DNA from: an uncultured Candidatus Saccharibacteria bacterium
Lineage (GTDB): Bacteria; Patescibacteriota; Doudnabacteria; UBA920
Assembly (NCBI GenBank): GCA_964490395.1
Contig: CAZBAS010000001.1
Span: 147,815 to 211,814, forward strand
Direction of reading: 5' to 3'
DNA length: 64,000 bases
In this document: positions 1 to 64,000 of the stretch, piece after piece
Layout: each line of letters begins with the position of its first letter
Position numbering within the stretch: position 1 is the first letter of the stretch
Made by a program: the position numbers and the translations under genes
Notes under the pieces: model-generated
The model's input: only the letters and a program-made list of their open reading frames with translations
What the model was told of the DNA's origin: nothing
The model's database searches: none

Positions 1-14
1 GAAACCAAAAACGT

Positions 15-605
15 ATGATTCTGTCCGACCGTGACATAAAAAAAGCTATTTCAGAAGGGCGTATAGTAATTGACCCAATGTTTCCCAATAGCCTTCAACC
101 AGCTTCGGTTGATGTGCATTTGGCAGCAGAGTTTTTGATATTCAAAAACAGTGAGCACCTTTGCATTGATCCAAAAGAACCCATTGACGAAATGATGGAA
201 GAGGTAGTAATTGGCGATGAAAAGCAATTTATCTTGCACCCCGGTGAATTTGCTCTGGGCATGACTTATGAGGTGCTTGGCGTTGCCGATGACATGGTTG
301 GTCGTTTGGAAGGTAAGTCTAGTCTCGGTCGAATGGGGCTCATAATTCATGCGACGGCCGGATATCTAGATCCCGGCAACCAGCTTAAGATGACCTTGGA
401 ACTTCACAACATTTCAAACTTACCTATAAAGCTATATTACAAAATGCCCATCGCCCAAATATCATTCACCCCACTTTCTGGGCATGCCGAACATCCTTAT
501 GGAAAAGATGCTTTAAATAGTAAGTATTACAAAGCAGCAAAACCTCAAGCAAGCCAGTACTACAAGAATTTTTTAAAAAATAACGATTGGATTACGTTTA
601 AGTGA
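15..605 (+). CDS. dcd: dCTP deaminase
   Basis: 196 aa, ATG start. The N-terminus MILSDRDIKKAISEGRIVIDPMFP...ASVDVHL matches the Dcd/dUTPase-superfamily N-terminus. First gene of a thymidylate operon. Confidence 0.8.
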   Translation: MILSDRDIKKAISEGRIVIDPMFPNSLQPASVDVHLAAEFLIFKNSEHLCIDPKEPIDEMMEEVVIGDEKQFILHPGEFALGMTYEVLGVADDMVGRLEGKSSLGRMGLIIHATAGYLDPGNQLKMTLELHNISNLPIKLYYKMPIAQISFTPLSGHAEHPYGKDALNSKYYKAAKPQASQYYKNFLKNNDWITFK

Positions 606-679
606 CATACATATAATTCAGGCCGCAGGTTACTTTTGTCACTGTTGCCCATTTTTGTTCAATTTTATTACTTCCTCTT

Positions 680-1132
680 ATGATTTCTCAAATAAAACTA
701 ATTAAGCTTCTGCAAGAAGGCGTGCTCGGCATAGACCCATTTATGCCAGAAAACATTAAAGGCCCCGCCATAAAAATTCACATTGGTACTTGGTACCAAA
801 TGCCACAGGAAAAAGCTATAGACGTAGATATGCTCCATAGCGTTCCCGCGCCAACTAAAATAGAAGCAACCGAGCTTCACATACTGCCAAACCAGATGGT
901 ACTCGCCAAAACGCTTGAGCATATTCGCATACCAGAAGGTTATGTTGGCTGGCTTGAAACTCGCGGCACCGCTGCAAATGTCGGTCTCCAGGCACACCTA
1001 ACAGACGCCCACTTAGATCCCGGTACCGACATGCAGCCATGGCTCCAAATAAAAAACCAGAGCGACCATACCCTAGTACTCCGCCATGGTACCTACGTAG
1101 CAAAGTTGTATTTATTTGAGCTAACGGATTAA
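680..1132 (+). CDS. dCTP deaminase-like paralog (dUTPase superfamily, shorter)
   Basis: 150 aa. MISQIKLIKLLQEGVLGIDPF...IKIHIG resembles the Dcd N-terminus but is more diverged. It lies between dcd and dut. Confidence 0.55.
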   Translation: MISQIKLIKLLQEGVLGIDPFMPENIKGPAIKIHIGTWYQMPQEKAIDVDMLHSVPAPTKIEATELHILPNQMVLAKTLEHIRIPEGYVGWLETRGTAANVGLQAHLTDAHLDPGTDMQPWLQIKNQSDHTLVLRHGTYVAKLYLFELTD

Positions 1133-1172
1133 TGTTAGGTACCAATATACCAATTAATACAAAACATATTGT

Positions 1173-1628
1173 ATGAAAGCGAAAATTACTAGAGTGCTTC
1201 CAGATGCAGAGTTGCCACAGTATCATACAAAAGAATCTGCAGGATTTGATATTGCGGCAGCTGAAGATGTAATCATAGAGCCTGGACAAGTGGTAAAGGT
1301 GCGTTCAGGTTTAATTATAGAGGCGCCAGAGGGGTATTTTTTAATGCTTACCTGTCGGAGCAGTCTTTCTTCTAAGAAGGGCCTGCACCTGGCGAATGGA
1401 GTTGGTACCATAGATCGCGACTTTAGTGGGCCAGAAGACGAGTTTAAAATAATTTTGCATAATTTTACCAACCAACCCGTAAAGGTAGCTAAAGGCGAGC
1501 GACTCGTGCAAGGAATATTTTTACCGGTAAATCAAGTAGCGTGGGAAGAAGTAGAGCAGATTCGCAATGAGAGTCGTGGCGGTATGGGGAGTACGGGTGG
1601 CTATGCAGAAGCAATTTCCAATGTCTAA
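1173..1628 (+). CDS. dut: dUTP diphosphatase (dUTPase)
   Basis: 151 aa. Motifs AGFDI, RSGL, GTIDRDFSG and a C-terminal RGGMGSTG are typical trimeric-dUTPase motifs. Confidence 0.85.
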   Translation: MKAKITRVLPDAELPQYHTKESAGFDIAAAEDVIIEPGQVVKVRSGLIIEAPEGYFLMLTCRSSLSSKKGLHLANGVGTIDRDFSGPEDEFKIILHNFTNQPVKVAKGERLVQGIFLPVNQVAWEEVEQIRNESRGGMGSTGGYAEAISNV

Positions 1629-1659
1629 TTTCTAATATCTAATGTTAGGAGAAAGAGAT

Positions 1660-2331
1660 ATGAAACAAAAAGGAAAACTCATTGTTATAGATGGAACAGA
1701 TGGTAGTGGGAAGGGCACGCAGGTTGCTCTTCTTTTGCAAAGGCTTAAGAAAGAAAAATATAAAACATATTTAGTTGACTTCCCTCAGTACGGAAAAAAA
1801 TCTGCTGGCGCTGTAGAGGAGCTGCTCAATGGAAAATACGGAATGCTAAACCCGTATGCGAGTTCTCTCCTGTATGCCGTAGACAGGCTTGATGCCTCAT
1901 TTGGTATACGCAAAGCCCTTGCTGAAGGAAAGGTGGTTATTGCTAACAGATACACAACAGCCAACGCAGGGCATCAGGGTGCGAAAATAGCAAGCAGGGG
2001 GGCGCGCAAGAAATTCTTCGCTTGGCTCGATGAGTTGGAGTTTAAGATTGTCGGGCTGCCGCGTCCCCATATGACCATTTTATTGCATGTACCATATAAA
2101 ATTGCTTACGGGCTCATTGGAAAGAAAGAAGCGAGGGGCTACCTAAAAGGTAAAAAGCGAGATATCGCGGAAAAAGATAAAAATCACTTACGGCGTGCAG
2201 AGGAAACATATTTAGAAATAGCAAAGACATTTCCGAAGGTGGCTATTGTAGAGTGTGTAGAGAAAAATGTGCTTTGCACACCTGAGCAAATCCACGAGCT
2301 TGTTTGGAAAAAAGTGAAGTCATTAATCTAA
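1660..2331 (+). CDS. tmk: thymidylate kinase
   Basis: P-loop GKLIVIDGTDGSGKGTQ at the N-terminus. The start was re-assigned to the ATG at 1660 (MKQKGK) with an AGGAGAAAGAG ribosome-binding site. The track's 1642 start lies inside the CTAAT repeat. Confidence 0.85.
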   Translation: MKQKGKLIVIDGTDGSGKGTQVALLLQRLKKEKYKTYLVDFPQYGKKSAGAVEELLNGKYGMLNPYASSLLYAVDRLDASFGIRKALAEGKVVIANRYTTANAGHQGAKIASRGARKKFFAWLDELEFKIVGLPRPHMTILLHVPYKIAYGLIGKKEARGYLKGKKRDIAEKDKNHLRRAEETYLEIAKTFPKVAIVECVEKNVLCTPEQIHELVWKKVKSLI

Positions 2332-2343
2332 GCAGAAACCCAT

Positions 2344-4014
2344 ATGTTCACTGACGAAGAAAAACAACTTTTGCAGAAGTATGTTACCTCAACCGAGAGC
2401 AATGTGTATGCGGTAAAAGGTATGGAGGGGATGGTCGGTGCAGCATATGCTCGGTACTCACGAGCGAAAGGTGGTTTCCGCGAAACTCTGCTCAAAGAGT
2501 TCATAAAGGAAGGGGCTGTGGACCCAGCACATGCTGAGCAGCTCATTGAACGAATTCTCATAGCCTATGGTGATGATAGTGTGGGCGAGCTGGAAGGCGC
2601 TCATGTAAGCTTTGAGAATATTTCCTGGGTTGCGGAAAAGTCCGTGGTGGACCACCGCATTGGGGGTGCATTCATAACTCAGTCTACGCGCTACGTGCTC
2701 TATGACGAAAAAGACGAACAGGGCCATTGGCTCTATTACCGCGGTCCTGAACTCACGGAATCCACATTCGGCGCGCAATATGTGGAAACCATGGACTTTT
2801 GTTTTGAAACCTATGCGAGTTTAGTTGGGCCGCTCAAGGCGCACCTGGAGAGCCAAAAACCAATCGAAGAAGCTGAATATGATATAAACGGCGATGGTAT
2901 TAAAGAGCGACTTGCAGATCTTACGGAAGAGCGACACATAAAAGATTTTAAACGTACATATACGTTTGACCTTCGCGCCAAGGCTTGTGATATTTTGCGC
3001 TACTTACTTCCGCTTTCTGCATTCGCAAATGTAGGTGTATACGGCAATGGGCGCTTTTTTCAGAACATGATTTCCAGCATGCTTACGAGTAGCTTGCCAG
3101 AAGATCGGAATATGGGTGTGGGTGCAGAAGCAGCGCTGAAACAAATTATTCCGGTATATGTACGCAGGGCAAAGCGGAATGAGTACGTTGCAAGTACTCA
3201 TGTTCGCATGCGGGAATTGGTGCGTACACTTAATCTTCCCACAGAAGAAAGAGTGGCTGAGCCAGAGTACTTACTGGCGGACTTTTCCGGGACAGTCGAA
3301 CTACTCGTTAATCATGGTAGGCCAGTTCGAGTTGCTATGGAACAAGCGCGAGACGTACAGACGCTCGCGCAAATGATATACCCATACGCGCAGTGCTCAC
3401 TGGAGCATATAATAGAGGTTGTATTAAAATTAGATATAAACGCTCGGACAACTATACAACAAACGTATATTGGTGAGCGTGCTACCAGAAGAGATAGGCC
3501 GGGCCGTGCACTAGAAGAAGGGTATCCGTATACATTTGATTTACTCACCGACTTTGGGGTATATAAAGACTTACAACGCCACCGCATGTCTACGCAGCAA
3601 AGGCAACTCTATACCGTACGGCATGGGTTCCTCATGCCCGAAGAATTAATAGCATTGGGCAAACAGGCAGAAGTGGAGGAGTGTATACGTCGCAGTGAAG
3701 CGTTGTTTGAAACTATGTACACGCAGAGTCCTGAGCTTGCTCAGTATGCAGTCTTGCATGGTCACTTAGTGCGCTGGACCATAGGTCTTAATGATCGTTC
3801 AGCAATGCATATGTTTGAACTCCGAAGTACGCCGCAGGGGCACCCGCACTATCGTAAGGCAGCGCAGGCAATGCACAAGCTCGTGTCGGAACGAAGCTCG
3901 TGGCGGGGTAGCGCAATGCAGTTTGTGGATCATAACGACTACTACTGGTCACGCGCGGACAGCGAAGCAAGGCAGCGGGTTAAAGAAGCTGCTCTGGAGA
4001 ACAGGAGTAAATAG
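2344..4014 (+). CDS. thyX: flavin-dependent thymidylate synthase ThyX, tandem-duplicated long form
   Basis: 556 aa, about twice the canonical ThyX length. The C-terminal half carries the canonical RHRMSTQQRQ (RHRx7S) signature. The N-terminal half carries a degenerate DHRIGGAFITQSTRY copy. Confidence 0.7.
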   Translation: MFTDEEKQLLQKYVTSTESNVYAVKGMEGMVGAAYARYSRAKGGFRETLLKEFIKEGAVDPAHAEQLIERILIAYGDDSVGELEGAHVSFENISWVAEKSVVDHRIGGAFITQSTRYVLYDEKDEQGHWLYYRGPELTESTFGAQYVETMDFCFETYASLVGPLKAHLESQKPIEEAEYDINGDGIKERLADLTEERHIKDFKRTYTFDLRAKACDILRYLLPLSAFANVGVYGNGRFFQNMISSMLTSSLPEDRNMGVGAEAALKQIIPVYVRRAKRNEYVASTHVRMRELVRTLNLPTEERVAEPEYLLADFSGTVELLVNHGRPVRVAMEQARDVQTLAQMIYPYAQCSLEHIIEVVLKLDINARTTIQQTYIGERATRRDRPGRALEEGYPYTFDLLTDFGVYKDLQRHRMSTQQRQLYTVRHGFLMPEELIALGKQAEVEECIRRSEALFETMYTQSPELAQYAVLHGHLVRWTIGLNDRSAMHMFELRSTPQGHPHYRKAAQAMHKLVSERSSWRGSAMQFVDHNDYYWSRADSEARQRVKEAALENRSK

Positions 4015-4118
4015 TTGTAGGTGTGTGGCGGCGAGTTTGGTCTAACGGTGATGGTTGTATGGCCCTAATACCTAAAACTTCATACCATACTGGCCGCTCC
4101 AAACATTTAACCACCATT

Positions 4119-4670
4119 ATGAAAGTAACTGAAATAATTTCATATGAAGTAAAACGGTATAAGCGCGCAAAGCATGTGCGTATTTCAGTGAAACCTGGTG
4201 GTAGGGTGGTGGTTACTCTGCCGTGGCGCGCGCCAAAATATTTGGCAGACGAGTTTGTACAAAAGCAAATGGCCTGGATAGCGAAGGCCAGAGAAAAGAT
4301 GGTCCAGGTGGAGCCAGTAAAACGCTCGGGAACTACGGAGGAGTATAAAAAATATAAAAAAGAAGCGTTAAAAGTTTTTACCCAGCGGTTGGCAGAGATA
4401 AATACGTACTATCAATTCTCATACGCACGCGTTTCTGTGCGTAACCAAAAAACCCGTTGGGGGAGTTGTTCTAAAACGGGTACACTCAGTTTTAGCTATC
4501 GGTTATTACTACTGCCACAAGCAGTGCGCGACTACGTGCTTGTGCATGAACTCTGCCATACAAAAGAAATGAACCATTCAAAAAAGTTTTGGGCGCTGGT
4601 GGGGCAAACTATCCCAGACTATAAACAACTTAGACGGCAACTGCAAACGTATAGCAATGTGCCCATCTAA
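4119..4670 (+). CDS. YgjP/DUF45-like (M48/WLM-type) zinc metallohydrolase
   Basis: HELCHTKEMNHS HExxH-type motif near the C-terminus. Start re-assigned to the ATG at 4119 (MKVTEIIS). The track start at 4023 is GTG. Confidence 0.6.
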   Translation: MKVTEIISYEVKRYKRAKHVRISVKPGGRVVVTLPWRAPKYLADEFVQKQMAWIAKAREKMVQVEPVKRSGTTEEYKKYKKEALKVFTQRLAEINTYYQFSYARVSVRNQKTRWGSCSKTGTLSFSYRLLLLPQAVRDYVLVHELCHTKEMNHSKKFWALVGQTIPDYKQLRRQLQTYSNVPI

Positions 4671-4727
4671 AGATAGACCCCTAGAGCATCTGTTGCCTGG
4701 TGGGTCTATTTTTGTCATCATGTGTAC

Positions 4728-5666
4728 ATGAATCTCTTACTTACGCTATTTTTCGCAATGTGGCCGCTGTATATCTTGGTTTTGTTAGGGGTGGTGGCTA
4801 AGCGGTTTCTCGCAGTTGAGTCCAAGTCCATTGCATCCTTGGTTGTGTATATACTTGCTCCCATAATTACGTTTCATGCTGTTGCAACGACACCGTTGAC
4901 CGTTGGTGCACTTTCCTTGCCAGTAGTCATGCTTGCCATTGCGCTTATAAGTTCGGCCCTGTTTTTTGCAGTAGGAGCTTGGGCATTTGGGAAAGGGAGC
5001 AGTCGGCAGTATTTACTGGCAGCTACCGCAGGAAGTAGCAATGCAGGCTATTTTGGTCTTGGCCTTGCGCTAGTACTGTTTCCAAAAGACCAGGTTAATT
5101 TAGTTATTCTTTCTATACTTGGTTCCATAGTGTTTCTCCATACATTTGGATTTTATCTGACTGCGCGCGGTAAGTTTACTGCCAAAGAGTCTTTCCATAG
5201 ACTGCTGCGTTTGCCAGTTATATACGCCTTTCTCCTTGGCTTGCTCGTTCATGCCGTACCTGTTTCATTTGGTCCTCACTACCTGGAAGTTATGAGTTGG
5301 TTCCGCGGGTCGTATACTGTACTTGGCATGATGATAGTCGGCTTGAGTGTTGCGACTATAGGGGGAGAGGTGTTCGATAAAAGATTTACCGCACTTTCTC
5401 TTGTGGCAAAGTTTCTGCTTTGGCCTTTGTTGGCCCTAGGGGTGCTGTGCGTGAATAGATACTATGTTCACTGGTACAACGCGCAGGCACAAGAAGTGAT
5501 ATGGCTTCTCTCCATAGTTCCCATAGCCACCAACACCGTCACGTATGCTAACCTACTAGAAATACATTCGGACGTGTCTGCCGTAAGTGTGCTCGTAAGT
5601 ACCATGCTTGCGCTGGCGTATATTCCGCTTATGTGGCCCGTAGTGCATTTGTTTGCTACCCGATAG
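4728..5666 (+). CDS. AEC-family (auxin efflux carrier-like) membrane transporter
   Basis: About 310 aa, roughly 10 predicted TM helices, with the composition and length of the AEC/malate-permease family. ATG at 4728 follows the track's GTG at 4722. Confidence 0.45.
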   Translation: MNLLLTLFFAMWPLYILVLLGVVAKRFLAVESKSIASLVVYILAPIITFHAVATTPLTVGALSLPVVMLAIALISSALFFAVGAWAFGKGSSRQYLLAATAGSSNAGYFGLGLALVLFPKDQVNLVILSILGSIVFLHTFGFYLTARGKFTAKESFHRLLRLPVIYAFLLGLLVHAVPVSFGPHYLEVMSWFRGSYTVLGMMIVGLSVATIGGEVFDKRFTALSLVAKFLLWPLLALGVLCVNRYYVHWYNAQAQEVIWLLSIVPIATNTVTYANLLEIHSDVSAVSVLVSTMLALAYIPLMWPVVHLFATR

Positions 5667-5722
5667 TATGCCAATTTAAAAAACCATTCCGTTACGCGGA
5701 ATGGTTTTTTATAATGGAGGGT

Positions 5723-6223
5723 TTATGCTTGCGGTTTGCTGTCTTCACCGCGCCAGGCTTCGGCAGTGCCTATGTCGTGGCGACCGGACGCTTTTATATA
5801 GAGGAAGAATTGCATGCGGTATGCTGCCATATTCTTTAGAACATTGTCTATGAGCAACACACCTTTTGGCTGCGCGTGGCCGCTGCCCCACATGTCGAAC
5901 TCTTTTGCTATGTCGGAGTCACTCAGAGATGCGAGTAAATCTTGAATCTTTTTTCCCTCTGCATCCATGCGCTCGGCGAAGTTCTCTGCGGTAGTTTCTG
6001 CAGCGTATGCTCCAGAATTGGACAGCACTTCTCGGTTCTCCGTAACAATGAGCTCTAACAATGTGCCGCCAATATGAGACAGATACTGCATAAGTTCCAG
6101 CAGGGAACGTTGTTTTTCTGTAGGGCGATAGTCCAATGTGCCGGGGAGTATCTTGGTTGCTAAATGTTTTATTACCTTCACTTCATGAAGAAGGCTCTGT
6201 TCGTACTGTTGCTTCGTTATCAT
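5723..6223 (-). CDS. hypothetical protein, DinB/YfiT-like helical bundle (degenerate)
   Basis: 166 aa. The C-terminal segment NMAAYRMQFFLYIKASG parallels the HHRGQ region of the DinB-family protein at 17692, but the His residues are missing. Confidence 0.3.
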   Translation of the reverse strand: MITKQQYEQSLLHEVKVIKHLATKILPGTLDYRPTEKQRSLLELMQYLSHIGGTLLELIVTENREVLSNSGAYAAETTAENFAERMDAEGKKIQDLLASLSDSDIAKEFDMWGSGHAQPKGVLLIDNVLKNMAAYRMQFFLYIKASGRHDIGTAEAWRGEDSKPQA

Positions 6224-6610
6224 GGGGCTATGTTATTACTGATATTGCCTGAATATCTTACCAAATGCTTCTTCATGTGCGCAAATGCTTCATATATTTT
6301 TCACCACTTTTTTATAAAATAACCAGGTAGGATGTGAAAGGACTCATATGCATACACAAAGCCAAGAGCAACTTTCTTGACTGGATATCCGCTCAGAATC
6401 TACTACCCACAAACAACCGTGGGAGAAATGGATTAAGAGCGAGGAGGGTAACATAAAAGAACAACCCGAGCCGCACTATTGGTGGGAAGACATGAATTAA
6501 CTCTAGTGTGGAAAATAACAAGTACGTATAAAGCCGCCCGCACAGGCGGCTTTTCTGCTCTCTGGGTTAGCGTGGTACACTATGAATGCATTTTGTTTTA
6601 ACCAAAATAC

Positions 6611-6988
6611 ATGCTGCGTATATATATACGAAAATTTGAATCACGCGTACACTTGCTCCAGCAGCATAACTACAAATGGCGACCATTCAAACGCGCCCAT
6701 AAAGAACTCGTAGGAAAGACGTACCCGGACGAGATTGTTATACAGTGGAACGCAAAGTTAAAACTCCTGGTAGCGGCAGCTGCGTGTACAACCTTACTAT
6801 TTGGTGTTGGCATTGTGTATATTACCTGGTTCGTAAAAGGAGGGCGTACAGGTCTGATAATGCTTGCTTTGTTTATAGTAACTGCTCCTGCGTTATTTGT
6901 AGACGCTTTGGGGCTGGGTCTTTTGCTCTCGTTTCCTTTTCGCTGGGCGAGGCGGCGGGCTAAAAGGCGGGAAAATACCCAAATTTAG
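6611..6988 (+). CDS. hypothetical small membrane protein
   Basis: 125 aa with two hydrophobic segments. It is preceded by an intrinsic terminator-like hairpin at 6531-6556. Confidence 0.35.
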   Translation: MLRIYIRKFESRVHLLQQHNYKWRPFKRAHKELVGKTYPDEIVIQWNAKLKLLVAAAACTTLLFGVGIVYITWFVKGGRTGLIMLALFIVTAPALFVDALGLGLLLSFPFRWARRRAKRRENTQI

Positions 6989-7095
6989 GATTGGGAGACA
7001 CTTGATTTTTATAGCTATTTGTTGTAATATACGTAAGCAAATTGAATATTCGCTCCAACTTCCTTGTATATAAAAGCATAAATATTTTTCTTGGG

Positions 7096-7170
7096 GGCGC
7101 TATCATCTAATGGTTAGGATATGTGGTTTTCATCCACAAAATCCGGGTTCGATTCCCGGTAGCGCTACCA
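7096..7170 (+). tRNA. tRNA-Glu (anticodon UUC), CCA encoded
   Basis: Hand-folded cloverleaf. Acceptor GGCGCTA/TAGCGCT with G1-U72, D-stem ATCT/GGAT, anticodon stem TGTGG/CCACA with loop TTTTCAT (34-36 = TTC), T-arm CCGGG-TTCGATT-CCCGG, discriminator A, then CCA. Confidence 0.8.
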
Positions 7171-7197
7171 AGAAAAATATTTATTCTTGCACCATCC

Positions 7198-7542
7198 ATG
7201 AACATAGAAGAAAAAATACACATAGCGGAAATGGAAAAGTTTCTAGAGCGCTATGAGTTACAGCATTTTCATGTAGACGTATGGGAGAGAATCATTACCC
7301 TTGTTATAGCTGCGCTGGGCCTTATAGCAGCGCTGGCGTGGGACAAGGCCCTGCATCATGTTTTTGAAAAAATATCCGGTCATGCGGGAAGCATTCCAGA
7401 AGAGTTAACCTATGCTGTGACCATTACTGTGTTTGCAGCGCTGGTCTCTGTTCGGTTAGGTAGACTTGCCACTTCTCGGCAACAGAAATTACACCGGGCG
7501 CACGAGGTACAGAGCGCAGACCAAGACAGTGCCAGTAAGTAA
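7198..7542 (+). CDS. hypothetical small membrane protein
   Basis: The track ORF at 7123 overlaps the tRNA. Start re-assigned to the ATG at 7198 (MNIEEKIH). One TM segment. Followed by a terminator. Confidence 0.4.
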   Translation: MNIEEKIHIAEMEKFLERYELQHFHVDVWERIITLVIAALGLIAALAWDKALHHVFEKISGHAGSIPEELTYAVTITVFAALVSVRLGRLATSRQQKLHRAHEVQSADQDSASK

Positions 7543-7575
7543 TTGTTGCTAGCGGCATCGGTACGCATGTTCATC

Positions 7576-7606
7576 AAAAGCACCAAACATACCGTTTGGT
7601 GCTTTT
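7576..7606 (+). terminator. Rho-independent terminator
   Basis: AAAAGCACCAAAC-ATACC-GTTTGGTGCTTTT followed by GATTTT. Confidence 0.6.
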
Positions 7607-7821
7607 GATTTTATACAGTACGTAAGCCGTAGCATAACTATTGGTAGTGTGCACAGGCTCAAGGCGGGTTGTCATTGTACACCTTTTCCAGTAAAGATGC
7701 TGAGGTTTGGCGGCTAAAGTTTGGTTAACGTAAAATTGTTTTTGTTGTTTACAGAAAACAAAAAAGATGGTTTAATTAAAGTCTAGAAATTCACATTTAA
7801 AGAAATAAATAGAGTACACCT

Positions 7822-8403
7822 ATGAATATACGAAATATAGTTGTGGTGGCTACTGCTGTGTGTTTGCTGGCGGCGGGCTGCTCCAAGACTAAAACGGAAA
7901 CGCAAACACCTCCACCCGCTGCTACGGGGGATAGCGCTACTGCGTCAATAAACATAGCTAAAGAACTGGACCCAACCCAAAACTGGATTCGGTTTTACCC
8001 GAGCGAGACAGTAAAGCTTAATTTACTTTTCCCTCTTACTTGGTTTGGTGATGAAGACAACGACGACACTCACTTCATACTGCGCACCCGAAAAGGTGCA
8101 GATGGAAGCAGGGTAGATGACGTTATTATGGACTTTACGGTAACTTCGTTAACTGCCAAAACTCTTACCGATCAAGTTACAGCCGACATGAAAGGCTCTA
8201 AAGATATGAGCCCTGTTACCACGACCATGACGGATAGTGGTACAACTTATGCATTTGCTACCTATGTAAATACTTCGGGTAAGCCCACGCTCGGTGTAGC
8301 AGTACCTTACCAGAACAACCAGTATATACACCTCAAGGTTACCGGTAACATTGCTCACCCATATGTGGGCAGAATTATACAAAGCCTAACCATAACTAAG
8401 TAG
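7822..8403 (+). CDS. lipoprotein, function unknown
   Basis: Signal peptide with lipobox LLAAGC (MNIRNIVVVATAVCLLAAGCSK). Confidence 0.5.
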   Translation: MNIRNIVVVATAVCLLAAGCSKTKTETQTPPPAATGDSATASINIAKELDPTQNWIRFYPSETVKLNLLFPLTWFGDEDNDDTHFILRTRKGADGSRVDDVIMDFTVTSLTAKTLTDQVTADMKGSKDMSPVTTTMTDSGTTYAFATYVNTSGKPTLGVAVPYQNNQYIHLKVTGNIAHPYVGRIIQSLTITK

Positions 8404-8421
8404 GGTAAAGGATCCATAGCT

Positions 8422-10251
8422 ATGAAACAGAATACGGATATAGAAAAGCAGGAGAGGGGTCTGCGGCAGGCTCTAAGCTCCCGCATGCGGAAAAGCAAAG
8501 TCTTCATGGCCGCTGTGCTTATAAGCATGGTTGCTGGCTTGCTACCTATAATAGTAGATTCTCCAAAAGTGGCAGAGGCGGATATGATTTCAGTGCTTAA
8601 GGCCGCTTTCAATGGCTACAGTACAAGTCAGAACCCAGGAGTAGCGCCGCGTGCTACAAATACAAATACATCTGCTGATGCTACTGCAGCAGCCGCCGCT
8701 GCTGCGTACAAATTTGTTTGTCCAGACGGGCAAGTAGAAAGCGGTCGCGTTGAACGTGAAGGCGCCATTCGTTGTGTGCCGTGTCCAGTGGGAACTGTGC
8801 GCATGTATGTTGGTGGCGGTGAAGCGTGCCATCCGCCGGGATTTAAAGTTGACTACAGCAACATCCCCGCTGGCTACGAAGTTGGTATGAATGGTCAAAT
8901 TTGTCGCTCCGACGGCCAGTCATATGCAGGCTCTTTTAACCGCCGTTATAAAAGCACGCAGCCGAATTTTGGTGAATGCTGCAATGGTGGATTTCGCGAT
9001 ACCAAGCCAGTGGTGGCGGGTAGTAGTGTAGCCTTGTTTATTTGCGGGGGTAACAACCCTGCGCAAAAGCCCACCCCACCTCCTTCAGGTGGCACGGGTG
9101 GTACTGGCCAAGGCGGAAGTACAGGCGGTAGCGGAAGCGGTGGTTCTGCTGGCGGAAGCGCTGCCCCTCATACCTTTGTTTGTCCAGACGGGCAAGTAGA
9201 AAGCGGCCGCGTTGAACGTGAAGGCGCCATTCGTTGTGTGCCGTGTCCAACGGGTACTGTACGCATGTATGTTGGTGGTGGCGAGTCGTGCCACCCACCA
9301 GGGTACAAGGTAGATTACAGCAACTTACTACCTGGCTATGAAATAGGTGCTAACGGACAAGTGTGTAGGTCCGATGGCCAGTCGTATGCAGGCTCATTTA
9401 ACCGCCGCTATAGAAGCACACAGGCAAATATGGGAGAGTGCTGTAATGGTGGATATAGAGATAGCAAACCAATAGTGGCGGGTAGTAGTGTGGCCTTGTT
9501 TATTTGCGGTGTGCCTACTGCAGCCCAAGCAGCTGCGGCAGGGTCGGTAGTGCCGCCATCTGCAGGTACCCAGGCAACCCAAGTTTCAAGACTGAGTGGT
9601 TCGTTTGACGGTGCCTCGTGTACTCAATTCTCGGGGTGGGCAATAAATAGCGCAGACCCTTCCGGCACTGTTACTGTGAAATTTTATTCAGGCGGGTCGC
9701 TTCGTGCTGGTAACCTCATAGGTTCTGTAACTACTACAGTGCAGCGAGACGATGTGAACGCTGCCAAAGGAGTTACGGGCACTCACGGGTTTACCTTTAC
9801 TGTCCCAGCCGGCACATTTACCGCTGGACAGACTTATCGGGTAGACGCCTATGCTGTTGGGTCTACAGACCAATTACTATCTGCTAGTCCAAAGACCGTT
9901 ACCTGTACTGCAGGTACTGGCACTCCACCTCCACCCGTACCTGACGCAACATATAAAGGTGGGCCAGTAGACCCAAATGCTACCTTTGTTATTAGTACTC
10001 CTGTAGATGGGAGTGTACTCTCTGGCTCAAGTTTTGACGCCACGTACTACTCCACAGCAGACTTGCTCTCTGGCGACTATATTATTTTCCAGTTGGACAA
10101 TCAAACGCCCGTAGGCGTAGCTGCCCCGGGGAGTGTATACCGATTCTCCAATGTCGCACCAGGTACCCATACGCTTCGAGGATATATTTCTCATGCAGAT
10201 GGAACGAAAGTTCCTGGTACGAGCACAAGTCGCACATTTACTACGCAGTAA
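8422..10251 (+). CDS. membrane-anchored Cys-rich surface protein with an internal tandem domain duplication
   Basis: 609 aa. N-terminal TM anchor. Two copies of a roughly 112-aa, 8-Cys domain (FVCPDGQVESGRVEREGAIRCVPCP...ECCNGG...ALFICG) separated by a Gly/Ser/Thr linker. C-terminal Thr/Gly-rich beta-type region. Confidence 0.6.
   Translation: MKQNTDIEKQERGLRQALSSRMRKSKVFMAAVLISMVAGLLPIIVDSPKVAEADMISVLKAAFNGYSTSQNPGVAPRATNTNTSADATAAAAAAAYKFVCPDGQVESGRVEREGAIRCVPCPVGTVRMYVGGGEACHPPGFKVDYSNIPAGYEVGMNGQICRSDGQSYAGSFNRRYKSTQPNFGECCNGGFRDTKPVVAGSSVALFICGGNNPAQKPTPPPSGGTGGTGQGGSTGGSGSGGSAGGSAAPHTFVCPDGQVESGRVEREGAIRCVPCPTGTVRMYVGGGESCHPPGYKVDYSNLLPGYEIGANGQVCRSDGQSYAGSFNRRYRSTQANMGECCNGGYRDSKPIVAGSSVALFICGVPTAAQAAAAGSVVPPSAGTQATQVSRLSGSFDGASCTQFSGWAINSADPSGTVTVKFYSGGSLRAGNLIGSVTTTVQRDDVNAAKGVTGTHGFTFTVPAGTFTAGQTYRVDAYAVGSTDQLLSASPKTVTCTAGTGTPPPPVPDATYKGGPVDPNATFVISTPVDGSVLSGSSFDATYYSTADLLSGDYIIFQLDNQTPVGVAAPGSVYRFSNVAPGTHTLRGYISHADGTKVPGTSTSRTFTTQ
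8713..9509. repeat. in-frame tandem duplication (462-bp period) inside CDS 8422..10251
   Basis: Copies at 8713-9047 and 9175-9509. The first roughly 75 nt of each copy are nearly identical (tttgtttgtccagacgggcaagtagaaagcgg...). Confidence 0.8.
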
Positions 10252-10279
10252 CGCTCTGGGCGTTGCCTATCACACAATT

Positions 10280-10314
10280 AAGCCACTTCACGTATATACG
10301 TGAAGTGGCTTTTG
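10280..10314. terminator. bidirectional Rho-independent terminator
   Basis: AAGCCACTTCACG-TATATA-CGTGAAGTGGCTT, a 13-bp stem flanked by A/T, lying between convergent genes. Confidence 0.7.
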
Positions 10315-10346
10315 ATTGTATCCGTACCTAATGAATACATAAATAT

Positions 10347-11075
10347 TTATGTATCTATACCTTGCTCTTCAAATTCTTTTATAACCTGCTTAACGCCAAA
10401 TATCCAATTGGGGCTACCGGGCTGCACATAGAGACCAATAAACTTTTCTGGGGGTACGTCTTTATAACGTTTTTCGAGAAGCGCATCAAAATCTTTTACC
10501 CATTCAGCGTAGCTATTGTATTTGCGTAGGTTCGGAGGCGTACCGCCAATGCCACTGCAGTTGTAGTAGTAGCAATGTTGTCCATACGTGCTTTCTACAA
10601 ATGATATAGCCACCATCATGCGCATATTTTTAGATTCGACAAATGCATCCAGGGTTGCATCTTCCTGGGCAAAGGGTGAGTGCTTGCTTTCTAAATAGGC
10701 TTTGAGTTTTGCTTTGCGGATTGTTTTTTGGTCCACTGGAACTTCCGCAACCTCTCTATTTTCTTTTACAAACCTGGTGAATACAGGAGAAGTAATATCT
10801 ATAACTTGTTGTGAAAATACGCGAATCCCTTCCTCAGTCGTTGCTTCGGCCGCAGCATACAGCTCGCTGTTGGCAATGGGCTCGGAGAGTCGTAGGACAA
10901 ACATAACACCACTGGCAAAAGACAATACAACCAAACAGAGCATGGCGAGCACAGCTCGTTCCGCAAACCATGCTATGGTAGTCGAGTACCCATAGGGTAT
11001 ACCCGTAGCTTCAATGAGTCTGGTAACAAGCTTGGTTCCTTTTTTTATTTTTCGTTTTGTTTTTGGATGAAGCAC
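10347..11075 (-). CDS. membrane-anchored GH73-like (glucosaminidase/FlgJ-like) peptidoglycan hydrolase-like protein
   Basis: N-terminal TM. MVAISFVESTYGQ...YYNCSGIG...EWVKDFDALLEKRYK parallels GH73 LESGWG...NLFGIK...FxDYxxLL. Paralog of 38847..39668. GTG start at 11075 is tentative. Confidence 0.45.
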   Translation of the reverse strand: MLHPKTKRKIKKGTKLVTRLIEATGIPYGYSTTIAWFAERAVLAMLCLVVLSFASGVMFVLRLSEPIANSELYAAAEATTEEGIRVFSQQVIDITSPVFTRFVKENREVAEVPVDQKTIRKAKLKAYLESKHSPFAQEDATLDAFVESKNMRMMVAISFVESTYGQHCYYYNCSGIGGTPPNLRKYNSYAEWVKDFDALLEKRYKDVPPEKFIGLYVQPGSPNWIFGVKQVIKEFEEQGIDT

Positions 11076-11165
11076 GTGTATATGTGTTAGTGCTTATAGT
11101 ATATCAAATTACGCTTTCCATTTTGCACCTCAGCTAATATCCCTGTAGAATATGAGCGAGTATAT

Positions 11166-12560
11166 GTGTTAAGCAGAAACAAAACGCGTTTGTCTACTGA
11201 ATCAGAACAAGTTAAAAAATATAGCATCGCCTTACTCATCCTACTCATTGCTTTTGGGTGCGTGTTTGGTATGGTGTACCTACTCATGCAGCGCCGTATG
11301 CATGCTCCGAGCTTTTCTGCGAGTGAGCAAGTAAAACGCATATATACAGTAACGTATACCGACAGCGGGTACAGCCCGAGTTCGTTAGAAGTACCGCTTG
11401 GGGCAACAGTAGTATTCCAAAACGATTCTACCATGCCCATGTGGACGGCATCTGATCCCCACCCGACTCACACCGATTATGCAGAGTTCGACTCCCACGC
11501 AAATACTCTACCTGGTGAATCGTACTCTTTTATCTTTGCCAAGAGCGGTACATTTGGCTACCACAACCACGCACGATCAATTCATAGAGGTATCGTACGA
11601 GTGCTCAGCAAGTCGCAGCTACCAAGCATAGACAAGACCGTAGAGGGGAAGCGCGCAGTGCGGGATGGATATATGAGCCAGTTTGTACCGGGCGATCCAA
11701 GTTCTATTTACGCTGTTATGGACGCTATAGAGGCGAACAGTGCTTTAGCGCGGGATTGTCATGACATGGCGCACGATCTTGGTCATCGTGCCTATGAGCT
11801 GTATGGTTTTTCCGGTGCCATGACGTTTGGTGATCCAAATAGACTGAGCAATACATCCACGGACGACATTTGCGCAGGCGGTTACATGCACGGCATTCTG
11901 GAAGAGCTGTTCCTGCACCAGCCAGAGCTTAAGGATGCGCCTGGGAGTGTGTGCGCGGGTGTGCCCTACATAAACCGCGGCAGCTGTTTTCATGGGGTAG
12001 GTCATGGCCTTATGTTTGCAAACAAGCGTGATGTCCCAGCATCGCTTGCAACCTGTAAGGGTCTTGCACATAGGGAAGATGCGCACCGCTGCTACGAAGG
12101 GGTGTGGATGGAAATGTTCTGGGGAAATGTAGAGCATGCAGGTAGTAACTCACTTGGGTGGACTCTAGAAGACCCGCTTGCTCCTTGTAAGCATGCAGGC
12201 CTAGAAGAAAAACCCGCGTGCTTCCTCTATGCCCACCTCGGGTACCTGCGGACACACAAGGCAGACTACGCAGGAATGGTAGCGCTATGCACTACAAACA
12301 ACCTTGAGAAAAAAGACGAGCAATTTTGCCTGAAAGGTGTTGGTATAACCATGATGAAGCACTTTAGTAGTCATCGCCTAGAAAATACTGAGTCTCTGGT
12401 GGCTGGTCTAGACCATGACAGTAAATACGCGTACTATCAAGGAGTAATTGGCTACTCCAGACTCTCTGCGGTAAGCGAACCAGACCTCCATACTTTTTGT
12501 ACTTGGCTCAAAACCGACCGCGTCATATGCGAAGACGTCCTGCGAAATGGTACGGATTAA
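11166..12560 (+). CDS. membrane-anchored protein with a His-rich beta-sandwich (cupredoxin-like) domain and a 6x Cys/His repeat domain
   Basis: 464 aa. TM near the N-terminus. TVVFQNDSTMPMWTASDPHPTH...GTFGYHNHARSIHRGIV, then six roughly 40-aa-spaced motifs C-x2-G-x2-H/M-G (CAGGYMHG, CFHGVGHG, CYEGVWME, CFLYAHLG, CLKGVGIT and others). GTG start. Confidence 0.45.
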   Translation: MLSRNKTRLSTESEQVKKYSIALLILLIAFGCVFGMVYLLMQRRMHAPSFSASEQVKRIYTVTYTDSGYSPSSLEVPLGATVVFQNDSTMPMWTASDPHPTHTDYAEFDSHANTLPGESYSFIFAKSGTFGYHNHARSIHRGIVRVLSKSQLPSIDKTVEGKRAVRDGYMSQFVPGDPSSIYAVMDAIEANSALARDCHDMAHDLGHRAYELYGFSGAMTFGDPNRLSNTSTDDICAGGYMHGILEELFLHQPELKDAPGSVCAGVPYINRGSCFHGVGHGLMFANKRDVPASLATCKGLAHREDAHRCYEGVWMEMFWGNVEHAGSNSLGWTLEDPLAPCKHAGLEEKPACFLYAHLGYLRTHKADYAGMVALCTTNNLEKKDEQFCLKGVGITMMKHFSSHRLENTESLVAGLDHDSKYAYYQGVIGYSRLSAVSEPDLHTFCTWLKTDRVICEDVLRNGTD

Positions 12561-12574
12561 GCACGTAAAACAAT

Positions 12575-12600
12575 AAAAAAGGTGTCTGGCACCTTTTTTA
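12575..12600. terminator. terminator hairpin, family AAAAGGTG-N5-CACCTTTT, copy 1
   Basis: AAAAAAGGTGTCTGGCACCTTTTTT. Confidence 0.65.
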
Positions 12601-12620
12601 TTGTTTGGTATAATGGCCAT

Positions 12621-13262
12621 ATGATGGAAGCAAAAAACCTGCCTCGTATGGTCATTTTTGACTTTGATGGGGTTATAATAGACTCTCTTAAGGTGATAGA
12701 ACAGTTTGACCAATGGTTATATCCGGGTCTTACAGACGAGGAGTGGAAAGAGACTAATTACGGAAACTATTTTCAAAAAATGCACCCGCACGAACATAAG
12801 AGAAGGGTGGTTACTGACGACCAAATGCACCAAAAGCGGGAAGAATTTTATACCATCAAAAGCAAGTGCGCTATATTTCCCGGTCTGAAAGAGTGCATAA
12901 TGAATATTCCAGAAGACACAATTTGTGTGTTAAATTCCAATTCCAAACTTGGCGGCGTGTTGCCATTTTTGCAGATTCATGGTTTGGATAAGAAATTCTC
13001 TTTTTTGGCAACCAAAGAGGTTTCCCCTTCTAAGCAGGATAAACTATTGTTGTCTCTAGAAAAATACAATGTTAAAAAAGAAGATGCTGTATTTGTAACA
13101 GATACTGTTGGTGACTTGCTAGAGGGTGAGGCAGTTGGAATAAATGTCATAGCAGTTACGTGGGGTATTCATTCAAAACAAGACTTTCTCGAATATGGGC
13201 CGTACAAAATAGCGGAGAATGCGGAAGAATTACGTAAAGTTATAGCAGATTACCTTATCTAG
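12621..13262 (+). CDS. HAD-family hydrolase (phosphatase)
   Basis: Motif I MVIFDFDGVIID and a C-terminal VTDTVGD. Start re-assigned to the ATG at 12621. TATAAT at 12609-12614 lies only 6 nt upstream, suggesting a leaderless mRNA. Confidence 0.7.
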   Translation: MMEAKNLPRMVIFDFDGVIIDSLKVIEQFDQWLYPGLTDEEWKETNYGNYFQKMHPHEHKRRVVTDDQMHQKREEFYTIKSKCAIFPGLKECIMNIPEDTICVLNSNSKLGGVLPFLQIHGLDKKFSFLATKEVSPSKQDKLLLSLEKYNVKKEDAVFVTDTVGDLLEGEAVGINVIAVTWGIHSKQDFLEYGPYKIAENAEELRKVIADYLI

Positions 13263-13265
13263 TGA

Positions 13266-13290
13266 AAAAGGTGTCAGGCACCTTTTATTT
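13266..13290. terminator. terminator hairpin, family copy 2 (bidirectional, between convergent genes)
   Basis: GAAAAAGGTGTCAGGCACCTTTTATTTTTTT. Confidence 0.65.
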
Positions 13291-13305
13291 TTTTATACTT
13301 AGTAC

Positions 13306-14079
13306 CTATCGGGGTAATCCTTCAGGTAGAATGTGCCACATGGTAAGGAACCAGTGAGTCATTATTTTGGCTATATCCTCTGACTCAATAATAACAGCAT
13401 GAGGGTCTTTACTGTTTTCAAAGGAGAATATGGCAGTGATGTTTCCGCCACATGTAACATCGCCACTAAATGCGAGTGCACTGCCTGGTGCAAACTTATA
13501 GTGGGCGAGTGGCTCTGCAATACGGCCACTGGCTACAGCAGTTCTATCGTCCAGCGGATAAATAAGATGTGCTTTTGTGTTGTTTTGAACACGACGTTCT
13601 ATCCACCGTCTAAAATATCTGGGCATGACTGCGTATATTTGCGAGCCGTGGCTAATGGCGTAGCAGTTTTTAACTGACTTCTTCTCAAAATGTTCGATAA
13701 CCTCATCCCAAGCCTTCTGAAGTCCAGCCATACCTTTGTATACCCGAACATCTACGGCATGGTTTTTTATGGGAACAATATGTTCAAGTGCTGGTAGTAG
13801 TTCGCTCGTTATGCGCTGCCTCTCCTCTAGGTCCTTTTTCCAAACGCTGAAAGATGCAGGTACGTAGACCCGTTTTTTATTTTGTATGCTTGAGCGGACC
13901 AGGCCCCTCTCGACTAGGTTTTCGAGTGTGGCGTATGCAGTACCGCGAGGTACTCGCATTGCCTTACTTGCTTCATAGCCTGTACTTTGTACGTGGCCTA
14001 CTAGCCACACGTAGAGGCGGGCTTCAGCTTGAGTAAGGCCTAGCTGCATTAAACTATCGGTAAGTTCAGGTGTTTTCAT
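13306..14079 (-). CDS. TrmB-family transcriptional regulator
   Basis: N-terminal winged HTH (LGLTQAEARLYVWLVGHVQSTGYEASKAMRVPRGTAYATLENLVERGLV) plus a roughly 170-aa C-terminal domain. Start re-assigned to the ATG at 14079. Confidence 0.55.
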   Translation of the reverse strand: MKTPELTDSLMQLGLTQAEARLYVWLVGHVQSTGYEASKAMRVPRGTAYATLENLVERGLVRSSIQNKKRVYVPASFSVWKKDLEERQRITSELLPALEHIVPIKNHAVDVRVYKGMAGLQKAWDEVIEHFEKKSVKNCYAISHGSQIYAVMPRYFRRWIERRVQNNTKAHLIYPLDDRTAVASGRIAEPLAHYKFAPGSALAFSGDVTCGGNITAIFSFENSKDPHAVIIESEDIAKIMTHWFLTMWHILPEGLPR

Positions 14080-14236
14080 AACGATGACTAATATATGACA
14101 TAGTAGCAAATAGCGTCAGAAAAGTCGACGCCTAAATACTAAATATATGTCTTATAAATAAGACAAATGTATAAATATTATATATTTTATTCAATAAAAA
14201 AAGTACATATTCCAGTGATTTGTTTATTATTGTGGC

Positions 14237-15049
14237 ATGGCACGGAAGTACGCACATGCTAAGCACTTACCCCAAGGGGTATCACTCGAAAGCCACCAGG
14301 TAGCGTGGGATTTTGTTGCTGCCCAATATGCTGGCGGCACTGCTCTGCCTGCGTGGGGTACCAGGGGTGAGTTGCAATACGAACAAATCTTAGAAGATGT
14401 AAAAGGTAGGCGAGTATTGGAAATAGGGTTTGGTTCGGGAGATTCTATTATATATCTTATCCGCCAAGGAGCGGGCTCGGTTGTGGGGATAGACTTTAGC
14501 AAGGGTCAGCATGCCTTGGCCAGCAGCCGCATTGCACGTTCGTTTAAAAACTCACCAAAGCTTATGGCGAAGGTTGAGCTGCGGACACAGTCAATGGATT
14601 CAGAGTTGCCAGCCGGTCCGTTTGACGCTGTTATTGCTGTGTATAGTGTGGGGTGGTCAGAACAACCTGAACAGCTCTTTCGTAAGATATATACTGTTTT
14701 AAATCCGGGCGGTTATTTTTATTTTTCATGGGACCATTACCTAAGCCGAGTCGCGGAGTACGGTGAGGGAGGTGTTCGCATAACTAAAAGTTACCATGAA
14801 CCAATGCCACTCATACGAGAGGATTGGAAGGGAAGTGGTCAGATTATTGAAACGCACCAGCTCAGGCCCAGTGATTGGTTTGCTCTATTAATTAAAGCTG
14901 GTTTTGTGGTTGATGGCTTTTGGGAGCCAAAACCAAATCGTGATATTCCGTTGCAAGAAGTATATTCACAAGCATATGCAAATGAGATTGGCGTCTTGCT
15001 GCCCACATGTGTTGTGTTTAGAGCGCGGAAAGGGGGTCCCGCTTTATGA
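14237..15049 (+). CDS. class I SAM-dependent methyltransferase
   Basis: Motif I VLEIGFGSGDS. 270 aa. Confidence 0.7.
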   Translation: MARKYAHAKHLPQGVSLESHQVAWDFVAAQYAGGTALPAWGTRGELQYEQILEDVKGRRVLEIGFGSGDSIIYLIRQGAGSVVGIDFSKGQHALASSRIARSFKNSPKLMAKVELRTQSMDSELPAGPFDAVIAVYSVGWSEQPEQLFRKIYTVLNPGGYFYFSWDHYLSRVAEYGEGGVRITKSYHEPMPLIREDWKGSGQIIETHQLRPSDWFALLIKAGFVVDGFWEPKPNRDIPLQEVYSQAYANEIGVLLPTCVVFRARKGGPAL

Positions 15050-15651
15050 GTATCCCCACAAAGACCATAGCTCTTGTAGGTAAATCAATGGTGCCGGTTC
15101 AGGATCCTGCGTACAAGTTTATAAAAGAATTGGCATACAACTTAGTGGCTTCCGGTTATGCTATTCGTCATGGGGGGTATGGTGGAGGTATTATGGAAGC
15201 CGCAGCAGAAGGGGCGGCTTTGGCAATTCTAGAAAATAACTTACATGCCTCTTGCAACATTGGAGTGCCGGAATCGGGATTTGATATAGATTATGCTCGC
15301 GTTAAGAGTGGCGTGTTTCTAGAGCCTGCAAGAGATATATGTGATCGACTACGCAGTTTGGTACTAAGCTCCAACTATATGATTGTGGCTCCACGGGGTG
15401 GTGATGGTACTATGCTTGAGCTGCAATTGGCGCTACATGAGAATTTGGTTAGAGATGTAGGGAGTGCCCGCCCTATTATTCTTTGTGAGTTGCCCGGTGG
15501 AACGCGTTGGAGCGATATTCTTGCCACCCAACTAAATTTGCTTGATAACGATACGCATTCGTTACACAACCATTTGTGGGTGTATGTTGCGCATAGCGTG
15601 AAAGAAATAATAGATTTGTTGGCTTTTTATGAAGCCAGCGTGAGGCCATAA
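15046..15651 (+). CDS. LOG-family (TIGR00730/SLOG, nucleotide 5'-monophosphate nucleosidase-like) protein
   Basis: GGYGGGIMEAAAEGA and PRGGDGTMLEL correspond to the LOG GGGxGxMG / PGGxGTxxE motifs. ATGA overlap with the upstream methyltransferase. Confidence 0.55.
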   Translation: MSIPTKTIALVGKSMVPVQDPAYKFIKELAYNLVASGYAIRHGGYGGGIMEAAAEGAALAILENNLHASCNIGVPESGFDIDYARVKSGVFLEPARDICDRLRSLVLSSNYMIVAPRGGDGTMLELQLALHENLVRDVGSARPIILCELPGGTRWSDILATQLNLLDNDTHSLHNHLWVYVAHSVKEIIDLLAFYEASVRP

Positions 15652-15712
15652 CGCAATTTCTTGCGTTAGTTTCAATAATGTGAAATTCTATCGTAGAAGG
15701 TAGAAAATCCAT

Positions 15713-16306
15713 ATGAAAAAATATTATGCTTTTATAATTGTGGCCGGTGTATTGGTTATTGGTGCAGCGTATGCCTGGCACCGAAATGAACCTGCTGCAA
15801 ATACGCCTGCCGTGGCTCCAGTGGTAGTGGTTTCTGCTGAACAGCAAGTGCAAAATGCAAAAGCAGGAGTGTTTACACGTCCTACAGATGGAGAAATAAA
15901 AGCAAAACTTACGGCACTCCAGTACCATGTGACTCAAGAGCAGGGGACGGAAACACCGTTTCAGAATGAATATTGGCACAATGAACAGGTAGGGTTATAT
16001 GTAGATATAGTTTCCGGCGAACCACTCTTTTCCTCTAAAGATAAATACGATTCAGGTACGGGTTGGCCCTCGTTTACCAAACCGCTCAAACCGAATGCAG
16101 TACTAGCGCGGACCGATACGCTCCTTGGCACGCCGCGCACAGAAATTATGAGCGCTATAGCCAAGTCGCATCTGGGACATGTGTTCAATGATGGGCCACA
16201 GCCTACGGGCAAACGGTACTGCATGAATTCTGCTGCTCTGCGCTTTATTCCGGCTGCGCAACTTGAAGCACAGGGGTATGGTGCGTATGTAGAACTATTC
16301 CAGTAG
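15713..16306 (+). CDS. msrB: peptide-methionine (R)-S-oxide reductase MsrB with an N-terminal membrane anchor
   Basis: SelR motifs [17 protein letters not shown] and [10 protein letters not shown]-terminal TM ([19 protein letters not shown]). Confidence 0.8.
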
Positions 16307-16317
16307 AAAGTACAACT

Positions 16318-16920
16318 ATGGATGTAAGCACTTCAGACAAAATACGACTAACCAGATTTTACGAAGAGGCCTTGCTTAAGTATGGCCCAGACAGCGCCCA
16401 GGCTTTGCAGTGGAAAAATCGAAAGAGCCAGCAGGTACGGTTTGCCGCGCTTTCTCAGGCGGCAAACCTTGCAGGAAAGAGTGTGCTCGATGTAGGGTGC
16501 GGGGTGGGGGATTTATACAAATATCTCCAAAACTCATTTGGGCGCGTGGACTACTGCGGACTAGATGTAGTGCCTGGTATGATTGCGGCTGCAAAACAGA
16601 AATACCCGGGTGCGCGCTTTGTGCATGCAAATGTGCTAGATTTTACCGAGCAGTACGACTATGTCTTAGCATCGGGCGCGCTGACCTACAATATGCAGGG
16701 CGGCAAGGAGCTGTATTTTGAGATTATAAAACACATGTACGCTCTGGCAAAAAAGGGCGTTGCATTTAATGTGCTGGACAACGATGTCTATGCAACTGAC
16801 CACGAGTACCTTACGTACACCTACGCAGAAATAGCTGCTCTTTGCGAAACGCTCAATTGCCAATTTGTGGTTTCTACTGAGTACGAAGTAGGGGATTTCA
16901 CAGTGTTTTTGTATAAGTAG
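16318..16920 (+). CDS. class I SAM-dependent methyltransferase
   Basis: Motif I VLDVGCGVGDL. 200 aa. Confidence 0.7.
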   Translation: MDVSTSDKIRLTRFYEEALLKYGPDSAQALQWKNRKSQQVRFAALSQAANLAGKSVLDVGCGVGDLYKYLQNSFGRVDYCGLDVVPGMIAAAKQKYPGARFVHANVLDFTEQYDYVLASGALTYNMQGGKELYFEIIKHMYALAKKGVAFNVLDNDVYATDHEYLTYTYAEIAALCETLNCQFVVSTEYEVGDFTVFLYK

Positions 16921-17019
16921 ACAACCCCAGTTTATGAGCAAACAAAATCACCCGTCCACCGAGCGTGGTGGAGGGTGAGGTTTGTGCAAGTGTTATAGCA
17001 GTAAAATGTAAGGAGCTTT

Positions 17020-17112
17020 TTACTTCTTAACTTCTGGTGCTTTTACATCCGCTGTTTTCGGGGTTTGGTTTGAATGCGTTTGTGGCCCGGTTGGTTTCGT
17101 TTCCTCGTTCAT
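17020..17112 (-). CDS. candidate small protein (30 aa, MNEETKPTGPQTHSNQTPKTADVKAPEVKK)
   Basis: Not in the ORF track because it is under 60 aa. AAGGA lies 8 nt upstream of the ATG. A nested GC hairpin plus T-tract (16958-16990) lies immediately downstream on the same strand. Confidence 0.25.
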   Translation of the reverse strand: MNEETKPTGPQTHSNQTPKTADVKAPEVKK

Positions 17113-17318
17113 ACTCTTAATCCTTGTTTAAGCTATATCCTCTTCTCCGGAAGAATAACCATGTTGCTAACACTGTAACCTTACTCTTGCGACATGACGC
17201 GTATATGATTATTCATCTAGGAGGTCGGTATTCCGCAGCCCGCTGCAAGAAATTTCTGATTTCGTTATAATGCATAGTAAGGTATTATTGTATATATAAC
17301 TAGAGAAAGGAATACTAT

Positions 17319-17618
17319 ATGATAGTTGTTCATGATATATTTGTGTGCAAGCCGGGCAATGCTTCTAAATTGGCTAAGCTTTTTAAGGAGTGGGCAGAAA
17401 TTTTGCCTAAGAAGAATGGATCGGTTATGACTGACCTGACCGGACAGTTCCACAGAGTCATAATGGCTACGAGCTACGAAAGCCTTACGGAATACGACGA
17501 AGTAATGAAGAACATGGGTAAAAACATGTCAGATGCAGAGAAGGCTATGATGGACAAGTTCAAAGATATGAATGATATGTATGTTTCTGGCAGTAGGGAA
17601 ATGTATAAGGTTTGGTAA
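17319..17618 (+). CDS. hypothetical protein (possibly an ABM/Dabb-like small alpha+beta protein)
   Basis: 99 aa. AGAGAAAGG ribosome-binding site. No diagnostic motif recognised. Confidence 0.3.
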   Translation: MIVVHDIFVCKPGNASKLAKLFKEWAEILPKKNGSVMTDLTGQFHRVIMATSYESLTEYDEVMKNMGKNMSDAEKAMMDKFKDMNDMYVSGSREMYKVW

Positions 17619-17691
17619 TACCGCTAAGGCAGGGTCGAAGGTCGTCACATCTTAAGGTCTATAATGCAAGATAATAATTCCATATCATTAA

Positions 17692-18195
17692 ATGTATACC
17701 AATATGACACTAGGGCAGCAGTTTTTAACAGAGCTAGAAGCAGAGGCTCCAGCGACACGAAAGTGTTTAGAGCGAATACCCGAAAGCTTGTTTGAATACA
17801 AACCACATGAAAAATCTATGGCCATGGGCTACTTGGCTCTTCTGGTAGCAGAGATACCGTTATGGACGCACGTTATGGCTACCACCAGCGAAATAGATTT
17901 TGTAACCTTTAACCACTTTCAAGCAAAAACAACAGCAGAGCTAGTGAAACATTTTGATGATAATATGGCACTGGCACGCGAGTCGCTATCGACTGTTTCA
18001 GACGAAGTGCTCCAAGAGAAGTTTGCACTAAAGGCCAATGGGCAGGTAATGATGGAATCCACGAAGGAACAAAGTATAGGTCCCTCGCTCAATCACATGG
18101 TGCACCATCGCGGCCAGCTTACCGTGTATATGCGTCTGAATAATTTACCGGTACCTTCCATTTACGGCCCTTCCGCAGACGAGGGCGGGTTCTAG
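17692..18195 (+). CDS. DinB-family (YfiT-like) metal-dependent helical-bundle protein
   Basis: C-terminal NHMVHHRGQLTVYMRL hallmark. Confidence 0.6.
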   Translation: MYTNMTLGQQFLTELEAEAPATRKCLERIPESLFEYKPHEKSMAMGYLALLVAEIPLWTHVMATTSEIDFVTFNHFQAKTTAELVKHFDDNMALARESLSTVSDEVLQEKFALKANGQVMMESTKEQSIGPSLNHMVHHRGQLTVYMRLNNLPVPSIYGPSADEGGF

Positions 18196-18251
18196 TTAAC
18201 TTGGTTCTACACAAATGCCAACCAGCTGGTTGGCATTTTTAGGGTATACTT

Positions 18252-18800
18252 ATGGTACGATTGTTTACACCTATGTCATTCGACCACATACTCTTTTACA
18301 AAATCAACCACTTACCGCATAACGGTTTTCTCAATGGCTTGGCCACACTAGTGAGCTACTCTACGTATTGGGGCGCAGCGTTTATGGTGCTGTGTCTTTT
18401 TAACTTCGCTATGCCAAGCATGGAGCGTAAGCTGCTCGCAAAAGCTGGGGCGCTGGCTATGCTGGTTGCTGGGTTGCTCAACGATGGAGTGTTCCACTTT
18501 TTTATTCATAGAGCGCGGCCCTTTGTAGTTCTTTCAGAGGTTGTAACAGTTGGCTATGCACCGAGCAGCTATTCATTTCCCTCGGGTCATACAGCACTTG
18601 CCTTTGCTATGGCAGCCGCATATTGTATGGTATTTCCTCATCGCCTTGAGTCGTACATCGTGGTGTGCGCCGCGCTATTGGTTGGCTTTTCTAGAATATA
18701 TATGGGAGTGCATTACCCGAGTGATGTACTCGCAGGCATGTTCTTGGGCTCTTTCTGTGGTGTAGTGTGCACTATGTTCGTGCGAAGGTATCTTCCATAA
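18252..18800 (+). CDS. PAP2-family lipid phosphatase
   Basis: KX6RP (IHRARPF), PSGH (SFPSGHT) and SRX5HX3D (SRIYMGVHYPSD) motifs. Confidence 0.7.
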   Translation: MVRLFTPMSFDHILFYKINHLPHNGFLNGLATLVSYSTYWGAAFMVLCLFNFAMPSMERKLLAKAGALAMLVAGLLNDGVFHFFIHRARPFVVLSEVVTVGYAPSSYSFPSGHTALAFAMAAAYCMVFPHRLESYIVVCAALLVGFSRIYMGVHYPSDVLAGMFLGSFCGVVCTMFVRRYLP

Positions 18801-18839
18801 TGCCACAGCGCTGTGTGATACAATAAATCATAGTTTCCT

Positions 18840-19448
18840 ATGGGTATATATACAATAAAACCAAAGTTTCAGCAGTTTCTTTCGCCCGTGACGAACATGT
18901 TTATTCGCCACAAAGTGAGCCCTACAACCATAAATGTGTGGGGTCTGCTATTGTCTCTGTGCGCCGGAGCCTGCTTATATTTTTCGCTCGAGCGACCAGT
19001 GCTTCTGCTTGCTGTGCCTGTTCTGGTATTTGTGCGCACCGCCTTTAATGCGCTCGATGGTCTTGTCTCCCGCAGTCTTGGAGTGGCTTCAAGGTTTGGG
19101 GAAGTGCTTAATGAATTTTTGGACCGCATTTCGGACGCGGCTATTTTCTTTGGGTTGGCACTCGCGCCATTCTCTTACATAGTACTTGGCAGTGTGGTCG
19201 TGATAGTTATTTTACTGAATAGCTACTTAAGTATAGTGAGTAAAGCAGCAGGCGGCTCCCGGCAATACGGGGGAGTCATGGGTAAAGCAGATCGTATGAT
19301 ATATGTAGGACTCATGTCTTTTGTGGTGTTTTTCACAAATAATACACATCTTTGGTATTATTTTTCCTGGTTTATCTTGATTGGTACGTGCATTACCTTG
19401 GTACAGCGCTATAGAGCAACTAAACGAGAACTTGCTACACATGCCTGA
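18840..19448 (+). CDS. CDP-alcohol phosphatidyltransferase
   Basis: DGLVSRSLGVASRFGEVLNEFLDRISD matches D-G-x2-A-R-x8-G-x3-D-x3-D. Confidence 0.7.
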   Translation: MGIYTIKPKFQQFLSPVTNMFIRHKVSPTTINVWGLLLSLCAGACLYFSLERPVLLLAVPVLVFVRTAFNALDGLVSRSLGVASRFGEVLNEFLDRISDAAIFFGLALAPFSYIVLGSVVVIVILLNSYLSIVSKAAGGSRQYGGVMGKADRMIYVGLMSFVVFFTNNTHLWYYFSWFILIGTCITLVQRYRATKRELATHA

Positions 19449-20397
19449 TTCAAACTTTGTAAACCCTTTTGCCAACCCAATATTTATTACTATACTTTTG
19501 CGCACCGCTGCGGTATTGATTGCTGGGTTTGTACTACTCCTGTCTGTAAAAAAGTTCAGAGCAAAAGAGTTGCTCGAGAGCAACATAGGAAAAATATACA
19601 TTGGGTGGCTTGTGCTAGCGCCGCTATACTTGCTCGGTATATTTCTGGGCGGTATTCCCTCGCTCGTAGTACTGTTTGTGCTTACTGGGCTGGCTCTTGG
19701 TGAAGTAGTTCGTTTAGCGCAATTGCCTCGTGTATATTTTGTTACGCTCCTGTTTCTTTCGGTATGGAGTATAGTAGTAGCAAGTTTCTTTTCGGGCTAT
19801 TTTTATAGTCTGCCGTTGTTTTATTTTATTGTCATTACCGGCGTTGCAATCCGTGCGAACGATGCGGCTAAGGGGTTGTATAACGCTGCTGTTTCTTTAT
19901 TTGCGTCCATATGGATAATCTTTGCCTTGAGCCATGGGGTGTTGCTCGGGCATTTGAACAATGAATTTGATACAACCAAATCGCTCCTGGTGCTTATAGT
20001 CTTCGCTACATCGCTGAGCGATATTGGCGCCTATGTATTTGGTAAGTTGTTCCATAAACTGAATTTTCTTGACCAGTATAAAATTGCGTCAAATATAAGT
20101 CCGAATAAGACCTACGTAGGTATTTTAGGTCACGTGTTAGGAGCAGCTGCGGGTATAGCCCTCGTATATTTTGCGGTGCGCGAATATTTACCAGCATATC
20201 ACTGGATAATTTTATCCGTGGTTATGGGAGTCTTTGGTCTGGTGGGAGGGCTCACTAACTCTCTCTTTAAACGGTACTACAACAGCAAAGATAGTAGCCA
20301 TCTTATCCCAGGACATGGTGGGGTGCTTGACCGCATAGACAGCATAACTCGGGTGGTAGTAGTTCTGTACTATTATGTACTACTCTTTCACAAGTAA
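19441..20397 (+). CDS. cdsA: phosphatidate cytidylyltransferase
   Basis: C-terminal signature SLFKRYYNSKDSSHLIPGHGGVLDRIDS. Start re-assigned to the ATG at 19441, which overlaps the upstream stop by 8 nt. Confidence 0.75.
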   Translation: MPDSNFVNPFANPIFITILLRTAAVLIAGFVLLLSVKKFRAKELLESNIGKIYIGWLVLAPLYLLGIFLGGIPSLVVLFVLTGLALGEVVRLAQLPRVYFVTLLFLSVWSIVVASFFSGYFYSLPLFYFIVITGVAIRANDAAKGLYNAAVSLFASIWIIFALSHGVLLGHLNNEFDTTKSLLVLIVFATSLSDIGAYVFGKLFHKLNFLDQYKIASNISPNKTYVGILGHVLGAAAGIALVYFAVREYLPAYHWIILSVVMGVFGLVGGLTNSLFKRYYNSKDSSHLIPGHGGVLDRIDSITRVVVVLYYYVLLFHK

Positions 20398-20733
20398 TGC
20401 CGTTACCACAGCAAAAGCATACGCGCCGTCGTGAGAAATGCTACAGTCTATAGATACAATGTTTTTTGTTAGTTCGGTAGATGCAAAAGAAAGATATGGT
20501 TTGCCGGTTTGTTCGTGGAGGACTTCCATATCGAGCCAGCTGCCAGCTGGTAGGCCAAGCGCCTTACCTGCGGCTTCCTTTACGGCAAATATGCCGGCTG
20601 CATGTTGGGCGTCCGGCCGCAGTAGTTCACTCTTGTGAAATATCTTTTGCACGGCGGTTGTATGTAAAAGCAGAGCAGCTACCCGTTCTACTAGGACAAT
20701 ATCGCACCCAGTACAAACACGTATAGTATTCAT
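20380..20733 (-). CDS. acpS: holo-ACP synthase (4'-phosphopantetheinyl transferase)
   Basis: GCDIVLVERV and FAVKEAAGKALG motifs. ATG at 20733; the track's TTG is at 20745. Confidence 0.7.
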   Translation of the reverse strand: MNTIRVCTGCDIVLVERVAALLLHTTAVQKIFHKSELLRPDAQHAAGIFAVKEAAGKALGLPAGSWLDMEVLHEQTGKPYLSFASTELTKNIVSIDCSISHDGAYAFAVVTALLVKE

Positions 20734-21636
20734 ATGACACCTCAAAAATTATCTGTTAGTAATCCAGCCTACTTCGACGAAAAAAGAAATAGCATAAACC
20801 AAGGTCTGCAAGCTATTTTTGGAGAAGAGCTTCAAAAATACGGTCTGGAAAAATTAGTGCACGCCATGGAGTACACGCTTATGGGGCAGGGCAGGCGTTA
20901 CCGGCCATTGCTCGCTGTAGCAGTATACGAGCTCTTTCATGCTACCAGTGACGTAGTTATACAACCTGCCTGCGCCATTGAGCTTATTCACACGTCTTCC
21001 CTTATGTTAGATGATCTTCCCTGTATGGACAATGCTACTGTCCGGCGGGGCCGTGGGGCGAGCCATGTGGTATTTGGGGAGTCTACGACCATATTGGCCA
21101 GCGCTGCGTTGTTTGCTTCTGCGTTTAAATTGTTTGCAGATATCCACTCGGTAGCCATAAACGATATTGTAGGCCAAGCAGCTGACTCCATAGGGGGGAA
21201 CGGTCTCATTAAGGGACAGTTTATAGATGTAGAGTCTTTCAATACCGTCCAAACCGTAGAAGAGCTCGATGCGTGTTATTACTTAAAAACAGCAGTGCTG
21301 TTCCAGTTGTCTGCAAAGCTCGGAGCCGTCATGGCTGAGGCAACTCCAGATCAGGTTAACCTGCTTGAGCGTATGGGCAGCGAGCTCGGGCTCGCGTACC
21401 AAGTTCGTGATGATATACTCGACGCAACACTTACATTGCAGCAGGCAGGTAAGGATGTTAAAATAGATGCAAAGAATGGCAAGCCAACCTACGTGAGCAT
21501 CTTAGGTTTGGAAGAAGCAACGCGCAGATTCCATGTCATGCTTGCTCAGCTGGAGACAACCATTGCCCTGCTCGAGAAACAAAATTTACACACATCATTT
21601 TTAAAAGATTATTTTCATAGTCTTGCACTTACATAA
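20734..21636 (+). CDS. polyprenyl diphosphate synthase (IspA/GGPPS family)
   Basis: GRRYRP, first DDxxD (MLDDLPCMDN...RRG) and second (VRDDILD) motifs. Confidence 0.75.
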   Translation: MTPQKLSVSNPAYFDEKRNSINQGLQAIFGEELQKYGLEKLVHAMEYTLMGQGRRYRPLLAVAVYELFHATSDVVIQPACAIELIHTSSLMLDDLPCMDNATVRRGRGASHVVFGESTTILASAALFASAFKLFADIHSVAINDIVGQAADSIGGNGLIKGQFIDVESFNTVQTVEELDACYYLKTAVLFQLSAKLGAVMAEATPDQVNLLERMGSELGLAYQVRDDILDATLTLQQAGKDVKIDAKNGKPTYVSILGLEEATRRFHVMLAQLETTIALLEKQNLHTSFLKDYFHSLALT

Positions 21637-21641
21637 ATACT

Positions 21642-22649
21642 ATGGCACAAGAACCATTGGAGGAGTATGTTCAAAGGGCGTATGCCGCTGGACTCAGTTC
21701 TAGTGATATTTCGTTGCAATTAGCCCAGGTAGGGTGGGGGGAAGAGCAGATTGCTGCGGCTTTGCAAAAAACTTCGATTGACGCATCTACTTCTTCCATT
21801 ACGCCGGCTCCGCACGCCCCCACCAACTCAAAGCTAGCAACATATACAACATGGATAACGTGTTTGATAATCATGCGCTTGCTACTCATCCCGTTCCAGT
21901 ATGTATTGGTCTCGCTCATACTCACTCACGACTTTTTCAATTCCGCCTACGCTTTAAATTTCAACACCTTTTCGAACTCGCTGCCGCTGCTCTGGCTTAT
22001 ACCGCTTGGCCTCTTCAGAAAGAAAGATCGCAATGCGTATGTTCTATCTATCATTTTCGCTTCGGTCTTAATGTTCCTAAACATTTTTGGACTCGCATCG
22101 TTTGAGAGCCAGCCTGCGTTTTGGTTTGTCTCGTTTATTTATGTTTTGAGCGGCGCTGCCATTGCTGCTCTGTCAATTCTCTCGCTACGACTGTTGCCAA
22201 AGAAAGTTGAGGCCCAGACAAGCCAGGTCATTGCTGTGCGGCCTTCTGGTGTAAAAATGTGGGAAATTATTTTGGGGGCTATATTTGGGCTCGCCGCGAT
22301 ACTGCCAGCGTTCAGTGGTCTTGCCGGTTCTATGGGCGATCTTATGGATAACGACATGGGCAATCCATTCTTTCCTTTTGCTGTATCATTGGCACTCGGC
22401 GCAGCATTGGGTTGGCTTTGTGCAAAAGGGTTTGCCTTTAGTATTTCTAAAAAGCAGCGAACATTTATGCTGGGCAAAGGTTTGTGGTATGGCGGACTGC
22501 TTGGTGCGGTTGCACAAGTACCACTCTATGGTTTCAGTGCTATATTGCTAATCGCCATGCCCATAGGGGCAATGATCGGCGCAGTTATTGGGCTGTTTGC
22601 CTCCGTGCTTGTGGGATATCTTATGGAGAAGAGTATAGTCGCACGGTAA
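21642..22649 (+). CDS. hypothetical polytopic membrane protein
   Basis: Roughly 80-aa soluble N-terminus followed by multiple Gly-rich TM helices. Confidence 0.35.
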   Translation: MAQEPLEEYVQRAYAAGLSSSDISLQLAQVGWGEEQIAAALQKTSIDASTSSITPAPHAPTNSKLATYTTWITCLIIMRLLLIPFQYVLVSLILTHDFFNSAYALNFNTFSNSLPLLWLIPLGLFRKKDRNAYVLSIIFASVLMFLNIFGLASFESQPAFWFVSFIYVLSGAAIAALSILSLRLLPKKVEAQTSQVIAVRPSGVKMWEIILGAIFGLAAILPAFSGLAGSMGDLMDNDMGNPFFPFAVSLALGAALGWLCAKGFAFSISKKQRTFMLGKGLWYGGLLGAVAQVPLYGFSAILLIAMPIGAMIGAVIGLFASVLVGYLMEKSIVAR

Positions 22650-22652
22650 ATT

Positions 22653-23462
22653 ATGAGCTATGCATTCTTCTGTGAACTAAGTGCCTTGGTGTCGGTCCTG
22701 TATATGTTTGTATACAGCTATAAAAAGCGCGAACTCGCGCTTTTTTGCTTTTTACTATTTGATGCATGGGTCTTTGAATGGGCAATTTTGCATATGCTGC
22801 ACGAAGTCACGTATAGCAACTCATTTTCTACAACTCTCGGAGGTGTTCCTCTTGCCATAATCTGCGGTTGGGCAATATTGCTCTACAGCCTACACGACCA
22901 GTTTCGTCATTCAAAAAGTATCTATAAGAACGCTCTTTCTGTGGCCGTGCTCATGGTGCTTTTGGACTTAGTGCTAGAGCCGGTAGCCGTATATGTAGGT
23001 CTGTGGCAGTGGGGCCATGCTGTAGGGTACTATGGACTGCCTTACAATAATTTCTTTGGCTGGTTCCTATATGCGTTTTTGGTTGTGTTTGCCTTGCGTA
23101 AATTTGGTGCCAGCAGGGGCTTGGCCAAATATATGTATATGTTTAGTTTTATTACCATACTAGGCCTTATACTTGGCCTGCTTTGGTATGTAGTGCCCGT
23201 GGTTGCCCAGTCAGTGGCGTGGTGGTGTGGTTTCGCCGGCATATTGTTACACGTTGTGCGCCAACAGAGCGAGTTACCCAAAAGGCTATTGGGTCTGATG
23301 CTGCTTTTCCCGCTGCTGATATTTCTTACTTCATTTGCAGTCACGGCCCTGCATGCAGAGCAATTTTCCAGTGTGCAGATAGGTGTTTCTCTTTTATGCT
23401 TTATGTGTTGGACATGGCTCATGTTAAGGGGCCGTGCAAAGCCCGTTACTCAGCGATCGTAA
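22653..23462 (+). CDS. hypothetical polytopic membrane protein (possibly lycopene-cyclase-domain/carotenoid-type)
   Basis: 269 aa, 7-8 TM. LDLVLEPVAVYVGLWQW segment. Family assignment is speculative. Confidence 0.3.
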   Translation: MSYAFFCELSALVSVLYMFVYSYKKRELALFCFLLFDAWVFEWAILHMLHEVTYSNSFSTTLGGVPLAIICGWAILLYSLHDQFRHSKSIYKNALSVAVLMVLLDLVLEPVAVYVGLWQWGHAVGYYGLPYNNFFGWFLYAFLVVFALRKFGASRGLAKYMYMFSFITILGLILGLLWYVVPVVAQSVAWWCGFAGILLHVVRQQSELPKRLLGLMLLFPLLIFLTSFAVTALHAEQFSSVQIGVSLLCFMCWTWLMLRGRAKPVTQRS

Positions 23463-24540
23463 ACTTATATACATTGCTATAGCTCGCGGTCATTTCTCTC
23501 TTTGTAAGCTGCGCGGATGCTTCCGGGAAATATATAAACTGCGGTCGAAGCGCGGGTGAAGGAAAAACCTGCGGGGCAAAACTGCGGTAAGAGATAAGCG
23601 CCCCTGGTGCTGCAGTGCGTATAACTGCCTGCCAGAGAGCTTCTTGCCTTGCCTTTGATAAAAATTCTACTACATCGGATAAGGAAAATTTTGTTATAGA
23701 ACGCTCGGGTGTGCGATTGAGCGCTGTGGTGAGCGTGCCATCTACAATGGTTATGGCAGCTGCCCGCGTTTGTAAGAGCGCAAAGTTTTCTTCCTTTAGG
23801 TAGTCTGGACAATGCTGGTTGTCTCTATAGTAGCCAAAAAAGATGAAATGCCAGAAGAAGTTATCTCTCATGGCAACTGTACTAAAGAGTTCACGCTGCT
23901 TAGTTTTATAGAGATCTTTCAGAAAAAATTTGCCTGCGCGCATGCAGTAATACATCTGCCGTGGATGCACACCATAAGGCCACATAGTAGGGGTAGGGAT
24001 GTGCGCGTAAACAAAATTCCACAAGCGTGGCTCTATCTGTGCTGTGTAAAAGTCTCTTTGTGCTGCTGTAGAAGTCATGTCCGCAAAAGTTCGTAGGGTG
24101 TCGCTACCTACTGCTCGGTATATCCACTTACGGAGAAGGGCAAGCCGCGCTAGGGCCCCTACTGTATAGAGCCCTTTTTTAAATATGTGGATATGTGCAT
24201 CCCAAAATTTTTGGCTTTCAGGCGGTAGCGCAGGCCGCAAGCTATCGGTATACAGCTGGGTGTAGGCTGCATGTGTTCCCACTCCAAAGAGCTGCCAAAA
24301 TTCTGCATACGGGAGGGTTTGTACTGCTGCGAGTTTAAGTCTGAGCAAGTGATTTTGCGCGGGGTTGGCATCTACAGCGATAATGCTTTTGGGGCCGGCA
24401 AGAGCGGCATGTAAAATATTGCACCCACCAGACGTGAGCGCAACCAATGTGTCTGCTTCCGTTAGTTCTAAGAGTTCTTTGTCTACAGAAAAATCTTCCC
24501 AGGTTTGGTTATAGACAATCTTTGGCTCGGCCAATTTCAT
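23446..24540 (-). CDS. DUF3419 / BtaA-like protein (SAM:diacylglycerol 3-amino-3-carboxypropyl transferase family), tentative
   Basis: 364 aa. N-terminal IVYNQTWEDFSVDKELL and TSGGCNILHAAL match, as I remember them, the BtaA family N-terminus. Sits inside the lipid cluster. Confidence 0.4.
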   Translation of the reverse strand: MKLAEPKIVYNQTWEDFSVDKELLELTEADTLVALTSGGCNILHAALAGPKSIIAVDANPAQNHLLRLKLAAVQTLPYAEFWQLFGVGTHAAYTQLYTDSLRPALPPESQKFWDAHIHIFKKGLYTVGALARLALLRKWIYRAVGSDTLRTFADMTSTAAQRDFYTAQIEPRLWNFVYAHIPTPTMWPYGVHPRQMYYCMRAGKFFLKDLYKTKQRELFSTVAMRDNFFWHFIFFGYYRDNQHCPDYLKEENFALLQTRAAAITIVDGTLTTALNRTPERSITKFSLSDVVEFLSKARQEALWQAVIRTAAPGALISYRSFAPQVFPSPALRPQFIYFPEASAQLTKREMTASYSNVYKFTIAE

Positions 24541-24569
24541 ACAAGCTGCTCTTGCGATATACTTAGTGT

Positions 24570-25151
24570 ATGCATTATACAGCGCTTGCGCAGTTTGGAA
24601 AATCTAAATTTGGAAAGGGCCTGGCCTTTGTGTGGGGGCTGGCAGAAGGGTTGCTCTTTTTTGTAGTCCCGGATGTATATTTGAGTTTTATCGCTTTGTT
24701 TAGTGTGGCCGGAGGGCTGGTAAGTGTGGCGTACGCGTTGCTTGGCTCACTGTGTAGCGCGGTGATTGTTTACGCGCTCGCGCCCTTTATGGGCGGCATG
24801 TACCATAGAATACTGCTGGCCATACCTGGTATTTCTGAGGCCATGCTTCGTACTGTAACAACCGGGCTTGCGCAGCACGGGGTCCAAAATATTATTGCGG
24901 GTCCATTTAGCGGCATACCATATAAGATTTACTCTGTAGAAGCAGCGCTCCAGCACCTTCCCATTGGCTCGTTCTTGCTGTGGTCTATTCCAGCGCGGCT
25001 TGAGCGCATGCTACCAGTAACCCTGGTCGCACTCGTGCTCGGGTATGTGTTCCAAAAAAATATAAAGAAGTATACTACCTACTGGATACTCGGTTTTTTG
25101 TTGGTATGGGCGCTTATCTATATACAGTACTATTATTCGCTTGGGCAGTAA
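24570..25151 (+). CDS. hypothetical membrane protein (DedA/VTT-like?)
   Basis: 193 aa, 4-5 TM. LLFFVVPDVYLSF resembles the VTT-domain entry motif. Low confidence. Confidence 0.3.
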   Translation: MHYTALAQFGKSKFGKGLAFVWGLAEGLLFFVVPDVYLSFIALFSVAGGLVSVAYALLGSLCSAVIVYALAPFMGGMYHRILLAIPGISEAMLRTVTTGLAQHGVQNIIAGPFSGIPYKIYSVEAALQHLPIGSFLLWSIPARLERMLPVTLVALVLGYVFQKNIKKYTTYWILGFLLVWALIYIQYYYSLGQ

Positions 25152-26436
25152 TTCTAGAAATTATTGGATTGCGTTTTCCCGACGCTGTTTTGAGAAGTTG
25201 CTCTTCTGTTACTTGATCTATGTGTACTGTTGTTCCCAAGAGTCGCTCAAGGCGGCTTTTTATGTCAGTGACACCGTCTTTCGAAAGGGCGTGCTTGCTT
25301 ACTACTTGCATGCGGACTACATCTGCCGACTCCTGTATAAGGCAGAAATCGAGAATGTCTATGTGGCCGGTAAGTAGTAAGTCGTATACCGTATCAAGGA
25401 GGTATGCAGATGTTAGTGTACGGCCATGGGTGAATGTAAATGCATCATTCTTTCTTCCGAGGAACGTGTTTAACACGCGGCCGGTGCGGCCACATGCGCA
25501 GGTGTTGTTTGCATCAATTATTCCCAGGTCACCTTGTTCGTAGCGGATAAATGGCATGGCAAAATTATGCAAGTTTGTGCCAACCAGGTTGCTCGCAGTT
25601 CCTGCGGTTACTGTTTCTATATAACTAATATCTTCCCAGAGGTGGTAGCTCCCTTGTTCACACTCCGCTGCTATCCAGCCTAGTTCTTCTGAAGAATATT
25701 CATCAAGTACCGGACAATTAAAAAACTTCGCCAGGGTAGCGCGCTGCGCTTTGGTTGAAAGTTCGGAGCCAACGCTTATGAGTTTAAGTCGCAAGCTTTG
25801 TGCTTCATCTGCGCTGAGGTGCTGCATGAGGGCGAGCAGGTGAGAGGGGTATGAGCAGATAATAGAAGGTTTTAGCGACAGTATGCTCCTTGCAGTATTT
25901 GCGAGTTCGTTTAGTGTTGGAATAAAGTACGACTTATACAGTCCAAGGAACGACGCTGCTGGGTAAGGCGAAGTATAAATATAGAGACATGTGTCCCATG
26001 GTTTATACGTACCGAGCGAGTTAAGTATGCGAAACCTTCCTAGCGCGTAGCTCCAGGTATCTTTGGGGTTATGCACAATGGTTATAACTTTGCCCGATGA
26101 CCCAGAACTTACCGATGGTATGCATTCACTTTGGTTAACGGTGTCTGAGATGGCCCCTTCAGGGAATGCGTCAATAATTTCCTGTTTGGTTACCGTAGGG
26201 AATTTTTCAAGATCGCTGAGACTGGCAAAGTCTTCCGGACTTACTCCAGCATCCTGGTATTTCCTTCGATAGAGTTCTGTGGTGGAATACGCATGCGCGA
26301 GCAATTTTTTTATTTGCTTTTCTTGATAGGCTTTCGTTGCTGCTGAGCTTCGCCAAGGCCCATGATAAAACCACGGAGCGTGTAGTACCGCCCTGGCTAT
26401 GACTTGTATATATTCAGCCGGAGTGTACGATCTCAT
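25114..26436 (-). CDS. PaaK/F390-synthetase-like adenylate-forming enzyme
   Basis: 440 aa. SSGSSGKVITIV (TSGTTGKP-like) P-loop. ATGA overlap with the upstream fusion gene. Confidence 0.5.
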   Translation of the reverse strand: MRSYTPAEYIQVIARAVLHAPWFYHGPWRSSAATKAYQEKQIKKLLAHAYSTTELYRRKYQDAGVSPEDFASLSDLEKFPTVTKQEIIDAFPEGAISDTVNQSECIPSVSSGSSGKVITIVHNPKDTWSYALGRFRILNSLGTYKPWDTCLYIYTSPYPAASFLGLYKSYFIPTLNELANTARSILSLKPSIICSYPSHLLALMQHLSADEAQSLRLKLISVGSELSTKAQRATLAKFFNCPVLDEYSSEELGWIAAECEQGSYHLWEDISYIETVTAGTASNLVGTNLHNFAMPFIRYEQGDLGIIDANNTCACGRTGRVLNTFLGRKNDAFTFTHGRTLTSAYLLDTVYDLLLTGHIDILDFCLIQESADVVRMQVVSKHALSKDGVTDIKSRLERLLGTTVHIDQVTEEQLLKTASGKRNPIISRITAQANNSTVYR

Positions 26437-28931
26437 AAAGTGGCTACAGCACGCTGAATAAGTTTGGTAATTTCAATATACGAAGCATCTGCTGGTATGT
26501 GCACTGGTTTTCCAAATGTAATATGCGCCGTGCCTTTCGTGGGTAGGGTAGCGCCTCGTGGTAAAATGTGGAAGTTTCCCGATATTTTAATGGGCACCAC
26601 AGGCACTCCCATTTCCTGGGCAATTATACCAATGCCTTTTTTAAATTCGCCTAGCTGCCCAGCTTGACTCCTTGTGCCCTCTGGGTATATGAGCACAGAA
26701 TGCCCGGCATTGAGTAAACTGCCCACATGGCCCAAGCTCTCTCGCACGTTTCCGTCTCTGTCGAGGGGGAATGCGTTAAAAAGTAGCTGCGCCCAGAAGG
26801 CTGTAAATGGGTTTTTAAAAAAATAATCTTTAGCAGCTGCCACACAGAGGTTAGCTCGTATGTGCTGCGGGAGCAAACGGAATATGGTGGGAGTGTCTAA
26901 GTGGCTCTCGTGGTTTGCCACAAGCAGAAATGGACCTCGCGGTAAGTTTGTGGCCGCTCCCTGCGTTCCTTGTAAGGTTTGGAATGACTGGATGGCTAAA
27001 AACAAAAACCATTGCATAACTGCGCGAATTGGTTTTACTATGTGCCATCGTGGCCAGGAAGCTATGTGAATGGCTTTGCTTCTTTGTTCGGAGTGCTGTA
27101 GGAGCTGCATAAGATCGCCAACTGTGCTGGTTTGGGATATGCTCGTTTCTGCTATTTCTATGCCTAACTCATCTTCTATTCTGGAGACTAGCTCTAGTCG
27201 CTTAATAGAGTCTAAATGCAGATCTGTAACAAAATTTGCATTTGGTGCTATGGCCGCGCTCTCCATACCAGTTATTTCGCTTATAATGTGGGTGAGCGGG
27301 TCGGTGCTGACGGGTTTTTGCTGCGCAGATATTGGCGTGGGAGAGTGTTCTTCTGCAATAAGAAATGCTGCTACTTCAGGCCTAAGGATTTTTTTTGTTG
27401 TGGTCCGGGGAAAGTCTGCGAGCGGCCACAATACTAGTTTTTGAATTTGCTGGTGAGATGCTAGGTGGTTGTTTGCGCGCTGCATGATTTCTTCAGGGGA
27501 CGGGGTGTCTGTATCTGTTAACACTGCCGCAACGAGTAAAGTGGATGTGTCTTTTTTTATACCGCACACTACGGCTTCTTTTACTCCTCCAAATTCTCTT
27601 AGTGCTTGTTCTATGTCTTCAGGGTATATGTTCATACCCGAGTCGCTTATAATGGTGTTCTTTTTTCTTCCTTGTATATATACATACCCGTCTGCATCTA
27701 TGGCGCCTACATCGCCAGAGTGAAACCAGCCATTGGCGAACGCGTTTGCAGTGGCCTGCTCATTTTGAAAATATTCACGGGTAAGGTTTGGTCCCTGGAG
27801 CAACAACTCTCCATCGTCCGCGACCTGTACAGATATACCGGGTAGTACCCGGCCAACAGAACGAGGCTTATGAGCCTGGAGCGAACTTGCAGTAATGAGG
27901 GGCGATGCTTCGGTGAGGCCGTATCCCTGAAGGGGGACAATGCCTAGCCTGGTCCAAAACAGCTCAAGGCTTACATCGAGGGGTGCGCCGCCCACGTAAA
28001 ATTCTTTCAGAGATAGACCGAGCTTGGTTCTTATTCGGTGGAAAAGTAGCCTACGTATGGCTACGGGAAAACGTTCTGCCCTGCTGAGTGCCTGCGAAAA
28101 TTGCGTTGTTTTGTGGGCGGCCTCCACAGTTCGCATGATTGAGTTTTTAAGCAATTGCAGCACTGCAGGAACGCACACTATGGAAGTTATGCGTTCGTTT
28201 TGCAGTGCTGCAACCATATACTTTGGTTTTATGGTGTAGGGGTACACAATGCTTGCTCCCCAGAATAAGGGACTAAAAAGACCACCGGTTTGTTCCAGCA
28301 TGTGGCTCAACGGTACCAAGGAAAGGAATTGGTGAGTACTGCTCAGTGGCGCCACCTGTGAAAGCATATATACATCGGAGCAGACGTTTGCATGGGTGAG
28401 CACGACTCCTTTTGGCTCACCCGTACTTCCCGAGCTGAAGACAATTTCTAGTGTATCGTTTGGCTCAATGGTGGGCACGCTAGCAATGGCCGCACTGGGC
28501 AAGCTATCAAAAGGAATATCCTCAATATATACAATGGGTGTATAAGGGCTTGGTGTGAGCGGGGAAAGCGTGTGCGAAGTAAAAATAATTTTTGCACGTG
28601 TCGTACGCGCAATTGTATCTATGAACTCCGGAGTTGAGTTACTGTCCAGGGGCACTACTACCACGCCGAGACTTGCACACGCAAAAAAGATGCAAGACCA
28701 CTCAGGGGAGTTGGGTGTGCGCAGTATAACTGTATCTCCCTTGCGTAGCTGTTGCTCGGCAAGAAAACTGATTGTGCTATCAACTTTTTGTTTTAGCTCG
28801 GTATATGTCCAAACAATTCTTCGAAATTTTCGGTGTTGTATAAATGCTACTTCGGTACCAAAGGCATTGCATGCATTAAGAAGTAGTGCGGGTACTGTAT
28901 GGGGCTGTGTCATATAGGTAGTATATAACAT
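26433..28931 (-). CDS. tri-domain fusion: acyl-AMP ligase (acyl-ACP synthetase) / acyl carrier protein / 1-acylglycerol-3-phosphate O-acyltransferase (PlsC)
   Basis: 832 aa. AMP-binding motifs SSGSTGEPKGV, YGLTE, SGD and GRKKNTII. ACP-like DLHLDSIKRLELVSRIEDELGIEI with a DS phosphopantetheine-attachment Ser. PlsC motifs NHESHLD, FPLDRD, YPEGTRS and VPVVPI. Confidence 0.7.
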   Translation of the reverse strand: MLYTTYMTQPHTVPALLLNACNAFGTEVAFIQHRKFRRIVWTYTELKQKVDSTISFLAEQQLRKGDTVILRTPNSPEWSCIFFACASLGVVVVPLDSNSTPEFIDTIARTTRAKIIFTSHTLSPLTPSPYTPIVYIEDIPFDSLPSAAIASVPTIEPNDTLEIVFSSGSTGEPKGVVLTHANVCSDVYMLSQVAPLSSTHQFLSLVPLSHMLEQTGGLFSPLFWGASIVYPYTIKPKYMVAALQNERITSIVCVPAVLQLLKNSIMRTVEAAHKTTQFSQALSRAERFPVAIRRLLFHRIRTKLGLSLKEFYVGGAPLDVSLELFWTRLGIVPLQGYGLTEASPLITASSLQAHKPRSVGRVLPGISVQVADDGELLLQGPNLTREYFQNEQATANAFANGWFHSGDVGAIDADGYVYIQGRKKNTIISDSGMNIYPEDIEQALREFGGVKEAVVCGIKKDTSTLLVAAVLTDTDTPSPEEIMQRANNHLASHQQIQKLVLWPLADFPRTTTKKILRPEVAAFLIAEEHSPTPISAQQKPVSTDPLTHIISEITGMESAAIAPNANFVTDLHLDSIKRLELVSRIEDELGIEIAETSISQTSTVGDLMQLLQHSEQRSKAIHIASWPRWHIVKPIRAVMQWFLFLAIQSFQTLQGTQGAATNLPRGPFLLVANHESHLDTPTIFRLLPQHIRANLCVAAAKDYFFKNPFTAFWAQLLFNAFPLDRDGNVRESLGHVGSLLNAGHSVLIYPEGTRSQAGQLGEFKKGIGIIAQEMGVPVVPIKISGNFHILPRGATLPTKGTAHITFGKPVHIPADASYIEITKLIQRAVATL

Positions 28932-28977
28932 CAGTGCGCTTTAGGCATACAAACACCTGGTTTAGAGTGTTGGCTAT

Positions 28978-29451
28978 TTAGTCTAGTCCGTAGTTAATTT
29001 CTATATCGTAGTTTGTAATTTTATTCTGCTGCACTGTTGCTGTGCAGAGGTTGTATGATCCATCAAATGTAGTGCAGTATTCCTCTCCTTTTTCTTTTAC
29101 AAATATACTGTAGGTGCCCGGGGCGAGTTCGGTCTTGTAAAAACCTGCACTATCCGATTTTACTGTTTTGACTAGAGGTGCGAGTTCGCGCTGTGCGCCC
29201 TTATCTGGAAATCGTTGTTTTGTAAGTTCTCGTATATACACAGTTCTGGACGCAGGAGTATTCAGGCATGGGTTTTCGTCTGGTGTAGGCTGTTCCGTGA
29301 GGGTTCTGGGCATGCAATTCCCGGTGCGCAGAGTAATTTTTCCGGAAATGCCCTGGGTAATGGGCTTTGAGGATGCATCGCGTTCCAGAAACAAATATCC
29401 GCCTATGCTGAGGCCAATAATGATAACAGCTCCTAATATGTATTTTTGCAT
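28978..29451 (-). CDS. hypothetical membrane-anchored/secreted protein
   Basis: N-terminal TM (ILGAVIIIGLSIGGYLF). 157 aa. Confidence 0.35.
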   Translation of the reverse strand: MQKYILGAVIIIGLSIGGYLFLERDASSKPITQGISGKITLRTGNCMPRTLTEQPTPDENPCLNTPASRTVYIRELTKQRFPDKGAQRELAPLVKTVKSDSAGFYKTELAPGTYSIFVKEKGEEYCTTFDGSYNLCTATVQQNKITNYDIEINYGLD

Positions 29452-29522
29452 TGTTCTATATATCTTGTCGTGAAAAGTCTTATATGGGTATATACGATGC
29501 AGTCATAGATTAGTAACAAAAT

Positions 29523-29545
29523 AAAAGGTGCTAGGCACCTTTTAT
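29523..29545. terminator. terminator hairpin, family copy 3
   Basis: AAAAGGTGCTAGGCACCTTTTATTTT, downstream of zwf on the minus strand. Confidence 0.6.
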
Positions 29546-29673
29546 TTTCGTTTTATTATAGACATACCGCCGTACTTGCTTGGTTTGCGCAGGGATGCGC
29601 CAGAGAGGTGCATGCGTTTCCGATTTTTTACTTCTCGTTTTTCTGCCTTAAGATTTGTTTTCGTTTTTCTCAT
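29542..29673 (-). CDS. candidate small, highly basic protein (43 aa, MRKTKTNLKAEKREVKNRKRMHLSGASLRKPSKYGGMSIIKRK)
   Basis: Not in the track because it is under 60 aa. It begins 17 nt after the zwf stop and ends exactly at the terminator hairpin. K/R make up 18 of 43 residues, a ribosomal-protein-like composition. No clear SD. Confidence 0.25.
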   Translation of the reverse strand: MRKTKTNLKAEKREVKNRKRMHLSGASLRKPSKYGGMSIIKRK

Positions 29674-29690
29674 AACAAAAAATTAGTTTG

Positions 29691-31037
29691 TTATATACTT
29701 TGCGCGAGTACTTCATCCGGCGTACTACCCGGTGAGTAAGAAGCAAGGTCGTTACCAGACATTTCCCAGGAGCGTTGGATAGGGTCGAGAATTTTCCACG
29801 ACTCAAGGACTTCTTCGCCAGAGGTAAATAGAGCGTGGTCGGACTTTATGGCACTGAAGAGTACTTGTCCATATGGTTCTGGGAGTCCTAGTTCGCGGTC
29901 GCCGAATACAAACTTTACTTTATGTTGGGTAAGCTCATGTTCGTACCCGGGCCGCTTTGCCCAAATGCATAACTCAACGCCTTCGTCTGGCTGCAAACGG
30001 AGTGTTAGCTCCTCTGGCTCTTCACCTGCATCTTTTTTATAAAAAATTCGGATCTCAGTGTATCTACTTTTAAGAGCTTTACCAGTCGTGAGCACAATGG
30101 GCACGCCTGTCCATTTTTCATCTTGCGATTCTAAACGAACAGATGCAAATGTCTCAACCATGCTTTGAGGGTTTTGTACTTCTTCTCTGTAACCTGTATA
30201 TTGCCCGCGGTATGCGAAGTCCGTAATTGCATTCGCGCCGGTGGGGAAGCGTAGTTGCTGTAGCGCTTTAAGCCGTAGCTCTGGCACTTGTTGCATGTTG
30301 CCTTTTGGGGGGGTGTCCATGAGTGCGAGGGCCGCCAGCTGGAGTAGGTGGCTTTGCATAAAGTCTCGGAGGGCACCGGTCTGTTCGTAAAAAAGCGCTC
30401 GGCCTTCTATGCCTATGGCCTCACTAGCGGTAATTTCAATGCGCTCTATGAACTCTTTGTTCCAGGTTCGTTTAAACAGTGGGTTGTATTCCCGAAATAT
30501 AACTAGGTTCTGAGCGGTGTCCCGCGCAAGATAGTGGTCTATGCGGTATATTTGTTCTGAAGTGAAATAGCGATCTATGTGTTCTATAAGATCCTTGGCA
30601 CTTTCCAAATCTGTGCCAAATGGCTTTTCAAGTAAAAGTTTTGTCTGAGGTTTCTTTGCTAAACCGGAGGTGCCCAAGTGCTCTATAATTGGTTTTGAAA
30701 CCTGTGGCGGTACTGAGAGGTAAAAGAGTCGCTGCGGCTGTTGACTAAAAGTATCTCCGAGGGTTTGCAAATAGTTCGTTAGCTTTCCATAATCTTCCTC
30801 ACTTGTTAAGTCCATTTGAAACAATTCAGTGTGTTCGGTAATATATGCGGCATGTTCTGTTTTACTTAGCAATGACTCAACAGTTACATCGCTTTTTCGG
30901 GTAATACCTACAATGCGAAACTCCTCTGGTAGTGCTCCGGCAAGTGCCATTTTACCAATAGCAGGCAACAGCTTTCGCTGCGCTAAGTCACCGGTTATAC
31001 CAATGATTATGAGGATGGTAGGGGAGGCTGAATTCAT
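29691..31037 (-). CDS. zwf: glucose-6-phosphate 1-dehydrogenase
   Basis: ILIIIGITGDLAQRKLLPAI matches the G6PD N-terminal signature GASGDLAKRKLxPAL. RIDHYLARD motif. Confidence 0.85.
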   Translation of the reverse strand: MNSASPTILIIIGITGDLAQRKLLPAIGKMALAGALPEEFRIVGITRKSDVTVESLLSKTEHAAYITEHTELFQMDLTSEEDYGKLTNYLQTLGDTFSQQPQRLFYLSVPPQVSKPIIEHLGTSGLAKKPQTKLLLEKPFGTDLESAKDLIEHIDRYFTSEQIYRIDHYLARDTAQNLVIFREYNPLFKRTWNKEFIERIEITASEAIGIEGRALFYEQTGALRDFMQSHLLQLAALALMDTPPKGNMQQVPELRLKALQQLRFPTGANAITDFAYRGQYTGYREEVQNPQSMVETFASVRLESQDEKWTGVPIVLTTGKALKSRYTEIRIFYKKDAGEEPEELTLRLQPDEGVELCIWAKRPGYEHELTQHKVKFVFGDRELGLPEPYGQVLFSAIKSDHALFTSGEEVLESWKILDPIQRSWEMSGNDLASYSPGSTPDEVLAQSI

Positions 31038-31058
31038 AGAATGAGTAATAATAGAAAT

Positions 31059-31141
31059 GCCTAATACCTAATTTCTAATGTGTGATGAAAGACGGGAGAA
31101 TATTCCGGACATTAGATATTAGGAATTGGAAATTAGACATT
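31059..31141. repeat. family-A palindromic element (CTAAT heptads), copy A2
   Basis: GCCTAATACCTAATTTCTAATG, a 30-nt spacer containing GAATATTC, then ATTAGATATTAGGAATTGGAAATTAGACATT. Upstream of zwf. Confidence 0.7.
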
Positions 31142-31154
31142 GTGTCTTTAACAC

Positions 31155-32057
31155 TTACTTATTTATCTTATGGCCGCCAAAGGCGTTGCGCATGGCCGCA
31201 AGAAGTTTAGTGGCAAAGTTAGTGCGGCCTTGTTGTGACGCCAGTCGTACGTCAAACGAGGCTTGTATGGAAGGCATGTCTATATTCATGTCTTTTGCTA
31301 CTTCAAGCGTCCATCGTGCTTCCCCAGACTCAGCTACATACCCGTCTATACCCGCAAGCTCTGGGTTTTCTTTGAGTGCGTCCCGGCTCAGTTCGTTGAG
31401 CCAGGAGGTAATAACGCTATGGTGTTGCCAGACTTCTCCAGCAGCAGCGAGGTCTAAGTTTTTATATGGACCTTCTTTCAAAAAGCGATAGCCCTCAGCA
31501 AGGCTTTGCATCATGCCATACTCAATGGCGTTGTGGGTCATCTTTACAAAATGGCCGCTACCGCTGTCTCCAAAGTGGTGGTAGGCGCCCTCGGGTAGTG
31601 CAAGCGTTTGTAAGACTGGTTCCACTGTTCTAAAACTCTCTGCGTCACCGCCGGCCATCATGGAAAAACCATGTGCGTACCCCCATATGCCCCCACTTGT
31701 TCCTACGTCGAGGAGGAGGGAGCCATGTTCTGCGACTCGCTCTGCGCGAATTTTAGTTTGGCGAAAGTCCGAATTGCCGCCGTCTATAATAATACTCTTG
31801 GCTGGGACGAGCGCCAGCCAGGCAGCCAGCTCCGCGTCTACTACATCCGCAGGAACCATGAGCCACAGCACTATTTGGTCGCCGCCAAATGCCGCAACCA
31901 CTTCTTCTTTGCTGTAGGCAGGGGTTGCCCCTATGGCCTTCATTTCATCTATTGGCTCTTTACTTCTGTTGTGCGCGATAACGGTATGTCCGCCTTCTTG
32001 TAGCTTGCGGGCAATTTGCATGCCCATTCGTCCGAGGCCTGATATTGCTATTTTCAT
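31155..32057 (-). CDS. gnd: 6-phosphogluconate dehydrogenase (decarboxylating), short ~300-aa form
   Basis: MKIAISGLGRMGMQIARKL Rossmann N-terminus. Confidence 0.8.
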   Translation of the reverse strand: MKIAISGLGRMGMQIARKLQEGGHTVIAHNRSKEPIDEMKAIGATPAYSKEEVVAAFGGDQIVLWLMVPADVVDAELAAWLALVPAKSIIIDGGNSDFRQTKIRAERVAEHGSLLLDVGTSGGIWGYAHGFSMMAGGDAESFRTVEPVLQTLALPEGAYHHFGDSGSGHFVKMTHNAIEYGMMQSLAEGYRFLKEGPYKNLDLAAAGEVWQHHSVITSWLNELSRDALKENPELAGIDGYVAESGEARWTLEVAKDMNIDMPSIQASFDVRLASQQGRTNFATKLLAAMRNAFGGHKINK

Positions 32058-32218
32058 AAAAGTTTATATTTAAATGGTTATGGCATTAAGGTCTTATCAT
32101 TGCCTGAAGTCATCGACGAAGCAATCTAATAATAATTATGTACAAATGTTAGATTGTCACGATCCGATCCAGGCATCGAATCTCGCAATGACAGAGCAGA
32201 GAAAGATGGCTCTATTTT

Positions 32219-32884
32219 TTAAGATTGAAAATCGGTAAAGAGTGTGAACGTTGGAATCTGCTTTAACAATTGCGCTGGCTGCTCGGTAACAGGTGTATTG
32301 CTGGTAAGTAAAGTTGCAAGTGTTGGCCATTTTGCTTCCCCCGCAGCAAAGGCTATTGCTTCGGAAAGTTTGAGAATTGTCGAAGGAGTTGTGGTAATGC
32401 GTTCATAGCCGCCACCGTCATAAGTAACCGCATACTCGTGAGCATCTACGGCAGGGCTGTGGGGGAGTATGCCAGATGTGTGGCCATCTGCGCCTATTCC
32501 GAAAAAACCTATAGCGTAATTTGTTTGCGCCAGCTCAGTTTTCAGAAACGCATTAAACTGCTCTGTGGTGGTTGCTCGATCGTGGCCGCGTAGTACAGGC
32601 GCAAGTGTTGCATGAGGAAGGCTAAATCCCGCGTGTAGTAATTGTTCCCAGTTTGAATCTGTATGGGCTATGGGGCCATAACGTTCGTCGGTAAGGGTTA
32701 TGACGAGCTTTTGCTGCTCCTCTATGTGTATGAGTTTCGCCGCCTCTACAATGATGGGGATACAGGAGCCACCTGCGACTAACCATGTCACATGTTTCCC
32801 CGCGGAGAGCTGCTTCATAATTTGCCCCGCAAGGAAGCGTGCTATTTCCCGCTGGTCCGTAGTGGTTCTTACTTCTATATTCAT
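32219..32884 (-). CDS. pgl: 6-phosphogluconolactonase
   Basis: NagB/Pgl family. GIGADGHTSGILP motif. Adjacent to gnd and zwf. Confidence 0.7.
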   Translation of the reverse strand: MNIEVRTTTDQREIARFLAGQIMKQLSAGKHVTWLVAGGSCIPIIVEAAKLIHIEEQQKLVITLTDERYGPIAHTDSNWEQLLHAGFSLPHATLAPVLRGHDRATTTEQFNAFLKTELAQTNYAIGFFGIGADGHTSGILPHSPAVDAHEYAVTYDGGGYERITTTPSTILKLSEAIAFAAGEAKWPTLATLLTSNTPVTEQPAQLLKQIPTFTLFTDFQS

Positions 32885-32933
32885 ACGTATATAGGTATTC
32901 TACAAGGTATTATTGGAGTTGGCTATTGGCAGT

Positions 32934-33059
32934 CATGAAAACATATAAGCATACAAACATGTAAACAAAAAGCATGTAAACATATAAACATGGCTCCCGA
33001 AGAGGCTCTGCCTTTTGTTTAAATGCTTACATGCTTGCATGTTTGTATATCCTGCTTCA
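32934..33059. promoter_or_regulatory. large imperfect inverted repeat in the pgl/glgP divergent intergenic region (candidate operator)
   Basis: The left arm ATACAAACATGTAAACAAAAAGCATGTAAACAT pairs with the right arm ATGCTTACATGCTTGCATGTTTGTAT. Both are built from CATGTAAAC-type motifs. Confidence 0.45.
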
Positions 33060-33113
33060 TTAGGCGCCTAGGGCCATCTTTGGTATGCTTACTTATACAG
33101 AACAATACACTTT

Positions 33114-34841
33114 ATGAACTTCAAAGACATACAAAACAAATGGCCTGCAGTGGCCGAGCTCAAAGCCCATCCCGTAGCATATTTTTGTGCTGAATTTGCG
33201 CTTTCAGATGAATTGCCCATATACTCGGGCGGCCTTGGCGTACTGGCCGGAGATGTGATTCGTGAAGCAAATGTTGCCAACATGCCGTTAGTTGGCGTGG
33301 GGTTGTTTTATAAAGAGGGCTACTTTAGGCAAGTGATTACGGAGGCGGGGCTCCAAGATGAATTGCCCGCCTATCACGAGCTTGCGCATCTACCCATTGC
33401 TGTTGTTACAGATGCTGTGGGTAATGAAGTTCGCATTAAAATGTATATTGGCAACCGCATTATAGTAGTACGCACATGGAAATACATGGAAGGAAATATT
33501 CCAGTGTATTTGCTCGATACCGATCTTCCTGAAAATATGGAGCTTGATCGTCGCCTGACCTTAAGCCTCTATCCAACCGATAATGAGTGGCGTATACAGC
33601 AAGAAATAATCTTAGGCATAGGCGGTGTAAAGCTGCTACACCACTTGGGCATTACGCCTGGCGTGTACCACTTAAACGAGGGTCATTCCGCGTTTGCTAT
33701 ATTGGAAATTGCGCATAAGTATTTAAAGAACCACCCAGTTAGTTTTTCTGAGGCCCTGACCTATGCCCGCAGTAGGACTGTGTTTACCAATCATACTCTT
33801 ATTTCCTCTGGGAATGATGTGTTTAGCAGCGAAACAGTAGCGAGGCTGTTGAAAGAATACGCAGACCATCTTGAGCTGCCGGTAGATGATATTGTGCGCA
33901 TGGGTGCGGTTCCTGGTCAGACTAATTTATTTTCCATGACGCACTTGGCTCTTTCTGCGAGCAATAGGGTAAGTGCAGTGAGTAAGACCCATGCTGAGTT
34001 TGCGAAAATCACCTGGCCAGACCGAGAACTTATGCCCATTACCAACGGTGTGCATGCACCATTTTGGCAAGCTCCGGGGTGGCAACATATAGCAGATCAG
34101 CTTGCCCGAGGGTTCGATGTAACCGATGCGGAAATATGGCGCACGCATCTTCAGTACAAAGCTGAATTACTTGCTCACCTCGAGCGGGTAACCTCATCTT
34201 CGTTTAGTCCAGAAGCGCTGACTATTACGTGGGCACGGCGCATTGCTGCGTACAAACAGCCGCTATTGTTGTTTTCTGATATTGCCCGCCTTAAGGCCAT
34301 TATCTATAACAGTGAACGCCCTGTACAAATTGTTATAGCAGGTAAAGCCCATCCAGGAGATGCTGCGGCAAAAGGCATGATTACCGAACTCTTGAACCTG
34401 CTTAAATCACACGATTTACATGACAGCATTGTATTTGTGCCAAACTATAATTTGCAGCTTGCACGTCTCTTGGTCGCGGGGAGTGATGTCTGGCTCAATA
34501 CGCCTATTCGCGGTCAGGAGGCGTGCGGCACGTCGGGTATGAAATCTGCCATGAATGGTGGTTTGCAGTGCGCTATTTCCGATGGCTGGACAGATGAAAT
34601 TTCTCTACAAGATCTAGGGTTTCTCGTGAGTCCCGTAGACTCAGCTACCAGTTTATACAATAGCTTAGAGCAAACCATAGCCCCGCTCTACTATAGTGGA
34701 CAAGTAACGCAGGGCATACCAACAGAATGGGTTTCGCGTATGCGTCAAACCGTACACGTAGTAACTCAGGGCTTTTCTTCAGAACGCATGTTACAAGAAT
34801 ATATAGAAAAGCTATACGTTCCAACTATGGGCAATGGCTAA
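33114..34841 (+). CDS. glgP: alpha-glucan (glycogen/maltodextrin) phosphorylase, short GT35 form
   Basis: YSGGLGVLAGD and EACGTSGMK (PLP-Lys) motifs. 575 aa. Confidence 0.8.
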   Translation: MNFKDIQNKWPAVAELKAHPVAYFCAEFALSDELPIYSGGLGVLAGDVIREANVANMPLVGVGLFYKEGYFRQVITEAGLQDELPAYHELAHLPIAVVTDAVGNEVRIKMYIGNRIIVVRTWKYMEGNIPVYLLDTDLPENMELDRRLTLSLYPTDNEWRIQQEIILGIGGVKLLHHLGITPGVYHLNEGHSAFAILEIAHKYLKNHPVSFSEALTYARSRTVFTNHTLISSGNDVFSSETVARLLKEYADHLELPVDDIVRMGAVPGQTNLFSMTHLALSASNRVSAVSKTHAEFAKITWPDRELMPITNGVHAPFWQAPGWQHIADQLARGFDVTDAEIWRTHLQYKAELLAHLERVTSSSFSPEALTITWARRIAAYKQPLLLFSDIARLKAIIYNSERPVQIVIAGKAHPGDAAAKGMITELLNLLKSHDLHDSIVFVPNYNLQLARLLVAGSDVWLNTPIRGQEACGTSGMKSAMNGGLQCAISDGWTDEISLQDLGFLVSPVDSATSLYNSLEQTIAPLYYSGQVTQGIPTEWVSRMRQTVHVVTQGFSSERMLQEYIEKLYVPTMGNG

Positions 34842-34973
34842 GTCTGGCGTTATGGCGTATAGTACACACAGGGGGCGACGTGCCCCCTTTTAGTATGCGC
34901 AAATAGGGTCGCTGCGCAGTGGTATAGTAGCTTGGCCAAATTGTACGACCCGTAATGCAGTCCCCGAAATTTT

Positions 34974-36449
34974 ATGAAAATACTATTTATAGCCGCGGAA
35001 AATGCACCATATACACAGGTTGGGGGTCTTTCTCAAGTGGTGTCATTCCTGGCGCGGGCACTTCGTAAGCAGGGACATGATGTGCGAGCATTCACACCGA
35101 AGTACGGGATTATCAATACTCGAAAATACAGACTTGCTGTAGATACAAAAGAGCTTATTGTACCGACCGGTCATAAAAAAAGCGCTCACACTCCTTCGGA
35201 GCTTGTGTGCAGTGTAAAATATCGGGATGCAGACCCATTGTTTCCCCCTGCCTATTTTTTAGAAAACAAAGAATACTTTGAGCAGCGAGCAAATGTCTAT
35301 GGCTATGGTGATGAGCACGTGCGGTTTTACTTGCTTAGTTTAGGGTGTTTGGAGTGGTTGCTTAAGCAGAAAGCTACGGGTGGTTTTGTACCGGATGTAA
35401 TTCATGCCCACGATTGGCATACGGGGTATATAGTTGAACTCATAAAAAAGAATCCGCGCTATAAACTGCTGAGAAAAATTAAAATACTATACACCATACA
35501 CAACTTTAGGTACCAGGGGAACTATGACTTTTTGTATACGCCGAACCCCGACACAGGGAAGTCTCCGCTCTTGCCGCTGTTTGACCCGCACCAGCGCATG
35601 CAAAACCCGTTGCTCCGCGGTATGCTCTATGCTGACCACGTAAATACCGTTTCCCAGAAGCATGCCCTGGAAGTGCAGACGTCCAGAAGGGGGGAGCGAC
35701 TGGAGAAATATACAAAACGAATTGCCTACAAACTCTCGGGTGTTGCAAATGGCATAGACACGCAAGAGATGGATCCTGCGACCGATGTGCATATTGTATC
35801 CAATTATAATTTTAAAAATATTGCGGCACGGAGGCCAAACAAACCAGCCCTGCAAAAACTGTTCAATTTGCCCGTATCGCACAGCACCCCGGTAGTCGGG
35901 TTTGTGGGCAGGTTGGCTGCTCAAAAAGGTGTGGAACTGATATTTAAGGTTCTCGAACGCATAGACTCCTTGCCGCCCGTTCAATTTGTATTTTTAGGTG
36001 GGGGAGAGGATGCTCTTATAAGCGAGCTCACGCGTATATGCGCTGCTCATCCAACGCAAGTGGCTGCCATTTTGCATGGAGATTTTATCTTGCCTCGTAA
36101 AATGTTTGCAGGGTGCGATATGCTGCTTATGCCGAGTCGGTTTGAGCCTGGTGGTATAGTCGCCATGGAGGGATTGCGCTATGGTGCGGTGCCTATAGCG
36201 TCAGATACGGGAGGGTTATCGGAGACAGTAGTGCAATTCAATCCTAAGCTTGGCACTGGCAATGGATTTTTGCATGATCCTGGTGATATGTGGGGTTTGT
36301 TTGTGCAGCTTGTTTCCGCATTGCAGCTCTATGCTATACCCGATGTATGGAATGTACTCGTAAAAAATGCCATGGCCTGCGATTTTTCCTGGGATCACAC
36401 AGCAGTAAATTACGAGAAGCTCTACCGGCAATTATTGCGGGCGAAGTAG
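34974..36449 (+). CDS. glgA: glycogen synthase (GT5)
   Basis: MKILFIAAENAPYTQVGGLSQVV N-terminal ADP-glucose-binding motif (KTGGL-like). Confidence 0.8.
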   Translation: MKILFIAAENAPYTQVGGLSQVVSFLARALRKQGHDVRAFTPKYGIINTRKYRLAVDTKELIVPTGHKKSAHTPSELVCSVKYRDADPLFPPAYFLENKEYFEQRANVYGYGDEHVRFYLLSLGCLEWLLKQKATGGFVPDVIHAHDWHTGYIVELIKKNPRYKLLRKIKILYTIHNFRYQGNYDFLYTPNPDTGKSPLLPLFDPHQRMQNPLLRGMLYADHVNTVSQKHALEVQTSRRGERLEKYTKRIAYKLSGVANGIDTQEMDPATDVHIVSNYNFKNIAARRPNKPALQKLFNLPVSHSTPVVGFVGRLAAQKGVELIFKVLERIDSLPPVQFVFLGGGEDALISELTRICAAHPTQVAAILHGDFILPRKMFAGCDMLLMPSRFEPGGIVAMEGLRYGAVPIASDTGGLSETVVQFNPKLGTGNGFLHDPGDMWGLFVQLVSALQLYAIPDVWNVLVKNAMACDFSWDHTAVNYEKLYRQLLRAK

Positions 36450-36491
36450 GTAATGAAAAAACACGGCTGCATAGCCGTGTTTTTTTATAAT

Positions 36492-37325
36492 TTACTTTTG
36501 TCGTTTTTGTAAGAAGAAATTCTTCTGGTCTTGCTTATTGATCTGCTCACTGTTCGCGTCTTCCGAGCTTGCGCCCTCTTGCTTTGTGTTCTTGTTGTCT
36601 TGCTTCTGTGTAGGATCAAAGTTGCTCCGGCGGTCTTCTCGCCAGCTTCTTACATTTACTTTGTTTTTGAGCTTGGTAATAGTAGCGTCCAGGTCTTCTG
36701 CTTCACCTCGTTTGCCTTCGTGGTTAAGGTTTTTTTTGGTCTGCTCTAGGGTGCCTATGGCTTTCAGTACTTCCCGCCTGGCTCGCACTTCTGCTTCGGA
36801 GTGGGCAGTAGGTTTTTCTTCGTCGTCTGGCGCTATAGTTGTTCGAACAGTGGTGGTAGCTGCTTCGGGTGCCGTTAACGTAGCTGCTGTAGGCGCGGCG
36901 ATAGTTTTCTTTGGTGTCTGTTTAGCTTCTGGTGCTTTTGTTTCAAGGGTGTCTAGCTCACGAATACGTTCCTCTGTAAATTGCACTTGTAGTTTTGCTT
37001 TTGACTCAGGGGTCGAAGCAAAGGAGAGGCGAGCGCCTTCTACTGCCCGTTTAACCGAGTAGAGTGTGTCGCCGGGCATTGAACTACCAGAGGCGTAGGC
37101 AGTCCCTGAAAGGACAGCGAGAATTAACACCGCAAACGAGGAAACACGGACCAGCGTAAGAGACCATGCTCTGCGTGGGCTTGTGTGCTGGGCAGCTTGG
37201 TCAGGTCCTGCTGCAATACGAGCCAGTACCCGCTGCTTAATCTGTTCTTTTGCAGAAATAGACAGGCTAGGGGTTCCGCGTTCGGAATACTTTTTATAGA
37301 GATGGATTAACTTATCTTGTTTCAT
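36492..37325 (-). CDS. putative anti-sigma factor (single TM, Lys/Glu-rich extracytoplasmic tail)
   Basis: Overlaps the ECF sigma gene by 14 nt. Cytoplasmic N-terminus, TM (FAVLILAVLSGTAYA), and a low-complexity charged C-terminus. Confidence 0.4.
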   Translation of the reverse strand: MKQDKLIHLYKKYSERGTPSLSISAKEQIKQRVLARIAAGPDQAAQHTSPRRAWSLTLVRVSSFAVLILAVLSGTAYASGSSMPGDTLYSVKRAVEGARLSFASTPESKAKLQVQFTEERIRELDTLETKAPEAKQTPKKTIAAPTAATLTAPEAATTTVRTTIAPDDEEKPTAHSEAEVRARREVLKAIGTLEQTKKNLNHEGKRGEAEDLDATITKLKNKVNVRSWREDRRSNFDPTQKQDNKNTKQEGASSEDANSEQINKQDQKNFFLQKRQK

Positions 37326-37866
37326 GGTGCTTGAATATGCGTTCTAGTTTTTTCATGGCGCGGTGCTGGAGTACTCGGACCGATACACTATTTTTCTTGA
37401 GCGCTTTCGCTGTTTCTTCTATAGAGAGTTCTTGAATAAATCTTAACTCGAGTACTTGTTTATAGTTTATAGGAAGTTGGCTTAATGCTTTATGCAGGAG
37501 TACGGCATCCAGGGAGCTATTTACTAAATCGCTCGTATCATTGTCTGCGGCGGTATCAAAGGTGGGGTCTAGGGAAACGGTTTGCGGTCTGCGATATACC
37601 TTACGAAAATGATCATTGACCGTATTTGAAGCGACGGTGTAGAGCCAAGCAGAAAAATTTAAATCTTTCAATTCTAACTTTTTACAACCGTGCCATGCCT
37701 TTACAAAAACCTCTTGAAGCAGGTCCTCTGCATGCTCTGGGTCCGATGTTTTAAAAGATATAAATTTATATATTCTATCCGCGAATTCATCGTATAAGCT
37801 TGCAAACGCCTGTTCGCTTCCTTGCTGGACCTCGGCAACTAATTTTTCAATGTCAGCTTTTTCCAT
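37312..37866 (-). CDS. ECF (sigma-70 family) RNA polymerase sigma factor
   Basis: Region 2 (FASLYDEFADRIYKFISFKTSDPEHAEDLLQEVFVKAW) and region 4 HTH (LSIEETAKALKKNSVSVRVLQHRAMKKL). Confidence 0.8.
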   Translation of the reverse strand: MEKADIEKLVAEVQQGSEQAFASLYDEFADRIYKFISFKTSDPEHAEDLLQEVFVKAWHGCKKLELKDLNFSAWLYTVASNTVNDHFRKVYRRPQTVSLDPTFDTAADNDTSDLVNSSLDAVLLHKALSQLPINYKQVLELRFIQELSIEETAKALKKNSVSVRVLQHRAMKKLERIFKHHETR

Positions 37867-38046
37867 ACTATATATCGTACACGAAAGTCTATTGTTTCAC
37901 TATGTATACATTCCTGCACCGAATACTGATGTTAGGGCTATAACCGCTTAAATAAGCAGTAAATTTGCTGTAACATACCCGTTTTCCGAGCGATGTATAC
38001 AGCAAGGGGGATTTACTCACTATAAACTAAACGAAAGGATATTGCT

Positions 38047-38721
38047 ATGACGAATACATATAAATTTCCAGCGTTGCTTGCTGCTGCGCTCGTAGTTGCT
38101 TTGACCGTACCGGGCCTCGCATCTGCCCATGGTAATGACAGGAAAGACGATAAAGGCTGGGGCCGCGGTAAAAACATGAAGCAAGAACGCCGTACTTCTG
38201 AAGTAAATGAATTTGGAGTACGCGTTTGGAATGATGGCGCTATCCAGCTTCCAGGTGGTATATTCCACAAGGGTGCTGTCACTGCTACTTCAAGCACTGG
38301 CTTTACTTTTAAAGAAGGAACTACTACCTATACAGTTACTACTAGCTCCGCTAAGTTAGTGCAATTGCCTCATACAGTTATTGGTCTTTCTAACATTGCA
38401 GTAAACGACTCTGTATCCGTAACTGGTACAGTGACCGGTAGTACCATAGACGCAAGTGTGGTGTTTGTCACTAAGGCAAACGTAAAGCCCGCCACTACCA
38501 AAGGTACGGTAACTGCAGTCAGTGGAAACACAGTAACGGTGCAGACGAAAGATAACAAAACCGTCACTGTAAATACCGATAGCAACACCCAGGTTGTGAA
38601 AAAAGATGGTACTACTGGTACCGTAGCAGCCGATGTTACTACGAATAGCAAGGTGAAACTCTTTGGTCTTTGGGATGGCGTACTCCATGTATTCAACGCT
38701 ATAAAGATAAAGATTAAGTAA
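38047..38721 (+). CDS. secreted DUF5666-like beta-repeat protein
   Basis: Signal peptide ALLAAALVVALTVPGLASA. Repeated TGTVTAVSGNTVTVQTKDNKTVTVNTDSNTQV-type motifs. Confidence 0.45.
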   Translation: MTNTYKFPALLAAALVVALTVPGLASAHGNDRKDDKGWGRGKNMKQERRTSEVNEFGVRVWNDGAIQLPGGIFHKGAVTATSSTGFTFKEGTTTYTVTTSSAKLVQLPHTVIGLSNIAVNDSVSVTGTVTGSTIDASVVFVTKANVKPATTKGTVTAVSGNTVTVQTKDNKTVTVNTDSNTQVVKKDGTTGTVAADVTTNSKVKLFGLWDGVLHVFNAIKIKIK

Positions 38722-38846
38722 TTCCGGCCTCTCGCTGATTATGTACAAAACATTCCTACATTCTTAAGAATGTAGGAATGTTTTTCTATATCAGACACAT
38801 CCGTGGTAACAGTTAAAATTCATCTGTTTTCTATATACTTCAGCGT

Positions 38847-39668
38847 ATGAATGTTCCGAGTATTGATGGCGTAGTACTTAAAAAAAGAATACAGAAACCA
38901 CGGGGTGTAAGCGTAACAGTGCGTGTAGTAACAGAACAGGGGAGCGCCCAAATTCCTCCCAGGCTATCTCATCTGCGCTCTAGTAACCATCTACCAAAAG
39001 TGCGTCCGCGCATGTTTAAAGGTTTTCCAGCATTTAGTGTAGTTGCCATGGTGGTAATTTCATTTGCTGCTGGTTTATTTGCTATGTGGCAGACTCGTGC
39101 GTCTCTGGCTGAGAATACCCCCCAGGTGGTAGAGGGCGGGCAAACGCCTCCAGGAACCATAGCTATACGTGTCGAAAACGAAACTGTGCCCTCTACTGTG
39201 CCAGCCTCGAACACCGCAATATATACTATGAGCCTTGAGCAGCTGGAATACTATTTGCAGGAAGGATATAAAACGCCGGAAATGCGTCAGGCTGAATTAC
39301 TTAGGCTCCGTGCAGAAAAAATTCGTACGTACTTAGCAAGTAAAAAGTCGCCTCTGGCAGATATTGCCAATACGCTTGCTAGCTTGCGGCATTGGCGTGT
39401 AGTTATTGCTATTTCCAATTCCGAAAGCTCCCTTGGCAAGCGCTGTGCAGATAATAACTGCAGTGGCATTGGCGTAGAGCCGGGACATCCACTCTGGCGA
39501 GAATATGAAACAAAGGCAGACTGGGCAAAAGATTTGGATGCGCTTATAGAAAAGCGGTATAAAAACTGGACACTTGAACAAATGAACGGGGTATACAACA
39601 ACCCCGGAAGTGAAAACTGGGTGTTTGCTGCCCGGCAAATTCTAGATGATTTAAAAGACGTAGAATAG
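38847..39668 (+). CDS. membrane-anchored GH73-like peptidoglycan hydrolase-like protein (paralog of 10347..11075)
   Basis: VVIAISNSESSLGKRCADNNCSGIGVEPG...DWAKDLDALIEKRYK...PGSENWVF aligns with the paralog and with the GH73 LESGWG / NLFGIK / FxDYxxLL pattern. Confidence 0.45.
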   Translation: MNVPSIDGVVLKKRIQKPRGVSVTVRVVTEQGSAQIPPRLSHLRSSNHLPKVRPRMFKGFPAFSVVAMVVISFAAGLFAMWQTRASLAENTPQVVEGGQTPPGTIAIRVENETVPSTVPASNTAIYTMSLEQLEYYLQEGYKTPEMRQAELLRLRAEKIRTYLASKKSPLADIANTLASLRHWRVVIAISNSESSLGKRCADNNCSGIGVEPGHPLWREYETKADWAKDLDALIEKRYKNWTLEQMNGVYNNPGSENWVFAARQILDDLKDVE

Positions 39669-39735
39669 ACAAACGCCAGCACAACAGTGCTGGCGTTTAT
39701 AGTGTGTGAAATAACCAATAAGCACATGGACTTAT

Positions 39736-40755
39736 TTATTTTTTGATCCGACCTACGAATCTTTTTACAGTTTTACCATAGAGCGCATGGCCTTTTCTAA
39801 GGAGGGTGGCTCGGTGCTTCTTTGCTCCTTTGCGTATCTTGTGGAGGAGGCTCGCGCTGTTCTTACGCGTATTCACTTTACATTCTTCAGGGCAGATTGC
39901 GGTTCTTTCTGTAGAGTGTTCACATTCCTCGCATACTATAAGCTGCCGGTAACAATTCTTGCAGTTGCTAAAGCGTTCGCTTGGTTTGCCGCACGAAACA
40001 CACTTTCCTACAATTTGATGTTTTGGGTCGTCTGTATAAAAACCCATCATCATGCGGTTATCGAATACATAGAGTTTTCCAAGAAAATCTTCGTTTGGGT
40101 ATGCGGCCATGTAGCTTACTATGCCGCCATCGAGCTGATAGACATCTGTAAACCCATTTTCAAGCAAGTATCCGGACGCCTTTTCGCAGCGCACACCACC
40201 AGTACACACCGTGACTACGGTTTTGTTTTTTAAATGTGCAACGGACCGCAAAAATTTTGGTAGGTCGCGAAAATTATCCATTGGAGGAACAATAGAATCT
40301 TTAAAGTGTCCTACTTGATGCTCATACACATTGCGCATGTCTACAATGTAGAACTCTTTGTCAGAATGGATCCACGTATGAAGCTCGGCAGGGGAGAGGT
40401 GTATGCCGGTGACTACATTTGGGTCTATGTCACATTTGCCGAGGCCTAGGGTAACTATTTCTGGTCGAACTTTGACCGATGTTTTGGGAAATGCATTGCC
40501 AGTGCCCGGACTTCGTTTTATGTGCGTGGTAGCAAACCTGGGGTCGCTTAAAAACACCTGCAAGTATTCTGCAATGTGTTCTTTTGTTCCTTCTAGTGTG
40601 GCATTGATGCCTTCACTGGCAATAAGCGTGCGGCCGCGGAGCTGGAGCCTATTTTGTAGCTCGCGTTGCTCCTCGGCAAACTGCTCCGGGTTTACTATAT
40701 GGACGTATTTATAAAAAAGGATTATCTCAAAATTTGCTGGTTCTTGCTCGTTCAT
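39736..40755 (-). CDS. trhO: tRNA uridine(34) hydroxylase (rhodanese-domain, YceA/TrhO family)
   Basis: ILFYKYVHI...LIASEGINATL N-terminus, rhodanese Cys (VCTGGVRCEKA), C-terminal Cys-rich zinc ribbon. Confidence 0.75.
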   Translation of the reverse strand: MNEQEPANFEIILFYKYVHIVNPEQFAEEQRELQNRLQLRGRTLIASEGINATLEGTKEHIAEYLQVFLSDPRFATTHIKRSPGTGNAFPKTSVKVRPEIVTLGLGKCDIDPNVVTGIHLSPAELHTWIHSDKEFYIVDMRNVYEHQVGHFKDSIVPPMDNFRDLPKFLRSVAHLKNKTVVTVCTGGVRCEKASGYLLENGFTDVYQLDGGIVSYMAAYPNEDFLGKLYVFDNRMMMGFYTDDPKHQIVGKCVSCGKPSERFSNCKNCYRQLIVCEECEHSTERTAICPEECKVNTRKNSASLLHKIRKGAKKHRATLLRKGHALYGKTVKRFVGRIKK

Positions 40756-40831
40756 AACTAGGGTATTTTAGCAGAAAGTGAACCTGTACGTATAGTATAG
40801 AAAAATGAACCAAAAAGTGGTCTGATAGTGC

Positions 40832-40872
40832 CTATAAAAATAAAATCACCCAGCAAATATCTGGGTTCGTTG
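40832..40872 (-). terminator. Rho-independent terminator of the TPM gene
   Basis: Minus-strand ACCCAG-ATATTTG-CTGGGT followed by GATTTTATTTTTAT. Confidence 0.55.
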
Positions 40873-40943
40873 TCTATTGCAACACGTGTGTGCAATCTTT
40901 TGTTCGCTCGCTTGTTGCCTCCTACAAGTTGTGCGTACCGTGG

Positions 40944-41861
40944 CTAGAGATTTTTCGCTAGCCGCTCTGCTTCATCTAATTTGCTGTTTATGGCTTCATA
41001 GATTCTGCCGAGCTCCCGGTATTCTCGTGTCGAGAGGTTTGGGTCTTCGGGCTGTTGATGAATGGTGCTTGGGCCATACGCAAGGTAGGTTGACCAAGCT
41101 TCGTCGAATAGTTGTTGTGCTCTGCGTACGTGCTCCGGTGCTTCTTCCGATATATCGTACTTTCCTTCGGTAAGTCGCAGGGTTGCTCGTTCTTTGCTGC
41201 TGGCCGCTGCGAGCCGCGCTGTTGTCCGCTCTTCCTCTTGTTCTCTTCTCCGTCTGAGTAGGATGGTGCTTCCCCAAAGCACTAGAATAGTACAAGTGAT
41301 GAGTGTGATGAGTACGAGCGCTTGTCCTATGCCTTGTGCATTTATAACCGTTGTATTTGGTTTTGGGTGTAAGTGCATGTCGAGCACCCGATGTGTTTCT
41401 TCCATGCCAGCAGTGAATGCTCCAGCAAAATCGTTTTGCCTAAAGTGTGGTCGCATGTGATCGGCGATAATGCGGGCATAATTGGCATTTATTGGCTCCT
41501 TAAACGTAAGCCCTGAAAAGATGCCTGCTGCTCGTTCTTGTCGTACATGTACGAACACTAGTAAATTGCCTTTGCGGCCTTGCGGTGTTTTCCAGGAAGG
41601 ACATTGCTGCTCTACGGTTTTGATGAAGGTGTCTAAATTGCCGCTGCCTTGCATGGTTTGGTACGTCCGTACTCGCACATCTGCTCCGAGACTCGTGAGC
41701 TTTTGTGCTGCTTGTTCAACTTCCTGAACGTGTCCGGTGAATACCTGCGATTCATCTACCACCAGAGCGTCGCAGCTTTGTGCTGCTACTGCAAGGTTTG
41801 GATATAGACAGGCAAACCCTAGGACCAGAGTTACACATACCATTCGCATATAGTTCCTCAT
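40944..41861 (-). CDS. TPM-domain (YgcG/TLP18.3-like) membrane protein
   Basis: Signal peptide, roughly 150-aa TPM-like domain, one TM (ALVLITLITCTILVLWG), charged C-terminal tail. Confidence 0.5.
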   Translation of the reverse strand: MRNYMRMVCVTLVLGFACLYPNLAVAAQSCDALVVDESQVFTGHVQEVEQAAQKLTSLGADVRVRTYQTMQGSGNLDTFIKTVEQQCPSWKTPQGRKGNLLVFVHVRQERAAGIFSGLTFKEPINANYARIIADHMRPHFRQNDFAGAFTAGMEETHRVLDMHLHPKPNTTVINAQGIGQALVLITLITCTILVLWGSTILLRRRREQEEERTTARLAAASSKERATLRLTEGKYDISEEAPEHVRRAQQLFDEAWSTYLAYGPSTIHQQPEDPNLSTREYRELGRIYEAINSKLDEAERLAKNL

Positions 41862-41894
41862 ATTTGTTTCTCCTTTTTTGTTGTATGTTCGCTA

Positions 41895-42090
41895 GTGATT
41901 GTTTCTGCTGTTTTAGCTGCCACCACAACCGCCACCACCACAACCGCCACCGCCACAGCTACTGCCACAACTACTCCCACCACCGCAACTGCTTGCACTT
42001 CCGCCACCGCCACAGCTGGGGCTGGACCCAGAACTGCTTCCGCCACAACTACCAGACGAGGTGCAGCCGGCTACAGAAGATAGTGTAGTC
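41895..42090. repeat. low-complexity GCC/ACC/ACA codon repeat encoding the Gly/Cys/Ser tail
   Basis: ccaccaccacaaccgccaccgccacagct... It generates spurious ORFs in all frames. Confidence 0.8.
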
Positions 42091-42620
42091 GGGGCATCTG
42101 ACATGACAATAAGGTTGCCGCAACTACTGTTGTTGCTTACGCTGCTTCCGAATTCTTGCTTTCGCAATTCTCTGCTTCGTTCGTCGGCTTTTTCCTGCGC
42201 ACCCGGGGTAAGCTTTAGCTCTGGGTTGTGATGGATAAAGCGACCAAACAAGTATTCGCAATCTGCTTGGTACTTAGCAGTATGCTGTATGTGGTAGTGC
42301 CACACTATATCGCAGTCTTCAGATAGCGGAGCAAGGGTTTCGTCCGGGTATTTGCCAAAGAGCACCAAAAGCTGCCGGTATTCTAACTCTGCTTTGTGAA
42401 GTCGCTTTTTGCCCCATCGCTGTTTCGCTTTGATCTTAGCGATAATGGGCGAGAGGTCCAGCAGCGCTGCTTTTTGCTGCACGGACTCAAGTGTTGCGGC
42501 TTTGGCAATGAGGTACTCTCGTCTGTTTCGCTCTTTCACTCTTCTCTGGAACCGCGCTCTCAGTAGTGCCAGCGCTAACAGTGTGAACATGCCAACTATG
42601 ATCCATAACAAAACTTCCAT
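41913..42620 (-). CDS. GRDP/DUF1399-like protein with an N-terminal TM and a C-terminal Gly/Cys/Ser-rich tail
   Basis: DCDIVWHYHIQHTAKYQADCEYLFGRFIHHNP resembles the DUF1399 core as I remember it. The tail is SSCGGGSSCGSSCGGGGCGGGGCGGS. Confidence 0.4.
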   Translation of the reverse strand: MEVLLWIIVGMFTLLALALLRARFQRRVKERNRREYLIAKAATLESVQQKAALLDLSPIIAKIKAKQRWGKKRLHKAELEYRQLLVLFGKYPDETLAPLSEDCDIVWHYHIQHTAKYQADCEYLFGRFIHHNPELKLTPGAQEKADERSRELRKQEFGSSVSNNSSCGNLIVMSDAPTTLSSVAGCTSSGSCGGSSSGSSPSCGGGGSASSCGGGSSCGSSCGGGGCGGGGCGGS

Positions 42621-42955
42621 ATGTTTCTCCTTTGTCTGTAATTCAGTGTTTCAGTATGAGGAAATATGCGCGTATAGATACGTACATTGTTGTCCCCGTG
42701 TAAGTTTTCAAAGTGCTGCGAAAGGTTTTTGGCGTTTGCCTCTCCTTTCACCCCCAGCGTATGTTGTAAGGGGTTTAGTGTCAATGCTCTAGGGGCTTGA
42801 CCAGTATAGAATGTGGTATATACTTATAGAGTGGCTTCTAGAGGGTCACAAAAAACCGGCAGCAGTGCCAGGTTTTTGTTTTTTTATATGCCCTACATTC
42901 TCAATGTATTAAGGTTAGTTTGATATACTAGATATATTCTTACCATACATTTTTC

Positions 42956-43933
42956 ATGGCCCTATTTGTTCATATAGTATTGTTTATTGCCTCCGCTGCG
43001 GTTATCTGGTTTTTTGCAGGAATGCTTGTGGAGGCTATTAACAGAGTTGCGCAGAGGTTTTATTTGAGTGGCTTTACGGTGGCCTTCTTTGTGCTTGGGT
43101 TTCTCACGTCCATAAGTGAGATATCGGTCATGGTGAATTCCACTATAGATAAAGCGCCCCAGATTTCTTCGGGTAACTTAATTGGGGCGTCATTTGTTAT
43201 CTTGCTCTGCATTATTCCCTTGCTCGCAGTGGCCAATAATGGTATACGCCTTTCCAATACCTTACACAAAACAAATTTGGCTCTTGCGCTTGTTGTGGTT
43301 GTGCTGCCTGTACTCCTTGTGCTGGATGGAACAGTTACACAAAGCGAAGGGGCGGCGTGCTTGCTCTTGTATGCTTTGCTTGTGTACCGTATTCGCCGCC
43401 AAGTATCTACTACGGTCCCCAGAGTCTTAAAAGCAGTGGAGACCAACCTGGTGCATAAGCGCAAAGTCACTATTGTTGACATTGCCAAGATTGGCATTGG
43501 GGCGGTGTGTATATTCGTGGCAGGGAATTTGCTTGTGGATGAATCCATATATTTTTCAAACGTACTAGGTATTCCAAGCTCAATCGTTGGCCTTCTGGTG
43601 CTTTCAATTGGTACGAATATACCGGAAATAGTTATAGCAGCTCGCTCGCTTCTAAAAAAACATACGGACATTGCCTTTGGAGACTATCTTGGCTCAACCG
43701 TGGCCAACACACTTATTTTTTCCTTTCTGCCTTGGCTCAATGGGAACTTTGTAGTTGAGCGTACTGAATTTTTATTTACTGCTGTGCTCATGGTAATCGG
43801 TCTTATTGGGTTTTATGTAGCAGCACAATCAAAGAACAGCATAAGTAGAGCAGAAGGTGTGGGCCTTATTGCGTTATATATACTATTCGTTATTACTCAG
43901 TCCATTACCTTTATAAGATTCGCAACAGATTAG
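42956..43933 (+). CDS. Ca2+/cation antiporter (CaCA, YrbG-like)
   Basis: Two alpha-repeats (SISEISVMV and GTNIPEIVIAARS). 10-11 TM. Confidence 0.6.
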   Translation: MALFVHIVLFIASAAVIWFFAGMLVEAINRVAQRFYLSGFTVAFFVLGFLTSISEISVMVNSTIDKAPQISSGNLIGASFVILLCIIPLLAVANNGIRLSNTLHKTNLALALVVVVLPVLLVLDGTVTQSEGAACLLLYALLVYRIRRQVSTTVPRVLKAVETNLVHKRKVTIVDIAKIGIGAVCIFVAGNLLVDESIYFSNVLGIPSSIVGLLVLSIGTNIPEIVIAARSLLKKHTDIAFGDYLGSTVANTLIFSFLPWLNGNFVVERTEFLFTAVLMVIGLIGFYVAAQSKNSISRAEGVGLIALYILFVITQSITFIRFATD

Positions 43934-44025
43934 GCGCGTGTCTGAAAGTGATTGCAAAAAATACAGCCGTCTATTGTTCTGCAATAGACGGCTGTATGAA
44001 TTCAGCTGTGTGGTAGTATGGGTGA

Positions 44026-44610
44026 TTAGTTGGTTTTCGTTCCTGTGGTTTGGTCTAGAGGGGCCCCGGTGCCGCCAAATCCAGGGCCGCCGTGTCCGCC
44101 TCGCCCGCCATGTCCTCCGCCAAGGAACATAAGGTATTGCTCAGGAATATTATTTTGAGTGGCCCATGTTTTTAAGGCGTCGCGCTCGGCAGTCATTTTT
44201 GCTTGGCGTTCAGCCTCGGTAAGGTTTTGGAACGTGTCCTTTTGTGCCTTGCGCGCTGCTTCCAGCTCTGCTTTTTTCGCAGTTATTGCATTGGCCTGCG
44301 CTTGGGTGAGTGTGCCGTTAGTTACTGCAGCTGCAAGCCTGCTTGCTTCTTCAGCTTTGTGCTGCGCTTCCATGTGCGTACGCTGTTCATCGAACACAGC
44401 TTGTACATCGGTCGTACTTACATTAAATTTTTGTGCAATTGCGGAAATAAGCGACTGCATTGGGTTCGGCCTGCTCGCGACCGTGCCGGTGCTTTGAGTG
44501 GTGGTGGCACTGGTATTGGACGCGGCATGGGTTACACCAAGGCCAAGTCCGGCAAGTCCAAGCGCCACACCTGCGGTGGCAATAAGCGTAGATGAGTTTG
44601 GTTTTTTCAT
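44026..44610 (-). CDS. secreted hypothetical protein with a Gly/His-rich C-terminal tail
   Basis: Start re-assigned to MKKPNSS at 44610. Signal peptide. LTQAQANAITAKKAELEAARKAQ helical region. GGGHGGRGGHGGPGFGG tail. Confidence 0.4.
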   Translation of the reverse strand: MKKPNSSTLIATAGVALGLAGLGLGVTHAASNTSATTTQSTGTVASRPNPMQSLISAIAQKFNVSTTDVQAVFDEQRTHMEAQHKAEEASRLAAAVTNGTLTQAQANAITAKKAELEAARKAQKDTFQNLTEAERQAKMTAERDALKTWATQNNIPEQYLMFLGGGHGGRGGHGGPGFGGTGAPLDQTTGTKTN

Positions 44611-45108
44611 AGGGTATATATTACTGCTAAAGAAAATAAAACAGCATCGTAAAACAGTAGATAGTTGTGCGGTATCCATTATTCATCCCCTCCATCTCTC
44701 CCTCAGTAGGGGAGAGGGCAGGAGTATGAACCCACAGCATGTGTCTACATATCCAGACTTACGGCCGATAAGTCCAGACTGCAACGTTGTTTTATAAGTA
44801 TGGAATAATCAAAGAAGTGAGTAAGTAAGAGTGAAGTTTTGAGCGTAAGCGCTGTGTAAAACTTTTTGAGGCACTGCGTACTCTATGCTCCTCGTACATG
44901 CAATTCATTTCTGTGATTGTACATATACACTAAAACAATCCTAGTGAAGGAAGCATGAAGCACAGTATAGAAATGACAAAAGTTAAAAAAATAAATAAGT
45001 GATCCACCGTCGCCAAGGCTATGGCGGACGGGCAAAAATTTTTGCTTTGCCCCCCGAAGCTTTAGCGTAGGAGGGTCACTTTTACTTATTTTTGTTCACT
45101 TTTATCAC

Positions 45109-46149
45109 TTACCTTAGTGGTATACGCAATGTAACAGCTGTGCCTTTTCCCGGTTCGCTTGTTATATCTATAGTGCCGCCCAAACGGTCTACCGAAGACT
45201 TAACAATGGCAAGTCCCAGACCGCTTCCTCCACTTTGCCTAGACCTGCTTTTGTCTACCCTGTAAAACCGTTCAAAAATATGATGTAGTTCTTCTTTTGG
45301 TATGCCAATGCCTGTGTCCGTTATGATAATGGCAGCCTCTTTTGCATCTTTTTTTAAAGCTACGGAGACTGTGCCGTTTGGTACATTGTACACAATAGCG
45401 TTCTTTATTATATTGGTCAGGACACGGCTAAGGAGATCTTCGTGAGAGTGTATCTGTACTTCTTTTTCCGTAAGGCTTGGATCGGGGATAAGTGTCACTG
45501 TTTGCTTGTCTGCAAGAGGCTGCAATCGAGCGAGAATATTGTTCGTAAATGCACCTAGCTCTATGGGTACGAGCGTGTGGGGCTTGGTGTGATCTTCGTC
45601 CATGCGGGAAAGTACGAGCAGGTCTTCTACTAAGTGGCTCATGCGCTCCACCTCTTCAAGGTTGCTCCTGGCACGTTCTTTGGTTTTTGGGAGACTGGTA
45701 GCATCGCGAGCTTCGGTTTCCAAATCCATTCGCAAAATGCTGAGCGGAGTGCGTAGCTCATGCGAGGCATCGCCTAAAAATTGTCGTTGCCGCTGGTACG
45801 ATTCATTCAGTGGCTCCAGAGTTATTTGCGCAAGCAGATAACTGGCGGCTCCTGCAACAACAAGTAATAGGCCATTGACCAATATGAGAGAATATATTAA
45901 ATCTTGCTGTACTTCTTCTTGCGAAGGCGGGTGAATGGAAAGCACAAACTCCGGAGGAGTTGCTTTCATGCTGCGAAACCTATGGTCAAGGCGGTTAGAA
46001 AAAAACGAATACAAAACACTACTCGACAAAAAAAGTATAATGGCGAGCAGTGCTACATATATTAACGTAAGTTTGACCAGTGAGAGCTGGAACCGACGAT
46101 TAAACGAGCCGGTAGCCTTTGCCCCAAACAGTTTGGATGCGTTTTGCAT
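45109..46149 (-). CDS. sensor histidine kinase
   Basis: Two N-terminal TMs. HisKA H-box (SHELRTPLS). HATPase_c (DTGIGIPKEELHHIFERFYRVDKSRSRQSGGSGLGLAIV). Start tentative at the ATG at 46149. Confidence 0.8.
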   Translation of the reverse strand: MQNASKLFGAKATGSFNRRFQLSLVKLTLIYVALLAIILFLSSSVLYSFFSNRLDHRFRSMKATPPEFVLSIHPPSQEEVQQDLIYSLILVNGLLLVVAGAASYLLAQITLEPLNESYQRQRQFLGDASHELRTPLSILRMDLETEARDATSLPKTKERARSNLEEVERMSHLVEDLLVLSRMDEDHTKPHTLVPIELGAFTNNILARLQPLADKQTVTLIPDPSLTEKEVQIHSHEDLLSRVLTNIIKNAIVYNVPNGTVSVALKKDAKEAAIIITDTGIGIPKEELHHIFERFYRVDKSRSRQSGGSGLGLAIVKSSVDRLGGTIDITSEPGKGTAVTLRIPLR

Positions 46150-46762
46150 AGTCTTTCGGTAGTTTCTTTCGTACATTTTTCAAGTGCACATCTACTACGT
46201 TGCTAAATGAATTAAATTCTCTATCCCACACGTGTTCAAGTATGTCGTCTCGAGTTAGTACTGCACCTTTATTTCTGAGTAGATATTCCAAGAGTCCATA
46301 TTCTCGAAGCGTAAGCTCTACTGCTTTCCCTGCAATGGTGACCGATTGCGACCGGGTGTCTATGTGTAAATCGTCGAGCTCTAGTATGTCGGTAGTAGCG
46401 AGTGGGGGACGGCGGAGCAGGGTACGGATGCGCGCGTGTAGTTCATCAAAAGAAAATGGTTTAACTAAATAGTCGTCAGCTCCGGAATCGAGCCCAGTTA
46501 TGGTATCTTCGGTTGCGTCTTTTGCAGTAAGCATGAGTATGGGAGTTTGCTTGCCAGAAGCCCGAAGATTTTTTGCTACAACGAGACCATCTCGTTTCGG
46601 CATCATAATGTCGAGCATAATAAGGTCGTACGTATTCCAGCGGGCAAGCTTTTCGCCCTCCTCGCCATCGAACGCAGAGTCAACTGCATACCCGCGAGAT
46701 TGAAGCCCTTCGGTAAGGCCTTTATTCAATTTTGGTTCGTCTTCTACAACGAGAATTCTCAT
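46100..46762 (-). CDS. OmpR-family response regulator
   Basis: MRILVVEDEPKL...LDIMMPKRDGL receiver domain. Winged-helix C-terminus (VWGKGYRLV). Confidence 0.85.
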   Translation of the reverse strand: MRILVVEDEPKLNKGLTEGLQSRGYAVDSAFDGEEGEKLARWNTYDLIMLDIMMPKRDGLVVAKNLRASGKQTPILMLTAKDATEDTITGLDSGADDYLVKPFSFDELHARIRTLLRRPPLATTDILELDDLHIDTRSQSVTIAGKAVELTLREYGLLEYLLRNKGAVLTRDDILEHVWDREFNSFSNVVDVHLKNVRKKLPKDYAKRIQTVWGKGYRLV

Positions 46763-46922
46763 ATACTTTTGTGTTCTGCGCTATCTGTGTGTGGTTCCAA
46801 GCGCATTATTGCTAATGTGATAGCGCCTTGCCGTATAATCGCAGACACTATCCATACATGCACTATATGCCGAACTTTGTGAAGCAAATATGAAGACTTC
46901 TGTAGTATAGTATATAGAGGGT

Positions 46923-47342
46923 GTGGGCCATTGTATACGGCGCTCACCCATACTATTGGCATATATGATTACCTTTTTTATTACGTTGTATAGGTTTCTT
47001 CGTTCCGTGTGGCGTGGGTCCAAAGACAAAGAATTTCGTGGACTCTTGGAATTTGCAGTGCTCATTTTAATTTCCGGAACATTTTTCTATCATACGGCAG
47101 AACATTGGGGCTGGCTCGACTCGCTCTACTTTAGCGTGACCACTCTAACCACTGTTGGGTATGGCGACTTGCACCCTACGAGTGATATATCTAAAATATT
47201 TACCATTGTTTACATTTTTGTTGGGCTCGGGGCAATTTTGGGTTTTATAAATGCCATCGCAGTACATGCGCGTTCTGTAAGAGAGGAAGTAGGCAGTGCG
47301 GCGCAACCTAAAAAGAGTAAGAAAATTTTGCAAAAGAAATAG
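46923..47342 (+). CDS. two-TM potassium channel (KcsA-like)
   Basis: Selectivity filter TLTTVGYGD between two TM helices. Confidence 0.65.
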   Translation: MGHCIRRSPILLAYMITFFITLYRFLRSVWRGSKDKEFRGLLEFAVLILISGTFFYHTAEHWGWLDSLYFSVTTLTTVGYGDLHPTSDISKIFTIVYIFVGLGAILGFINAIAVHARSVREEVGSAAQPKKSKKILQKK

Positions 47343-47700
47343 CTATATGCACAAAGACCCCCTGATGTGTGCGCAGGGGGTCTTTGCTATCTATCAGATT
47401 TTGCAGGTCGAACATCTACTGGTCCATTGCTGCATCGGTGCTGCTGGTGCTATCGTCACGGCGACCATGGCGATCGTTTTGTCCGCCAGTTGTGTTGGCC
47501 TGTTTGCTGTTGTCGTTGTTATCGCGTGCCATATGCGTATCTCCTATATTTCTGGCCCGTGTGTGGGCGAGAAATAATTTAATAGACACTAGTACTATAC
47601 TGCTCGCGCCTGATAAAAAGATTAGGAAGATATGTATGGGCGTACGTAAGTAAGCATAAAAATATTATTCCGGCCATGGGCATAAGCAATAATAGGAGTA

Positions 47701-47775
47701 TAATTTCCGATTACCAATATCTAATTTCTAATGAAATGTCCAATGCAGAATATCGGATCATTGGAAATTATTTCC
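47701..47775. repeat. family-A palindromic element, copy A3
   Basis: TAATTTCCGATTACCAATATCTAATTTCTAATG, then a spacer, then CATTGGAAATTATTTCC. Lies at the 3' end of rlmI. Confidence 0.6.
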
Positions 47776-47779
47776 TCTA

Positions 47780-48961
47780 CTACTCTACATAAAGTAAAAG
47801 ACTCTTTAAATAATCACCTTCAGGAAAAAATAGATTAACAGGGTGGTCAACTGCCAGGAGGTGGTTACTAAGTATTTTTATCTTTCGGTTTGCGTCTTTT
47901 GCTGCCTGGAATACAATGGTTTGAAATGTTTGTACGTCTATGTGCTGTGAACACGAAGAGGTGAGAAGAAGGCCTCCCGCAGGAAGGTGCTGCATAGCCA
48001 TACGGTTTATTTCTCTATATCCTCTTGTGGCGTTAGGTATGTCGCTTGCGCGTTTCGCAAATGCGGGGGGGTCAAGAATTATAAAGTCATAGGTGTGGGG
48101 TAATGTTTGACGGCTTAAAAAGCGGAACACATCTTCGCAATAGAACGCGCTGTTTTTCGCGCTGAAACCGTTGAGTGTTATATTCTCTTGTGCTGCTGCA
48201 ATAGCATCTGGGTCAAGGTCTAGGGTGTCGGCTCGCTTTGCCTTACCAGATAATGCATACGCACTAAAGCCCCCTGTGTACCCAAAACAGTTGAGCAGTG
48301 TTTTACCTTTTGAGAAATTTTTTACCAGTTGACGCATTTCTCTTTGGTCTAAAAAAAAGCCAGTTTTTTGACCCTTAGAAAAATATACTTTGAATGCAAT
48401 GCCGTGTTCCAGTACTTCTATAGGTTCGGTGGCTTTGCCGTGAATCCAGGCCGACACATCTTCAAGCCCCTCTTTTCTCCGTGTGGGGCTGTTAGATTTT
48501 TCGTATATTGCTTTTGGTTTTATTTCTGCAATAAGAATTTCAAGAACCATGGGCTTTAACTTTTCCATGCCCAGCGTGTTTATTTGAACAACAAGCACTT
48601 TCCCATATTGGTCTACTATGAGTCCGGGCAGGTTATCGCCCTCACCGTTTATAAGTCTATACGCTGTTGTATCGGCGGGGGCATACTGTTTTCTCAGAGT
48701 TAATGCACTGAGAATGCTTTCCCGAATGCTTTCGAGCGGATCCTGCTCGCTAAAACTAACCATGCGCCCCATGATTGACTGTCCTTTGTTAAAATACGCA
48801 TACCCAATGAACTGACCATATGCAGTGTGCACGGGAAGAATGTCGCCATTTTCAAATTCCGGGGTGCTGCCTACTGCTCCCATGAATATCCAGGGGTGTC
48901 TATTGCGTGCGTGCACTTCGCGTCCTGGTTTAAGAACTACTGCTTTTTGCTGGGTATCCAT
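47780..48961 (-). CDS. rlmI: 23S rRNA (cytosine-C5) methyltransferase RlmI-like (PUA + class I methyltransferase)
   Basis: N-terminal VVLKPGREVHARNRHPWIFMGAV. Methyltransferase motifs LLNCFGYTGGFS and ILDPPAFAK. Confidence 0.75.
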   Translation of the reverse strand: MDTQQKAVVLKPGREVHARNRHPWIFMGAVGSTPEFENGDILPVHTAYGQFIGYAYFNKGQSIMGRMVSFSEQDPLESIRESILSALTLRKQYAPADTTAYRLINGEGDNLPGLIVDQYGKVLVVQINTLGMEKLKPMVLEILIAEIKPKAIYEKSNSPTRRKEGLEDVSAWIHGKATEPIEVLEHGIAFKVYFSKGQKTGFFLDQREMRQLVKNFSKGKTLLNCFGYTGGFSAYALSGKAKRADTLDLDPDAIAAAQENITLNGFSAKNSAFYCEDVFRFLSRQTLPHTYDFIILDPPAFAKRASDIPNATRGYREINRMAMQHLPAGGLLLTSSCSQHIDVQTFQTIVFQAAKDANRKIKILSNHLLAVDHPVNLFFPEGDYLKSLLLYVE

Positions 48962-49260
48962 GGGTGTATATGGGGCATTAATAGGGCTGACTGTATACAG
49001 TATACCGGGTTCGCATGTACACGAAAAGACGCCTCCTTTGAGGCGCCTGTCGGAAACTTGGGTTCTACATTTCCGATTCTTCTCTTTGGCGAAGGACCTG
49101 TTCGCTCAGGGTGGCAAGTTGCTCCTCGCTCATAACTTTTTCTGCTTTGGGAAACATTTCTGTTTCTTCTTCGACACAGTCTTCAATATTTTTCTTACTC
49201 TTTGCCTCTACTAACATAGCTCGTGTACGTTGTGCGTGGGGATTCGTTGGATATGAGCAC

Positions 49261-49659
49261 CTACGCTCTTCGAAGTACCCAGATTATCAAGACAACTATG
49301 AGTGCGCTTATGGCTACGCATAAAGTTGCTAGTCCGAAACTAAGCAAGAAAATGGTCCTTTTGAATTTTGCAATAGTAACGGAAAGTTCAGCGCCAGTTT
49401 CCGCCAGCACTTCCTGGGGAATGTAGCGCATGGCAAGCCAAATGCCCGCGGGTACTATGAGTAGGTCATCTACCCAACCGGCAAAGGGGATAACGTCCGG
49501 TATGAGGTCAAATGGTAAGACAGCGTATAACAGCACCAGTAAGGGCAATGCTTTAGCGTACCAGGGTGTCCGTGAATCTAAGAGCGCTTTAGTAAGTGCA
49601 GAGAAAGCTCCGCGAGTGGCATTTGCGCGTTCGGCATTGGATGTAGAGGGTGTATTCAT
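49261..49659 (-). CDS. DUF1232 (YkvA-like) membrane protein
   Basis: LPFDLIPDVIPFAGWVDDL signature. Confidence 0.55.
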   Translation of the reverse strand: MNTPSTSNAERANATRGAFSALTKALLDSRTPWYAKALPLLVLLYAVLPFDLIPDVIPFAGWVDDLLIVPAGIWLAMRYIPQEVLAETGAELSVTIAKFKRTIFLLSFGLATLCVAISALIVVLIIWVLRRA

Positions 49660-49750
49660 ACTATGTAGTATACGTTAATGGGTTGAAATATGTATGAGGC
49701 CACATATTTGACAAAAAATAGTTATGGGTATATATTCATAATATAGAGGA

Positions 49751-49806
49751 AATTCCTAATTCCTAATTCCTAATTCCTAATTCCTAATTCCTAATTCCTA
49801 ATTCCC
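49751..49806. repeat. (TAATTCC)x8 heptanucleotide microsatellite abutting the start codon of the DUF134 gene
   Basis: Directly visible as aattcctaattcct...attccc followed immediately by ATG at 49807. Confidence 0.9.
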
Positions 49807-50088
49807 ATGACCAGACCACAGTGTGACAAAAAAATAGGATATTGTCCTTCTTGGAAAGGCTTTAAGCCATTTGGTGGTAAGTCTTCCGGGGCAGGTGTGG
49901 TGGAAATAACCAAAGCGGAAGTGGAAAGTCTTCGGCTAAAGAACATAGAAGAGCTGGATCAAACACACGCAGCAGAACAAATGGGCATTTCGCAAAGTAC
50001 ATTTCAGCGTCTCCTTGCCAGTAGCTACAAAAAAGTTTCAGAAGCGCTGGTAGAGGGGAAAGAGCTGGTAATTGTAGAAGACAAATAG
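49807..50088 (+). CDS. DUF134/UPF0251 predicted DNA-binding protein
   Basis: C..P..FKP.G...(V)EITKAEVESLRLKNIEELDQTHAAEQMGISQSTFQRLL...ALVEGKELVI closely follows the UPF0251 consensus. Confidence 0.65.
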   Translation: MTRPQCDKKIGYCPSWKGFKPFGGKSSGAGVVEITKAEVESLRLKNIEELDQTHAAEQMGISQSTFQRLLASSYKKVSEALVEGKELVIVEDK

Positions 50089-50179
50089 TAGTACTACCTA
50101 TACATATATGCGCCTTGGCTGGTGTATAGAACCAGTGAATTTACATATGACTAAATTGTAATTTTGAAAGGACACCTGT

Positions 50180-50800
50180 ATGAATGAAGAAAAGTGGACA
50201 ACAGTCCCTAGTGGCGAAGTGCTGCAAAAAACAATGGCAGCACTGAGAGAAAATGGTATAGAGGCTCTTCTCGCAGAAAATTCAGATGACGCAAAAGCAA
50301 AAGCCTTGGCTCTTATCCCTGAAGGTGGTGAAGTTATGACCATGACTTCAGTAACATTGCACGAACTTGGGGTAGACGCAGAACTGAACACCTCAGGCCG
50401 CTATCAGCCTGTACGAGACAAGTTATATAGTATGGACCGTGCCACGCAGGACGTAGCTATGCGTAAGCTCGGCGCTGCTCCGGAATATGTTATTGGCAGT
50501 GTTCATGCTGTAACCGAGCAAGGGCAGCTTGTTATTGCCTCCAATACCGGGAGTCAATTGCCTGCAGAAAGTTATGGTTCAGCGCATGTGGTGTTTGTTG
50601 TTGGTGTGCAGAAAATAGTAGCAAGTTTAGACGAGGCTATGAAGCGCGTATATGAGCATAGCTTGCCCCTGGAAGCAGAACGGGCGAAAAAAGCGTATGG
50701 TACTACGGGGAGCAATGTAAGCAAGTTGCTTATTATAAATAAAGAAGTGCAGCCAGGGAGAATAACCGTTGTATTAGTACCAGAAGTTATAGGGTACTAG
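50180..50800 (+). CDS. LUD-domain (LutC/YkgG-like) protein
   Basis: 206 aa. Overall LUD-family length and pattern (GSVHAVTEQGQLVIASNTGS...HVVFVVGVQKIV). Confidence 0.5.
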   Translation: MNEEKWTTVPSGEVLQKTMAALRENGIEALLAENSDDAKAKALALIPEGGEVMTMTSVTLHELGVDAELNTSGRYQPVRDKLYSMDRATQDVAMRKLGAAPEYVIGSVHAVTEQGQLVIASNTGSQLPAESYGSAHVVFVVGVQKIVASLDEAMKRVYEHSLPLEAERAKKAYGTTGSNVSKLLIINKEVQPGRITVVLVPEVIGY

Positions 50801-50832
50801 GGCCGGAAGAATGGTGCATAGAATAAGAAGTC

Positions 50833-50866
50833 GGAAAGAGGAGCGCAGGGCGCTGCAACTCTTTCC
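50833..50866 (-). terminator. terminator hairpin for the minus-strand minigene
   Basis: GGAAAGAG...CTCTTTCC outer stem with an inner GCGC-AGG-GCGC stem, followed by a U-rich tract on the minus strand. Confidence 0.45.
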
Positions 50867-50899
50867 GATTGTTCACGCAAGGGGCCTCATGGCGGAGAT

Positions 50900-51178
50900 T
50901 TATATCTCCTCAGACCCCGTACTACTGAATGCCCAGACCGCGAACAGTCCAAGGGCAGTGCATACATGCGCTACGCTTATGTGCGACACCACTCTCGTTA
51001 TTTCCGAGGCGTGCGCAACCATGATAAGCATAGTCACTGCATGAGGAATCATCTTGCTTGCAGAGTGGATTCTGCCAAGCTTGCCGGTTTGTGCGCTGAC
51101 TTTCGCGCTGCGATGCTGCAGCCGGTCCGCTACAAAAGCGACTATGACGACCCCAAGTAGGGCGAGGAAGATAGCCAT
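50900..51178 (-). CDS. hypothetical small membrane protein in a GC-rich self-contained unit
   Basis: 92 aa. Strong SD (AAAGGAGCCTACC-ATG). Own promoter and terminator. Three hydrophobic segments. Confidence 0.35.
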   Translation of the reverse strand: MAIFLALLGVVIVAFVADRLQHRSAKVSAQTGKLGRIHSASKMIPHAVTMLIMVAHASEITRVVSHISVAHVCTALGLFAVWAFSSTGSEEI

Positions 51179-51282
51179 GGTAGGCTCCTTTCTTTAGTCC
51201 GACGTAACGCCGGACCCCTCCGTTAATTTATGCACCCAAGTGTTCCGGCCTTTCGGCCGCTGGAACGGCGGGTGGCCTGCAA

Positions 51283-51310
51283 GTATAACGCTATAGTTGA
51301 CAGGTGTCAA
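51283..51310 (-). promoter_or_regulatory. near-consensus sigma-70 promoter (TTGACA-17-TATACT) on the minus strand
   Basis: Minus-strand TTGACAcctgtcaactatagcgtTATACT, with a 28-bp GC palindrome immediately upstream (51313-51340). Confidence 0.55.
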
Positions 51311-51343
51311 GGCCCCCGCCTATTATGAATAGGCGGGGGGAAT

Positions 51344-51426
51344 GTCTAATTCCTAATATCTAATTTCTAATGTCTCGGGCACTCTATAGTTTTTTATTTA
51401 GGCATTAGAAATTGGAAATTAGATAT
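51344..51426. repeat. family-A palindromic element, copy A5
   Basis: GTCTAATTCCTAATATCTAATTTCTAATG, a 30-nt spacer, then CATTAGAAATTGGAAATTAGATAT. Upstream of trxB. Confidence 0.7.
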
Positions 51427-51469
51427 TTTTAATACACTGAACTTAGCTGTACTAATTTAGAATGATTTT

Positions 51470-52402
51470 ATGGAAAATGTTGATATCCACAACGTAGTAA
51501 TAATCGGTTCTGGGCCCGCTGGTCTGACTGCTGCGTTGTATGCTGCTCGGGCGGAACTAAAGCCAGTGGTGATAGCTGGGCTTACCCCTGGGGGTCAGCT
51601 TACCCAAACTACTGAAGTGGAAAATTTTCCGGGTTTCCCCGAAGGCGTACAAGGTCCGGATTTAATGCAAAACATGACCAAGCAGGTTGAGCGTTTTGGC
51701 ACGGAAATAATCTATGAGAGCGTTACGAGCGTAGATTTTACGCAAAAACCGTTTACAGTAAAAACGGATACTAAAGAGCTGAAGGCGAAGGCTGTCATAA
51801 TAGCCACTGGTGCTGATGCAAACTGGTTGAACTTGCCAAACGAGCAACGGCTTCGGGGTAAGGGTGTGTCTGCATGTGCGACCTGTGATGGCTTCTTCTT
51901 TAAAGGAAAAGATGTTGTGGTAATTGGCGGCGGCGACAGTGCTATGGAGGAGGCAAATTTTCTTACTAAGTTCGCAACTTCCGTAACTATTATTCATCGC
52001 CGCGCCGACTTTAAAGCATCTAAGATAATGCTCAAGCGCGCGCAGGGTAATCCTAAGATTAAATTTGTCACGAATGTGACGGTTGTTGACGTACTAGGGG
52101 AGACGACGGTAGAGGGTGTACGAGTAAAGGATAACGACACTGGTGAAGAACAGACTATACCCGCAGGTGGGTACTTTGCTGCCATAGGCCACACTCCTGC
52201 TACCAAAGTCTTTGCAAATAGTGGTATAGAAATAAACGACAAAGGCTATATAGTACCAAAAGAATTTACAGAGACAAATATTCCTGGTGTGTTTGTTTCC
52301 GGTGACGTACATGACCATCGTTACCGTCAAGCCATAACCGCTGCGGGTGAAGGTTGTAAAGCGGCCCTGGATGCCGAGAAGTATTTAGCTGAACACGAAT
52401 AA
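51470..52402 (+). CDS. trxB: thioredoxin-disulfide reductase
   Basis: GSGPAGLTAALYAAR FAD motif, CATCDG redox CxxC, VIGGGDSAMEEA NADPH motif. Confidence 0.85.
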   Translation: MENVDIHNVVIIGSGPAGLTAALYAARAELKPVVIAGLTPGGQLTQTTEVENFPGFPEGVQGPDLMQNMTKQVERFGTEIIYESVTSVDFTQKPFTVKTDTKELKAKAVIIATGADANWLNLPNEQRLRGKGVSACATCDGFFFKGKDVVVIGGGDSAMEEANFLTKFATSVTIIHRRADFKASKIMLKRAQGNPKIKFVTNVTVVDVLGETTVEGVRVKDNDTGEEQTIPAGGYFAAIGHTPATKVFANSGIEINDKGYIVPKEFTETNIPGVFVSGDVHDHRYRQAITAAGEGCKAALDAEKYLAEHE

Positions 52403-52462
52403 TTAACTATCATAAAAAAAGCGGCGCATCTAGTGATGCGCCGTCTGTATTGCAGCTATGTG

Positions 52463-53659
52463 CTACTGTGGTCGATGCCTTCTTGCAGCGAATGTACAGG
52501 CGAGCAGGCATAGGCCAGAGGCTACCCAGGTGTAACGTACGTTCCACATTGACGCAGCACCCCCACTGATTAACAGGCCTATGACCCCACCAAGATGATG
52601 CGGCATAGAGCTGATCGATTTAATGGTCGAACGTTTTCGGTTCGGTGCATGTTGCTGAATATAGTCAATTTGTATGGTCTGAAATGCACCACGAAATAAC
52701 TCGTGGAGTAAAAACAGAGTGATACTCAGGACTACGTTGTGGGTTGCAGCGCATAATACCATACAGCATCCAACGCTTGCGAGAAGCCATTGCATGCGTA
52801 TCGCATCATGTTTCCAGGATCTGCTTATGACTGCCCCAATAACCATAGCACACGATATGCCACTCCCTAATATGCCTAGCTTAGTACCTGCGCCTACTGT
52901 GGGGAGATAGTATAGTGTCCATTGCATATTTAACGCTTGTACTGAGCAGGCAAATCCAATTGACACCGCAAAGTTGTACTTTAGAGCTGGTGATTGCTGT
53001 ACCAGGGTGATTGATCGGCTAATTTTTCGTTTGAGGCGGGCTATCATTACCGCAAAAGCAATCGTTCTGCCGTTATGCGCCGGGGTAGTACGTGGAAGTA
53101 CTAACCATACGGCAAGTCCATTGCAGATAGTAATGCTACCACTGAAAAGCCAGGGTAGCTTAGAATGCGTGTTGCCGTTTGCCAGGGCTGCTCCCAAAAT
53201 GCCTCCAAGCATACTGAGGCTGCTGCGCACGATATATTCCAGACGGAATGTATCGCGACGCGTTTGAGCGCTAGCACCAAGCTCGGACAGTTTATTGCTC
53301 ATCCATCCGTCAAGGCAGCCATTGGCCAGGGTTCGTCCTAGGGCAGAAATAATTTCCGCGGCCACACATGCTGTAAAAGTCGTAGCGTGTGCGTAGTAGA
53401 TAAAACCACTGCCAAAAATAATGCTTGACCAGATGTATGCCTTTTTTTGTCCCAGCACATCAGCCACCGCGCCCGTTGGCCCTTCTGCCAAAAAGTTGGT
53501 AGCAAAGAAGAACGAGTTAATTGCGCTTCTTTGGAAATCATCCATGCCTTGAGCCTTTAAAAATGGCACATAGGTAGACATGATAAATGATCCCGCAAAA
53601 GACGATACTGCCGTAAAGATCACGTAAAGTGTGCGTACCCGTTTGACCGTAAGTTGCAT
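52463..53659 (-). CDS. MFS transporter
   Basis: 12-TM pattern. Start re-assigned to the ATG at 53659 with an AGGAGG ribosome-binding site. Confidence 0.65.
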   Translation of the reverse strand: MQLTVKRVRTLYVIFTAVSSFAGSFIMSTYVPFLKAQGMDDFQRSAINSFFFATNFLAEGPTGAVADVLGQKKAYIWSSIIFGSGFIYYAHATTFTACVAAEIISALGRTLANGCLDGWMSNKLSELGASAQTRRDTFRLEYIVRSSLSMLGGILGAALANGNTHSKLPWLFSGSITICNGLAVWLVLPRTTPAHNGRTIAFAVMIARLKRKISRSITLVQQSPALKYNFAVSIGFACSVQALNMQWTLYYLPTVGAGTKLGILGSGISCAMVIGAVISRSWKHDAIRMQWLLASVGCCMVLCAATHNVVLSITLFLLHELFRGAFQTIQIDYIQQHAPNRKRSTIKSISSMPHHLGGVIGLLISGGAASMWNVRYTWVASGLCLLACTFAARRHRPQ

Positions 53660-53980
53660 CTTTTCCTCCTGATGAAAAGTGTTGTAGGGTTGATTTTTTC
53701 TAGACAATAAAAAACCTCGGCTTGTCTAGCCAAGGCGTTCTTTTTATAGAGAAATTATTCAAAACTAAAAAGTTTGGAAATGCTCATGAACAGCGCCTGG
53801 GTCAGACAAACGGAAAACCGCCTGGTAGATGGTGGCTACCTGGGAAGTCCAGCGGCTGTTCATTTGTAAGCATTTTCCTAACATAATGGCGTTATAATAC
53901 CATACATATAGCCATATGTCTATAGCTGCGTAGTTGTAATTTCGGCGCTTCCGCTAATTCACCATGGTACGTATGCAAGG

Positions 53981-54020
53981 TCTACTATAAAAACGCGCGG
54001 CCGCGCGTTTTTATAGTAGA
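53981..54020. terminator. perfect 40-bp palindrome / bidirectional terminator containing GCGGCCGC
   Basis: TCTACTATAAAAACGCGCGG|CCGCGCGTTTTTATAGTAGA. The reverse complement of the left half equals the right half exactly. Confidence 0.7.
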
Positions 54021-54063
54021 CGCACTCTGGATGTCACATGCATTATATGGAGTAGCAAAAAAT

Positions 54064-54097
54064 AAAAACCTTTCAGAGCTTGCTGAAAGGTTTTTAT
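54064..54097. terminator. bidirectional Rho-independent terminator (3' of the RsmC-like gene)
   Basis: AAAAACCTTTCAG-AGCTTG-CTGAAAGGTTTTT. Confidence 0.7.
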
Positions 54098-54125
54098 TTT
54101 TTGCGCTTTAGTAATACGTATTTTT

Positions 54126-55313
54126 TTAGTCTTCAAAATCTTCTACGTCTTGGACTATAAGTTTGTCTATGTCACGAACGTCGATGAACCCAGCTTCTTC
54201 GAGGGTGCGTTTTTTCTTGAACTTTTTCTTTTTTGGTCTTTGGACAGTAGGGGTGTAGACAGTTTCAAGAATTTTATATTTATTTGTTCTGGAAACTGTT
54301 TTTACGTAGCCAAACTGTTCTTCTATGAGTTGTTCGTAGCGCAAAAATATATTTGCTACCACACGGAGGTGGCCGTGAGGCTCTAAATGGCTTTTTGCTT
54401 CGCGAATAAATAGTTCGCTATCGGTATAATAGGTGTCGTGGCCTTTGTGAAATGGGGGGTTGGCAACAATGAGGTCGTATAGTCCTTCGGCTTTTGAAAA
54501 TACATTACTAGCAAACACTGTGCAGTTCGATATAGCATTTTCTGCAAGTGTCTTTTCTGTAGAGGCAAGTGCTAGGGCGTTTGTGTCTACCATGTCTACG
54601 TGTGCCAGCGGCTCGCTCAGTGCCAGCGTCATGCCTATGGTGCCAGCGCCGCAGCCCCAATCTAGTACGCGTTTTGCGGTACCCGTATCCGTAAAGGTTT
54701 GTAGCAGGAGTTCTGTTCCTTCGTCTAGTTTACCATGACTGAAAACGCCCGGGAGAGAGAACACAGTAAGAGAGGGTAGAGGCGAGAGATTAGTGGAGAG
54801 AGTAGATACGTCTACTGTATAAGAGTGCCACCAGTCGTTTAAGTTAAAGGGTTTGAGCGCAACTGTTTTATTGGCTGCATAAAATGAGGAGTGGCGAGCA
54901 GAGTCACTAAACACTACGGGGCCAATAAGTTTTTCCAACGTTTTTTTGGCAGATTTAATGCCTGCATTATTTTGCCCTACTACAATAACTTCAGCGCTGG
55001 GATTTTTTTCCAGGGCTTCGCTTATCCAGTGGAGGGTCATTTCTATTTCCAAATCACTCTTGGGTAAGAAGAGGATAATCTGATTGAACTTTTTTTTACC
55101 TAGGAAGTGTGTTCCAAAACTTGCTTGGTATGTTTCAGTAAGCGCTTCCGTGTACAGGCCGTAGTCTGTGGTTTGCACCTCGGTGAGTGAATTTGTTGCT
55201 GCAATGGCTGCTACAGCGGCAAGTTCTGGTGGGTTCACCAAAAGAACTGAACCGGTAATTCGTTCAATATTTCGTATTATTAACTGGGTAGACGGATGTA
55301 ATTCTGTGCTCAT
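54126..55313 (-). CDS. rRNA (guanine-N2)-methyltransferase, RsmC/RlmG-like
   Basis: VLDWGCGAGTIG motif I and the NPPFH motif. Lys-rich C-terminal tail. Confidence 0.65.
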   Translation of the reverse strand: MSTELHPSTQLIIRNIERITGSVLLVNPPELAAVAAIAATNSLTEVQTTDYGLYTEALTETYQASFGTHFLGKKKFNQIILFLPKSDLEIEMTLHWISEALEKNPSAEVIVVGQNNAGIKSAKKTLEKLIGPVVFSDSARHSSFYAANKTVALKPFNLNDWWHSYTVDVSTLSTNLSPLPSLTVFSLPGVFSHGKLDEGTELLLQTFTDTGTAKRVLDWGCGAGTIGMTLALSEPLAHVDMVDTNALALASTEKTLAENAISNCTVFASNVFSKAEGLYDLIVANPPFHKGHDTYYTDSELFIREAKSHLEPHGHLRVVANIFLRYEQLIEEQFGYVKTVSRTNKYKILETVYTPTVQRPKKKKFKKKRTLEEAGFIDVRDIDKLIVQDVEDFED

Positions 55314-55446
55314 AGGTAGCTATATATTACCCGAACCTGGCCCATGTTACAATTGTTACAGAGCCTGCTTTAGGTCTATGTGCCTGACGACGCCGGTGGG
55401 CGTTTTATAGGCTATTTTACTTGATTCATAATTCTGCATTTAGCAC

Positions 55447-56361
55447 ATGTACGACGTAATCATAATAGGTGGTGGTCCCGCTGGTATGACAGCGGCAATT
55501 TATACAGCTCGCAAAAAACTTAAAACATTGCTTCTTGCCAAGCAAATGGGTGGGCAAATGGTGTGGAGTAGTGACGTAGAAAACTACACTGGTTTTTCCA
55601 TGCTTTCAGGTGCGGACTTGGCTTTGAAATTTGAGGAACACCTCAAAAGCATTCCAGAGGACTTAGAGGTAAAGGATGGTACTGAAGTGGTACATATAGA
55701 GCGCAACATTACCACTTTTGAAGTGCAAACCAAGACCGAAGAAACATTCTATGCTAAAGCAGTTATTATTGCTTCAGGTAAGGAGCCTCGGCATTTGGGT
55801 ATACCAGGGGAAGAAAAGTTCTACGGCCGTGGTGTTGCCGTTTGCGCTACCTGTGACGCGCCGCTGTATAAAAACAAAGACGTTGCAGTGGTAGGCGGTG
55901 GCAACAGCGCCATGGACGCGCTTCTTGCATTGTCTAAGGTTGCACGAAAGATATACAGCATAAACGTAAATGAACAGCTTACTGGTGATAGTGTGCTTAA
56001 GGCAAAGATTGAAAGTAATCCGGCCATTTCTTTTTACACTGCAACCAAAACACTTGAGGTGCAAGGTGAAAAGGGGATAACTGGATTGGTGGTGCAAAAA
56101 GCGGGTGGCGCCCCAGAAACAGTGCCAGTGTCAGGAATATTTGTAGAAATAGGATACTCGCCCTCAAACAGTTTTGATCGCCTGAGCGATAAAAACGAAA
56201 AAGGGGAAATAAAAGTAGATGGTAATTTGCAGACCTCTATCCCTGGACTCTTTGCTGCGGGCGACATAAATGATGCCTGGGGTGAGCAAATAATTATTGC
56301 TGCGGGCGAAGGCGCAAAAGCTGCTTTGGCCGCCGCAAACTATGTAAATGGAATCAAATAA
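55447..56361 (+). CDS. thioredoxin reductase-like flavoprotein (second TrxB paralog)
   Basis: GGGPAGMTAAIY, CATCDA and VVGGGNSAMD motifs. Confidence 0.75.
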   Translation: MYDVIIIGGGPAGMTAAIYTARKKLKTLLLAKQMGGQMVWSSDVENYTGFSMLSGADLALKFEEHLKSIPEDLEVKDGTEVVHIERNITTFEVQTKTEETFYAKAVIIASGKEPRHLGIPGEEKFYGRGVAVCATCDAPLYKNKDVAVVGGGNSAMDALLALSKVARKIYSINVNEQLTGDSVLKAKIESNPAISFYTATKTLEVQGEKGITGLVVQKAGGAPETVPVSGIFVEIGYSPSNSFDRLSDKNEKGEIKVDGNLQTSIPGLFAAGDINDAWGEQIIIAAGEGAKAALAAANYVNGIK

Positions 56362-56435
56362 GTAGAAAGTTCATAAAGTACATAAAGTCCGTAAAGTAAT
56401 ACTTTATGAACTTTCTACTTTATGACTTTATAAAC
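56361..56435. repeat. family-B palindromic element (TAAAGT units), copy B1
   Basis: AGTAGAAAGTTCATAAAGTACATAAAGTCCGTAAAGTAAT|ACTTTATGAACTTTCTACTTTATGACTTTATAAAC. Fills the trxB2-purF intergenic region. Confidence 0.7.
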
Positions 56436-56439
56436 CTGT

Positions 56440-57858
56440 ATGGAGTTAAACGAAAAGTGCGCGGTATTTGGAATATATGGTAGGGATATAGACGTGGCGA
56501 GGCTTACCTTTTTTGGGTTGTATTCGTTGCAGCATCGTGGCCAAGAAAGTTCGGGTATAGCAGTGAGTGACGGAAGCGAACTGTATTGCTACAAAAACAA
56601 TGGGCTTGTTGCGCACGTGTACGACGAAGTACATATTCGTGCTCTGAAGGGCCATATAAGCGTGGGGCACAATCGCTACTCTACTTCGGCTGGTAGCGGC
56701 TTGCATCATGCGCAGCCCATTCTTACAGCTGGAAATAAAGTTGCAGTAGCGCACAATGGTAATTTGCCCAGCGTGGTTGCGTTGCTCGCATTTTTGAAGA
56801 GCGTGGAAAGAAACACCGAAGGGAAATCTGACTCTGCACTGATAGCGGATGCAGTAGGGTATTACGTTGAGCAGGGCATGGCTCTTGCAGAAGCGGTTGA
56901 AAAAGTATTTCCTCTCATGACCGGTGCGTTTTCCCTGCTATTTATGGACGCACAAACGCTGGTTGCGGTGCGAGACGGCTTTGGTATTCGCCCGTTGTGC
57001 CTTGGCCAAATAGGGGAAGCGCATGTAGTTTCGTCTGAGACCTGCGCGCTCGATGCCATTGGTGCTACCTATGTGAACGATGTTGCGCCAGGAGAGCTCG
57101 TTGCCATTAACGCCAGCGGTCTTACCAGAAAACAGCTCGTGGCCCCCGACCAAAAAATGGATATATTTGAATATATCTATTTTGCGCGCCCCGATAGTAT
57201 GTTGCTGGGGCAATCTGTATATGAGGTGCGATGCAGGTTTGGTAAACAGCTGGCAGCAGAGTATCCCGTTGATGCAGATATAGTAGTGCCTGTTCCAGAA
57301 ACTGCAAACCCCATGGCTATAGGGTATGCGCGCGAGTCTGGCCTGCCGTTTGAAATGGGTCTCATTAAAAACAGGTATGTGCATCGAACGTTCATTGAGC
57401 CCGACCAGCATATACGTGACCTCGGCGTTAAGATGAAACTGAATCCACTCCCGTCCGTGCTGAAAGGTAGGCGCGTGATTGTGGTTGATGATTCCATTGT
57501 TCGTGGTACTACGTCGCGGCAAATAGTACGCATGTTATTCTCGGCTGGTGCTACAGAAGTTCACTTTTTGGTTAGTTCGCCGCCCGTGCGATTTCCAGAT
57601 TTTTACGGCATAGACTTAGCGAGTCAATCGCAGATGCTGGCGTTCCGAAAGTCGGTAGAAGATATGCGTGTGTTTTTAGGCGCTACTTCCCTTGGGTTTT
57701 TGTCTTACGAAGGCATGATTGCTGCTACAGGGGTCCCTGAGTCGAGCTTGTGTACCTCCGTATTTACCGGGCACTATCCTTTGCCTATTCACGAACGAGA
57801 AGCGGATGTGTCACATACGGTGTTGCCAGACGCAGATGCATCGCGAGTAATTGTATAG
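56440..57858 (+). CDS. purF: amidophosphoribosyltransferase
   Basis: N-terminal nucleophile context EKCAVFGIYG. GHNRYSTSAG. PRTase motif VIVVDDSIVRGTT. Confidence 0.85.
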   Translation: MELNEKCAVFGIYGRDIDVARLTFFGLYSLQHRGQESSGIAVSDGSELYCYKNNGLVAHVYDEVHIRALKGHISVGHNRYSTSAGSGLHHAQPILTAGNKVAVAHNGNLPSVVALLAFLKSVERNTEGKSDSALIADAVGYYVEQGMALAEAVEKVFPLMTGAFSLLFMDAQTLVAVRDGFGIRPLCLGQIGEAHVVSSETCALDAIGATYVNDVAPGELVAINASGLTRKQLVAPDQKMDIFEYIYFARPDSMLLGQSVYEVRCRFGKQLAAEYPVDADIVVPVPETANPMAIGYARESGLPFEMGLIKNRYVHRTFIEPDQHIRDLGVKMKLNPLPSVLKGRRVIVVDDSIVRGTTSRQIVRMLFSAGATEVHFLVSSPPVRFPDFYGIDLASQSQMLAFRKSVEDMRVFLGATSLGFLSYEGMIAATGVPESSLCTSVFTGHYPLPIHEREADVSHTVLPDADASRVIV

Positions 57859-57929
57859 CCAAAAGCTTCAATTTTTCATCGCGACAAGGCTTTGCGAAGA
57901 GGCAACCTAAAGTTTGTATATAGGACACG

Positions 57930-58856
57930 TTGGATTGCCGCGTCGGATGCAAGGCCAATCTGATAAAGATAAAAGTTTTCTCATATTTTTACTTTTTCCT
58001 CATGCACAATTTCTTTCTTACCATAATTTTTTGGATAGATCGGTTCCTCCAGCTGCTTGGTTTAAGACGACAGCGGCAGCTTGGGGTTATTTACGATAGT
58101 GTTACCAAGCAGCCCATAGACCCAGTTGTGGTGAAACTTATAGATGTGCATACATCCAAAGTTATTGCTTCGAATATTGCCAACATGCAAGGCGAGTATG
58201 GGTTCATGGCAGACCCGGGTTTGTACCAAATATATGTGCAGCGCCCGCACTATGCATTTCCCTCTACGCGCATACAAAGTTTACGTGATGGCGTGTACTA
58301 CCCCGTGTACCATGGAGAAAATTTTGAGTTCGTCGGTGGTAAGGACGTTATTTCCATGAGTATACCGCTGGACCCCATTGCGGCTGACTGGAACCAAGAA
58401 GCCAAAAAAGCCACCATGCCTGTGCATCCAGTGCTCCAATATGCCATTAGTGTAATACTGCGAATATTGTTTTGGTCTGCATTGCTACTCACTGTTATAA
58501 CATTCCTCGCAACAAGGGCTGACCTATGGGTGTATGTGCTCGGTGCGTATGTTTTGGTTATTTTGCTCGCGCTTATTACTCCTCGTGTGCGCTTGTGGGG
58601 GAGGGTGCGCGTTAAAAAAGGCGGGCTACCTGTTGTGGGCGCAAGTGTAGAAGTGTCTCATGCAAAACTCCCCGGAGTTATAATAGCCAAAGCAGTAACC
58701 GTAACAGATGGTAAGTTTTTTATCCGCATTGGCCGAGGCTCATATACCGTAACGGTAAAAGTGCCTCCACTTAAAGACGGGCCTCCCGCACCGCCCATAG
58801 AATTCAGCATCCACGCTGGCTCAACTGGCGTTTTAAACCGGGAATTTTATATATGA
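57930..58856 (+). CDS. membrane protein with two carboxypeptidase-regulatory-like beta domains
   Basis: GVIYDSVTKQPIDPVVVKL... and GRVRVKKGGLPVVGASVEV...TDGKFFI are separated by 2 TMs. The start may be the internal ATG at 58002 (MHNFF). Confidence 0.4.
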   Translation: MDCRVGCKANLIKIKVFSYFYFFLMHNFFLTIIFWIDRFLQLLGLRRQRQLGVIYDSVTKQPIDPVVVKLIDVHTSKVIASNIANMQGEYGFMADPGLYQIYVQRPHYAFPSTRIQSLRDGVYYPVYHGENFEFVGGKDVISMSIPLDPIAADWNQEAKKATMPVHPVLQYAISVILRILFWSALLLTVITFLATRADLWVYVLGAYVLVILLALITPRVRLWGRVRVKKGGLPVVGASVEVSHAKLPGVIIAKAVTVTDGKFFIRIGRGSYTVTVKVPPLKDGPPAPPIEFSIHAGSTGVLNREFYI

Positions 58857-59192
58857 TCCCTCATCCTCAAACCCCTCTCGGGCAGCCTTATAGCCTTTAC
58901 AAGTTGGCTAAAACATGGTATTATAAGCGGTCCCAAATGGACCAAAAACAAAACTTGCACCACTGCAAGTTTTTAGTTTGTACTTTTACATATAAACGGG
59001 GGAGTTATTTTAGAGAGGTTAGTGTATGAATTTTGGACTTACCAGCAACGCGAAAAGTATTACAAAAGTTTGTGGAATATTTTTTGCGTTGTTGGTTTGT
59101 GCGTAATAAAAAATGTGCTGCGAGCAGTGCATCAATAAATACGCGTTTTGCATTTCCATTGAGCGCTCGTAAGGCGCTGTAACTCGGAGGGT

Positions 59193-59978
59193 GTGATGGC
59201 ATTTGCTCTTTGTTGTCTGAGAACGGCCGTTGCTGTTCTCGCGTTGTTTGCGTGCGTGTTTTCTTGCGCGCTGGCGCAACAGCAAAACCCAGCTATTCAG
59301 CTTGGCGTTGCCGTGGCTGATGGCAATGGTAACGCGACCGTTGCCGTGGGCCTGCAGTCCTCGGGCCAGGTGGCCGGGTATGGATTAAGCGTTTCTTATG
59401 ATTCCACTGAATTGGAATTTGTAAAAGCGAGCAATAACACGCAGAATTTGAGCTGTAATTTTAATTCTGCACGGCTTGGTGTTGTGGGCGTTGCCTGTGC
59501 GTTTCTTGGCTTGCCAACTTTTCCGACGGGTTATGTTGAGCCCGTAAGTCTGGTCTTTCAGACAAAGAAAAAGGGTGGTGTCTTTGTGCTGGGCACCGGA
59601 GACTTTCCAGTGCAGCAGCAAATAAGCGACTCGCGTGCGCGCGAGTTATACGCCAAGTTTGACGGCGGGTTTATTCTCGCACACCAGCCAACGGCGTACG
59701 TCAGCGCCCATCTACCCTCCAGCAACTCTACCACTCCGGTGGCGTATGTGTTTGCTGGCGGCTTACGAGATGCTGACTACGCCGAGGTCTGGGTAGATAA
59801 TAACTATGGAAGTTACATCATAGATATTATTTACCCTGGGCATGGTGATAGTCGGTCCGCATTTATAGCGCCCGGGCAAGTCAGCAGAATTCGCGTTGTG
59901 CCCGTTGTGCGGGGCCGTCGCTTAAACACGGTGGCAACAGTTTTCGTTGTCACCAGTATGCCGTTTGGCATACAATAA
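59193..59978 (+). CDS. secreted hypothetical protein (high-GC gene)
   Basis: Signal peptide AVAVLALFACVFSCALAQQ. Roughly 57% GC, well above the surrounding sequence. Confidence 0.4.
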   Translation: MMAFALCCLRTAVAVLALFACVFSCALAQQQNPAIQLGVAVADGNGNATVAVGLQSSGQVAGYGLSVSYDSTELEFVKASNNTQNLSCNFNSARLGVVGVACAFLGLPTFPTGYVEPVSLVFQTKKKGGVFVLGTGDFPVQQQISDSRARELYAKFDGGFILAHQPTAYVSAHLPSSNSTTPVAYVFAGGLRDADYAEVWVDNNYGSYIIDIIYPGHGDSRSAFIAPGQVSRIRVVPVVRGRRLNTVATVFVVTSMPFGIQ

Positions 59979-60416
59979 ACTTCTCTTCCTAAGACGCGGC
60001 AGGCTGGTACTTACTACAGTTTGCCGCGTCTTTTCGTTTGGGTACTTTTGATAATGAATTCGCACTTTTATCATGTTTAAGCCATGTCTAGCTATTTACA
60101 ATATACTCATTATATTGTATAATAGTAAAGTTGCGTAAATAGCAACAGAAACAAAAACTTGTTGGGAAACCTCTCAAGTTTTTTTATTTGTTCTTTTCAA
60201 TATTTAGGGGGATTTATTTTAGAGAAGGTTATTTTTAATTGTTTCATTGTTTTTGGTTTTATGGTACTACGAGAAGTAGGAAGAGCGCGGATAATATTAC
60301 CCGCTTTATTTCTACCTCTCGTATACCACTTACGGCGCAATTGGTGCGTTCGTGTAGTGGTAGGTAACAAACTTAGCAGTCCAACCCGTCCGCGGTGGAA
60401 AGCCCGGACAAGGAGT

Positions 60417-61247
60417 ATGCAGACAATGAAAAAGTATCCGACATTTCCCAAGCTTGCAGCACTCTGCTGCGCAATCGCCATGGCCGTGATCACGCTCTGT
60501 TCAGCCACCACAGCCCAAACCCGTAAACCTGTCGAAACCATTATTGGTCAACTGAACGCGGACCCGACCACTGCCCTGAGTCTGGTTCATGCAGTGAGTG
60601 GAAATGACGAGTTTGGTGTCTACATGGCACCGACATTCAGTACGTGGTTGAACGATGGGCTCAACAGTTATGGGGTTCGTTTTTTGAAGTCCTACGCAAA
60701 GCCGGCACGTTTGCAAATCGTTCAGTACAAGCTGGACTACGATGGCAGATTCATTCCCCTTGGTCAGTTGAATATCAAAGCAGATTTGAGCGGCGGGCTC
60801 AAAGAGCGCAAAATCGAAGACATCGCGCAGGCGTTCATGAACCCTCGTACAAACGGGGGAACGCCGATAATGTCCGTTTTCTTTCTCAGTGCTGAGGAGG
60901 GTGGTATTCTTGACGCCGCTATAATTTATCAGTATCACAGGCAAACTTACACCATGGCCGGAGATTTTTTTACGGACTATAGCGTGAAAGGTTTGTCTGT
61001 GAGCTTTGCTGGGCGCTTTACTCCCAACACAGCGTGGCGCTATGCGGTCATTACGAGTAATGGTGACGTAATTGATTCGGGCGACGCGGCCATGGTTAGC
61101 GGACCAGACGGTATTGGTATAAAGGTCAACATTCGGCCCGACCGTCTTTACGCCGATTTCATGGCTGTCTCAATCGTGCTTACTAACCGTAATACGGCGC
61201 AGGTTTTGTTTGCGCCGGACGTAACCGTCATTGGTCAGACTCGCTAG
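60417..61247 (+). CDS. secreted hypothetical protein (high-GC gene)
   Basis: Start re-assigned to the ATG at 60417 (AAGGAG ribosome-binding site). Signal peptide LAALCCAIAMAVITLCSATTAQT. Confidence 0.4.
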   Translation: MQTMKKYPTFPKLAALCCAIAMAVITLCSATTAQTRKPVETIIGQLNADPTTALSLVHAVSGNDEFGVYMAPTFSTWLNDGLNSYGVRFLKSYAKPARLQIVQYKLDYDGRFIPLGQLNIKADLSGGLKERKIEDIAQAFMNPRTNGGTPIMSVFFLSAEEGGILDAAIIYQYHRQTYTMAGDFFTDYSVKGLSVSFAGRFTPNTAWRYAVITSNGDVIDSGDAAMVSGPDGIGIKVNIRPDRLYADFMAVSIVLTNRNTAQVLFAPDVTVIGQTR

Positions 61248-61359
61248 TCTGGCCGCCTGAATAACCTTCCCTCACCCTAGGGCGTGGATAGCTATCTTTA
61301 TGGAGTTAAACACTTCGTAACACTAGCAATCCACGCCCTTTGTATTTTTATATTTTTAA

Positions 61360-61401
61360 TTATTAGAATTCTACTCACAATTGTGAGTAGAATTCTAATA
61401 A
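61360..61401. repeat. perfect 42-bp palindrome containing ATTAGAA/TTCTAAT heptads
   Basis: TTATTAGAATTCTACTCACAA|TTGTGAGTAGAATTCTAATAA. Confidence 0.85.
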
Positions 61402-61472
61402 TTAATATATTTTGTATAGATAATAAAACCGGCAGCCGCTTCGTTGGTGCTGAAGTGGTGTCGGTCGGGAGA

Positions 61473-61745
61473 TTATGGTCTTTTTATACGGTTTGCTTCG
61501 GCCTCGGGCATGCCGAGAGTTTCCGCTGCCAAATAAATTTGTACTGCCTCATCGTCCTCAATGGCCTTATTTGCCATGAGGTCTACGAGTATTCCCTTGC
61601 ATGATCGCATGGAGAAGAATTTGAAGAGCACTCGTTCGACCCCATGCTCACATGTAATAAATACATATGCATGCGGCATGAAGTCTGCAAAAAGGCAGTT
61701 CGTACATCTGGCTACTCGCCAGCGAGGCTGAGAGTTGTCTGCCAT
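61473..61745 (-). CDS. hypothetical Cys-rich small protein
   Basis: 90 aa, CTNC...C.HG. Possible zinc ribbon or Fe-S binding. No family recognised. Confidence 0.3.
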   Translation of the reverse strand: MADNSQPRWRVARCTNCLFADFMPHAYVFITCEHGVERVLFKFFSMRSCKGILVDLMANKAIEDDEAVQIYLAAETLGMPEAEANRIKRP

Positions 61746-61976
61746 GAGCTTCCCTCCTTATGGCTGTTGGTCGTCTCGTGGCTATTTTGAGACGGGGAGT
61801 TTTAATTTGGTCACGAGTTTCTGAGTAGGGTAGTGCGTACCTCTGGAGATGCGCAGCAACTACTCACAAATTGGGACAGTTTTGGTTTGACGTCCCATTA
61901 TAGATGATTGATGAGGGTTTTGGAAGGGGCGGTTAAAGGTGCCTCTCCCAACCCTCTCCACGTAGGAGAGGGGAAT

Positions 61977-62004
61977 ACAAAAGACTGCCATAAGGCAGCC
62001 TTTT
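61977..62004 (-). terminator. Rho-independent terminator of efp
   Basis: AAAAGACTGCC-ATAA-GGCAGCCTTTT followed by GTATT on the minus-strand sense. Confidence 0.6.
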
Positions 62005-62061
62005 GTATTGGGTACTGAAAGCTAAAAAGCTAATCAGCTAAGAAGCTACTAGCTATGTATG

Positions 62062-62619
62062 CTAGTTCGCGCGTTCTATGTATTCCCGGGTGCGGGTGTC
62101 TACAACAATGGATTCACCTTCTTTTATAAAGAGAGGAGCGTCTACTACAAGGCCGGTTTCGAGCGTGATCTTTTTGGTAACAGAACCGCCAGAGTCACCG
62201 CGAATGCCTGGAGGGGCATCGGTAACTTTGTACACAACCTTTATAGGAAGTTCAATGGATACAGGCTGGCCGTTGAAGCGCAGCACAGAGACTTCTATGC
62301 CTTCTTTGAGCAATGGTTCCTGCTCCTCGGTAACTTCTTTGTTAAAGTCTATTGGCTCAAACGTTTCGTTGCTCATAAAGTGAGTACCGTCGCTGTCTGT
62401 GTAGAGGAAGTTTGCTTTCTCGCGTGATACATCTGCTTCGTCTATTTTTTCACCAAACTTGAACGAATATTCCATTACCTTGCCGGTAATAACGTTACGC
62501 AACTTAGTTTGCATAACTGGCTTGCGCTGAGCAGTGCGCATGCGGTTGGACCAAATTACCTGAAACGGATCGCCGTTGTACAGGATAATGGTCCCGACTT
62601 TCATATCGTTTAAATCCAT
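62062..62619 (-). CDS. efp: elongation factor P
   Basis: 185 aa. KOW-like N-terminus and two OB domains. Typical EF-P length and pattern. Confidence 0.85.
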   Translation of the reverse strand: MDLNDMKVGTIILYNGDPFQVIWSNRMRTAQRKPVMQTKLRNVITGKVMEYSFKFGEKIDEADVSREKANFLYTDSDGTHFMSNETFEPIDFNKEVTEEQEPLLKEGIEVSVLRFNGQPVSIELPIKVVYKVTDAPPGIRGDSGGSVTKKITLETGLVVDAPLFIKEGESIVVDTRTREYIERAN

Positions 62620-62631
62620 GGGTCTAGTAAT

Positions 62632-62691
62632 TAGTTGTCAGTAGTCAGTTGTCAGTGTGAAACTGACCACTGACTACTATATTCTGACTAC
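62632..62691. repeat. family-C palindromic element (GTCAGT units), copy C1
   Basis: TAGTTGTCAGTAGTCAGTTGTCAGT-GTGAAA-CTGACCACTGACTACTATATTCTGACTAC. Ends 6 nt before the rpsR stop. Confidence 0.75.
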
Positions 62692-62696
62692 GTATT

Positions 62697-62936
62697 TTAT
62701 GCAGCTACAAACGGGAGGAAGGCCATGTGGCGAGCGCGCTTGAGAGCCAAGGTTATCATGCGCTGGTGCTTTGAGCAGCTGCCGGTTTTCTTCCGGTTCA
62801 TTATTTTAGCGTGCGGGGACATAAAGCGGCGCAGAGTCTGCCCGTCTTTATAGTCTACTGTCGTAATCTTGTTTGTGCAGAAGTAACAATTCTTCTTCAC
62901 AACTGGGATGTCTTTATCTCTCTGTTGAGGTCTCAT
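62697..62936 (-). CDS. rpsR: 30S ribosomal protein S18
   Basis: CYFCTNKITTVDYKDGQTLRRFMSPHAKIMNRKKTGSCSKHQRMITLALKRARHMAFLP is the S18 signature. Confidence 0.9.
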   Translation of the reverse strand: MRPQQRDKDIPVVKKNCYFCTNKITTVDYKDGQTLRRFMSPHAKIMNRKKTGSCSKHQRMITLALKRARHMAFLPFVAA

Positions 62937-62948
62937 AAATGTAAGTAC

Positions 62949-63008
62949 TTAGTTGTCAGTAGTCAGTTGTCAGTACAAAACCGACTACTGACCACTATAT
63001 TCTGACTA
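62949..63008. repeat. family-C palindromic element, copy C2
   Basis: TAGTTGTCAGTAGTCAGTTGTCAGT-ACAAAACC-GACTACTGACCACTATATTCTGACTAC. Starts 13 nt after the rpsR start. Confidence 0.75.
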
Positions 63009-63012
63009 CTGT

Positions 63013-63495
63013 TTAAAATGGTATATCTTCTACTTGAATGTCGTCGGCTTGGATGGTGGGGAGCTCGTCGTTATTGTCCAGAGCTTCGCCGCCTTTGCTT
63101 GGGCCCTGTGATGCAGCTGGTGCTTGCTGAGAGAAACCTTCTCCCGCATTTCCACTGCTACCACTTGGCTTGCCAAGCATAATCATGTTATCAGCAATAA
63201 TTTCGGTGCGGTATTTCTTTTGTCCGTCCTGTGCATCCCAGCTTCTGGTTTGCAGGCGTCCTTCCAAATATACTTGCGTACCTTTTTTCAAGTACTGTGC
63301 TGCAATATCTGCAAGTTTGCGCCAGAGGACTACGTTATGGAACTCAGTCTGCTCAACCTTTTGGCCTGTTTGCTGGTTGGTGTATGCATACCCAGTCGCT
63401 ATGCTTAGCTGGCATACGTTTACTCCGGAAGGAGTGGCGCGTAGCTCAGGGTCGCGGGTAAGGCGACCAATGATCATAACTTTGTTTAAGTCCAT
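63013..63495 (-). CDS. ssb: single-stranded DNA-binding protein
   Basis: OB fold (MDLNKVMIIGRLTRDPELR...). Gly/Ser-rich linker. Acidic C-terminal DIPF. Confidence 0.85.
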   Translation of the reverse strand: MDLNKVMIIGRLTRDPELRATPSGVNVCQLSIATGYAYTNQQTGQKVEQTEFHNVVLWRKLADIAAQYLKKGTQVYLEGRLQTRSWDAQDGQKKYRTEIIADNMIMLGKPSGSSGNAGEGFSQQAPAASQGPSKGGEALDNNDELPTIQADDIQVEDIPF

Positions 63496-63507
63496 ATAAG
63501 TTAGTTT

Positions 63508-63574
63508 GTAAAGTTCATAAAGTAGAAAGTTTATAAAGTAATACTTTACGGACTTTATAAACTTTATGAACTTT
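63508..63574. repeat. family-B palindromic element, copy B2
   Basis: GTAAAGTTCATAAAGTAGAAAGTTTATAAAGTAAT|ACTTTACGGACTTTATAAACTTTATGAACTTT. Fills the rpsF-ssb intergenic region. Confidence 0.7.
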
Positions 63575-63578
63575 TTAC

Positions 63579-64000
63579 TTATTTTATAATATCTTCAGAA
63601 AGAGCGGCTTCAATTTGTTTGTCCAGGTCTTCGGAAGAAATAGCGACCGGTTCCTTCTTTGGCGCTGGTTCTATTTCTATTGCAGGTGCTTCTTCTACAG
63701 CAGCTACGGGTGCTTCCTCTACTGGAGCTGGAGCAACCGGGGTTGCCACTGGAGCAGGGGACTCAGCTTCGCTCCCATCTTCAGGACGCTTGGAAAGTTT
63801 GCTCTGGGCAACAGTATCTATTTCCGTACGACGAATGTGCTCGTCCAAGTTCACAAGTAGGTGGCGAATGATAGTACCGGTTTGGGTACGAATCTTTGCA
63901 TCTAGCTCGTTTACTTTGCGGCTATCCATAGTAAACTGCACCACAACGTAAAAACCGTTGCGGGTCTTCTTGATTGGGTATGCGAGTTTCTTTTTACCCA
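63579..64000 (-). CDS. rpsF: 30S ribosomal protein S6 (N-terminus may run beyond the window end)
   Basis: S6-like core with an acidic/Pro-rich C-terminal tail. No in-frame ATG is seen before the window end; the track used GTG. Confidence 0.7.
   Translation of the reverse strand, partial: GKKKLAYPIKKTRNGFYVVVQFTMDSRKVNELDAKIRTQTGTIIRHLLVNLDEHIRRTEIDTVAQSKLSKRPEDGSEAESPAPVATPVAPAPVEEAPVAAVEEAPAIEIEPAPKKEPVAISSEDLDKQIEAALSEDIIK

Follow-up and report, generated by a model that had tools for sequence, protein, structure and literature searches.

An eleven-gene block of lipid enzyme families in a probable CPR-type bacterium, with a candidate route from scavenged fatty acids to membrane lipids

The stretch of DNA analysed here (64 kb, hereafter the window) harbours 11 credible genes at positions 18252-28931, arranged as six transcription units on alternating strands with five strand switches. 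Judging from best hits and gene content, the host is probably an uncultured, ultra-small bacterium of the CPR/Patescibacteria type. A sequence-only reading had counted twelve consecutive genes here; that number is too high by one, while the lipid families it listed are present, all eight of its family names being reproduced in Pfam and NCBIfam profile searches. The block is composed of known enzyme families:

18252..18800, + strand: PAP2-family lipid phosphate phosphatase (182 aa; Pfam PAP2, 83 bits)
18840..19448, + strand: CDP-alcohol phosphatidyltransferase, PIPS/AIPS type (202 aa; Pfam CDP-OH_P_transf, 31 bits)
19441..20397, + strand: CdsA, phosphatidate cytidylyltransferase (318 aa from ATG 19441; Pfam CTP_transf_1, 139 bits)
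20380..20733, - strand: AcpS, holo-carrier-protein synthase (117 aa; Pfam ACPS, 34 bits)
20734..21636, + strand: short-chain trans-prenyl diphosphate synthase (300 aa; Pfam polyprenyl_synt, 173 bits)
21642..22649, + strand: clade-restricted polytopic membrane protein, an N-terminal three-helix domain followed by ~7 TM helices (335 aa; hereafter the 7-helix protein)
22653..23462, + strand: CruF-like polytopic membrane protein (269 aa; Pfam Caroten_synth, 52 bits against a cutoff of 25)
23446..24540, - strand: BtaA-family (DUF3419) SAM-dependent transferase (364 aa; Pfam DUF3419, 274 bits)
24570..25151, + strand: distant VTT/DedA-like membrane protein (193 aa; Pfam VTT_dom, 23 bits, below cutoff)
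25114..26436, - strand: PaaK-like adenylate-forming enzyme (440 aa; PaaK structures, E 7.7e-23)
26433..28913, - strand: fusion of adenylating, carrier and PlsC-type acyltransferase domains (826 aa; Pfam AMP-binding, 225 bits; PP-binding, 46 bits; Acyltransferase, 89 bits)

Three polytopic membrane proteins in the interval had been regarded as being of unknown function. Two of them gain lipid-related assignments (CruF-type and VTT/DedA-like), and only the product of 21642-22649 keeps that status.

The three genes at the left end belong to head-group metabolism. The PAP2 protein retains its PSGH and SRx5Hx3D motifs, which are also kept on two related metagenomic contigs (L087 and L088). Its top NCBIfam matches, all under cutoff, are undecaprenyl-diphosphatases and PgpB, and it may act on a phospholipid-phosphate (PIP or PGP), on phosphatidate or on undecaprenyl-PP. 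The CDP-alcohol transferase scores below all NCBIfam cutoffs, with 108 bits for AIPS and 76 bits for PIPS compared to 24 bits for pgsA, and the top solved structure is PIP synthase of M. tuberculosis (6h53, E 2.8e-12). Its best profile and structure matches thus lie with the PIPS/AIPS enzymes (M. tuberculosis PgsA1, Renibacterium PIPS and archaeal AIPS), and its gene occupies the slot expected from PIPS operons, between a lipid phosphatase and CdsA. In contrast to those enzymes, the window protein belongs to a CPR subfamily with Asn in place of D1 and D3 of the D1xxD2G...D3xxxD4 signature, so that two of its four Asp positions remain; the resulting motif NxxDGxxSRx8Gx3Nx3D is shared by the window, L087, L088 and a Candidatus Harrisonbacteria locus (L001). 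The window showed no inositol-1-phosphate synthase. CdsA probably starts at 19441 instead of at the TTG at 19381; the upstream gene ends 8 nt into it, its orthologues on L087 and L088 measure 317-318 aa, and its identity to the CdsA of Harrisonbacteria is 64%.

The largest protein of the block is the fusion, which is identical to database protein P0001 and whose closest named relatives are CPR bacteria (46% identity to Candidatus Harrisonbacteria). Its carrier domain is AcpP-like and its C-terminus resembles AGP_acyltrn and the Aas acyltransferase, and the motifs SGSTGEPKG, LDS(I) with its Ser, NHxSHxD and PEGTR are invariant among 17 homologues. From these motifs the protein is predicted to activate free fatty acids, load them onto its carrier and acylate a glycerolipid. 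The proposal that the locus serves fatty-acid salvage is thereby strengthened, since one polypeptide carries every motif to activate, hold and transfer an acyl chain. AcpS (48 bits against TIGR00556, cutoff 45.35) presumably primes the carrier domain. Among the scanned open reading frames of the window there were no fab, acc or free ACP genes.

Two known systems invite comparison. Like Aas-LplT of E. coli and chlamydial AasC, the fusion would combine ATP-dependent activation of a free fatty acid, a phosphopantetheine thioester and transfer to a lysophospholipid, and the NCBIfam Aas models match both of its halves, though far under cutoff (174 vs 1221). However, its domain order is reversed, with the acyltransferase at the C-terminus, and its carrier is built in, whereas Aas borrows the carrier of FASII. 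In E. coli aas is paired with lplT, whose product brings the lipid acceptor across the membrane to Aas. A membrane-protein gene likewise accompanies the fusion, VTT-like here and in Harrisonbacteria, whereas LplT is an MFS transporter; in a 3.8-Mb genome (L003) an MFS gene follows the fusion homologue, as in E. coli. The second system is ElbD of Myxococcus xanthus, a multidomain ether-lipid enzyme with reductase, acyl-CoA-synthetase-like, ACP and AGPAT domains. The fusion likewise unites an adenylating domain, a carrier and an AGPAT-type acyltransferase in a single chain but lacks the reductase (FAR) domain and elbA/B/C/E neighbours. Its partners here are instead AcpS and genes for phospholipid head groups, which leads us to expect ester lipids and not ether lipids. 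Other phyla also have ElbD-like proteins without a FAR domain, which are uncharacterised (PMC9131029).

In the middle of the block, gaps of only 3-5 bases separate the prenyl synthase gene from the 7-helix and CruF-like genes downstream. The prenyl synthase scores 228 bits for FPPsyn and 191 bits for CrtE in NCBIfam, both under cutoff. All five orthologues have Ser/Ala at -4 and -5 before DDLPCMD; by the established chain-length rule the product is probably GGPP (C20) or longer. For the 7-helix protein neither a prenyltransferase motif nor a fold match was found. The CruF-like protein, present in all six complete clusters, shares the Caroten_synth Pfam family with the CruF carotenoid 1,2-hydratases of Deinococcus, cyanobacteria and haloarchaea, and its gene lies two positions downstream of the GGPP-type synthase. 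Unlike CruF, it scores only ~40 bits against the NCBIfam CruF models, far under their equivalog cutoffs of 155-400. It is a candidate for hydration of a terminal isoprenoid double bond. No isoprenoid-precursor genes were recognised in the window.

Aligned end to end with the BtaA encoded in a btaA-btaB operon (L104), the DUF3419 protein shows 34% identity (E 2e-51), and it keeps the N-terminal SAM-site motifs TSGGCN and VDxNPxQ. Betaine lipids had been suggested as a product. This is half supported, because a full-length BtaA homologue is present, as in the BtaA/BtaB DGTS pathway of Rhodobacter and Sinorhizobium (BTA1 in algae), yet the BtaB methyltransferase is found neither next to it, nor in the block, nor elsewhere in the 64-kb window; a true betaine lipid is therefore without support. 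The window's subfamily comprises only nine close members and has a set place in a six-gene core alongside the prenyl synthase, CruF-like and PaaK-like genes, a link that the sequence-only reading had missed, and its acceptor may be other than diacylglycerol. The lipids of a CPR-enriched cell fraction were acylglycerols with many lysolipids among them, all bearing betaine head groups, and the same study reports that it identified no ACP-related enzymes in genomes of CPR bacteria (PMC7242380).

The VTT/DedA-like protein is a candidate lipid flippase or scramblase. The same weak VTT_dom match, under the Pfam threshold, recurs in five of six orthologues, and the protein is homologous to a 196-aa Harrisonbacteria protein (hhalign probability 96%, E 4.7e-9; hmmsearch 2.3e-9) whose gene overlaps the start of the fusion gene there. 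In the window it is the PaaK-like gene that overlaps the fusion, the start of the former and the stop of the latter sharing ATGA. The best solved structures for this ligase are PaaK, the NCBIfam models for PaaK, DVU_1553, FlxY and F390-related proteins all match below cutoff, and SSGSSGK, RYxQGD, CxCGR and GKRN are kept in five orthologues.

The description of the locus as a lipid gene island holds: it is a real, conserved cluster. All 11 genes recur in identical order and orientation on L087 and L088 (32-90% amino-acid identity), the latter being the more distant copy (32-78%), with flanking genes unlike those of the window. The six-gene core (PaaK-like ligase, VTT-like protein, BtaA-family protein, CruF-like protein, 7-helix protein and GGPP-type prenyl synthase) also keeps its order and strands in a second lineage, represented by L090, L105 and the ENA contig of P0131, where PlsY-CdsA adjoins it each time. 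Since the whole block recurs on two contigs and the core elsewhere, the clustering exceeds chance. The core lies beside the fusion here and beside PlsY-CdsA in the second lineage, so that in every case a glycerolipid acyltransferase gene borders the PaaK-like one. We found no description of the six-gene core in the searchable literature. Four CPR loci (L001, L084, L085 and L086) share with the window the fusion and AcpS genes, which there overlap by 4 nt with AcpS directly after the fusion. In L084-L086 this pair is the sole conserved part of the block, and in Harrisonbacteria (L001) CdsA and the same CDP-alcohol transferase subfamily adjoin it (64-66% identity to the window proteins).

We propose, with about even confidence, that the block is a two-module lipid-assembly system, in which a salvage and head-group module stands beside the clade-specific core and the core yields a second, non-standard lipid. 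The substrates and the order of steps given here are what we infer from family membership and gene context. In the first module, the fusion would adenylate a free, scavenged fatty acid and thioesterify it onto its own carrier domain, phosphopantetheine-primed by AcpS, and its PlsC-type domain would acylate a lyso-glycerolipid or lysophosphatidate from this thioester. By analogy with LplT and Aas, the VTT/DedA-like protein may move this acceptor over the membrane for the fusion to use. CdsA would then convert phosphatidate to CDP-diacylglycerol, the PIPS-like transferase would attach a phosphorylated alcohol (of the inositol-phosphate or glycerol-phosphate type), and PAP2 would strip the terminal phosphate and/or turn phosphatidate into diacylglycerol. 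No sn-1 glycerol-3-phosphate acyltransferase or GpsA was recognised in the block, and no PlsY in the window. In the core, the BtaA-family enzyme is predicted to transfer the 3-amino-3-carboxypropyl group of SAM to a lipid hydroxyl, borne by diacylglycerol or by a hydroxylated C20 isoprenoid that the prenyl synthase, 7-helix protein and CruF-like hydratase would supply, giving a homoserine-type, phosphorus-free lipid. The PaaK-like ligase may feed a second adenylated acid to the neighbouring acyltransferase, the fusion here and PlsY in the sister lineage. Eleven adjacent genes, conserved as a unit within a small group of uncultured bacteria, would thus make membrane lipids from scavenged fatty acids in organisms that, to our knowledge, are usually said to be incapable of their own lipid synthesis.

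Several other readings were weighed against this two-module system. The block might be ordinary housekeeping, with CdsA, a PgsA-like transferase and a PGP phosphatase making phosphatidylglycerol, the prenyl synthase and PAP2 serving the undecaprenyl-phosphate cycle of the cell wall, and the DUF3419, PaaK-like, CruF-like and membrane genes being unrelated neighbours brought close by tight packing of a small genome. A role confined to undecaprenyl-phosphate metabolism is indeed conceivable for PAP2 and the prenyl synthase: the top matches of PAP2 point that way, as does the FPP synthase subfamily as best match of the prenyl synthase, and the five strand switches and the conservation of fusion-AcpS alone in L084-L086 also fit. 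We nevertheless consider this unlikely, as the 11 genes keep order and orientation down to 32-78% identity between differing flanks, the core stays intact in a second lineage with another acyltransferase partner, the prenyl synthase gene is closely spaced with its two downstream neighbours, its product has small chain-length residues in all orthologues that are unfit for an FPP synthase, and the CDP-alcohol enzyme matches PIPS/AIPS far better than PgsA. Alternatively, the prenyl synthase, 7-helix and CruF-like proteins could form a carotenoid pathway of the bacterioruberin or hydroxylated-carotenoid type, the other genes being incidental. A CrtE-like FARM region encoded two genes ahead of the Caroten_synth member is consistent with this, and one study reports homologues of cruF, lyeJ and crtD, not clustered, from Patescibacteria of Lake Baikal (PMC9948471). 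However, SQS_PSY (CrtB), a CrtI/CrtD-type desaturase and a UbiA-type elongase are absent from the block and the scanned open reading frames of the window, the CruF-like score is low and the trio is in every case accompanied by BtaA-like, PaaK-like and glycerolipid genes, which makes a carotenoid pathway quite improbable. With the carotenoid backbone genes absent, a C20 prenyl chain or a prenylated lipid is the more likely substrate of the CruF-like protein.

Two further readings concern the acids and the backbone. In an aryl-polyene-, flexirubin- or xanthomonadin-like scheme, the PaaK-like ligase, carrier and acyltransferase would esterify an unusual (aryl or other) acid to a lysolipid, giving a specialised pigment or lipid. 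The ligase matches FlxY, the flexirubin ligase (E 5e-24), and F390-related models, and its gene is translationally coupled to that of a carrier-plus-acyltransferase protein. We regard this scheme as very doubtful, given that no ketosynthase, reductase or dehydratase genes occur in the block or window and that the ligase of the sister lineage adjoins PlsY-CdsA with no carrier protein nearby. Finally, archaeal-type or mixed isoprenoid glycerolipids would have GGPP built into ether lipids, CdsA acting as a CDP-archaeol-type synthase and the transferase as archaetidylinositol-phosphate synthase. Among the NCBIfam models archaeal AIPS matches the transferase best, CarS matches CdsA weakly (E 2.4e-4), and the prenyl synthase is of the GGPP type. 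This possibility appears exceedingly remote, as the block has no G1P dehydrogenase, GGGP synthase or UbiA-type DGGGP synthase, the 7-helix protein does not resemble a prenyltransferase in motif or fold, CdsA is a strong match to the bacterial family, and the largest enzyme of the block handles acyl chains through its carrier and PlsC domains.

Profile searches across the block (window 18252-28931) reproduced every family name given by the sequence-only reading (PAP2, CDP-alcohol phosphatidyltransferase, CdsA, AcpS, polyprenyl synthase, DUF3419, PaaK-like and the fusion), and its count of twelve consecutive genes is revised to 11 credible ones, which overlap or are separated by gaps of 0-40 bases. 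Of the three polytopic membrane proteins then described as being of unknown function, two can now be placed, one in the CruF family and one through a sub-threshold VTT/DedA match, and the description stands for the third (21642-22649).

Genes of the block (window coordinates)
18252-18800, + strand: PAP2 (profile search)
18840-19448, + strand: CDP-alcohol phosphatidyltransferase (profile search)
ORF listed from TTG 19381, likely start ATG 19441: CdsA (profile search; start from orthologue length)
20380-20733, - strand: AcpS (profile search)
20734-21636, + strand: polyprenyl diphosphate synthase (profile search)
21642-22649: seven-helix membrane protein, no family assigned
22653-23462: Caroten_synth/CruF-family protein (52 bits, cutoff 25)
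23446-24540, - strand: DUF3419 protein (profile search)
24570-25151: VTT/DedA-like protein (sub-threshold match)
25114-26436, - strand: PaaK-like adenylating enzyme (profile search)
26433-28913, - strand: AMP-binding/PP-binding/Acyltransferase fusion, 826 aa (identical to the database protein P0001)

For CdsA the later start is preferred because of the lengths of its orthologues; this ATG overlaps the upstream stop by 8 nt.

All 11 genes recur in identical order and orientation on two further contigs, with amino-acid identities of 66-90% on the Logan contig L087 and 32-78% on L088. The flanks of the block in the window are unrelated to it (MsrB, a methyltransferase and DinB upstream; a small secreted protein, G6PD, 6PGD and 6PGL downstream), and the neighbours on L088 differ on the fusion side, where GrpB and an unrelated 139-aa protein are found, its PAP2 side consisting of a 70-aa ORF fragment only. 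Because order and boundaries are kept while the flanks change, the block appears to be under selection as a block, and on this comparison of sequences it is a conserved unit. Its coding strand alternates five times. Promoter-like sites number 21, against 19.7 in shuffled sequence, and so show no excess; Rfam and tRNA scans returned a single tRNA-Glu, which lies outside the block. AcpS (- strand) and the prenyl synthase (+ strand) begin at directly abutting start codons, CATATG (20731-20736), with zero intergenic bases, a spacing repeated in L087 (9096/9097) and amounting to 66 bp in L088. With the two starts back to back, the promoter of each gene must therefore sit within the coding sequence of the other. 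A strong and perfect hairpin of 14 bp at 29518-29548, with A- and T-run flanks (AAAATAAAAGGTGC..GCACCTTTTATTTT), separates the gene for G6PD from that for the small secreted protein located upstream of the fusion, and looks like a bidirectional terminator at the downstream edge of the last transcription unit of the lipid block.

Two conserved modules make up the block, namely a salvage and head-group module (fusion, AcpS, CdsA, PIPS-like transferase and PAP2) and a core of six genes (PaaK-like ligase, VTT-like protein, DUF3419/BtaA-family protein, CruF-like protein, the 335-aa seven-helix protein and prenyl synthase). In the former, the adenylating domain of the fusion (Pfam AMP-binding, 225 bits) is nearest to long-chain fatty-acyl-CoA synthetases (FadD13, E 3.9e-46) and carries the motifs SGSTGEPKG and QGYGLTE, invariant across 17 homologues. 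The same invariance holds for D568-S569 of the AcpP-like carrier domain (PP-binding 46 bits; AcpP-like 50 bits) and for the acyltransferase motifs NHESHLD (HX4D) and PEGTR (EGTR), read in the sequence of the C-terminal domain. This last domain (Acyltransferase, 89 bits) is nearest to AGP_acyltrn and to the acyltransferase half of Aas.

ElbD resembles the fusion in having an adenylating domain with an ATP/AMP motif, an in-cis carrier with a phosphopantetheine Ser and an AGPAT/PlsC-type domain. However, ElbD also contains a reductase (FAR/NAD-binding) domain and has elb operon partners, whereas the fusion is without a reductase and has no epimerase/dehydratase or HAD neighbours. Because the reductase domain and the elb partners are absent, we refer to the fusion as 'ElbD-like' and not as ElbD. 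Aas, in contrast, starts with its acyltransferase, continues with its synthetase and uses free ACP, while the fusion has these domains in reverse order and contains its own carrier. Against Aas models the fusion scores 174 bits for PRK08633 (cutoff 1221) and 25 bits for PRK08043, the latter on a C-terminal fragment alone (residues ~622-826; cutoff 886). The architecture is widespread, with 6330 matching proteins at E<=1e-10; among the best 120 of these 6330 about 112 show all three domains, the remainder of the 120 having no recorded carrier-domain match. When genome contigs were searched with the fusion alignment, using generic AMP-binding motifs, the matches listed came mostly from Acidobacteria and Clostridia and had 26-36% identity. 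As far as the searchable literature shows, this architecture has been characterised only through ElbD, with its extra reductase domain. The FAR-less relatives of ElbD have been noted as unstudied (PMC9131029).

The CDP-alcohol enzyme is best matched by archaeal AIPS and bacterial PIPS models and by the M. tuberculosis PIP synthase structure, at scores under the curated equivalog cutoffs (AIPS 108 vs 180; PIPS 76 vs 170). All four aspartates of the signature D1xxD2GxxARx8Gx3D3x3D4 are treated as invariant in the CDP-alcohol phosphatidyltransferase family. Aligned to M. tuberculosis PgsA1, the window enzyme and three orthologues read NxxDGxxSRx8Gx3Nx3D, an incomplete form of that signature in which the first and third Asp are replaced by Asn; this holds in all four CPR sequences examined, which are otherwise 66-88% identical.

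Asn-type CDP-alcohol phosphatidyltransferase genes
Window, 18840-19448
L087, 10382-10990
L088, 10925-11527
L001 (a Candidatus Harrisonbacteria locus), 13634-14233

No inositol-1-phosphate synthase (Ino1) was seen among the window ORFs scanned. CdsA reaches 139 bits with CTP_transf_1 (cutoff 24) and stays below the E. coli-type equivalog (88 vs 385), and the catalytic motifs of PAP2 are intact.

AcpS scores above the cutoffs of both of its models (TIGR00556, 48 vs 45.35; Pfam ACPS, 34 vs 25). A fusion-to-AcpS pair with a 4-nt overlap is all that the more distant CPR-type relatives of the fusion retain (the Harrisonbacteria loci L001 and L002 and the loci L084, L085 and L086; 42-46% identical). 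In Harrisonbacteria, CdsA and a transferase of the same Asn-type subfamily directly adjoin this pair, with 64-66% identity to the window proteins, and the stop of a 196-aa membrane protein overlaps the fusion start. This membrane protein is a homologue of the window VTT-like protein (hhalign probability 96%, E 4.7e-9; hmmsearch E 2.3e-9). L001 9414-14233 (GCA_002773415.1) is a compact version of the salvage and head-group module, in which the VTT-like, fusion and AcpS genes follow one another with overlaps, with CdsA and the CDP-alcohol transferase encoded on the opposite strand. This Harrisonbacteria genome is part of the CG10 series of samples from Crystal Geyser. Non-CPR genomes with the fusion architecture (Acidobacteria, Nitrosomonas and a 3.8-Mb genome) have no core gene nearby. 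An MFS gene directly follows the fusion homologue in the 3.8-Mb genome; E. coli aas is likewise followed by an MFS gene, lplT, whose product serves Aas.

The six-gene core is rare, with about ten representatives, and we found six complete and two partial instances. It is complete in a second lineage (the 94.7-kb JGI contig L090, L105 and the ENA contig of protein P0131), where the PaaK-like gene, instead of following the fusion, is divergent from a PlsY-CdsA pair whose PlsY scores above the TIGR00023 cutoff. The partial instances are the short contigs L089 (0.1-um groundwater fraction) and L101, each with the divergent VTT-like/DUF3419 pair. In every complete cluster (6/6) the PaaK-like gene adjoins a glycerolipid acyltransferase gene and CdsA lies within the cluster; the VTT-like gene is on the opposite strand in the core.

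The DUF3419 protein matches its family over its full length (274 bits, cutoff 28) with conserved SAM-site motifs, and is 34% identical, again over the full length (E 2e-51), to the BtaA of the canonical btaA-btaB operon locus L104. Nine close homologues are followed by other DUF3419-family proteins at 26-37% identity, many of which bear the label BtaA in their source. The earlier suggestion of possible betaine lipids is thus borne out as regards a BtaA-family protein but not as regards its partner: BtaB is absent from the block across the six clusters, and tblastn of the window also finds none. Two class-I SAM-type methyltransferases lie 1.3-3.2 kb upstream of the block (14237-15049 and 16318-16920); as candidates for BtaB they were ruled out, since their similarity is generic and reflects the shared fold only (pairwise E 4e-3 and 3e-4).

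Chain length in FPP synthases follows the established Tyr/Phe 'floor' rule. In five of five orthologues the prenyl synthase of the core has Ser/Ala at both chain-length-determining positions before DDLPCMD, and under this rule its product is therefore predicted to be C20 or longer. The CruF-like protein, a member of Caroten_synth, scores 23-40 bits with CruF equivalog models, whose cutoffs are 155-400. Neither the block nor the scanned window ORFs contain crtB, crtI or lyeJ, and a carotenoid cluster was rejected on the absence of CrtB and CrtI. An archaeal-type ether-lipid pathway was likewise rejected, as the block is without GGGPS, DGGGPS and G1PDH, and so was an aryl-polyene-type cluster, as no ketosynthase is present in the block or among the scanned window ORFs.

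The PaaK-like ligase shares a fold family with PaaK structures (E 7.7e-23) and falls below every curated subfamily cutoff (PaaK equivalog, 104 vs 646); its P-loop, hinge, CxCGR motif and C-terminal Lys are intact and conserved. The VTT-like protein has a weak match to VTT_dom (23 bits vs a gathering score of 33.9), and the same weak match is present in five of six orthologues (best E 6.2e-5). Profile searches of PDB sequences with the VTT-like and CruF-like alignments found no relative. The seven-helix protein has 17 representatives in 1.84 billion proteins, and a word-indexed search gave two close relatives only. AF2 modelling from an 11-sequence alignment was usable (pLDDT 76.5), the single-sequence model being too poor (pLDDT 57.6), and the model had no informative fold match.

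We postulate that the two modules carry out salvage acylation with head-group addition and the synthesis of an additional, unusual lipid, respectively, an overall picture to which we give about an even chance. The fusion would adenylate a free fatty acid, hold it on its own carrier arm, primed by AcpS, and pass the acyl chain to a lyso-glycerolipid or lysophosphatidate. CdsA, the PIPS-like transferase and PAP2 would finish an anionic phospholipid; alternatively, PAP2 could yield diacylglycerol. The VTT-like protein, which is tied to the fusion in two distant lineages, may bring the lipid acceptor to the fusion or flip it, as LplT does for Aas. Within the core, the BtaA-like enzyme might add a homoserine-type head group to diacylglycerol or to an isoprenoid alcohol, for which the tightly coupled prenyl synthase/seven-helix/CruF-like operon would be the source. 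The PaaK-like ligase, always beside an acyltransferase, could supply a second activated acid, and in the PlsY lineage it might provide the acyl-activating step noted as absent (no PlsX) from CPR genomes (PMC7242380). We have much less confidence in individual substrate assignments within the core than in the overall picture. A bolder proposal is that the core is a single pathway to an undescribed lipid class, phosphorus-free and of homoserine type, built on or with a hydroxylated C20 isoprenoid and made by certain CPR bacteria, the PaaK-like ligase being also the missing acyl-activating step for PlsY or for the carrier-domain acyltransferase in organisms lacking PlsX or FASII. In this full form we consider the proposal unlikely.

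The nearest named homologue comes from Candidatus Harrisonbacteria, in the Patescibacteria/Parcubacteria group. The window encodes nucleotide salvage, pentose-phosphate and glycogen genes alongside numerous small orphan membrane proteins; its scanned ORFs include no fab or acc genes, and a CPR-type genome would fit. CPR bacteria, or Patescibacteria, account for much of bacterial diversity and are usually considered incapable of membrane-lipid synthesis. The origin of their membranes is an open question, and the lack of PlsX in CPR genomes has been remarked on (PMC7242380). In their Crystal Geyser lipid study, Probst et al. reported that CPR-rich fractions hold acylglycerol lipids enriched in betaine lysolipids and that no ACP-related enzymes could be identified in the CPR genomes they studied (PMC7242380). 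The block bears directly on both statements, as the BtaA-family enzyme could relate to the betaine-type lysolipids of CPR-rich cell fractions, and the fusion, with AcpS as its partner, is a predicted acyltransferase containing its own ACP in a group for which, as reported, no ACP-dependent enzymes had been identified. It provides concrete, cloneable candidates for the rebuilding of glycerolipids from scavenged fatty acids or lysolipids in CPR cells, and the core, in which isoprenoid, SAM-dependent and adenylating enzymes are invariably linked, would predict an undescribed lipid. Since each enzyme family is already known, the finding is not categorically new. Measured against the searchable papers, what appears to be new is the fusion-AcpS(-VTT-like) unit in CPR genomes, the Asn-substituted PIPS-like subfamily and the six-gene core that joins a BtaA-family enzyme to isoprenoid and adenylating enzymes.

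Elsewhere in the window, a nucleotide-salvage run (15-4014) comprises two adjacent dCTP-deaminase-like ORFs, a dUTPase-like ORF and a thymidylate-kinase-like ORF, all named by eye, and a ThyX-family protein that is unusually long (556 aa) with two Thy1 stretches. A second functional cluster, for sugar metabolism, occupies 29691-36449 and consists of G6PD, 6PGD and 6-phosphogluconolactonase (oxidative pentose-phosphate branch), then alpha-glucan phosphorylase-like and glycogen synthase-like genes, the last three genes being named from reading translations only. The membrane-anchored proteins at 10347-11075, for which there is no Pfam match, and at 38847-39668 are paralogues with a common C-terminal domain of ~110 aa (…NCSGIG…DALxEKRYK…). 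Finally, reading the translation of 8422-10251 revealed a 609-aa secreted protein with a tandem-duplicated Cys-rich module of ~115 aa (FVCPDGQVESGRVEREGAIRCVPCP...ALFICG) and Gly/Ser/Pro-rich linkers between.

What the first reader, a model, noticed from the sequence alone, without database searches (positions are those of the whole stretch)
26433..28931. Single polypeptide fusing an acyl-AMP ligase, an acyl carrier protein and a PlsC-type acyltransferase
Read directly from the sequence: AMP-binding motifs (SSGSTGEPKGV, YGLTE, SGD, GRKKNTII), then DLHLDSIKRLELVSRIEDELGIEI (ACP with a DS attachment Ser), then NHESHLD / FPLDRD / YPEGTRS (PlsC). E. coli Aas has the opposite domain order and uses ACP in trans. 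This arrangement would activate a free fatty acid, load it on its own carrier and transfer it to a lysolipid in one enzyme. I am not aware of this exact order being characterised.
Basis: partly seen in the sequence, partly recalled or inferred. Interest (0 to 1): 0.7.

Follow-up and report, generated by a model that had tools for sequence, protein, structure and literature searches.

The report
Fused fatty-acid ligase–ACP–PlsC acyltransferase
A candidate-phyla-radiation bacterium encodes one 832-residue enzyme that appears able to activate a free fatty acid, carry it on its own built-in carrier domain and attach it to a glycerolipid, which could explain how bacteria that reportedly cannot make fatty acids still build membranes.

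Summary
Window 26433-28931 (-) is one intact 832-aa ORF with AMP-binding, PP-binding and PlsC-type Acyltransferase domains, all above Pfam cut-offs. The carrier serine (S575) and the acyltransferase HX4D motif are invariant in 54 relatives from more than 10 phyla. It is not a frameshift artefact: 399 clusters (50% identity) match the ACP-AT didomain. Most full-length ones among the 150 listed are about 780-880 aa, with the didomain at the C-terminus.

The order ACS-ACP-AGPAT is already described in Myxococcus ElbD, which carries an extra N-terminal reductase domain, and reductase-less homologues have been noted but not characterised.

New here is the gene context. The window comes from a Patescibacteria (CPR) genome. 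In the window's clade (mostly CPR) the gene clusters with AcpS, CdsA and a CDP-alcohol phosphatidyltransferase, and AcpS abuts it in seven loci.

Best reading: a self-contained route from exogenous fatty acid to phosphatidic acid or another phospholipid, with a dedicated AcpS. The acceptor lipid and the activities are inferred, not shown. AcpS is 5.7 kb away in this window, not adjacent.

I rate it a new variant of a known kind, of moderate to high interest.

The parts
26433..28931 (-). Whole gene: 832-aa ligase-ACP-acyltransferase fusion. The database copy P0001 starts 6 codons later and is 826 aa.
   Evidence: Single ORF; three Pfam domains above cut-off; 100% match to P0001 on a 357,935-bp NCBI contig.
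27768..28871 (-). Adenylation (AMP-binding) N-terminal domain, residues 21-388, with P-loop 166-176 and YGLTE 337-341.
27372..27659 (-). Adenylation C-terminal subdomain, residues 425-520, with the A10 lysine K514 just after the GRKKN motif.
   Evidence: AMP-binding_C and AMP-binding_C_3 hits. K514 is conserved in 52 of 54, R422 and D407 in 54 of 54.
27099..27296 (-). Acyl carrier domain, residues 546-611. The phosphopantetheine attachment Ser575 is the codon at 27207-27209.
   Evidence: PP-binding 46.1 bits. Closest to FAS-type ACPs (AcpM 7.7e-11; NCBIfam ACP models 1e-12 to 1e-13). S575 is invariant in 54 of 54. DSI verified.
26988..27038 (-). Predicted hydrophobic or amphipathic helix, residues 632-648, between the carrier and the AT core. 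It may be a membrane-association element like the N-terminal helices of PlsC.
   Evidence: AlphaFold2 secondary structure H632-648, pLDDT about 93. The membrane role is inferred from the sequence KPIRAVMQWFLFLAIQS.
26445..26951 (-). PlsC-type acyltransferase domain, residues 661-829. The HX4D motif NHESHLD lies at 26895-26915.
   Evidence: PF01553 E 2.7e-25. The best solved homologue is T. maritima PlsC 5KYM at 8.2e-17 over residues 660-829. H674 and D679 are invariant in 54 of 54. Motif verified.
25114..26436 (-). PaaK/CapK/F390-synthetase-like adenylate-forming enzyme. It is translationally coupled to the fusion gene (ATGA overlap) and is lineage-specific.
   Evidence: NCBIfam weak hits; stop/start overlap. 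It sits next to the fusion gene only in the window, L081 and L085. Elsewhere it belongs to a separate lipid-related module.
20380..20745 (-). AcpS-type 4'-phosphopantetheinyl transferase, the presumed activator of the carrier domain.
   Evidence: Pfam ACPS and NCBIfam holo-ACP synthase hits. Orthologues directly abut the fusion gene in L004, L005, L010, L013, L051, L082 and L084.
19381..20397 (+). CdsA (CDP-diglyceride synthetase), which consumes phosphatidic acid.
   Evidence: Pfam CTP_transf_1 E 2.8e-40. Syntenic with the fusion gene in L081, L082, L084, L085, L005 and L002.
18840..19448 (+). CDP-alcohol phosphatidyltransferase (head-group attachment).
   Evidence: Pfam E 3e-07; same synteny as CdsA; also next to the fusion gene in Uhrbacteria L010.
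18252..18800 (+). PAP2-family lipid phosphatase at the edge of the lipid gene island.
   Evidence: Pfam PAP2 E 1.9e-23; conserved in L081 and L085.
20734..25151 (.). Lineage-specific genes lying between AcpS and the PaaK-like gene: polyprenyl synthase, a hypothetical membrane protein, Caroten_synth, DUF3419 (BtaA-like) and a DedA/VTT-like protein. Together with the PaaK-like gene they form the block that separates the fusion gene from AcpS.
   Evidence: Pfam. The block is present in L081 and L085 and absent from the compact loci L082 and L084, where AcpS follows the fusion gene directly.

Best explanation
The gene encodes a self-contained fatty-acid salvage acyltransferase for membrane phospholipid assembly. 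Step 1: the FadD13/ACSL-like adenylation domain converts a free, probably long-chain, fatty acid plus ATP to acyl-AMP. Step 2: the acyl group is passed to the phosphopantetheine arm on Ser575 of the enzyme's own ACP domain, not to CoA or a free ACP. The arm is installed by the AcpS encoded in the same lipid gene island. Step 3: the C-terminal PlsC-type domain (His674/Asp679) takes the acyl group from the tethered acyl-ACP and esterifies a glycerolipid acceptor at the membrane. The most likely acceptor is 1-acyl-glycerol-3-phosphate, giving phosphatidic acid. The neighbouring CdsA and CDP-alcohol phosphatidyltransferase then convert phosphatidic acid to phospholipid. What is shown here: domain identities, conservation of catalytic residues, the fixed architecture and the synteny. 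What is inferred: substrate class, in-cis transfer, acceptor identity, and the physiological role as a substitute for FASII-made acyl-ACP in a CPR bacterium.
For: All three domains score above Pfam cut-offs. Catalytic residues are invariant or nearly so across 54 members from more than 10 phyla: T170, E341, D407 and R422 in 54 of 54, K514 in 52 of 54, the carrier S575 in 54 of 54, and H674 and D679 in 54 of 54. The carrier resembles FAS-type ACPs, the client type of AcpS, rather than NRPS carriers. AcpS lies within 13 nt of the fusion gene on the same strand in seven loci labelled as different lineages: Dependentiae, Uhrbacteria, Harrisonbacteria, an unnamed MAG (L084), Spirochaetia, an Acidimicrobiaceae-labelled MAG and a 'Woesearchaeota'-labelled MAG. 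It is sometimes upstream and sometimes downstream, so the adjacency survives rearrangement. CdsA and a CDP-alcohol phosphatidyltransferase flank the gene in Harrisonbacteria, L084, L005, TA06 and the window lineage. In Uhrbacteria the neighbours are a CDP-alcohol phosphatidyltransferase and a DAGK_cat lipid kinase. The AT domain's best solved homologue is PlsC from T. maritima (8.2e-17). Motifs I to IV (HX4D, FPLDR, EGTR, VPVVP) are intact in this protein and in its 30 closest relatives. [quoted passage not shown] In ElbD, the related multidomain enzyme, the ACS and ACP activities were demonstrated in vitro (PMC9131029). EF-P places the window in Patescibacteria (89% identity to Candidatus Doudnabacteria), a group reported to lack lipid synthesis pathways and ACP machinery (PMC7242380). 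No free-standing ACP gene is detectable in the window. The AlphaFold2 model is confident (pLDDT 85.3, pTM 0.83) with a flexible linker at 531-541 before the carrier.
Against: No biochemical data exist for this family. For ElbD itself no acyltransferase activity could be detected in vitro (PMC9131029). The acceptor is unknown. TIGR00530 (AGP acyltransferase) scores 69 bits, below its 103-bit cut-off. The motif II Arg and the motif III Thr-Arg are not conserved in the distant Acidobacteriota clade (R725 in only 24 of 54), so acceptors may differ between clades. Most members occur in Chloroflexota and Acidobacteriota, phyla whose members generally have FASII (my own knowledge, not checked in these genomes), with no lipid-gene synteny. 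The family is therefore not specific to salvage-dependent organisms. I could not examine the rest of this genome, so the absence of FASII, acpP, plsX/Y or a second PlsC is not shown for this organism. The A domain could also release acyl-CoA. The translationally coupled PaaK-like enzyme has no place in this scheme.
Confidence: 0.6

Rival explanations
1. It is an Aas-like lysophospholipid re-acylation (repair or remodelling) enzyme. The chemistry is the same, but the acceptor is an imported or damage-derived lysophospholipid such as lyso-PE or lyso-PG rather than LPA, and the role is membrane maintenance or uptake of host lysolipids.
For: It is functionally analogous to E. coli Aas, which joins a PlsC-type AT to an acyl-ACP synthetase (NCBIfam Aas models hit both halves). 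Lysolipids are enriched in CPR-size cell fractions (PMC7242380). In Saccharibacteria L014 and the related L013 an MFS transporter lies directly downstream on the same strand, reminiscent of lplT-aas. A Melainabacteria locus (L068) has the classical MFS-AT-AAS fusion in the same CdsA/CDP-OH neighbourhood.
Against: There is no MFS or LplT gene next to the gene in the window. The L013/L014 MFS proteins gave no LplT hit in NCBIfam, only generic MFS families. The recurrent partners CdsA and the CDP-alcohol transferase act on PA and CDP-DAG, which points to PA as the product. Aas family cut-offs are missed by far: 23.7 bits (C-terminal half) against 886 for PRK08043, and 174 bits (full length) against 1221 for PRK08633.
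Confidence: 0.2
2. It makes a non-phospholipid product. The A-ACP pair acts as an NRPS-like loading module, and the AT domain acylates an aminolipid, a betaine-lipid precursor or another small molecule. In this lineage it may work with the coupled PaaK-like ligase and the DUF3419/Caroten_synth genes.
For: The gene is translationally coupled to a PaaK/CapK-like adenylating enzyme. DUF3419 (BtaA-like), Caroten_synth and polyprenyl synthase genes lie in the same island. The PlsC family includes lyso-ornithine-lipid acyltransferases, which give weak hits (OlsA/OlsF, E about 1e-3). AT motifs II and III vary across the family.
Against: The PaaK-like/DUF3419/Caroten_synth module is an independent unit that also occurs without the fusion gene, in Leptospirales L086. 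It is absent from the compact CPR loci, where only AcpS, CdsA and the CDP-OH transferase accompany the fusion gene. The PaaK-like gene was not found next to any of the 80 other family loci. The carrier is FAS-ACP-like, not NRPS-like.
Confidence: 0.1
3. It is an ElbD-type ether-lipid biosynthesis enzyme: a reductase-less ElbD that supplies acyl or alkyl precursors for alkyl-glycerol ether lipids.
For: It has the same ACS-ACP-AGPAT order as ElbD. FAR-less and split ElbD homologues have been reported in other phyla (PMC9131029; bioRxiv 10.64898/2026.06.23.733905).
Against: No reductase (NAD_binding_4/FAR) domain is present in the protein. There are no elbB (HAD), elbC or elbE (NAD-dependent epimerase) homologues or AGPS among the neighbours. 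None of the 150 best didomain representatives is of ElbD size. Without a reductase there is no route from the acyl thioester to an aldehyde or alcohol.
Confidence: 0.05
4. It is an artefact: two or three genes joined by an assembly or sequencing error, or a decaying pseudogene.
For: None found.
Against: The ORF is intact. An identical protein was recovered independently (P0001 and cluster members from the NCBI and Logan sources). The same fusion occurs at 36-72% identity in hundreds of clusters. The catalytic residues of all domains are conserved.
Confidence: 0.01

Closest known systems
ElbD of Myxococcus xanthus (MXAN_1528; ether lipid biosynthesis multidomain enzyme)
   Same: Same order of the three domains, acyl-CoA-synthetase-like A domain, ACP, then AGPAT-like acyltransferase, in one polypeptide. 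For ElbD, fatty acid activation and loading of the in-cis ACP were shown in vitro (PMC9131029).
   Different: ElbD has an additional N-terminal FAR1-like reductase domain and sits in the elbABCDE operon. The window protein has no reductase and no elb neighbours, and is linked instead to AcpS, CdsA and a CDP-alcohol phosphatidyltransferase. A direct sequence comparison with ElbD could not be made.
Aas of E. coli and related LplT-Aas (MFS-AT-AAS) fusions: acyl-ACP synthetase / 2-acyl-GPE acyltransferase
   Same: It couples ATP-dependent activation of a free fatty acid to a PlsC-type acyltransferase that re-acylates a lysophospholipid, with an ACP-bound thioester as intermediate. The A and AT halves are homologous.
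   Different: The domain order is opposite (AT N-terminal). Aas has no integrated carrier and uses free ACP. It is partnered with the LplT transporter. The window protein misses the Aas NCBIfam cut-offs by a wide margin. A genuine MFS-AT-AAS fusion was seen in L068 for comparison.
PlsC (1-acyl-sn-glycerol-3-phosphate acyltransferase), e.g. T. maritima PlsC, PDB 5KYM
   Same: The C-terminal domain aligns over about 170 residues at E 8.2e-17, with HX4D, FPxxR, EGTR and VPVVP motifs. A hydrophobic helix precedes the catalytic core.
   Different: PlsC is a stand-alone enzyme of about 250 aa that takes acyl-ACP or acyl-CoA from solution. Here the donor is presumably tethered in cis. The TIGR00530 score is below its cut-off.
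Soluble acyl-ACP synthetases (AasS of Vibrio harveyi, cyanobacterial Aas) and A-T didomain loading modules (FAAL-ACP)
   Different: Those enzymes hand the acyl-ACP to separate downstream enzymes (FASII, PlsX/PlsC or a PKS). Here the consuming acyltransferase is fused.

Membership tests
ANL adenylate-forming superfamily (fatty-acid ligase type) | Pfam AMP-binding profile above the gathering score | tested here: met
   224.7 bits against a cut-off of 29.9.
ANL adenylate-forming superfamily (fatty-acid ligase type) | Core motifs: A3 P-loop SSGSTGEPKG, A5 YGLTE, A7 SGD, A8 GRKKN, A10 Lys | tested here: met
   All are present. T170, E341, D407 and R422 are invariant in 54 of 54 and K514 in 52 of 54.
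ANL adenylate-forming superfamily (fatty-acid ligase type) | Long-chain fatty acid as substrate | tested here: inconclusive
   The best matches are fatty-acyl ligases: FadD13 at 4e-46 and NF004837 at 262.8 bits, below its cut-off of 476. Specificity cannot be read from sequence.
Acyl carrier protein / PP-binding domain | PF00550 profile above the gathering score | tested here: met
   46.1 bits against 20.8. NCBIfam ACP models score 43-48 bits, below their stand-alone cut-offs of 66-84.
Acyl carrier protein / PP-binding domain | Conserved Ser in a D/S-S-[LI] motif at the start of helix 2 | tested here: met
   D574-S575-I576. S575 is invariant in 54 of 54. Helix 575-589 is present in the model.
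Acyl carrier protein / PP-binding domain | Post-translational phosphopantetheinylation | not testable with these tools
   Only indirect evidence: AcpS in the same island and directly adjacent in 7 related loci.
PlsC / LPLAT acyltransferases (PF01553) | Profile above the gathering score, and the HX4D catalytic dyad | tested here: met
   89.1 bits against 23. NHESHLD verified. H674 and D679 are invariant in 54 of 54.
PlsC / LPLAT acyltransferases (PF01553) | Motifs II (FxxR), III (EGTR) and IV (hydrophobic-P) | tested here: met
   FPLDR 721-725, EGTR 751-754 and VPVVP 776-780 are present. R725 is invariant in the 30 closest members but present in only 24 of 54 family-wide.
PlsC / LPLAT acyltransferases (PF01553) | NCBIfam TIGR00530 (1-acylglycerol-3-phosphate O-acyltransferase) trusted cut-off | tested here: not met
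   69.4 bits against a cut-off of 102.95. It is a PlsC-superfamily domain but cannot be named an LPA acyltransferase by this model.
PlsC / LPLAT acyltransferases (PF01553) | Lysophosphatidic acid as acceptor | not testable with these tools
   Inferred only from synteny with CdsA and the CDP-alcohol phosphatidyltransferase.
Aas (bifunctional acyl-ACP synthetase / 2-acyl-GPE acyltransferase) | Domain order AT (N-terminal) then synthetase (C-terminal), with no built-in carrier | tested here: not met
   The order here is A, ACP, AT. Aas models place the AT at model positions 19-140 of 719 and 434-554 of 1147, with the ligase after it.
Aas (bifunctional acyl-ACP synthetase / 2-acyl-GPE acyltransferase) | NCBIfam equivalog cut-offs (PRK08043, PRK08633, PRK06814) | tested here: not met
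   PRK08043: 23.7 bits against 886, scored on the C-terminal half only. PRK08633: 174 bits against 1221, and PRK06814: 152 bits against 1349, both on the full-length protein.
Aas (bifunctional acyl-ACP synthetase / 2-acyl-GPE acyltransferase) | Genetic or physical partnership with the lysophospholipid flippase LplT (MFS) | tested here: not met
   No MFS gene lies next to the gene in the window. The MFS genes adjacent in L013 and L014 gave no LplT hit in NCBIfam.
ElbD (myxobacterial ether-lipid multidomain enzyme) | ACS-ACP-AGPAT order in one polypeptide | tested here: met
   with the architecture of ElbD as described in PMC9131029.
ElbD (myxobacterial ether-lipid multidomain enzyme) | N-terminal FAR1-like reductase domain | tested here: not met
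   There is no reductase or NAD-binding Pfam hit and the protein begins with the A domain at residue 21. Family members are about 780-860 aa, not ElbD size.
ElbD (myxobacterial ether-lipid multidomain enzyme) | elb operon context (ElbB HAD phosphohydrolase, ElbC, ElbE NAD-dependent epimerase) | tested here: not met
   The neighbours are a PaaK-like enzyme, DedA-like, DUF3419, Caroten_synth, polyprenyl synthase, AcpS, CdsA, CDP-OH transferase and PAP2. None is HAD or epimerase.
ElbD (myxobacterial ether-lipid multidomain enzyme) | Orthology by sequence or phylogeny to ElbD (UniProt Q1DC43) | not tested

The most novel reading that the evidence does not exclude
In CPR/Patescibacteria, and perhaps in Dependentiae, which are reported to lack FASII and free ACP, this tri-domain enzyme together with a dedicated AcpS may be the main or only entry point of scavenged fatty acids into membrane phospholipid. 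It would form a minimal, ACP-in-cis phosphatidic-acid assembly line (fusion enzyme, AcpS, CdsA, CDP-alcohol phosphatidyltransferase) that replaces the canonical PlsX/PlsY/PlsC plus acyl-ACP supply. It would answer the open question of how these ultra-small symbionts build fatty-acid-based membranes without a known lipid pathway. It would also mean that earlier reports of 'no ACP-dependent machinery in CPR' overlooked an ACP hidden inside a protein annotated as a long-chain acyl-CoA synthetase.
Probability: 0.35. Interest if true: 0.8.

Novelty: new variant of a known kind. Interest (0 to 1): 0.55.

Why it matters
CPR bacteria make up a large share of bacterial diversity and have fatty-acid-based membranes, yet they have no recognised pathway to make or assemble them. 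Published genome surveys stated that ACP-producing or ACP-requiring enzymes were not found in them (PMC7242380).

This gene is a concrete, testable candidate for the missing step. It is a single enzyme that needs only ATP, a free fatty acid and a lysolipid or glycerol-phosphate acceptor. Its priming enzyme (AcpS) and the next two pathway enzymes are encoded beside it.

The family is large: 399 clusters at 50% identity. It spans more than 10 phyla and is annotated only as 'AMP-binding protein' or 'long-chain acyl-CoA synthetase', so its function is being missed in metabolic reconstructions.

It would also be a compact module for synthetic-cell phospholipid synthesis from fed fatty acids. The caveat is that the chemistry is a recombination of known activities (Aas, ElbD, PlsC), not a new reaction.

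Tried and rejected
1. Frameshift or fusion artefact: rejected, because the ORF is intact and the architecture is conserved.

2. Membership in Aas: rejected on domain order, NCBIfam cut-offs and the lack of LplT.

3. Membership in ElbD proper: rejected because there is no reductase domain and no elb context. Direct comparison with ElbD was not possible.

4. The PaaK-like neighbour as an obligatory partner: rejected. tblastn found it next to none of the 80 other family loci. It travels with DUF3419 and Caroten_synth without the fusion gene in Leptospirales L086, and sits in another lipid-gene operon in L087.

5. Exact look-up of the window protein's contig found nothing on record. Taxonomy was instead inferred from EF-P homologues.

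6. Rfam scan of the window found only one tRNA, so there was no rRNA for taxonomy.

8. Literature searches for this architecture in CPR or Patescibacteria found no paper assigning it a role. The original ElbD paper is not held.

9. LplT-like identity of the MFS genes downstream in L013 and L014: not supported by NCBIfam.

10. Search for a free ACP in the window: none found. By eye I saw no FASII, PlsX or PlsY genes in the 64 kb. This says nothing about the rest of the genome.

Full report
**1. Observation**

Window 26433-28931 on the minus strand is a single uninterrupted ORF of 832 codons.

Pfam places four domains, all above the curated cut-offs:
- AMP-binding at residues 21-388 (E 2.1e-66)
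- AMP-binding_C at 440-514
- PP-binding at 546-611 (E 5.7e-12, 46.1 bits against a cut-off of 20.8)
- PlsC-type Acyltransferase PF01553 at 661-784 (E 2.7e-25)

**2. Not an artefact, and a large family**

A search of 5.8 billion proteins returned more than 120 full-length homologues at 36-72% identity. All have the A domain and the AT domain, and nearly all also have the precomputed PP-binding hit.

A filter-free HMMER scan with only the ACP-AT part (303 aa) found 399 representative clusters (50% identity) at E <= 1e-30. Most full-length ones among the 150 listed are about 780-880 aa, with the didomain at the C-terminus. The shorter ones may be fragments.

A scan of one genome per species found the gene in these groups:
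- Chloroflexota (Anaerolineae, Dehalococcoidia)
- many Acidobacteriota
- TA06
- Dependentiae/TM6
- CPR groups (Uhrbacteria, Saccharibacteria, Harrisonbacteria)
- Verrucomicrobiia, Actinomycetota, Nitrosomonas and Spirochaetia
- a Cyanobacteriota-labelled MAG

Across 54 members, conservation is as follows:
- the Ppant serine S575 is invariant
- the acyltransferase dyad H674/D679 is invariant
- A-domain residues T170, E341, D407 and R422 are invariant
- the A10 lysine K514 is present in 52 of 54

All three domains are thus under selection to remain catalytically competent.

**3. What each domain resembles**

[quoted passage not shown] It carries a helical insert of about 45 residues relative to FadD13, at residues 262-306.
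- **Carrier.** It resembles fatty-acid-synthase ACPs (AcpM 7.7e-11; NCBIfam ACP models about 1e-12) rather than NRPS carriers.
- **AT domain.** Its best solved homologue is T. maritima PlsC 5KYM (8.2e-17 over residues 660-829). Motifs I to IV are intact here and in the 30 nearest relatives. The TIGR00530 cut-off is not reached. The motif II arginine is lost in the distant Acidobacteriota clade, so the acceptor may not be uniform across the family.
- **Model.** The AlphaFold2 model is confident (pLDDT 85.3, pTM 0.83). It has a disordered linker at 531-541 before the carrier and a hydrophobic helix at 632-648 before the AT core.

**4. Source organism**

EF-P from the window (62065-62619) is 89% identical to a protein labelled Candidatus Doudnabacteria. 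The other named top hits are Patescibacteria. The closest named homologue of the fusion protein is from Candidatus Harrisonbacteria. The window is therefore from a CPR/Patescibacteria genome.

**5. Gene context**

This is the main new evidence. In the window the gene lies at one end of a lipid gene island. The order is:
- PAP2 phosphatase (18252-18800)
- CDP-alcohol phosphatidyltransferase (18840-19448)
- CdsA (19381-20397)
- AcpS (20380-20745)
- polyprenyl synthase
- a hypothetical membrane protein
- Caroten_synth
- DUF3419
- a DedA-like protein
- a PaaK-like ligase (25114-26436)
- the fusion gene

The same order occurs on contigs carrying the 72% and 48% identical homologues (L081 and L085).

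In Harrisonbacteria (L082) and another small-genome MAG (L084) the island is compact. The fusion gene is followed immediately by AcpS on the same strand, with overlapping or near-overlapping ends. A divergent CdsA plus CDP-alcohol phosphatidyltransferase pair comes next.

An HMM census of 84 loci gave these results:
- AcpS lies within 13 nt of the fusion gene, on the same strand, in seven loci labelled as different lineages. These are L004 Dependentiae, L005, L010 Uhrbacteria, L013, L051 Spirochaetia, L082 and L084.
- AcpS is upstream in four of these loci and downstream in three.
- CdsA and the CDP-OH transferase are adjacent in L082, L084, L005 and TA06 L002.

In Uhrbacteria the neighbours are a CDP-alcohol phosphatidyltransferase and a DAGK_cat lipid kinase. 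A rough NJ tree groups the window with L081, L085, L082, L084, L005 and TA06, which is the clade that has the CdsA synteny.

In Chloroflexota and Acidobacteriota there is no lipid synteny. Eight Chloroflexota loci instead have an adjacent MBL-fold hydrolase.

**6. Mechanism proposed**

1. The A domain adenylates a free fatty acid.
2. The acyl group is transferred to the Ppant arm on Ser575, which AcpS installs.
3. The tethered acyl-ACP delivers it to the PlsC-type domain at the membrane.
4. That domain acylates a glycerolipid acceptor, most probably lysophosphatidic acid. This yields the phosphatidic acid that CdsA and the CDP-alcohol transferase then process.

Shown here are the domains, the conserved catalytic residues, the FAS-type carrier, the AcpS coupling and the CdsA/CDP-OH coupling. 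Inferred are chain length, CoA independence, in-cis transfer and the acceptor.

For the related ElbD, ACS activity and ACP loading were shown in vitro, but no acyltransferase activity was detected (PMC9131029).

CPR bacteria are reported to lack complete lipid pathways and ACP-related machinery, while lysolipids are enriched in their size fraction (PMC7242380). Notably, the Harrisonbacteria homologue carries an isolate label beginning 'CG10_big_fil_rev', which I recognise from my own knowledge as a Crystal Geyser genome, the ecosystem studied in that paper. An ACP hidden inside a protein annotated as 'long-chain acyl-CoA synthetase', plus an AcpS, may therefore have been overlooked.

No free ACP gene is detectable in the window, but I could not inspect the rest of the genome.

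**7. Comparison with known systems**

- **ElbD.** The order ACS-ACP-AGPAT is that of Myxococcus ElbD, which additionally has an N-terminal FAR1-like reductase. Reviews state that ElbD-like homologues in other phyla mostly lack the FAR domain and are uncharacterised (PMC9131029). A split elbD variant that leaves an ORF beginning at the A domain has been described in Poribacteria and Acidobacteriota (bioRxiv 10.64898/2026.06.23.733905). The window protein lacks the reductase and any elb neighbours, so it is not ElbD proper.
- **Aas.** The closest functional analogue is Aas, which has the opposite order, no built-in carrier and an LplT partner. The NCBIfam Aas cut-offs are missed by far. A true MFS-AT-AAS fusion was seen in Melainabacteria L068, interestingly also next to CdsA and a CDP-OH transferase.
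- **Literature.** Searches of the held library found no paper assigning a role to this architecture in CPR.

**8. Rivals**

- **Aas-like re-acylation of imported lysophospholipids (0.2).** An MFS gene directly downstream in Saccharibacteria supports it, although that MFS gave no LplT hit. The CdsA synteny weakens it.
- **A non-phospholipid product involving the coupled PaaK-like ligase (0.1).** The ATGA overlap supports it. However, the PaaK-like/DUF3419/Caroten_synth genes form an independent module found without the fusion gene in Leptospirales. That module is also absent from the compact CPR loci.
- **ElbD-type ether lipid synthesis (0.05).** No reductase is present.
- **Artefact (0.01).**

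**9. Verdict**

The finding is real. The claim of an uncharacterised domain order is only partly right, because ElbD and its FAR-less relatives are on record.

The new element is the conserved AcpS/CdsA/CDP-alcohol-transferase context in CPR and other reduced genomes. It turns the gene into a testable candidate for how these organisms assemble phospholipids from scavenged fatty acids. I rate it a new variant of a known kind, with interest 0.55. If the CPR-salvage reading holds (probability about 0.35), the interest would be about 0.8.

Noticed in passing
window 22653-26436; L081, L085, L086 5511-8738, L087 4007-9296: A PaaK/CapK-like adenylating enzyme, DUF3419 (BtaA-like) and a Caroten_synth (PF04240) protein travel together. 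They are seen in the window lineage and in a Leptospirales MAG. In another lineage the PaaK-like gene shares an operon with a small PF01553 acyltransferase and a CdsA-like gene. This looks like an uncharacterised lipid-modifying module. With the PAP2 phosphatase it might make a DAG-derived (homoserine or betaine-type) lipid, which is speculation.
   Followed up: partly
L013 10453-11700 and L014 10422-11669: In Saccharibacteria (L014) and in an 'Acidimicrobiaceae'-labelled MAG with identical context (L013), an MFS transporter lies directly downstream of the fusion gene on the same strand. This is reminiscent of lplT-aas, but NCBIfam gave only generic MFS matches and no LplT hit. L013 groups with Saccharibacteria in the tree and may be a misbinned contig.
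   Followed up: partly
L068 6729-10205: A Melainabacteria genome ('Clostridium sp. CAG:768') encodes the classical MFS-AT-AAS (LplT-Aas) triple fusion of 1158 aa. It also sits next to CdsA and a CDP-alcohol phosphatidyltransferase. Two different fatty-acid-activating acyltransferase fusions thus occupy the same kind of neighbourhood.
   Followed up: partly
L003, L007, L009, L031, L036, L047, L048, L064 (e.g. L064 7175-7969): In eight Chloroflexota loci a metallo-beta-lactamase-fold hydrolase (PF00753) lies immediately next to the fusion gene. Its role is unknown.
   Followed up: partly
L005 (CAYPFA010000001.1, labelled Candidatus Woesearchaeota archaeon): A MAG labelled as archaeal carries the bacterial-type fusion gene with AcpS, CdsA and a CDP-alcohol transferase in the CPR arrangement. 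This is either a taxonomic mislabel or misbinning, or a transfer of bacterial lipid genes.
   Followed up: no
window 29691-36449: Just upstream of the lipid island lies a carbohydrate block. It holds glucose-6-phosphate dehydrogenase, a 6-phosphogluconate dehydrogenase-like protein, 6-phosphogluconolactonase, an alpha-glucan phosphorylase-like protein and a glycogen synthase. These identifications were made by eye from the translations, not by profile search.
   Followed up: no
window 41913-42620 (-): A 235-aa protein has an N-terminal membrane helix and a C-terminal tail made almost entirely of Gly, Ser and Cys (…SCGGGGSASSCGGGSSCGSSCGGGGCGGGGCGGS). This is unusual low-complexity sequence.
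   Followed up: no
window 8422-10251 (+): A 609-aa secreted-looking protein contains two near-identical cysteine-rich repeats of about 130 residues (FVCPDGQVESGRVEREGAIRCVPCP…). They are separated by a Gly/Ser/Thr-rich linker of about 25 residues (SGGTGGTGQGGSTGGSGSGGSAGGS) within a longer spacer.
   Followed up: no
window 15-4014 (+): A nucleotide-metabolism cluster holds two dCTP deaminase-like paralogues, a dUTPase, thymidylate kinase and a long (556-aa) ThyX-like protein. It fits a salvage-dependent CPR lifestyle. Identified by eye only.
   Followed up: no
window 28978-29451 (-): A 157-aa protein with an N-terminal hydrophobic segment lies directly upstream of the fusion gene on the same strand. 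It has no Pfam or NCBIfam match and was not found next to other family members.
   Followed up: partly

Follow-up and report, generated by a model that had tools for sequence, protein, structure and literature searches.

Hairpin-forming heptamer repeats in the intercistronic spacers around rpsR of a Candidatus Doudnabacteria-like CPR bacterium

The gene for ribosomal protein S18, rpsR, lies here between two copies of one palindromic repeat, and the question raised by this locus is whether the repeats delimit the gene, act on its transcript or belong to a wider type of element that fills the spaces between genes. The stretch of DNA analysed, referred to as the window, is 64,000 nt long and contains the rpsF-ssb-rpsR-efp operon (Table 1). 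The DNA comes from a CPR bacterium near Candidatus Doudnabacteria; the closest EF-P relatives share 89-91% amino acid identity and come from MAGs labelled Candidatus Doudnabacteria or with other CPR names, the latter assigned automatically. The initial annotation described two repeats built of GTCAGT units that share an identical 25-mer and have inverted arms, and proposed either that rpsR is flanked by two stable hairpins on the operon mRNA or that the pair brackets rpsR like a cassette or marks a recombination or insertion footprint.

The two repeats are real. The 25-mer TAGTTGTCAGTAGTCAGTTGTCAGT has exactly two exact matches in the window (62632-62656 and 62950-62974, + strand) and none in 100 shuffled windows, even with up to three mismatches allowed, and the pattern GTCAGTNGTCAGT for the GTCAGT units was counted 6 times against 0.17 expected. 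The full repeat, named Family C here, measures 66 nt; its copies C1 and C2 are 89% identical and lie 318 nt apart. According to the gene calls they stand beside the stop and the start of rpsR as had been described, since C1 ends 5 nt short of the stop codon and C2 starts 12 nt past the start codon. An independent assembly, the Logan contig L001, is 100% identical over ssb-C2-rpsR-C1-efp, so the repeats are not an assembly artefact. Moreover, Family C is present in three further assemblies (L085, L099 and L007).

Read on the sense strand, Family C presents a 5' array of units, a loop of 5-6 nt and a 3' arm composed of AC, TGACAAC, TGACTAC, TGACAAC and TAA(T/G)TACT. In C1, the 5' array is GTAGTCA, GAATATA, GTAGTCA, GTGGTCA and GT, the loop is TTCAC, and the 3' arm is AC, TGACAAC, TGACTAC, TGACAAC and TAATTACT. 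Each arm of C1 and C2 holds three or four 7-nt units (GTCAGTN / NNACTGA), with both arms in 7-nt phase, and TRF reports a period of 7 with 3.4-3.6 copies at both sites. The inverted arms are also there: the core stem of C1 pairs 62640-62656 with 62662-62678 (17 nt, 94% complementary), and the best stem of C2, which pairs 62950-62968 with 62979-62997, is offset from it by exactly one 7-nt unit. The 3' arm is identical in both copies, and the 5' arm has the same units in permuted order.

Table 1. Genes of the operon, hairpins and repeat arrays in the window (positions in the window, strand and basis of the assignment).
Feature	Position	Strand	Basis
Short NNCTAAT array overlapping the dUTPase gene end, upstream of tmk	1613..1643	+	TRF
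NNCTAAT-family hairpin, heptamer arms, zwf/gnd spacer	31053..31141	.	
Hairpin with arms of ~8-nt units (AAACATAT)	32934..33044	.	
NNCTAAT-type hairpin, intergenic gap 47654-47779	47699..47775	.	
Perfect (AATTCCT) x7.9 tandem array without inverted partner	49751..49805	+	TRF
NNCTAAT-family hairpin, heptamer arms, between divergent genes	51338..51430	.	
Second AAAGT-family copy, filling the spacer between a trxB-like gene and purF	56360..56431	+	repeat
Hairpin after efp, kept in L005 and L007	61974..62009	-	inverted repeat, terminator scan
efp, elongation factor P, 185 aa	62062..62619	-	gene call
Family C copy C1, rpsR/efp spacer (62620-62696)	62626..62691	-	repeat, fold, covariance model
rpsR, ribosomal protein S18, 79 aa	62697..62936	-	gene call, PF01084
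Family C copy C2, ssb/rpsR spacer (62937-63012)	62944..63009	-	repeat, fold, covariance model
ssb, single-stranded DNA-binding protein, 160 aa	63013..63495	-	gene call, PF00436 in orthologues
AAAGT-family hairpin filling the rpsF/ssb spacer (63496-63578)	63503..63576	-	repeat and fold
rpsF, ribosomal protein S6, 5' end beyond the window	63579..64000	-	gene call

Folded as operon-sense RNA, the C1 spacer reaches -29.8 kcal/mol (z -6.1) and the C2 spacer -27.3 kcal/mol (z -4.1), each with a stem of about 20 bp, which agrees with the proposal that rpsR is flanked by two stable hairpins on the operon mRNA. Both spacers carry stop codons in all three frames of the sense strand. A scan with Rfam gathering thresholds found no family at C1 or C2, its sole hit above threshold in the window being a tRNA, and in E-value mode the two copies matched only generic miRNA-precursor hairpin models, far under threshold.

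Stable stem-loops directly downstream of ORFs could be intrinsic terminators or attenuators that isolate the transcription of rpsR. However, the sequences that follow the stems, ACUAAUUACUAGACCC and ACUAAGUACUUACAUUU, have no U-run, the GC-rich stem with a U-run that defines an intrinsic terminator is not found at C1 or C2, and a terminator scan of both strands gave no site at either of them; the evident terminators of the window carry A- or T-runs. The conserved order of the operon and the very short spacers of some relatives also argue against termination at these sites, which we consider very improbable. Since C1 and C2 show no terminator features, rpsR is expected to be hairpin-flanked on a polycistronic mRNA, and the hairpin after efp is probably the terminator of the rpsF-ssb-rpsR-efp operon.

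Direct repeats around one small gene also led to the suggestion that rpsR is a mobile or recombined cassette between attC-like recombination sites, or that the repeats were left behind by such an event. In fact, Family C resembles attC sites in several respects: these are imperfect palindromes of variable sequence, defined by their structure, with inverted 7-bp boxes, located between consecutive co-directional genes and mediating modular exchange. Nevertheless, the attC core sites RYYYAAC / GTTRRRY are absent from both strands of both spacers, the window yielded no integrase, and the neighbouring genes are core genes in a fixed arrangement: the order rpsF-ssb-rpsR-efp is unchanged, with rpsR in the identical position, in every relative examined. 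The rpsR gene has diverged normally (75-100% identity), and the swapped parts are the spacers. Furthermore, the third spacer of the operon, rpsF/ssb, also has a hairpin, with the architecture of Family C and a different unit sequence (AAAGT family), and relatives carry unrelated hairpins or short spacers at the same sites. A cassette is therefore extremely improbable. The idea of an insertion or recombination footprint holds to the extent that the spacers are sites where elements are gained and replaced; rpsR itself is not the exchanged unit.

Concerning the distribution of Family C, copies are found at both spacers (ssb/rpsR and rpsR/efp) in three lineages, namely the window, L007 and L099, and at the ssb/rpsR spacer only in L085. 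In 367 kb of related DNA, a covariance model made from six copies detected only 7, every one of them in the same two spacers. The ssb/rpsR spacer of L002, which had been read by eye as a decayed copy, was dropped because the model did not detect it. The initial annotation would have been contradicted by unrelated spacers in close relatives together with a lack of further copies of the 25-mer, and the comparison gave a divided answer: some relatives do have unrelated spacers, including the ~99% identical strain at C1, yet L099 and L007 have further copies of Family C at the same two sites.

From copy to copy, 2-7 of the 65 core positions differ. Those of L007 both bear edges of the ssb/rpsR type and differ from each other at 2 positions. 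Between the window and L007, Family C is identical at 59-62 of 66 nt (89-94%), and rpsR and efp are 75% and 81% identical as DNA, with 47-58% at third codon positions. Because the divergence of the flanking genes is so much larger, Family C is far more alike than neutral DNA would be. This high identity of elements across species could be due to selection at the sequence level. Compensatory changes are 0 among the six aligned copies, a result that is uninformative on structural selection either way.

Both copies form hairpins and belong to one family, which is part of a diverse class of elements with arms of tandem units that is enriched in this lineage. A survey of 100 unique spacers from about 50 Doudnabacteria-type operons showed that 61 spacers were of at least 55 nt and 39 were shorter. 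Among the 61 long spacers, 36 fold at z <= -3, and self-similarity is highest at period 7 for 32 of them and at period 10 for another 15. In the hairpin arms of Doudnabacteria loci the autocorrelation at shift 7 is 0.447, versus about 0.28 at other shifts, and the control loci, taken from other phyla, lack such a peak. In 285 kb of Doudnabacteria loci there are 20 hairpins whose arms have period 7, versus 3 in 381 kb of other phyla (binomial p = 1.8e-5), and TRF arrays of period 7 reach 18.6 per 100 kb in the former versus 4.5 per 100 kb in the latter.

The window itself holds other elements of this kind (Table 1). Its two AAAGT copies lie 7 kb apart on opposite chromosome strands and have the same orientation relative to transcription. 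The NNCTAAT-type hairpin that starts at 47699 adjoins the 3' end of a minus-strand methyltransferase gene (47780-48961), and the (AATTCCT) array stops 1 nt ahead of the start codon of a DUF134 gene.

Elements of the class fill intercistronic spacers nearly from stop to start codon, and the unit of exchange is the allele of a whole spacer. At a given spacer one family can take the place of another, even between ~99% identical strains, and one family appears at different spacers in different genomes. In the order rpsF/ssb, ssb/rpsR and rpsR/efp, the families are AAAGT, C and C in the window; AATTG, AAAGT and CAGGGTA in L116; AATTG at all three spacers in L004; a tandem array, ACGAAA and another family in L111; and a short spacer, another family and ACGAAA in L006. 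Contigs with identical S18 present at least 6 families at the ssb/rpsR spacer and at least 5 at the rpsR/efp spacer, and the operon spacers of some relatives are only 10-30 nt long and have no hairpin. Neighbouring spacers often share one family (the window, L007, L099, L004 and L030), which points to local copying. L004 and L110 share an AATTG spacer with 96% identity, versus 87.5% for rpsR.

The replacement of spacers was followed between near-identical strains, in comparisons that rest on short metagenomic contigs. The contig L085 stems from another sample; its ssb, rpsR and efp are ~99% identical to those of the window, and its C2 is the same. Between rpsR and efp, however, everything from one base past the stop codon to the base before the ATG has given way to a 99-nt hairpin unrelated to C1, with units of about 10 nt and a folding energy of -24.9 kcal/mol; a search for a relative of this element in the window gave nothing above chance. 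Similarly, L106 and L112 have 100% identical rpsR DNA and flanks of at least 99.5% identity, and their ssb/rpsR spacers belong to different families. The AAAGT spacer of L112 is 96.5% identical to that of L107, versus 83% for ssb and 92% for rpsR. L112 has the L107-type base 6 nt ahead of the ssb stop codon and follows L106 further out, which points to homologous recombination that brought in a patch of about 95-135 nt. The pattern of variants indicates that the crossovers of this patch would lie at the ssb end and the rpsR start, both strongly conserved. It is unlikely that L112 is a chimeric contig, because three positions distinguish its spacer from the one in L107 and no run longer than 20 nt is shared with L106 at the junction. 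A comparison of filled and empty sites at the rpsF/ssb junction of L106 and L107 failed, as the rpsF ORF of L106 runs into the same array.

Regarding these data, we consider it rather probable that C1 and C2 belong to a lineage-wide class of 60-110-nt intergenic hairpins of Candidatus Doudnabacteria-like CPR bacteria, with REP/MITE-like spread at the DNA level and a role as intercistronic stem-loops at the RNA level. The arms would consist of three or four imperfect tandem 7-nt units, or of units of 8-10 nt in some families. As DNA, the elements would be dispersed repeats in the REP/MITE sense, whose arrays may grow and reshuffle in 7-nt steps, spread to neighbouring spacers through local copying or gene conversion, and move from one related genome to another as patches of a whole spacer; the route would be short-patch homologous recombination, with the highly conserved ends of the flanking genes as homology arms. 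We infer that the class behaves as dispersed or mobile DNA because one family is found at different loci and because its conservation exceeds that of the adjacent genes. The mobility of Family C itself is deduced from the class, since it has two copies in the 64 kb and its copies in related DNA are confined to the same two spacers.

As RNA, the elements would be transcribed in the operon mRNA as stems of about 20 bp that do not terminate transcription. They probably act between cistrons as stem-loops with an effect on processing, on the stability of the 3' end or on how ribosomes reach the next gene, which is devoid of a Shine-Dalgarno (SD) sequence. Any function would have to rest on structure and not on sequence, and would be dispensable or replaceable, because one sequence can stand in for another, unrelated one and some relatives make do with short spacers.

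The same features could be explained by functional RNA hairpins that are inherited vertically, evolved in place under selection and are not mobile, with arrays generated by local slippage; in the S6-SSB-S18-EF-P operon they could be sites of RNase III processing or stems for translational coupling, for example. This would fit the fixed orientation, the spacers filled from stop to start codon and the downstream genes without SD sequence, and the permuted units of C1 and C2, shifted by 7 nt, are what slippage would give. Pure tandem arrays are also present in the window, and the conservation of Family C is about that of the efp terminator hairpin. However, evolution in place does not account for unrelated families at one site in ~99% identical strains, nor for a family that recurs, including its non-repeat loop and edges, at other spacers and at an unrelated locus. 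Spacers of 10-30 nt without hairpin in some relatives and the lack of covariation do not favour it either, and we hold it to be unlikely, though worth keeping in view.

All 25 of the 25 within-family pairs score higher in the same transcriptional orientation, a count in which most pairs lie inside one operon and a single pair, the two AAAGT copies of the window, separates transcription from local copying. Uniform orientation within one operon could be the result of local copying alone. In raw folding, the antisense strand seemed better in 38 of 48 spacers. This apparent advantage was rejected with composition-matched shuffles (sense z -4.25 versus antisense -4.50, p = 0.57), and no strand-specific structural signal is left in the 48 spacers once base composition is controlled.

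Returning to this class of hairpins, its closest functional analogues among known systems appear to be the REP/BIME and MITE-type co-transcribed palindromes, and by composition it matches the heptamer repeats. REP/BIME and REPIN elements are short palindromes outside genes that lie mostly between co-directional or convergent genes and downstream of ORFs, have several families per genome and are probably transcribed (PMC3733652, PMC3116915). REPs near stop codons and within operons influence mRNA stability and ribosome stalling (PMC12306157). The GTAG/CGTC-tagged REPs defined by Di Nocera et al. (2013) have 20-40 bp, a stem of 6-13 bp and an unpaired tag (PMC3733652). The elements described here are likewise intergenic palindromes with several families in one genome, but Family C exceeds that size, with 66 nt, a core stem of 17 bp and 23 pairs when the outer helix is included. 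All six aligned copies open on the sense strand with GTAGTCAG, which contains GTAG; however, this GTAG is one of several within the repeated units and is paired in the consensus fold. Furthermore, REP arms are not tandem arrays, whereas those of Family C are, and no RAYT was seen in the window.

Correia/NEMIS elements of Neisseria, ERIC, BOX and RUP are MITE-type elements of 60-150 nt with inverted arms, intergenic and co-transcribed, whose presence varies among strains and which can be RNase III substrates. They have defined terminal inverted repeats and target-site duplications and lack tandem sub-structure. Family C shares the inverted arms, but these are unit arrays, and no target-site duplication is evident in the flanks (AATAC / AGACCC for C1 and ACA / TACATTT for C2). 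Concerning mobility enzymes, Pfam scans of 50 window ORFs and a reading of the remaining called genes showed no transposase, RAYT, integrase or reverse transcriptase, and neither an HUH nor a tyrosine transposase was found among the ORFs of the window, which holds two Family C copies.

The third comparison is with heptamer repeats, of which the STRR repeats of cyanobacteria were reportedly described by Mazel et al. in 1990. TAACTGA arrays, which are short, imperfect and intergenic, are found in Beggiatoaceae, Cyanobacteria and Bacteroidetes, often just upstream of SD-less start codons, including those of ribosomal-protein operons (MacGregor 2015, PMC4679880). They show indels in 7-nt steps, break contigs and occur in hosts that rarely use SD sequences, and the published arrays are nearly all direct repeats without predicted structure (PMC4679880). 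Family C likewise consists of tandem 7-nt units in intergenic DNA, set in forward orientation upstream of an SD-less ATG, with 11 nt (C1) or 12 nt (C2) between the last unit of the 3' arm and the start codon. In this genome SD-like motifs precede 12 of the 62 window genes and are absent for ssb, rpsR and efp, and no SD motif was found in the C1 or C2 spacer. However, the units are CAACTGA, CTACTGA and CAACTAA, which match TAACTGA at 6 of 7 positions, and they are always hairpin-paired with an inverted array. Here, then, the heptamer arrays differ from those described in having an inverted partner that gives a spacer-filling hairpin, many unit sequences and a CPR host.

This likeness could mean that the functional part is the heptamer RNA in single-stranded form just ahead of the start codon, where it would give S1 or Csp-like proteins a platform for binding, as proposed for the TAACTGA repeats (PMC4679880), with the inverted arm as a mask. 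The position, orientation and units of the sense 3' arm would suit such a platform, as would the rarity of SD motifs and the two pure arrays of the window (49751-49805 and 1613-1643), which end at or just ahead of start codons. Nevertheless, many unrelated units occur at the same sites, so that many binding specificities would be needed, and the arrays are nearly always paired with an inverted arm here, whereas the Beggiatoaceae genome has 169 direct sets and 1 indirect set (PMC4679880). A platform of this type is improbable.

The heptamer repeats described here from tiny CPR genomes are compact and hairpin-forming and lie inside an essential ribosomal-protein operon; no report of heptamer repeats in CPR bacteria was found in the searchable literature. 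Heptamer repeats as such, from STRR in 1990 to TAACTGA in 2015, are still without established origin or function, and the natural allele swaps between near-identical strains make them a tractable comparative system. In particular, the same spacer with different elements in an otherwise isogenic background offers a contrast for testing effects on mRNA processing or translation. The intercistronic spacers of a core operon can thus be the fastest-changing, horizontally exchanged parts of a streamlined genome. From a practical point of view, short-read assemblies of CPR genomes break at these elements, which could also be used as strain markers.

Looking beyond this lineage, heptamer-arm hairpins might be cross-phylum intercistronic modules, shared by CPR bacteria, Cyanobacteria, Beggiatoaceae and some phages, that would do a job at the RNA level where SD sequences are rare (e.g. 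gating of ribosome access or mRNA processing), have a dedicated mechanism of generation and spread, and be exchanged horizontally as whole spacers through conserved gene ends. We regard this extension as speculative and rather doubtful. A viral scan with ACTGACAACTGACTACTGAC gave seven contigs with ACTGACN arrays, none of which is Family C, with an inverted partner only in L086, where it gives a related AGTCAGN hairpin. A scan of metagenomes with the conserved 20-mer AGTCAGAATATAGTNGTCAG added no copy of Family C; it yielded two chance hits in coding sequences and one contig with a related heptamer hairpin, L084. The genes of this contig look cyanobacterial, as judged by eye only, and its AGTCAGN hairpins have the 20-mer in common with Family C.

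In five relatives (L002, L005, L006, L007 and L106), a trxB-like gene convergent to efp is found immediately beyond the efp terminator hairpin. Approximately 5.6 kb (56362-61970) separate these genes in the window. Since efp and the trxB-like gene are adjacent in the relatives and far apart here, the segment appears to have been inserted or rearranged. It contains purF, a gene whose product bears a CarboxypepD_reg domain, two ORFs without a Pfam match, and large palindromes, and one of its boundaries is a hairpin of the AAAGT family (56360-56431).

Several long palindromes of the window, perfect or nearly so, lack heptamer sub-structure, and these differ both from the unit-array hairpins and from terminators with a T-run. 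They are listed below with two tandem arrays.

Coordinates of palindromes without heptamer units and of tandem arrays in the window
Feature	Position	Arms	Arm complementarity	Remarks
Perfect palindrome	38747-38784	19 nt	100%	no loop
Perfect (AATTCCT) x7.9 array	49751-49805			stops 1 nt short of the ATG of a DUF134 gene
Perfect palindrome	53980-54021	21 nt	100%	no loop
Palindrome	61279-61339	28 nt	79%	
Perfect palindrome	61356-61405	25 nt	100%	no loop
Tandem array, ~4 units of 8 nt (AAAGCTAA)	62018-62048			past the stop codon of efp, ahead of the terminator hairpin

Regarding the assembly of these sequences, three contigs from other samples (L093, L094 and L095) start within the (AATTCCT) array, and in two of them the last unit is one base short. 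Logan contig ends also fall within the NNCTAAT array at 51338 and within the AAAGT palindrome. Such arrays and hairpins therefore break short-read assemblies.

Moreover, hairpins built from AGTCAGN/ACTGACN units were found in other sequences. The metagenomic contig BART01006989.1 bears three of them (559-634, 1126-1159 and 1288-1363), together with an OmpR-type regulator gene and toxin-antitoxin genes which, by eye, look cyanobacterial. In a viral contig (L086, 2784-2878), five TCAGTTN units are followed by a GC-rich hairpin and then by three ACTGACN units. Therefore, hairpins made of this unit type are present in lineages other than CPR.

Concerning translation, an SD-like motif (GGAG, GAGG or AGGA, at most 20 nt ahead of the start codon) precedes only 12 of the 62 genes called in the window, and initiation in this organism seems to proceed mostly without SD sequences.

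Repeats were also observed inside coding sequences. Two 300-nt direct repeats (8697-8996 and 9159-9458; 81% identical, 462 nt apart) lie within a single ORF of 609 aa (8422-10251) for which the Pfam scan gave no match, and they probably represent an internal domain duplication. At 41902-42050, a repeat rich in CCA/CCG, whose periods are 12-15 nt, is located inside the minus-strand ORF 41913-42620; the predicted product of this ORF, a glycine-rich repeat protein, has a weak GRDP-like match in Pfam. Finally, positions 15-4014 hold a nucleotide-metabolism cluster with two neighbouring dCTP-deaminase-like genes, dUTPase, thymidylate kinase and ThyX; the latter, with 556 aa and two Thy1 stretches, is roughly double the size of Thy1 in Pfam (a domain of 191 positions).
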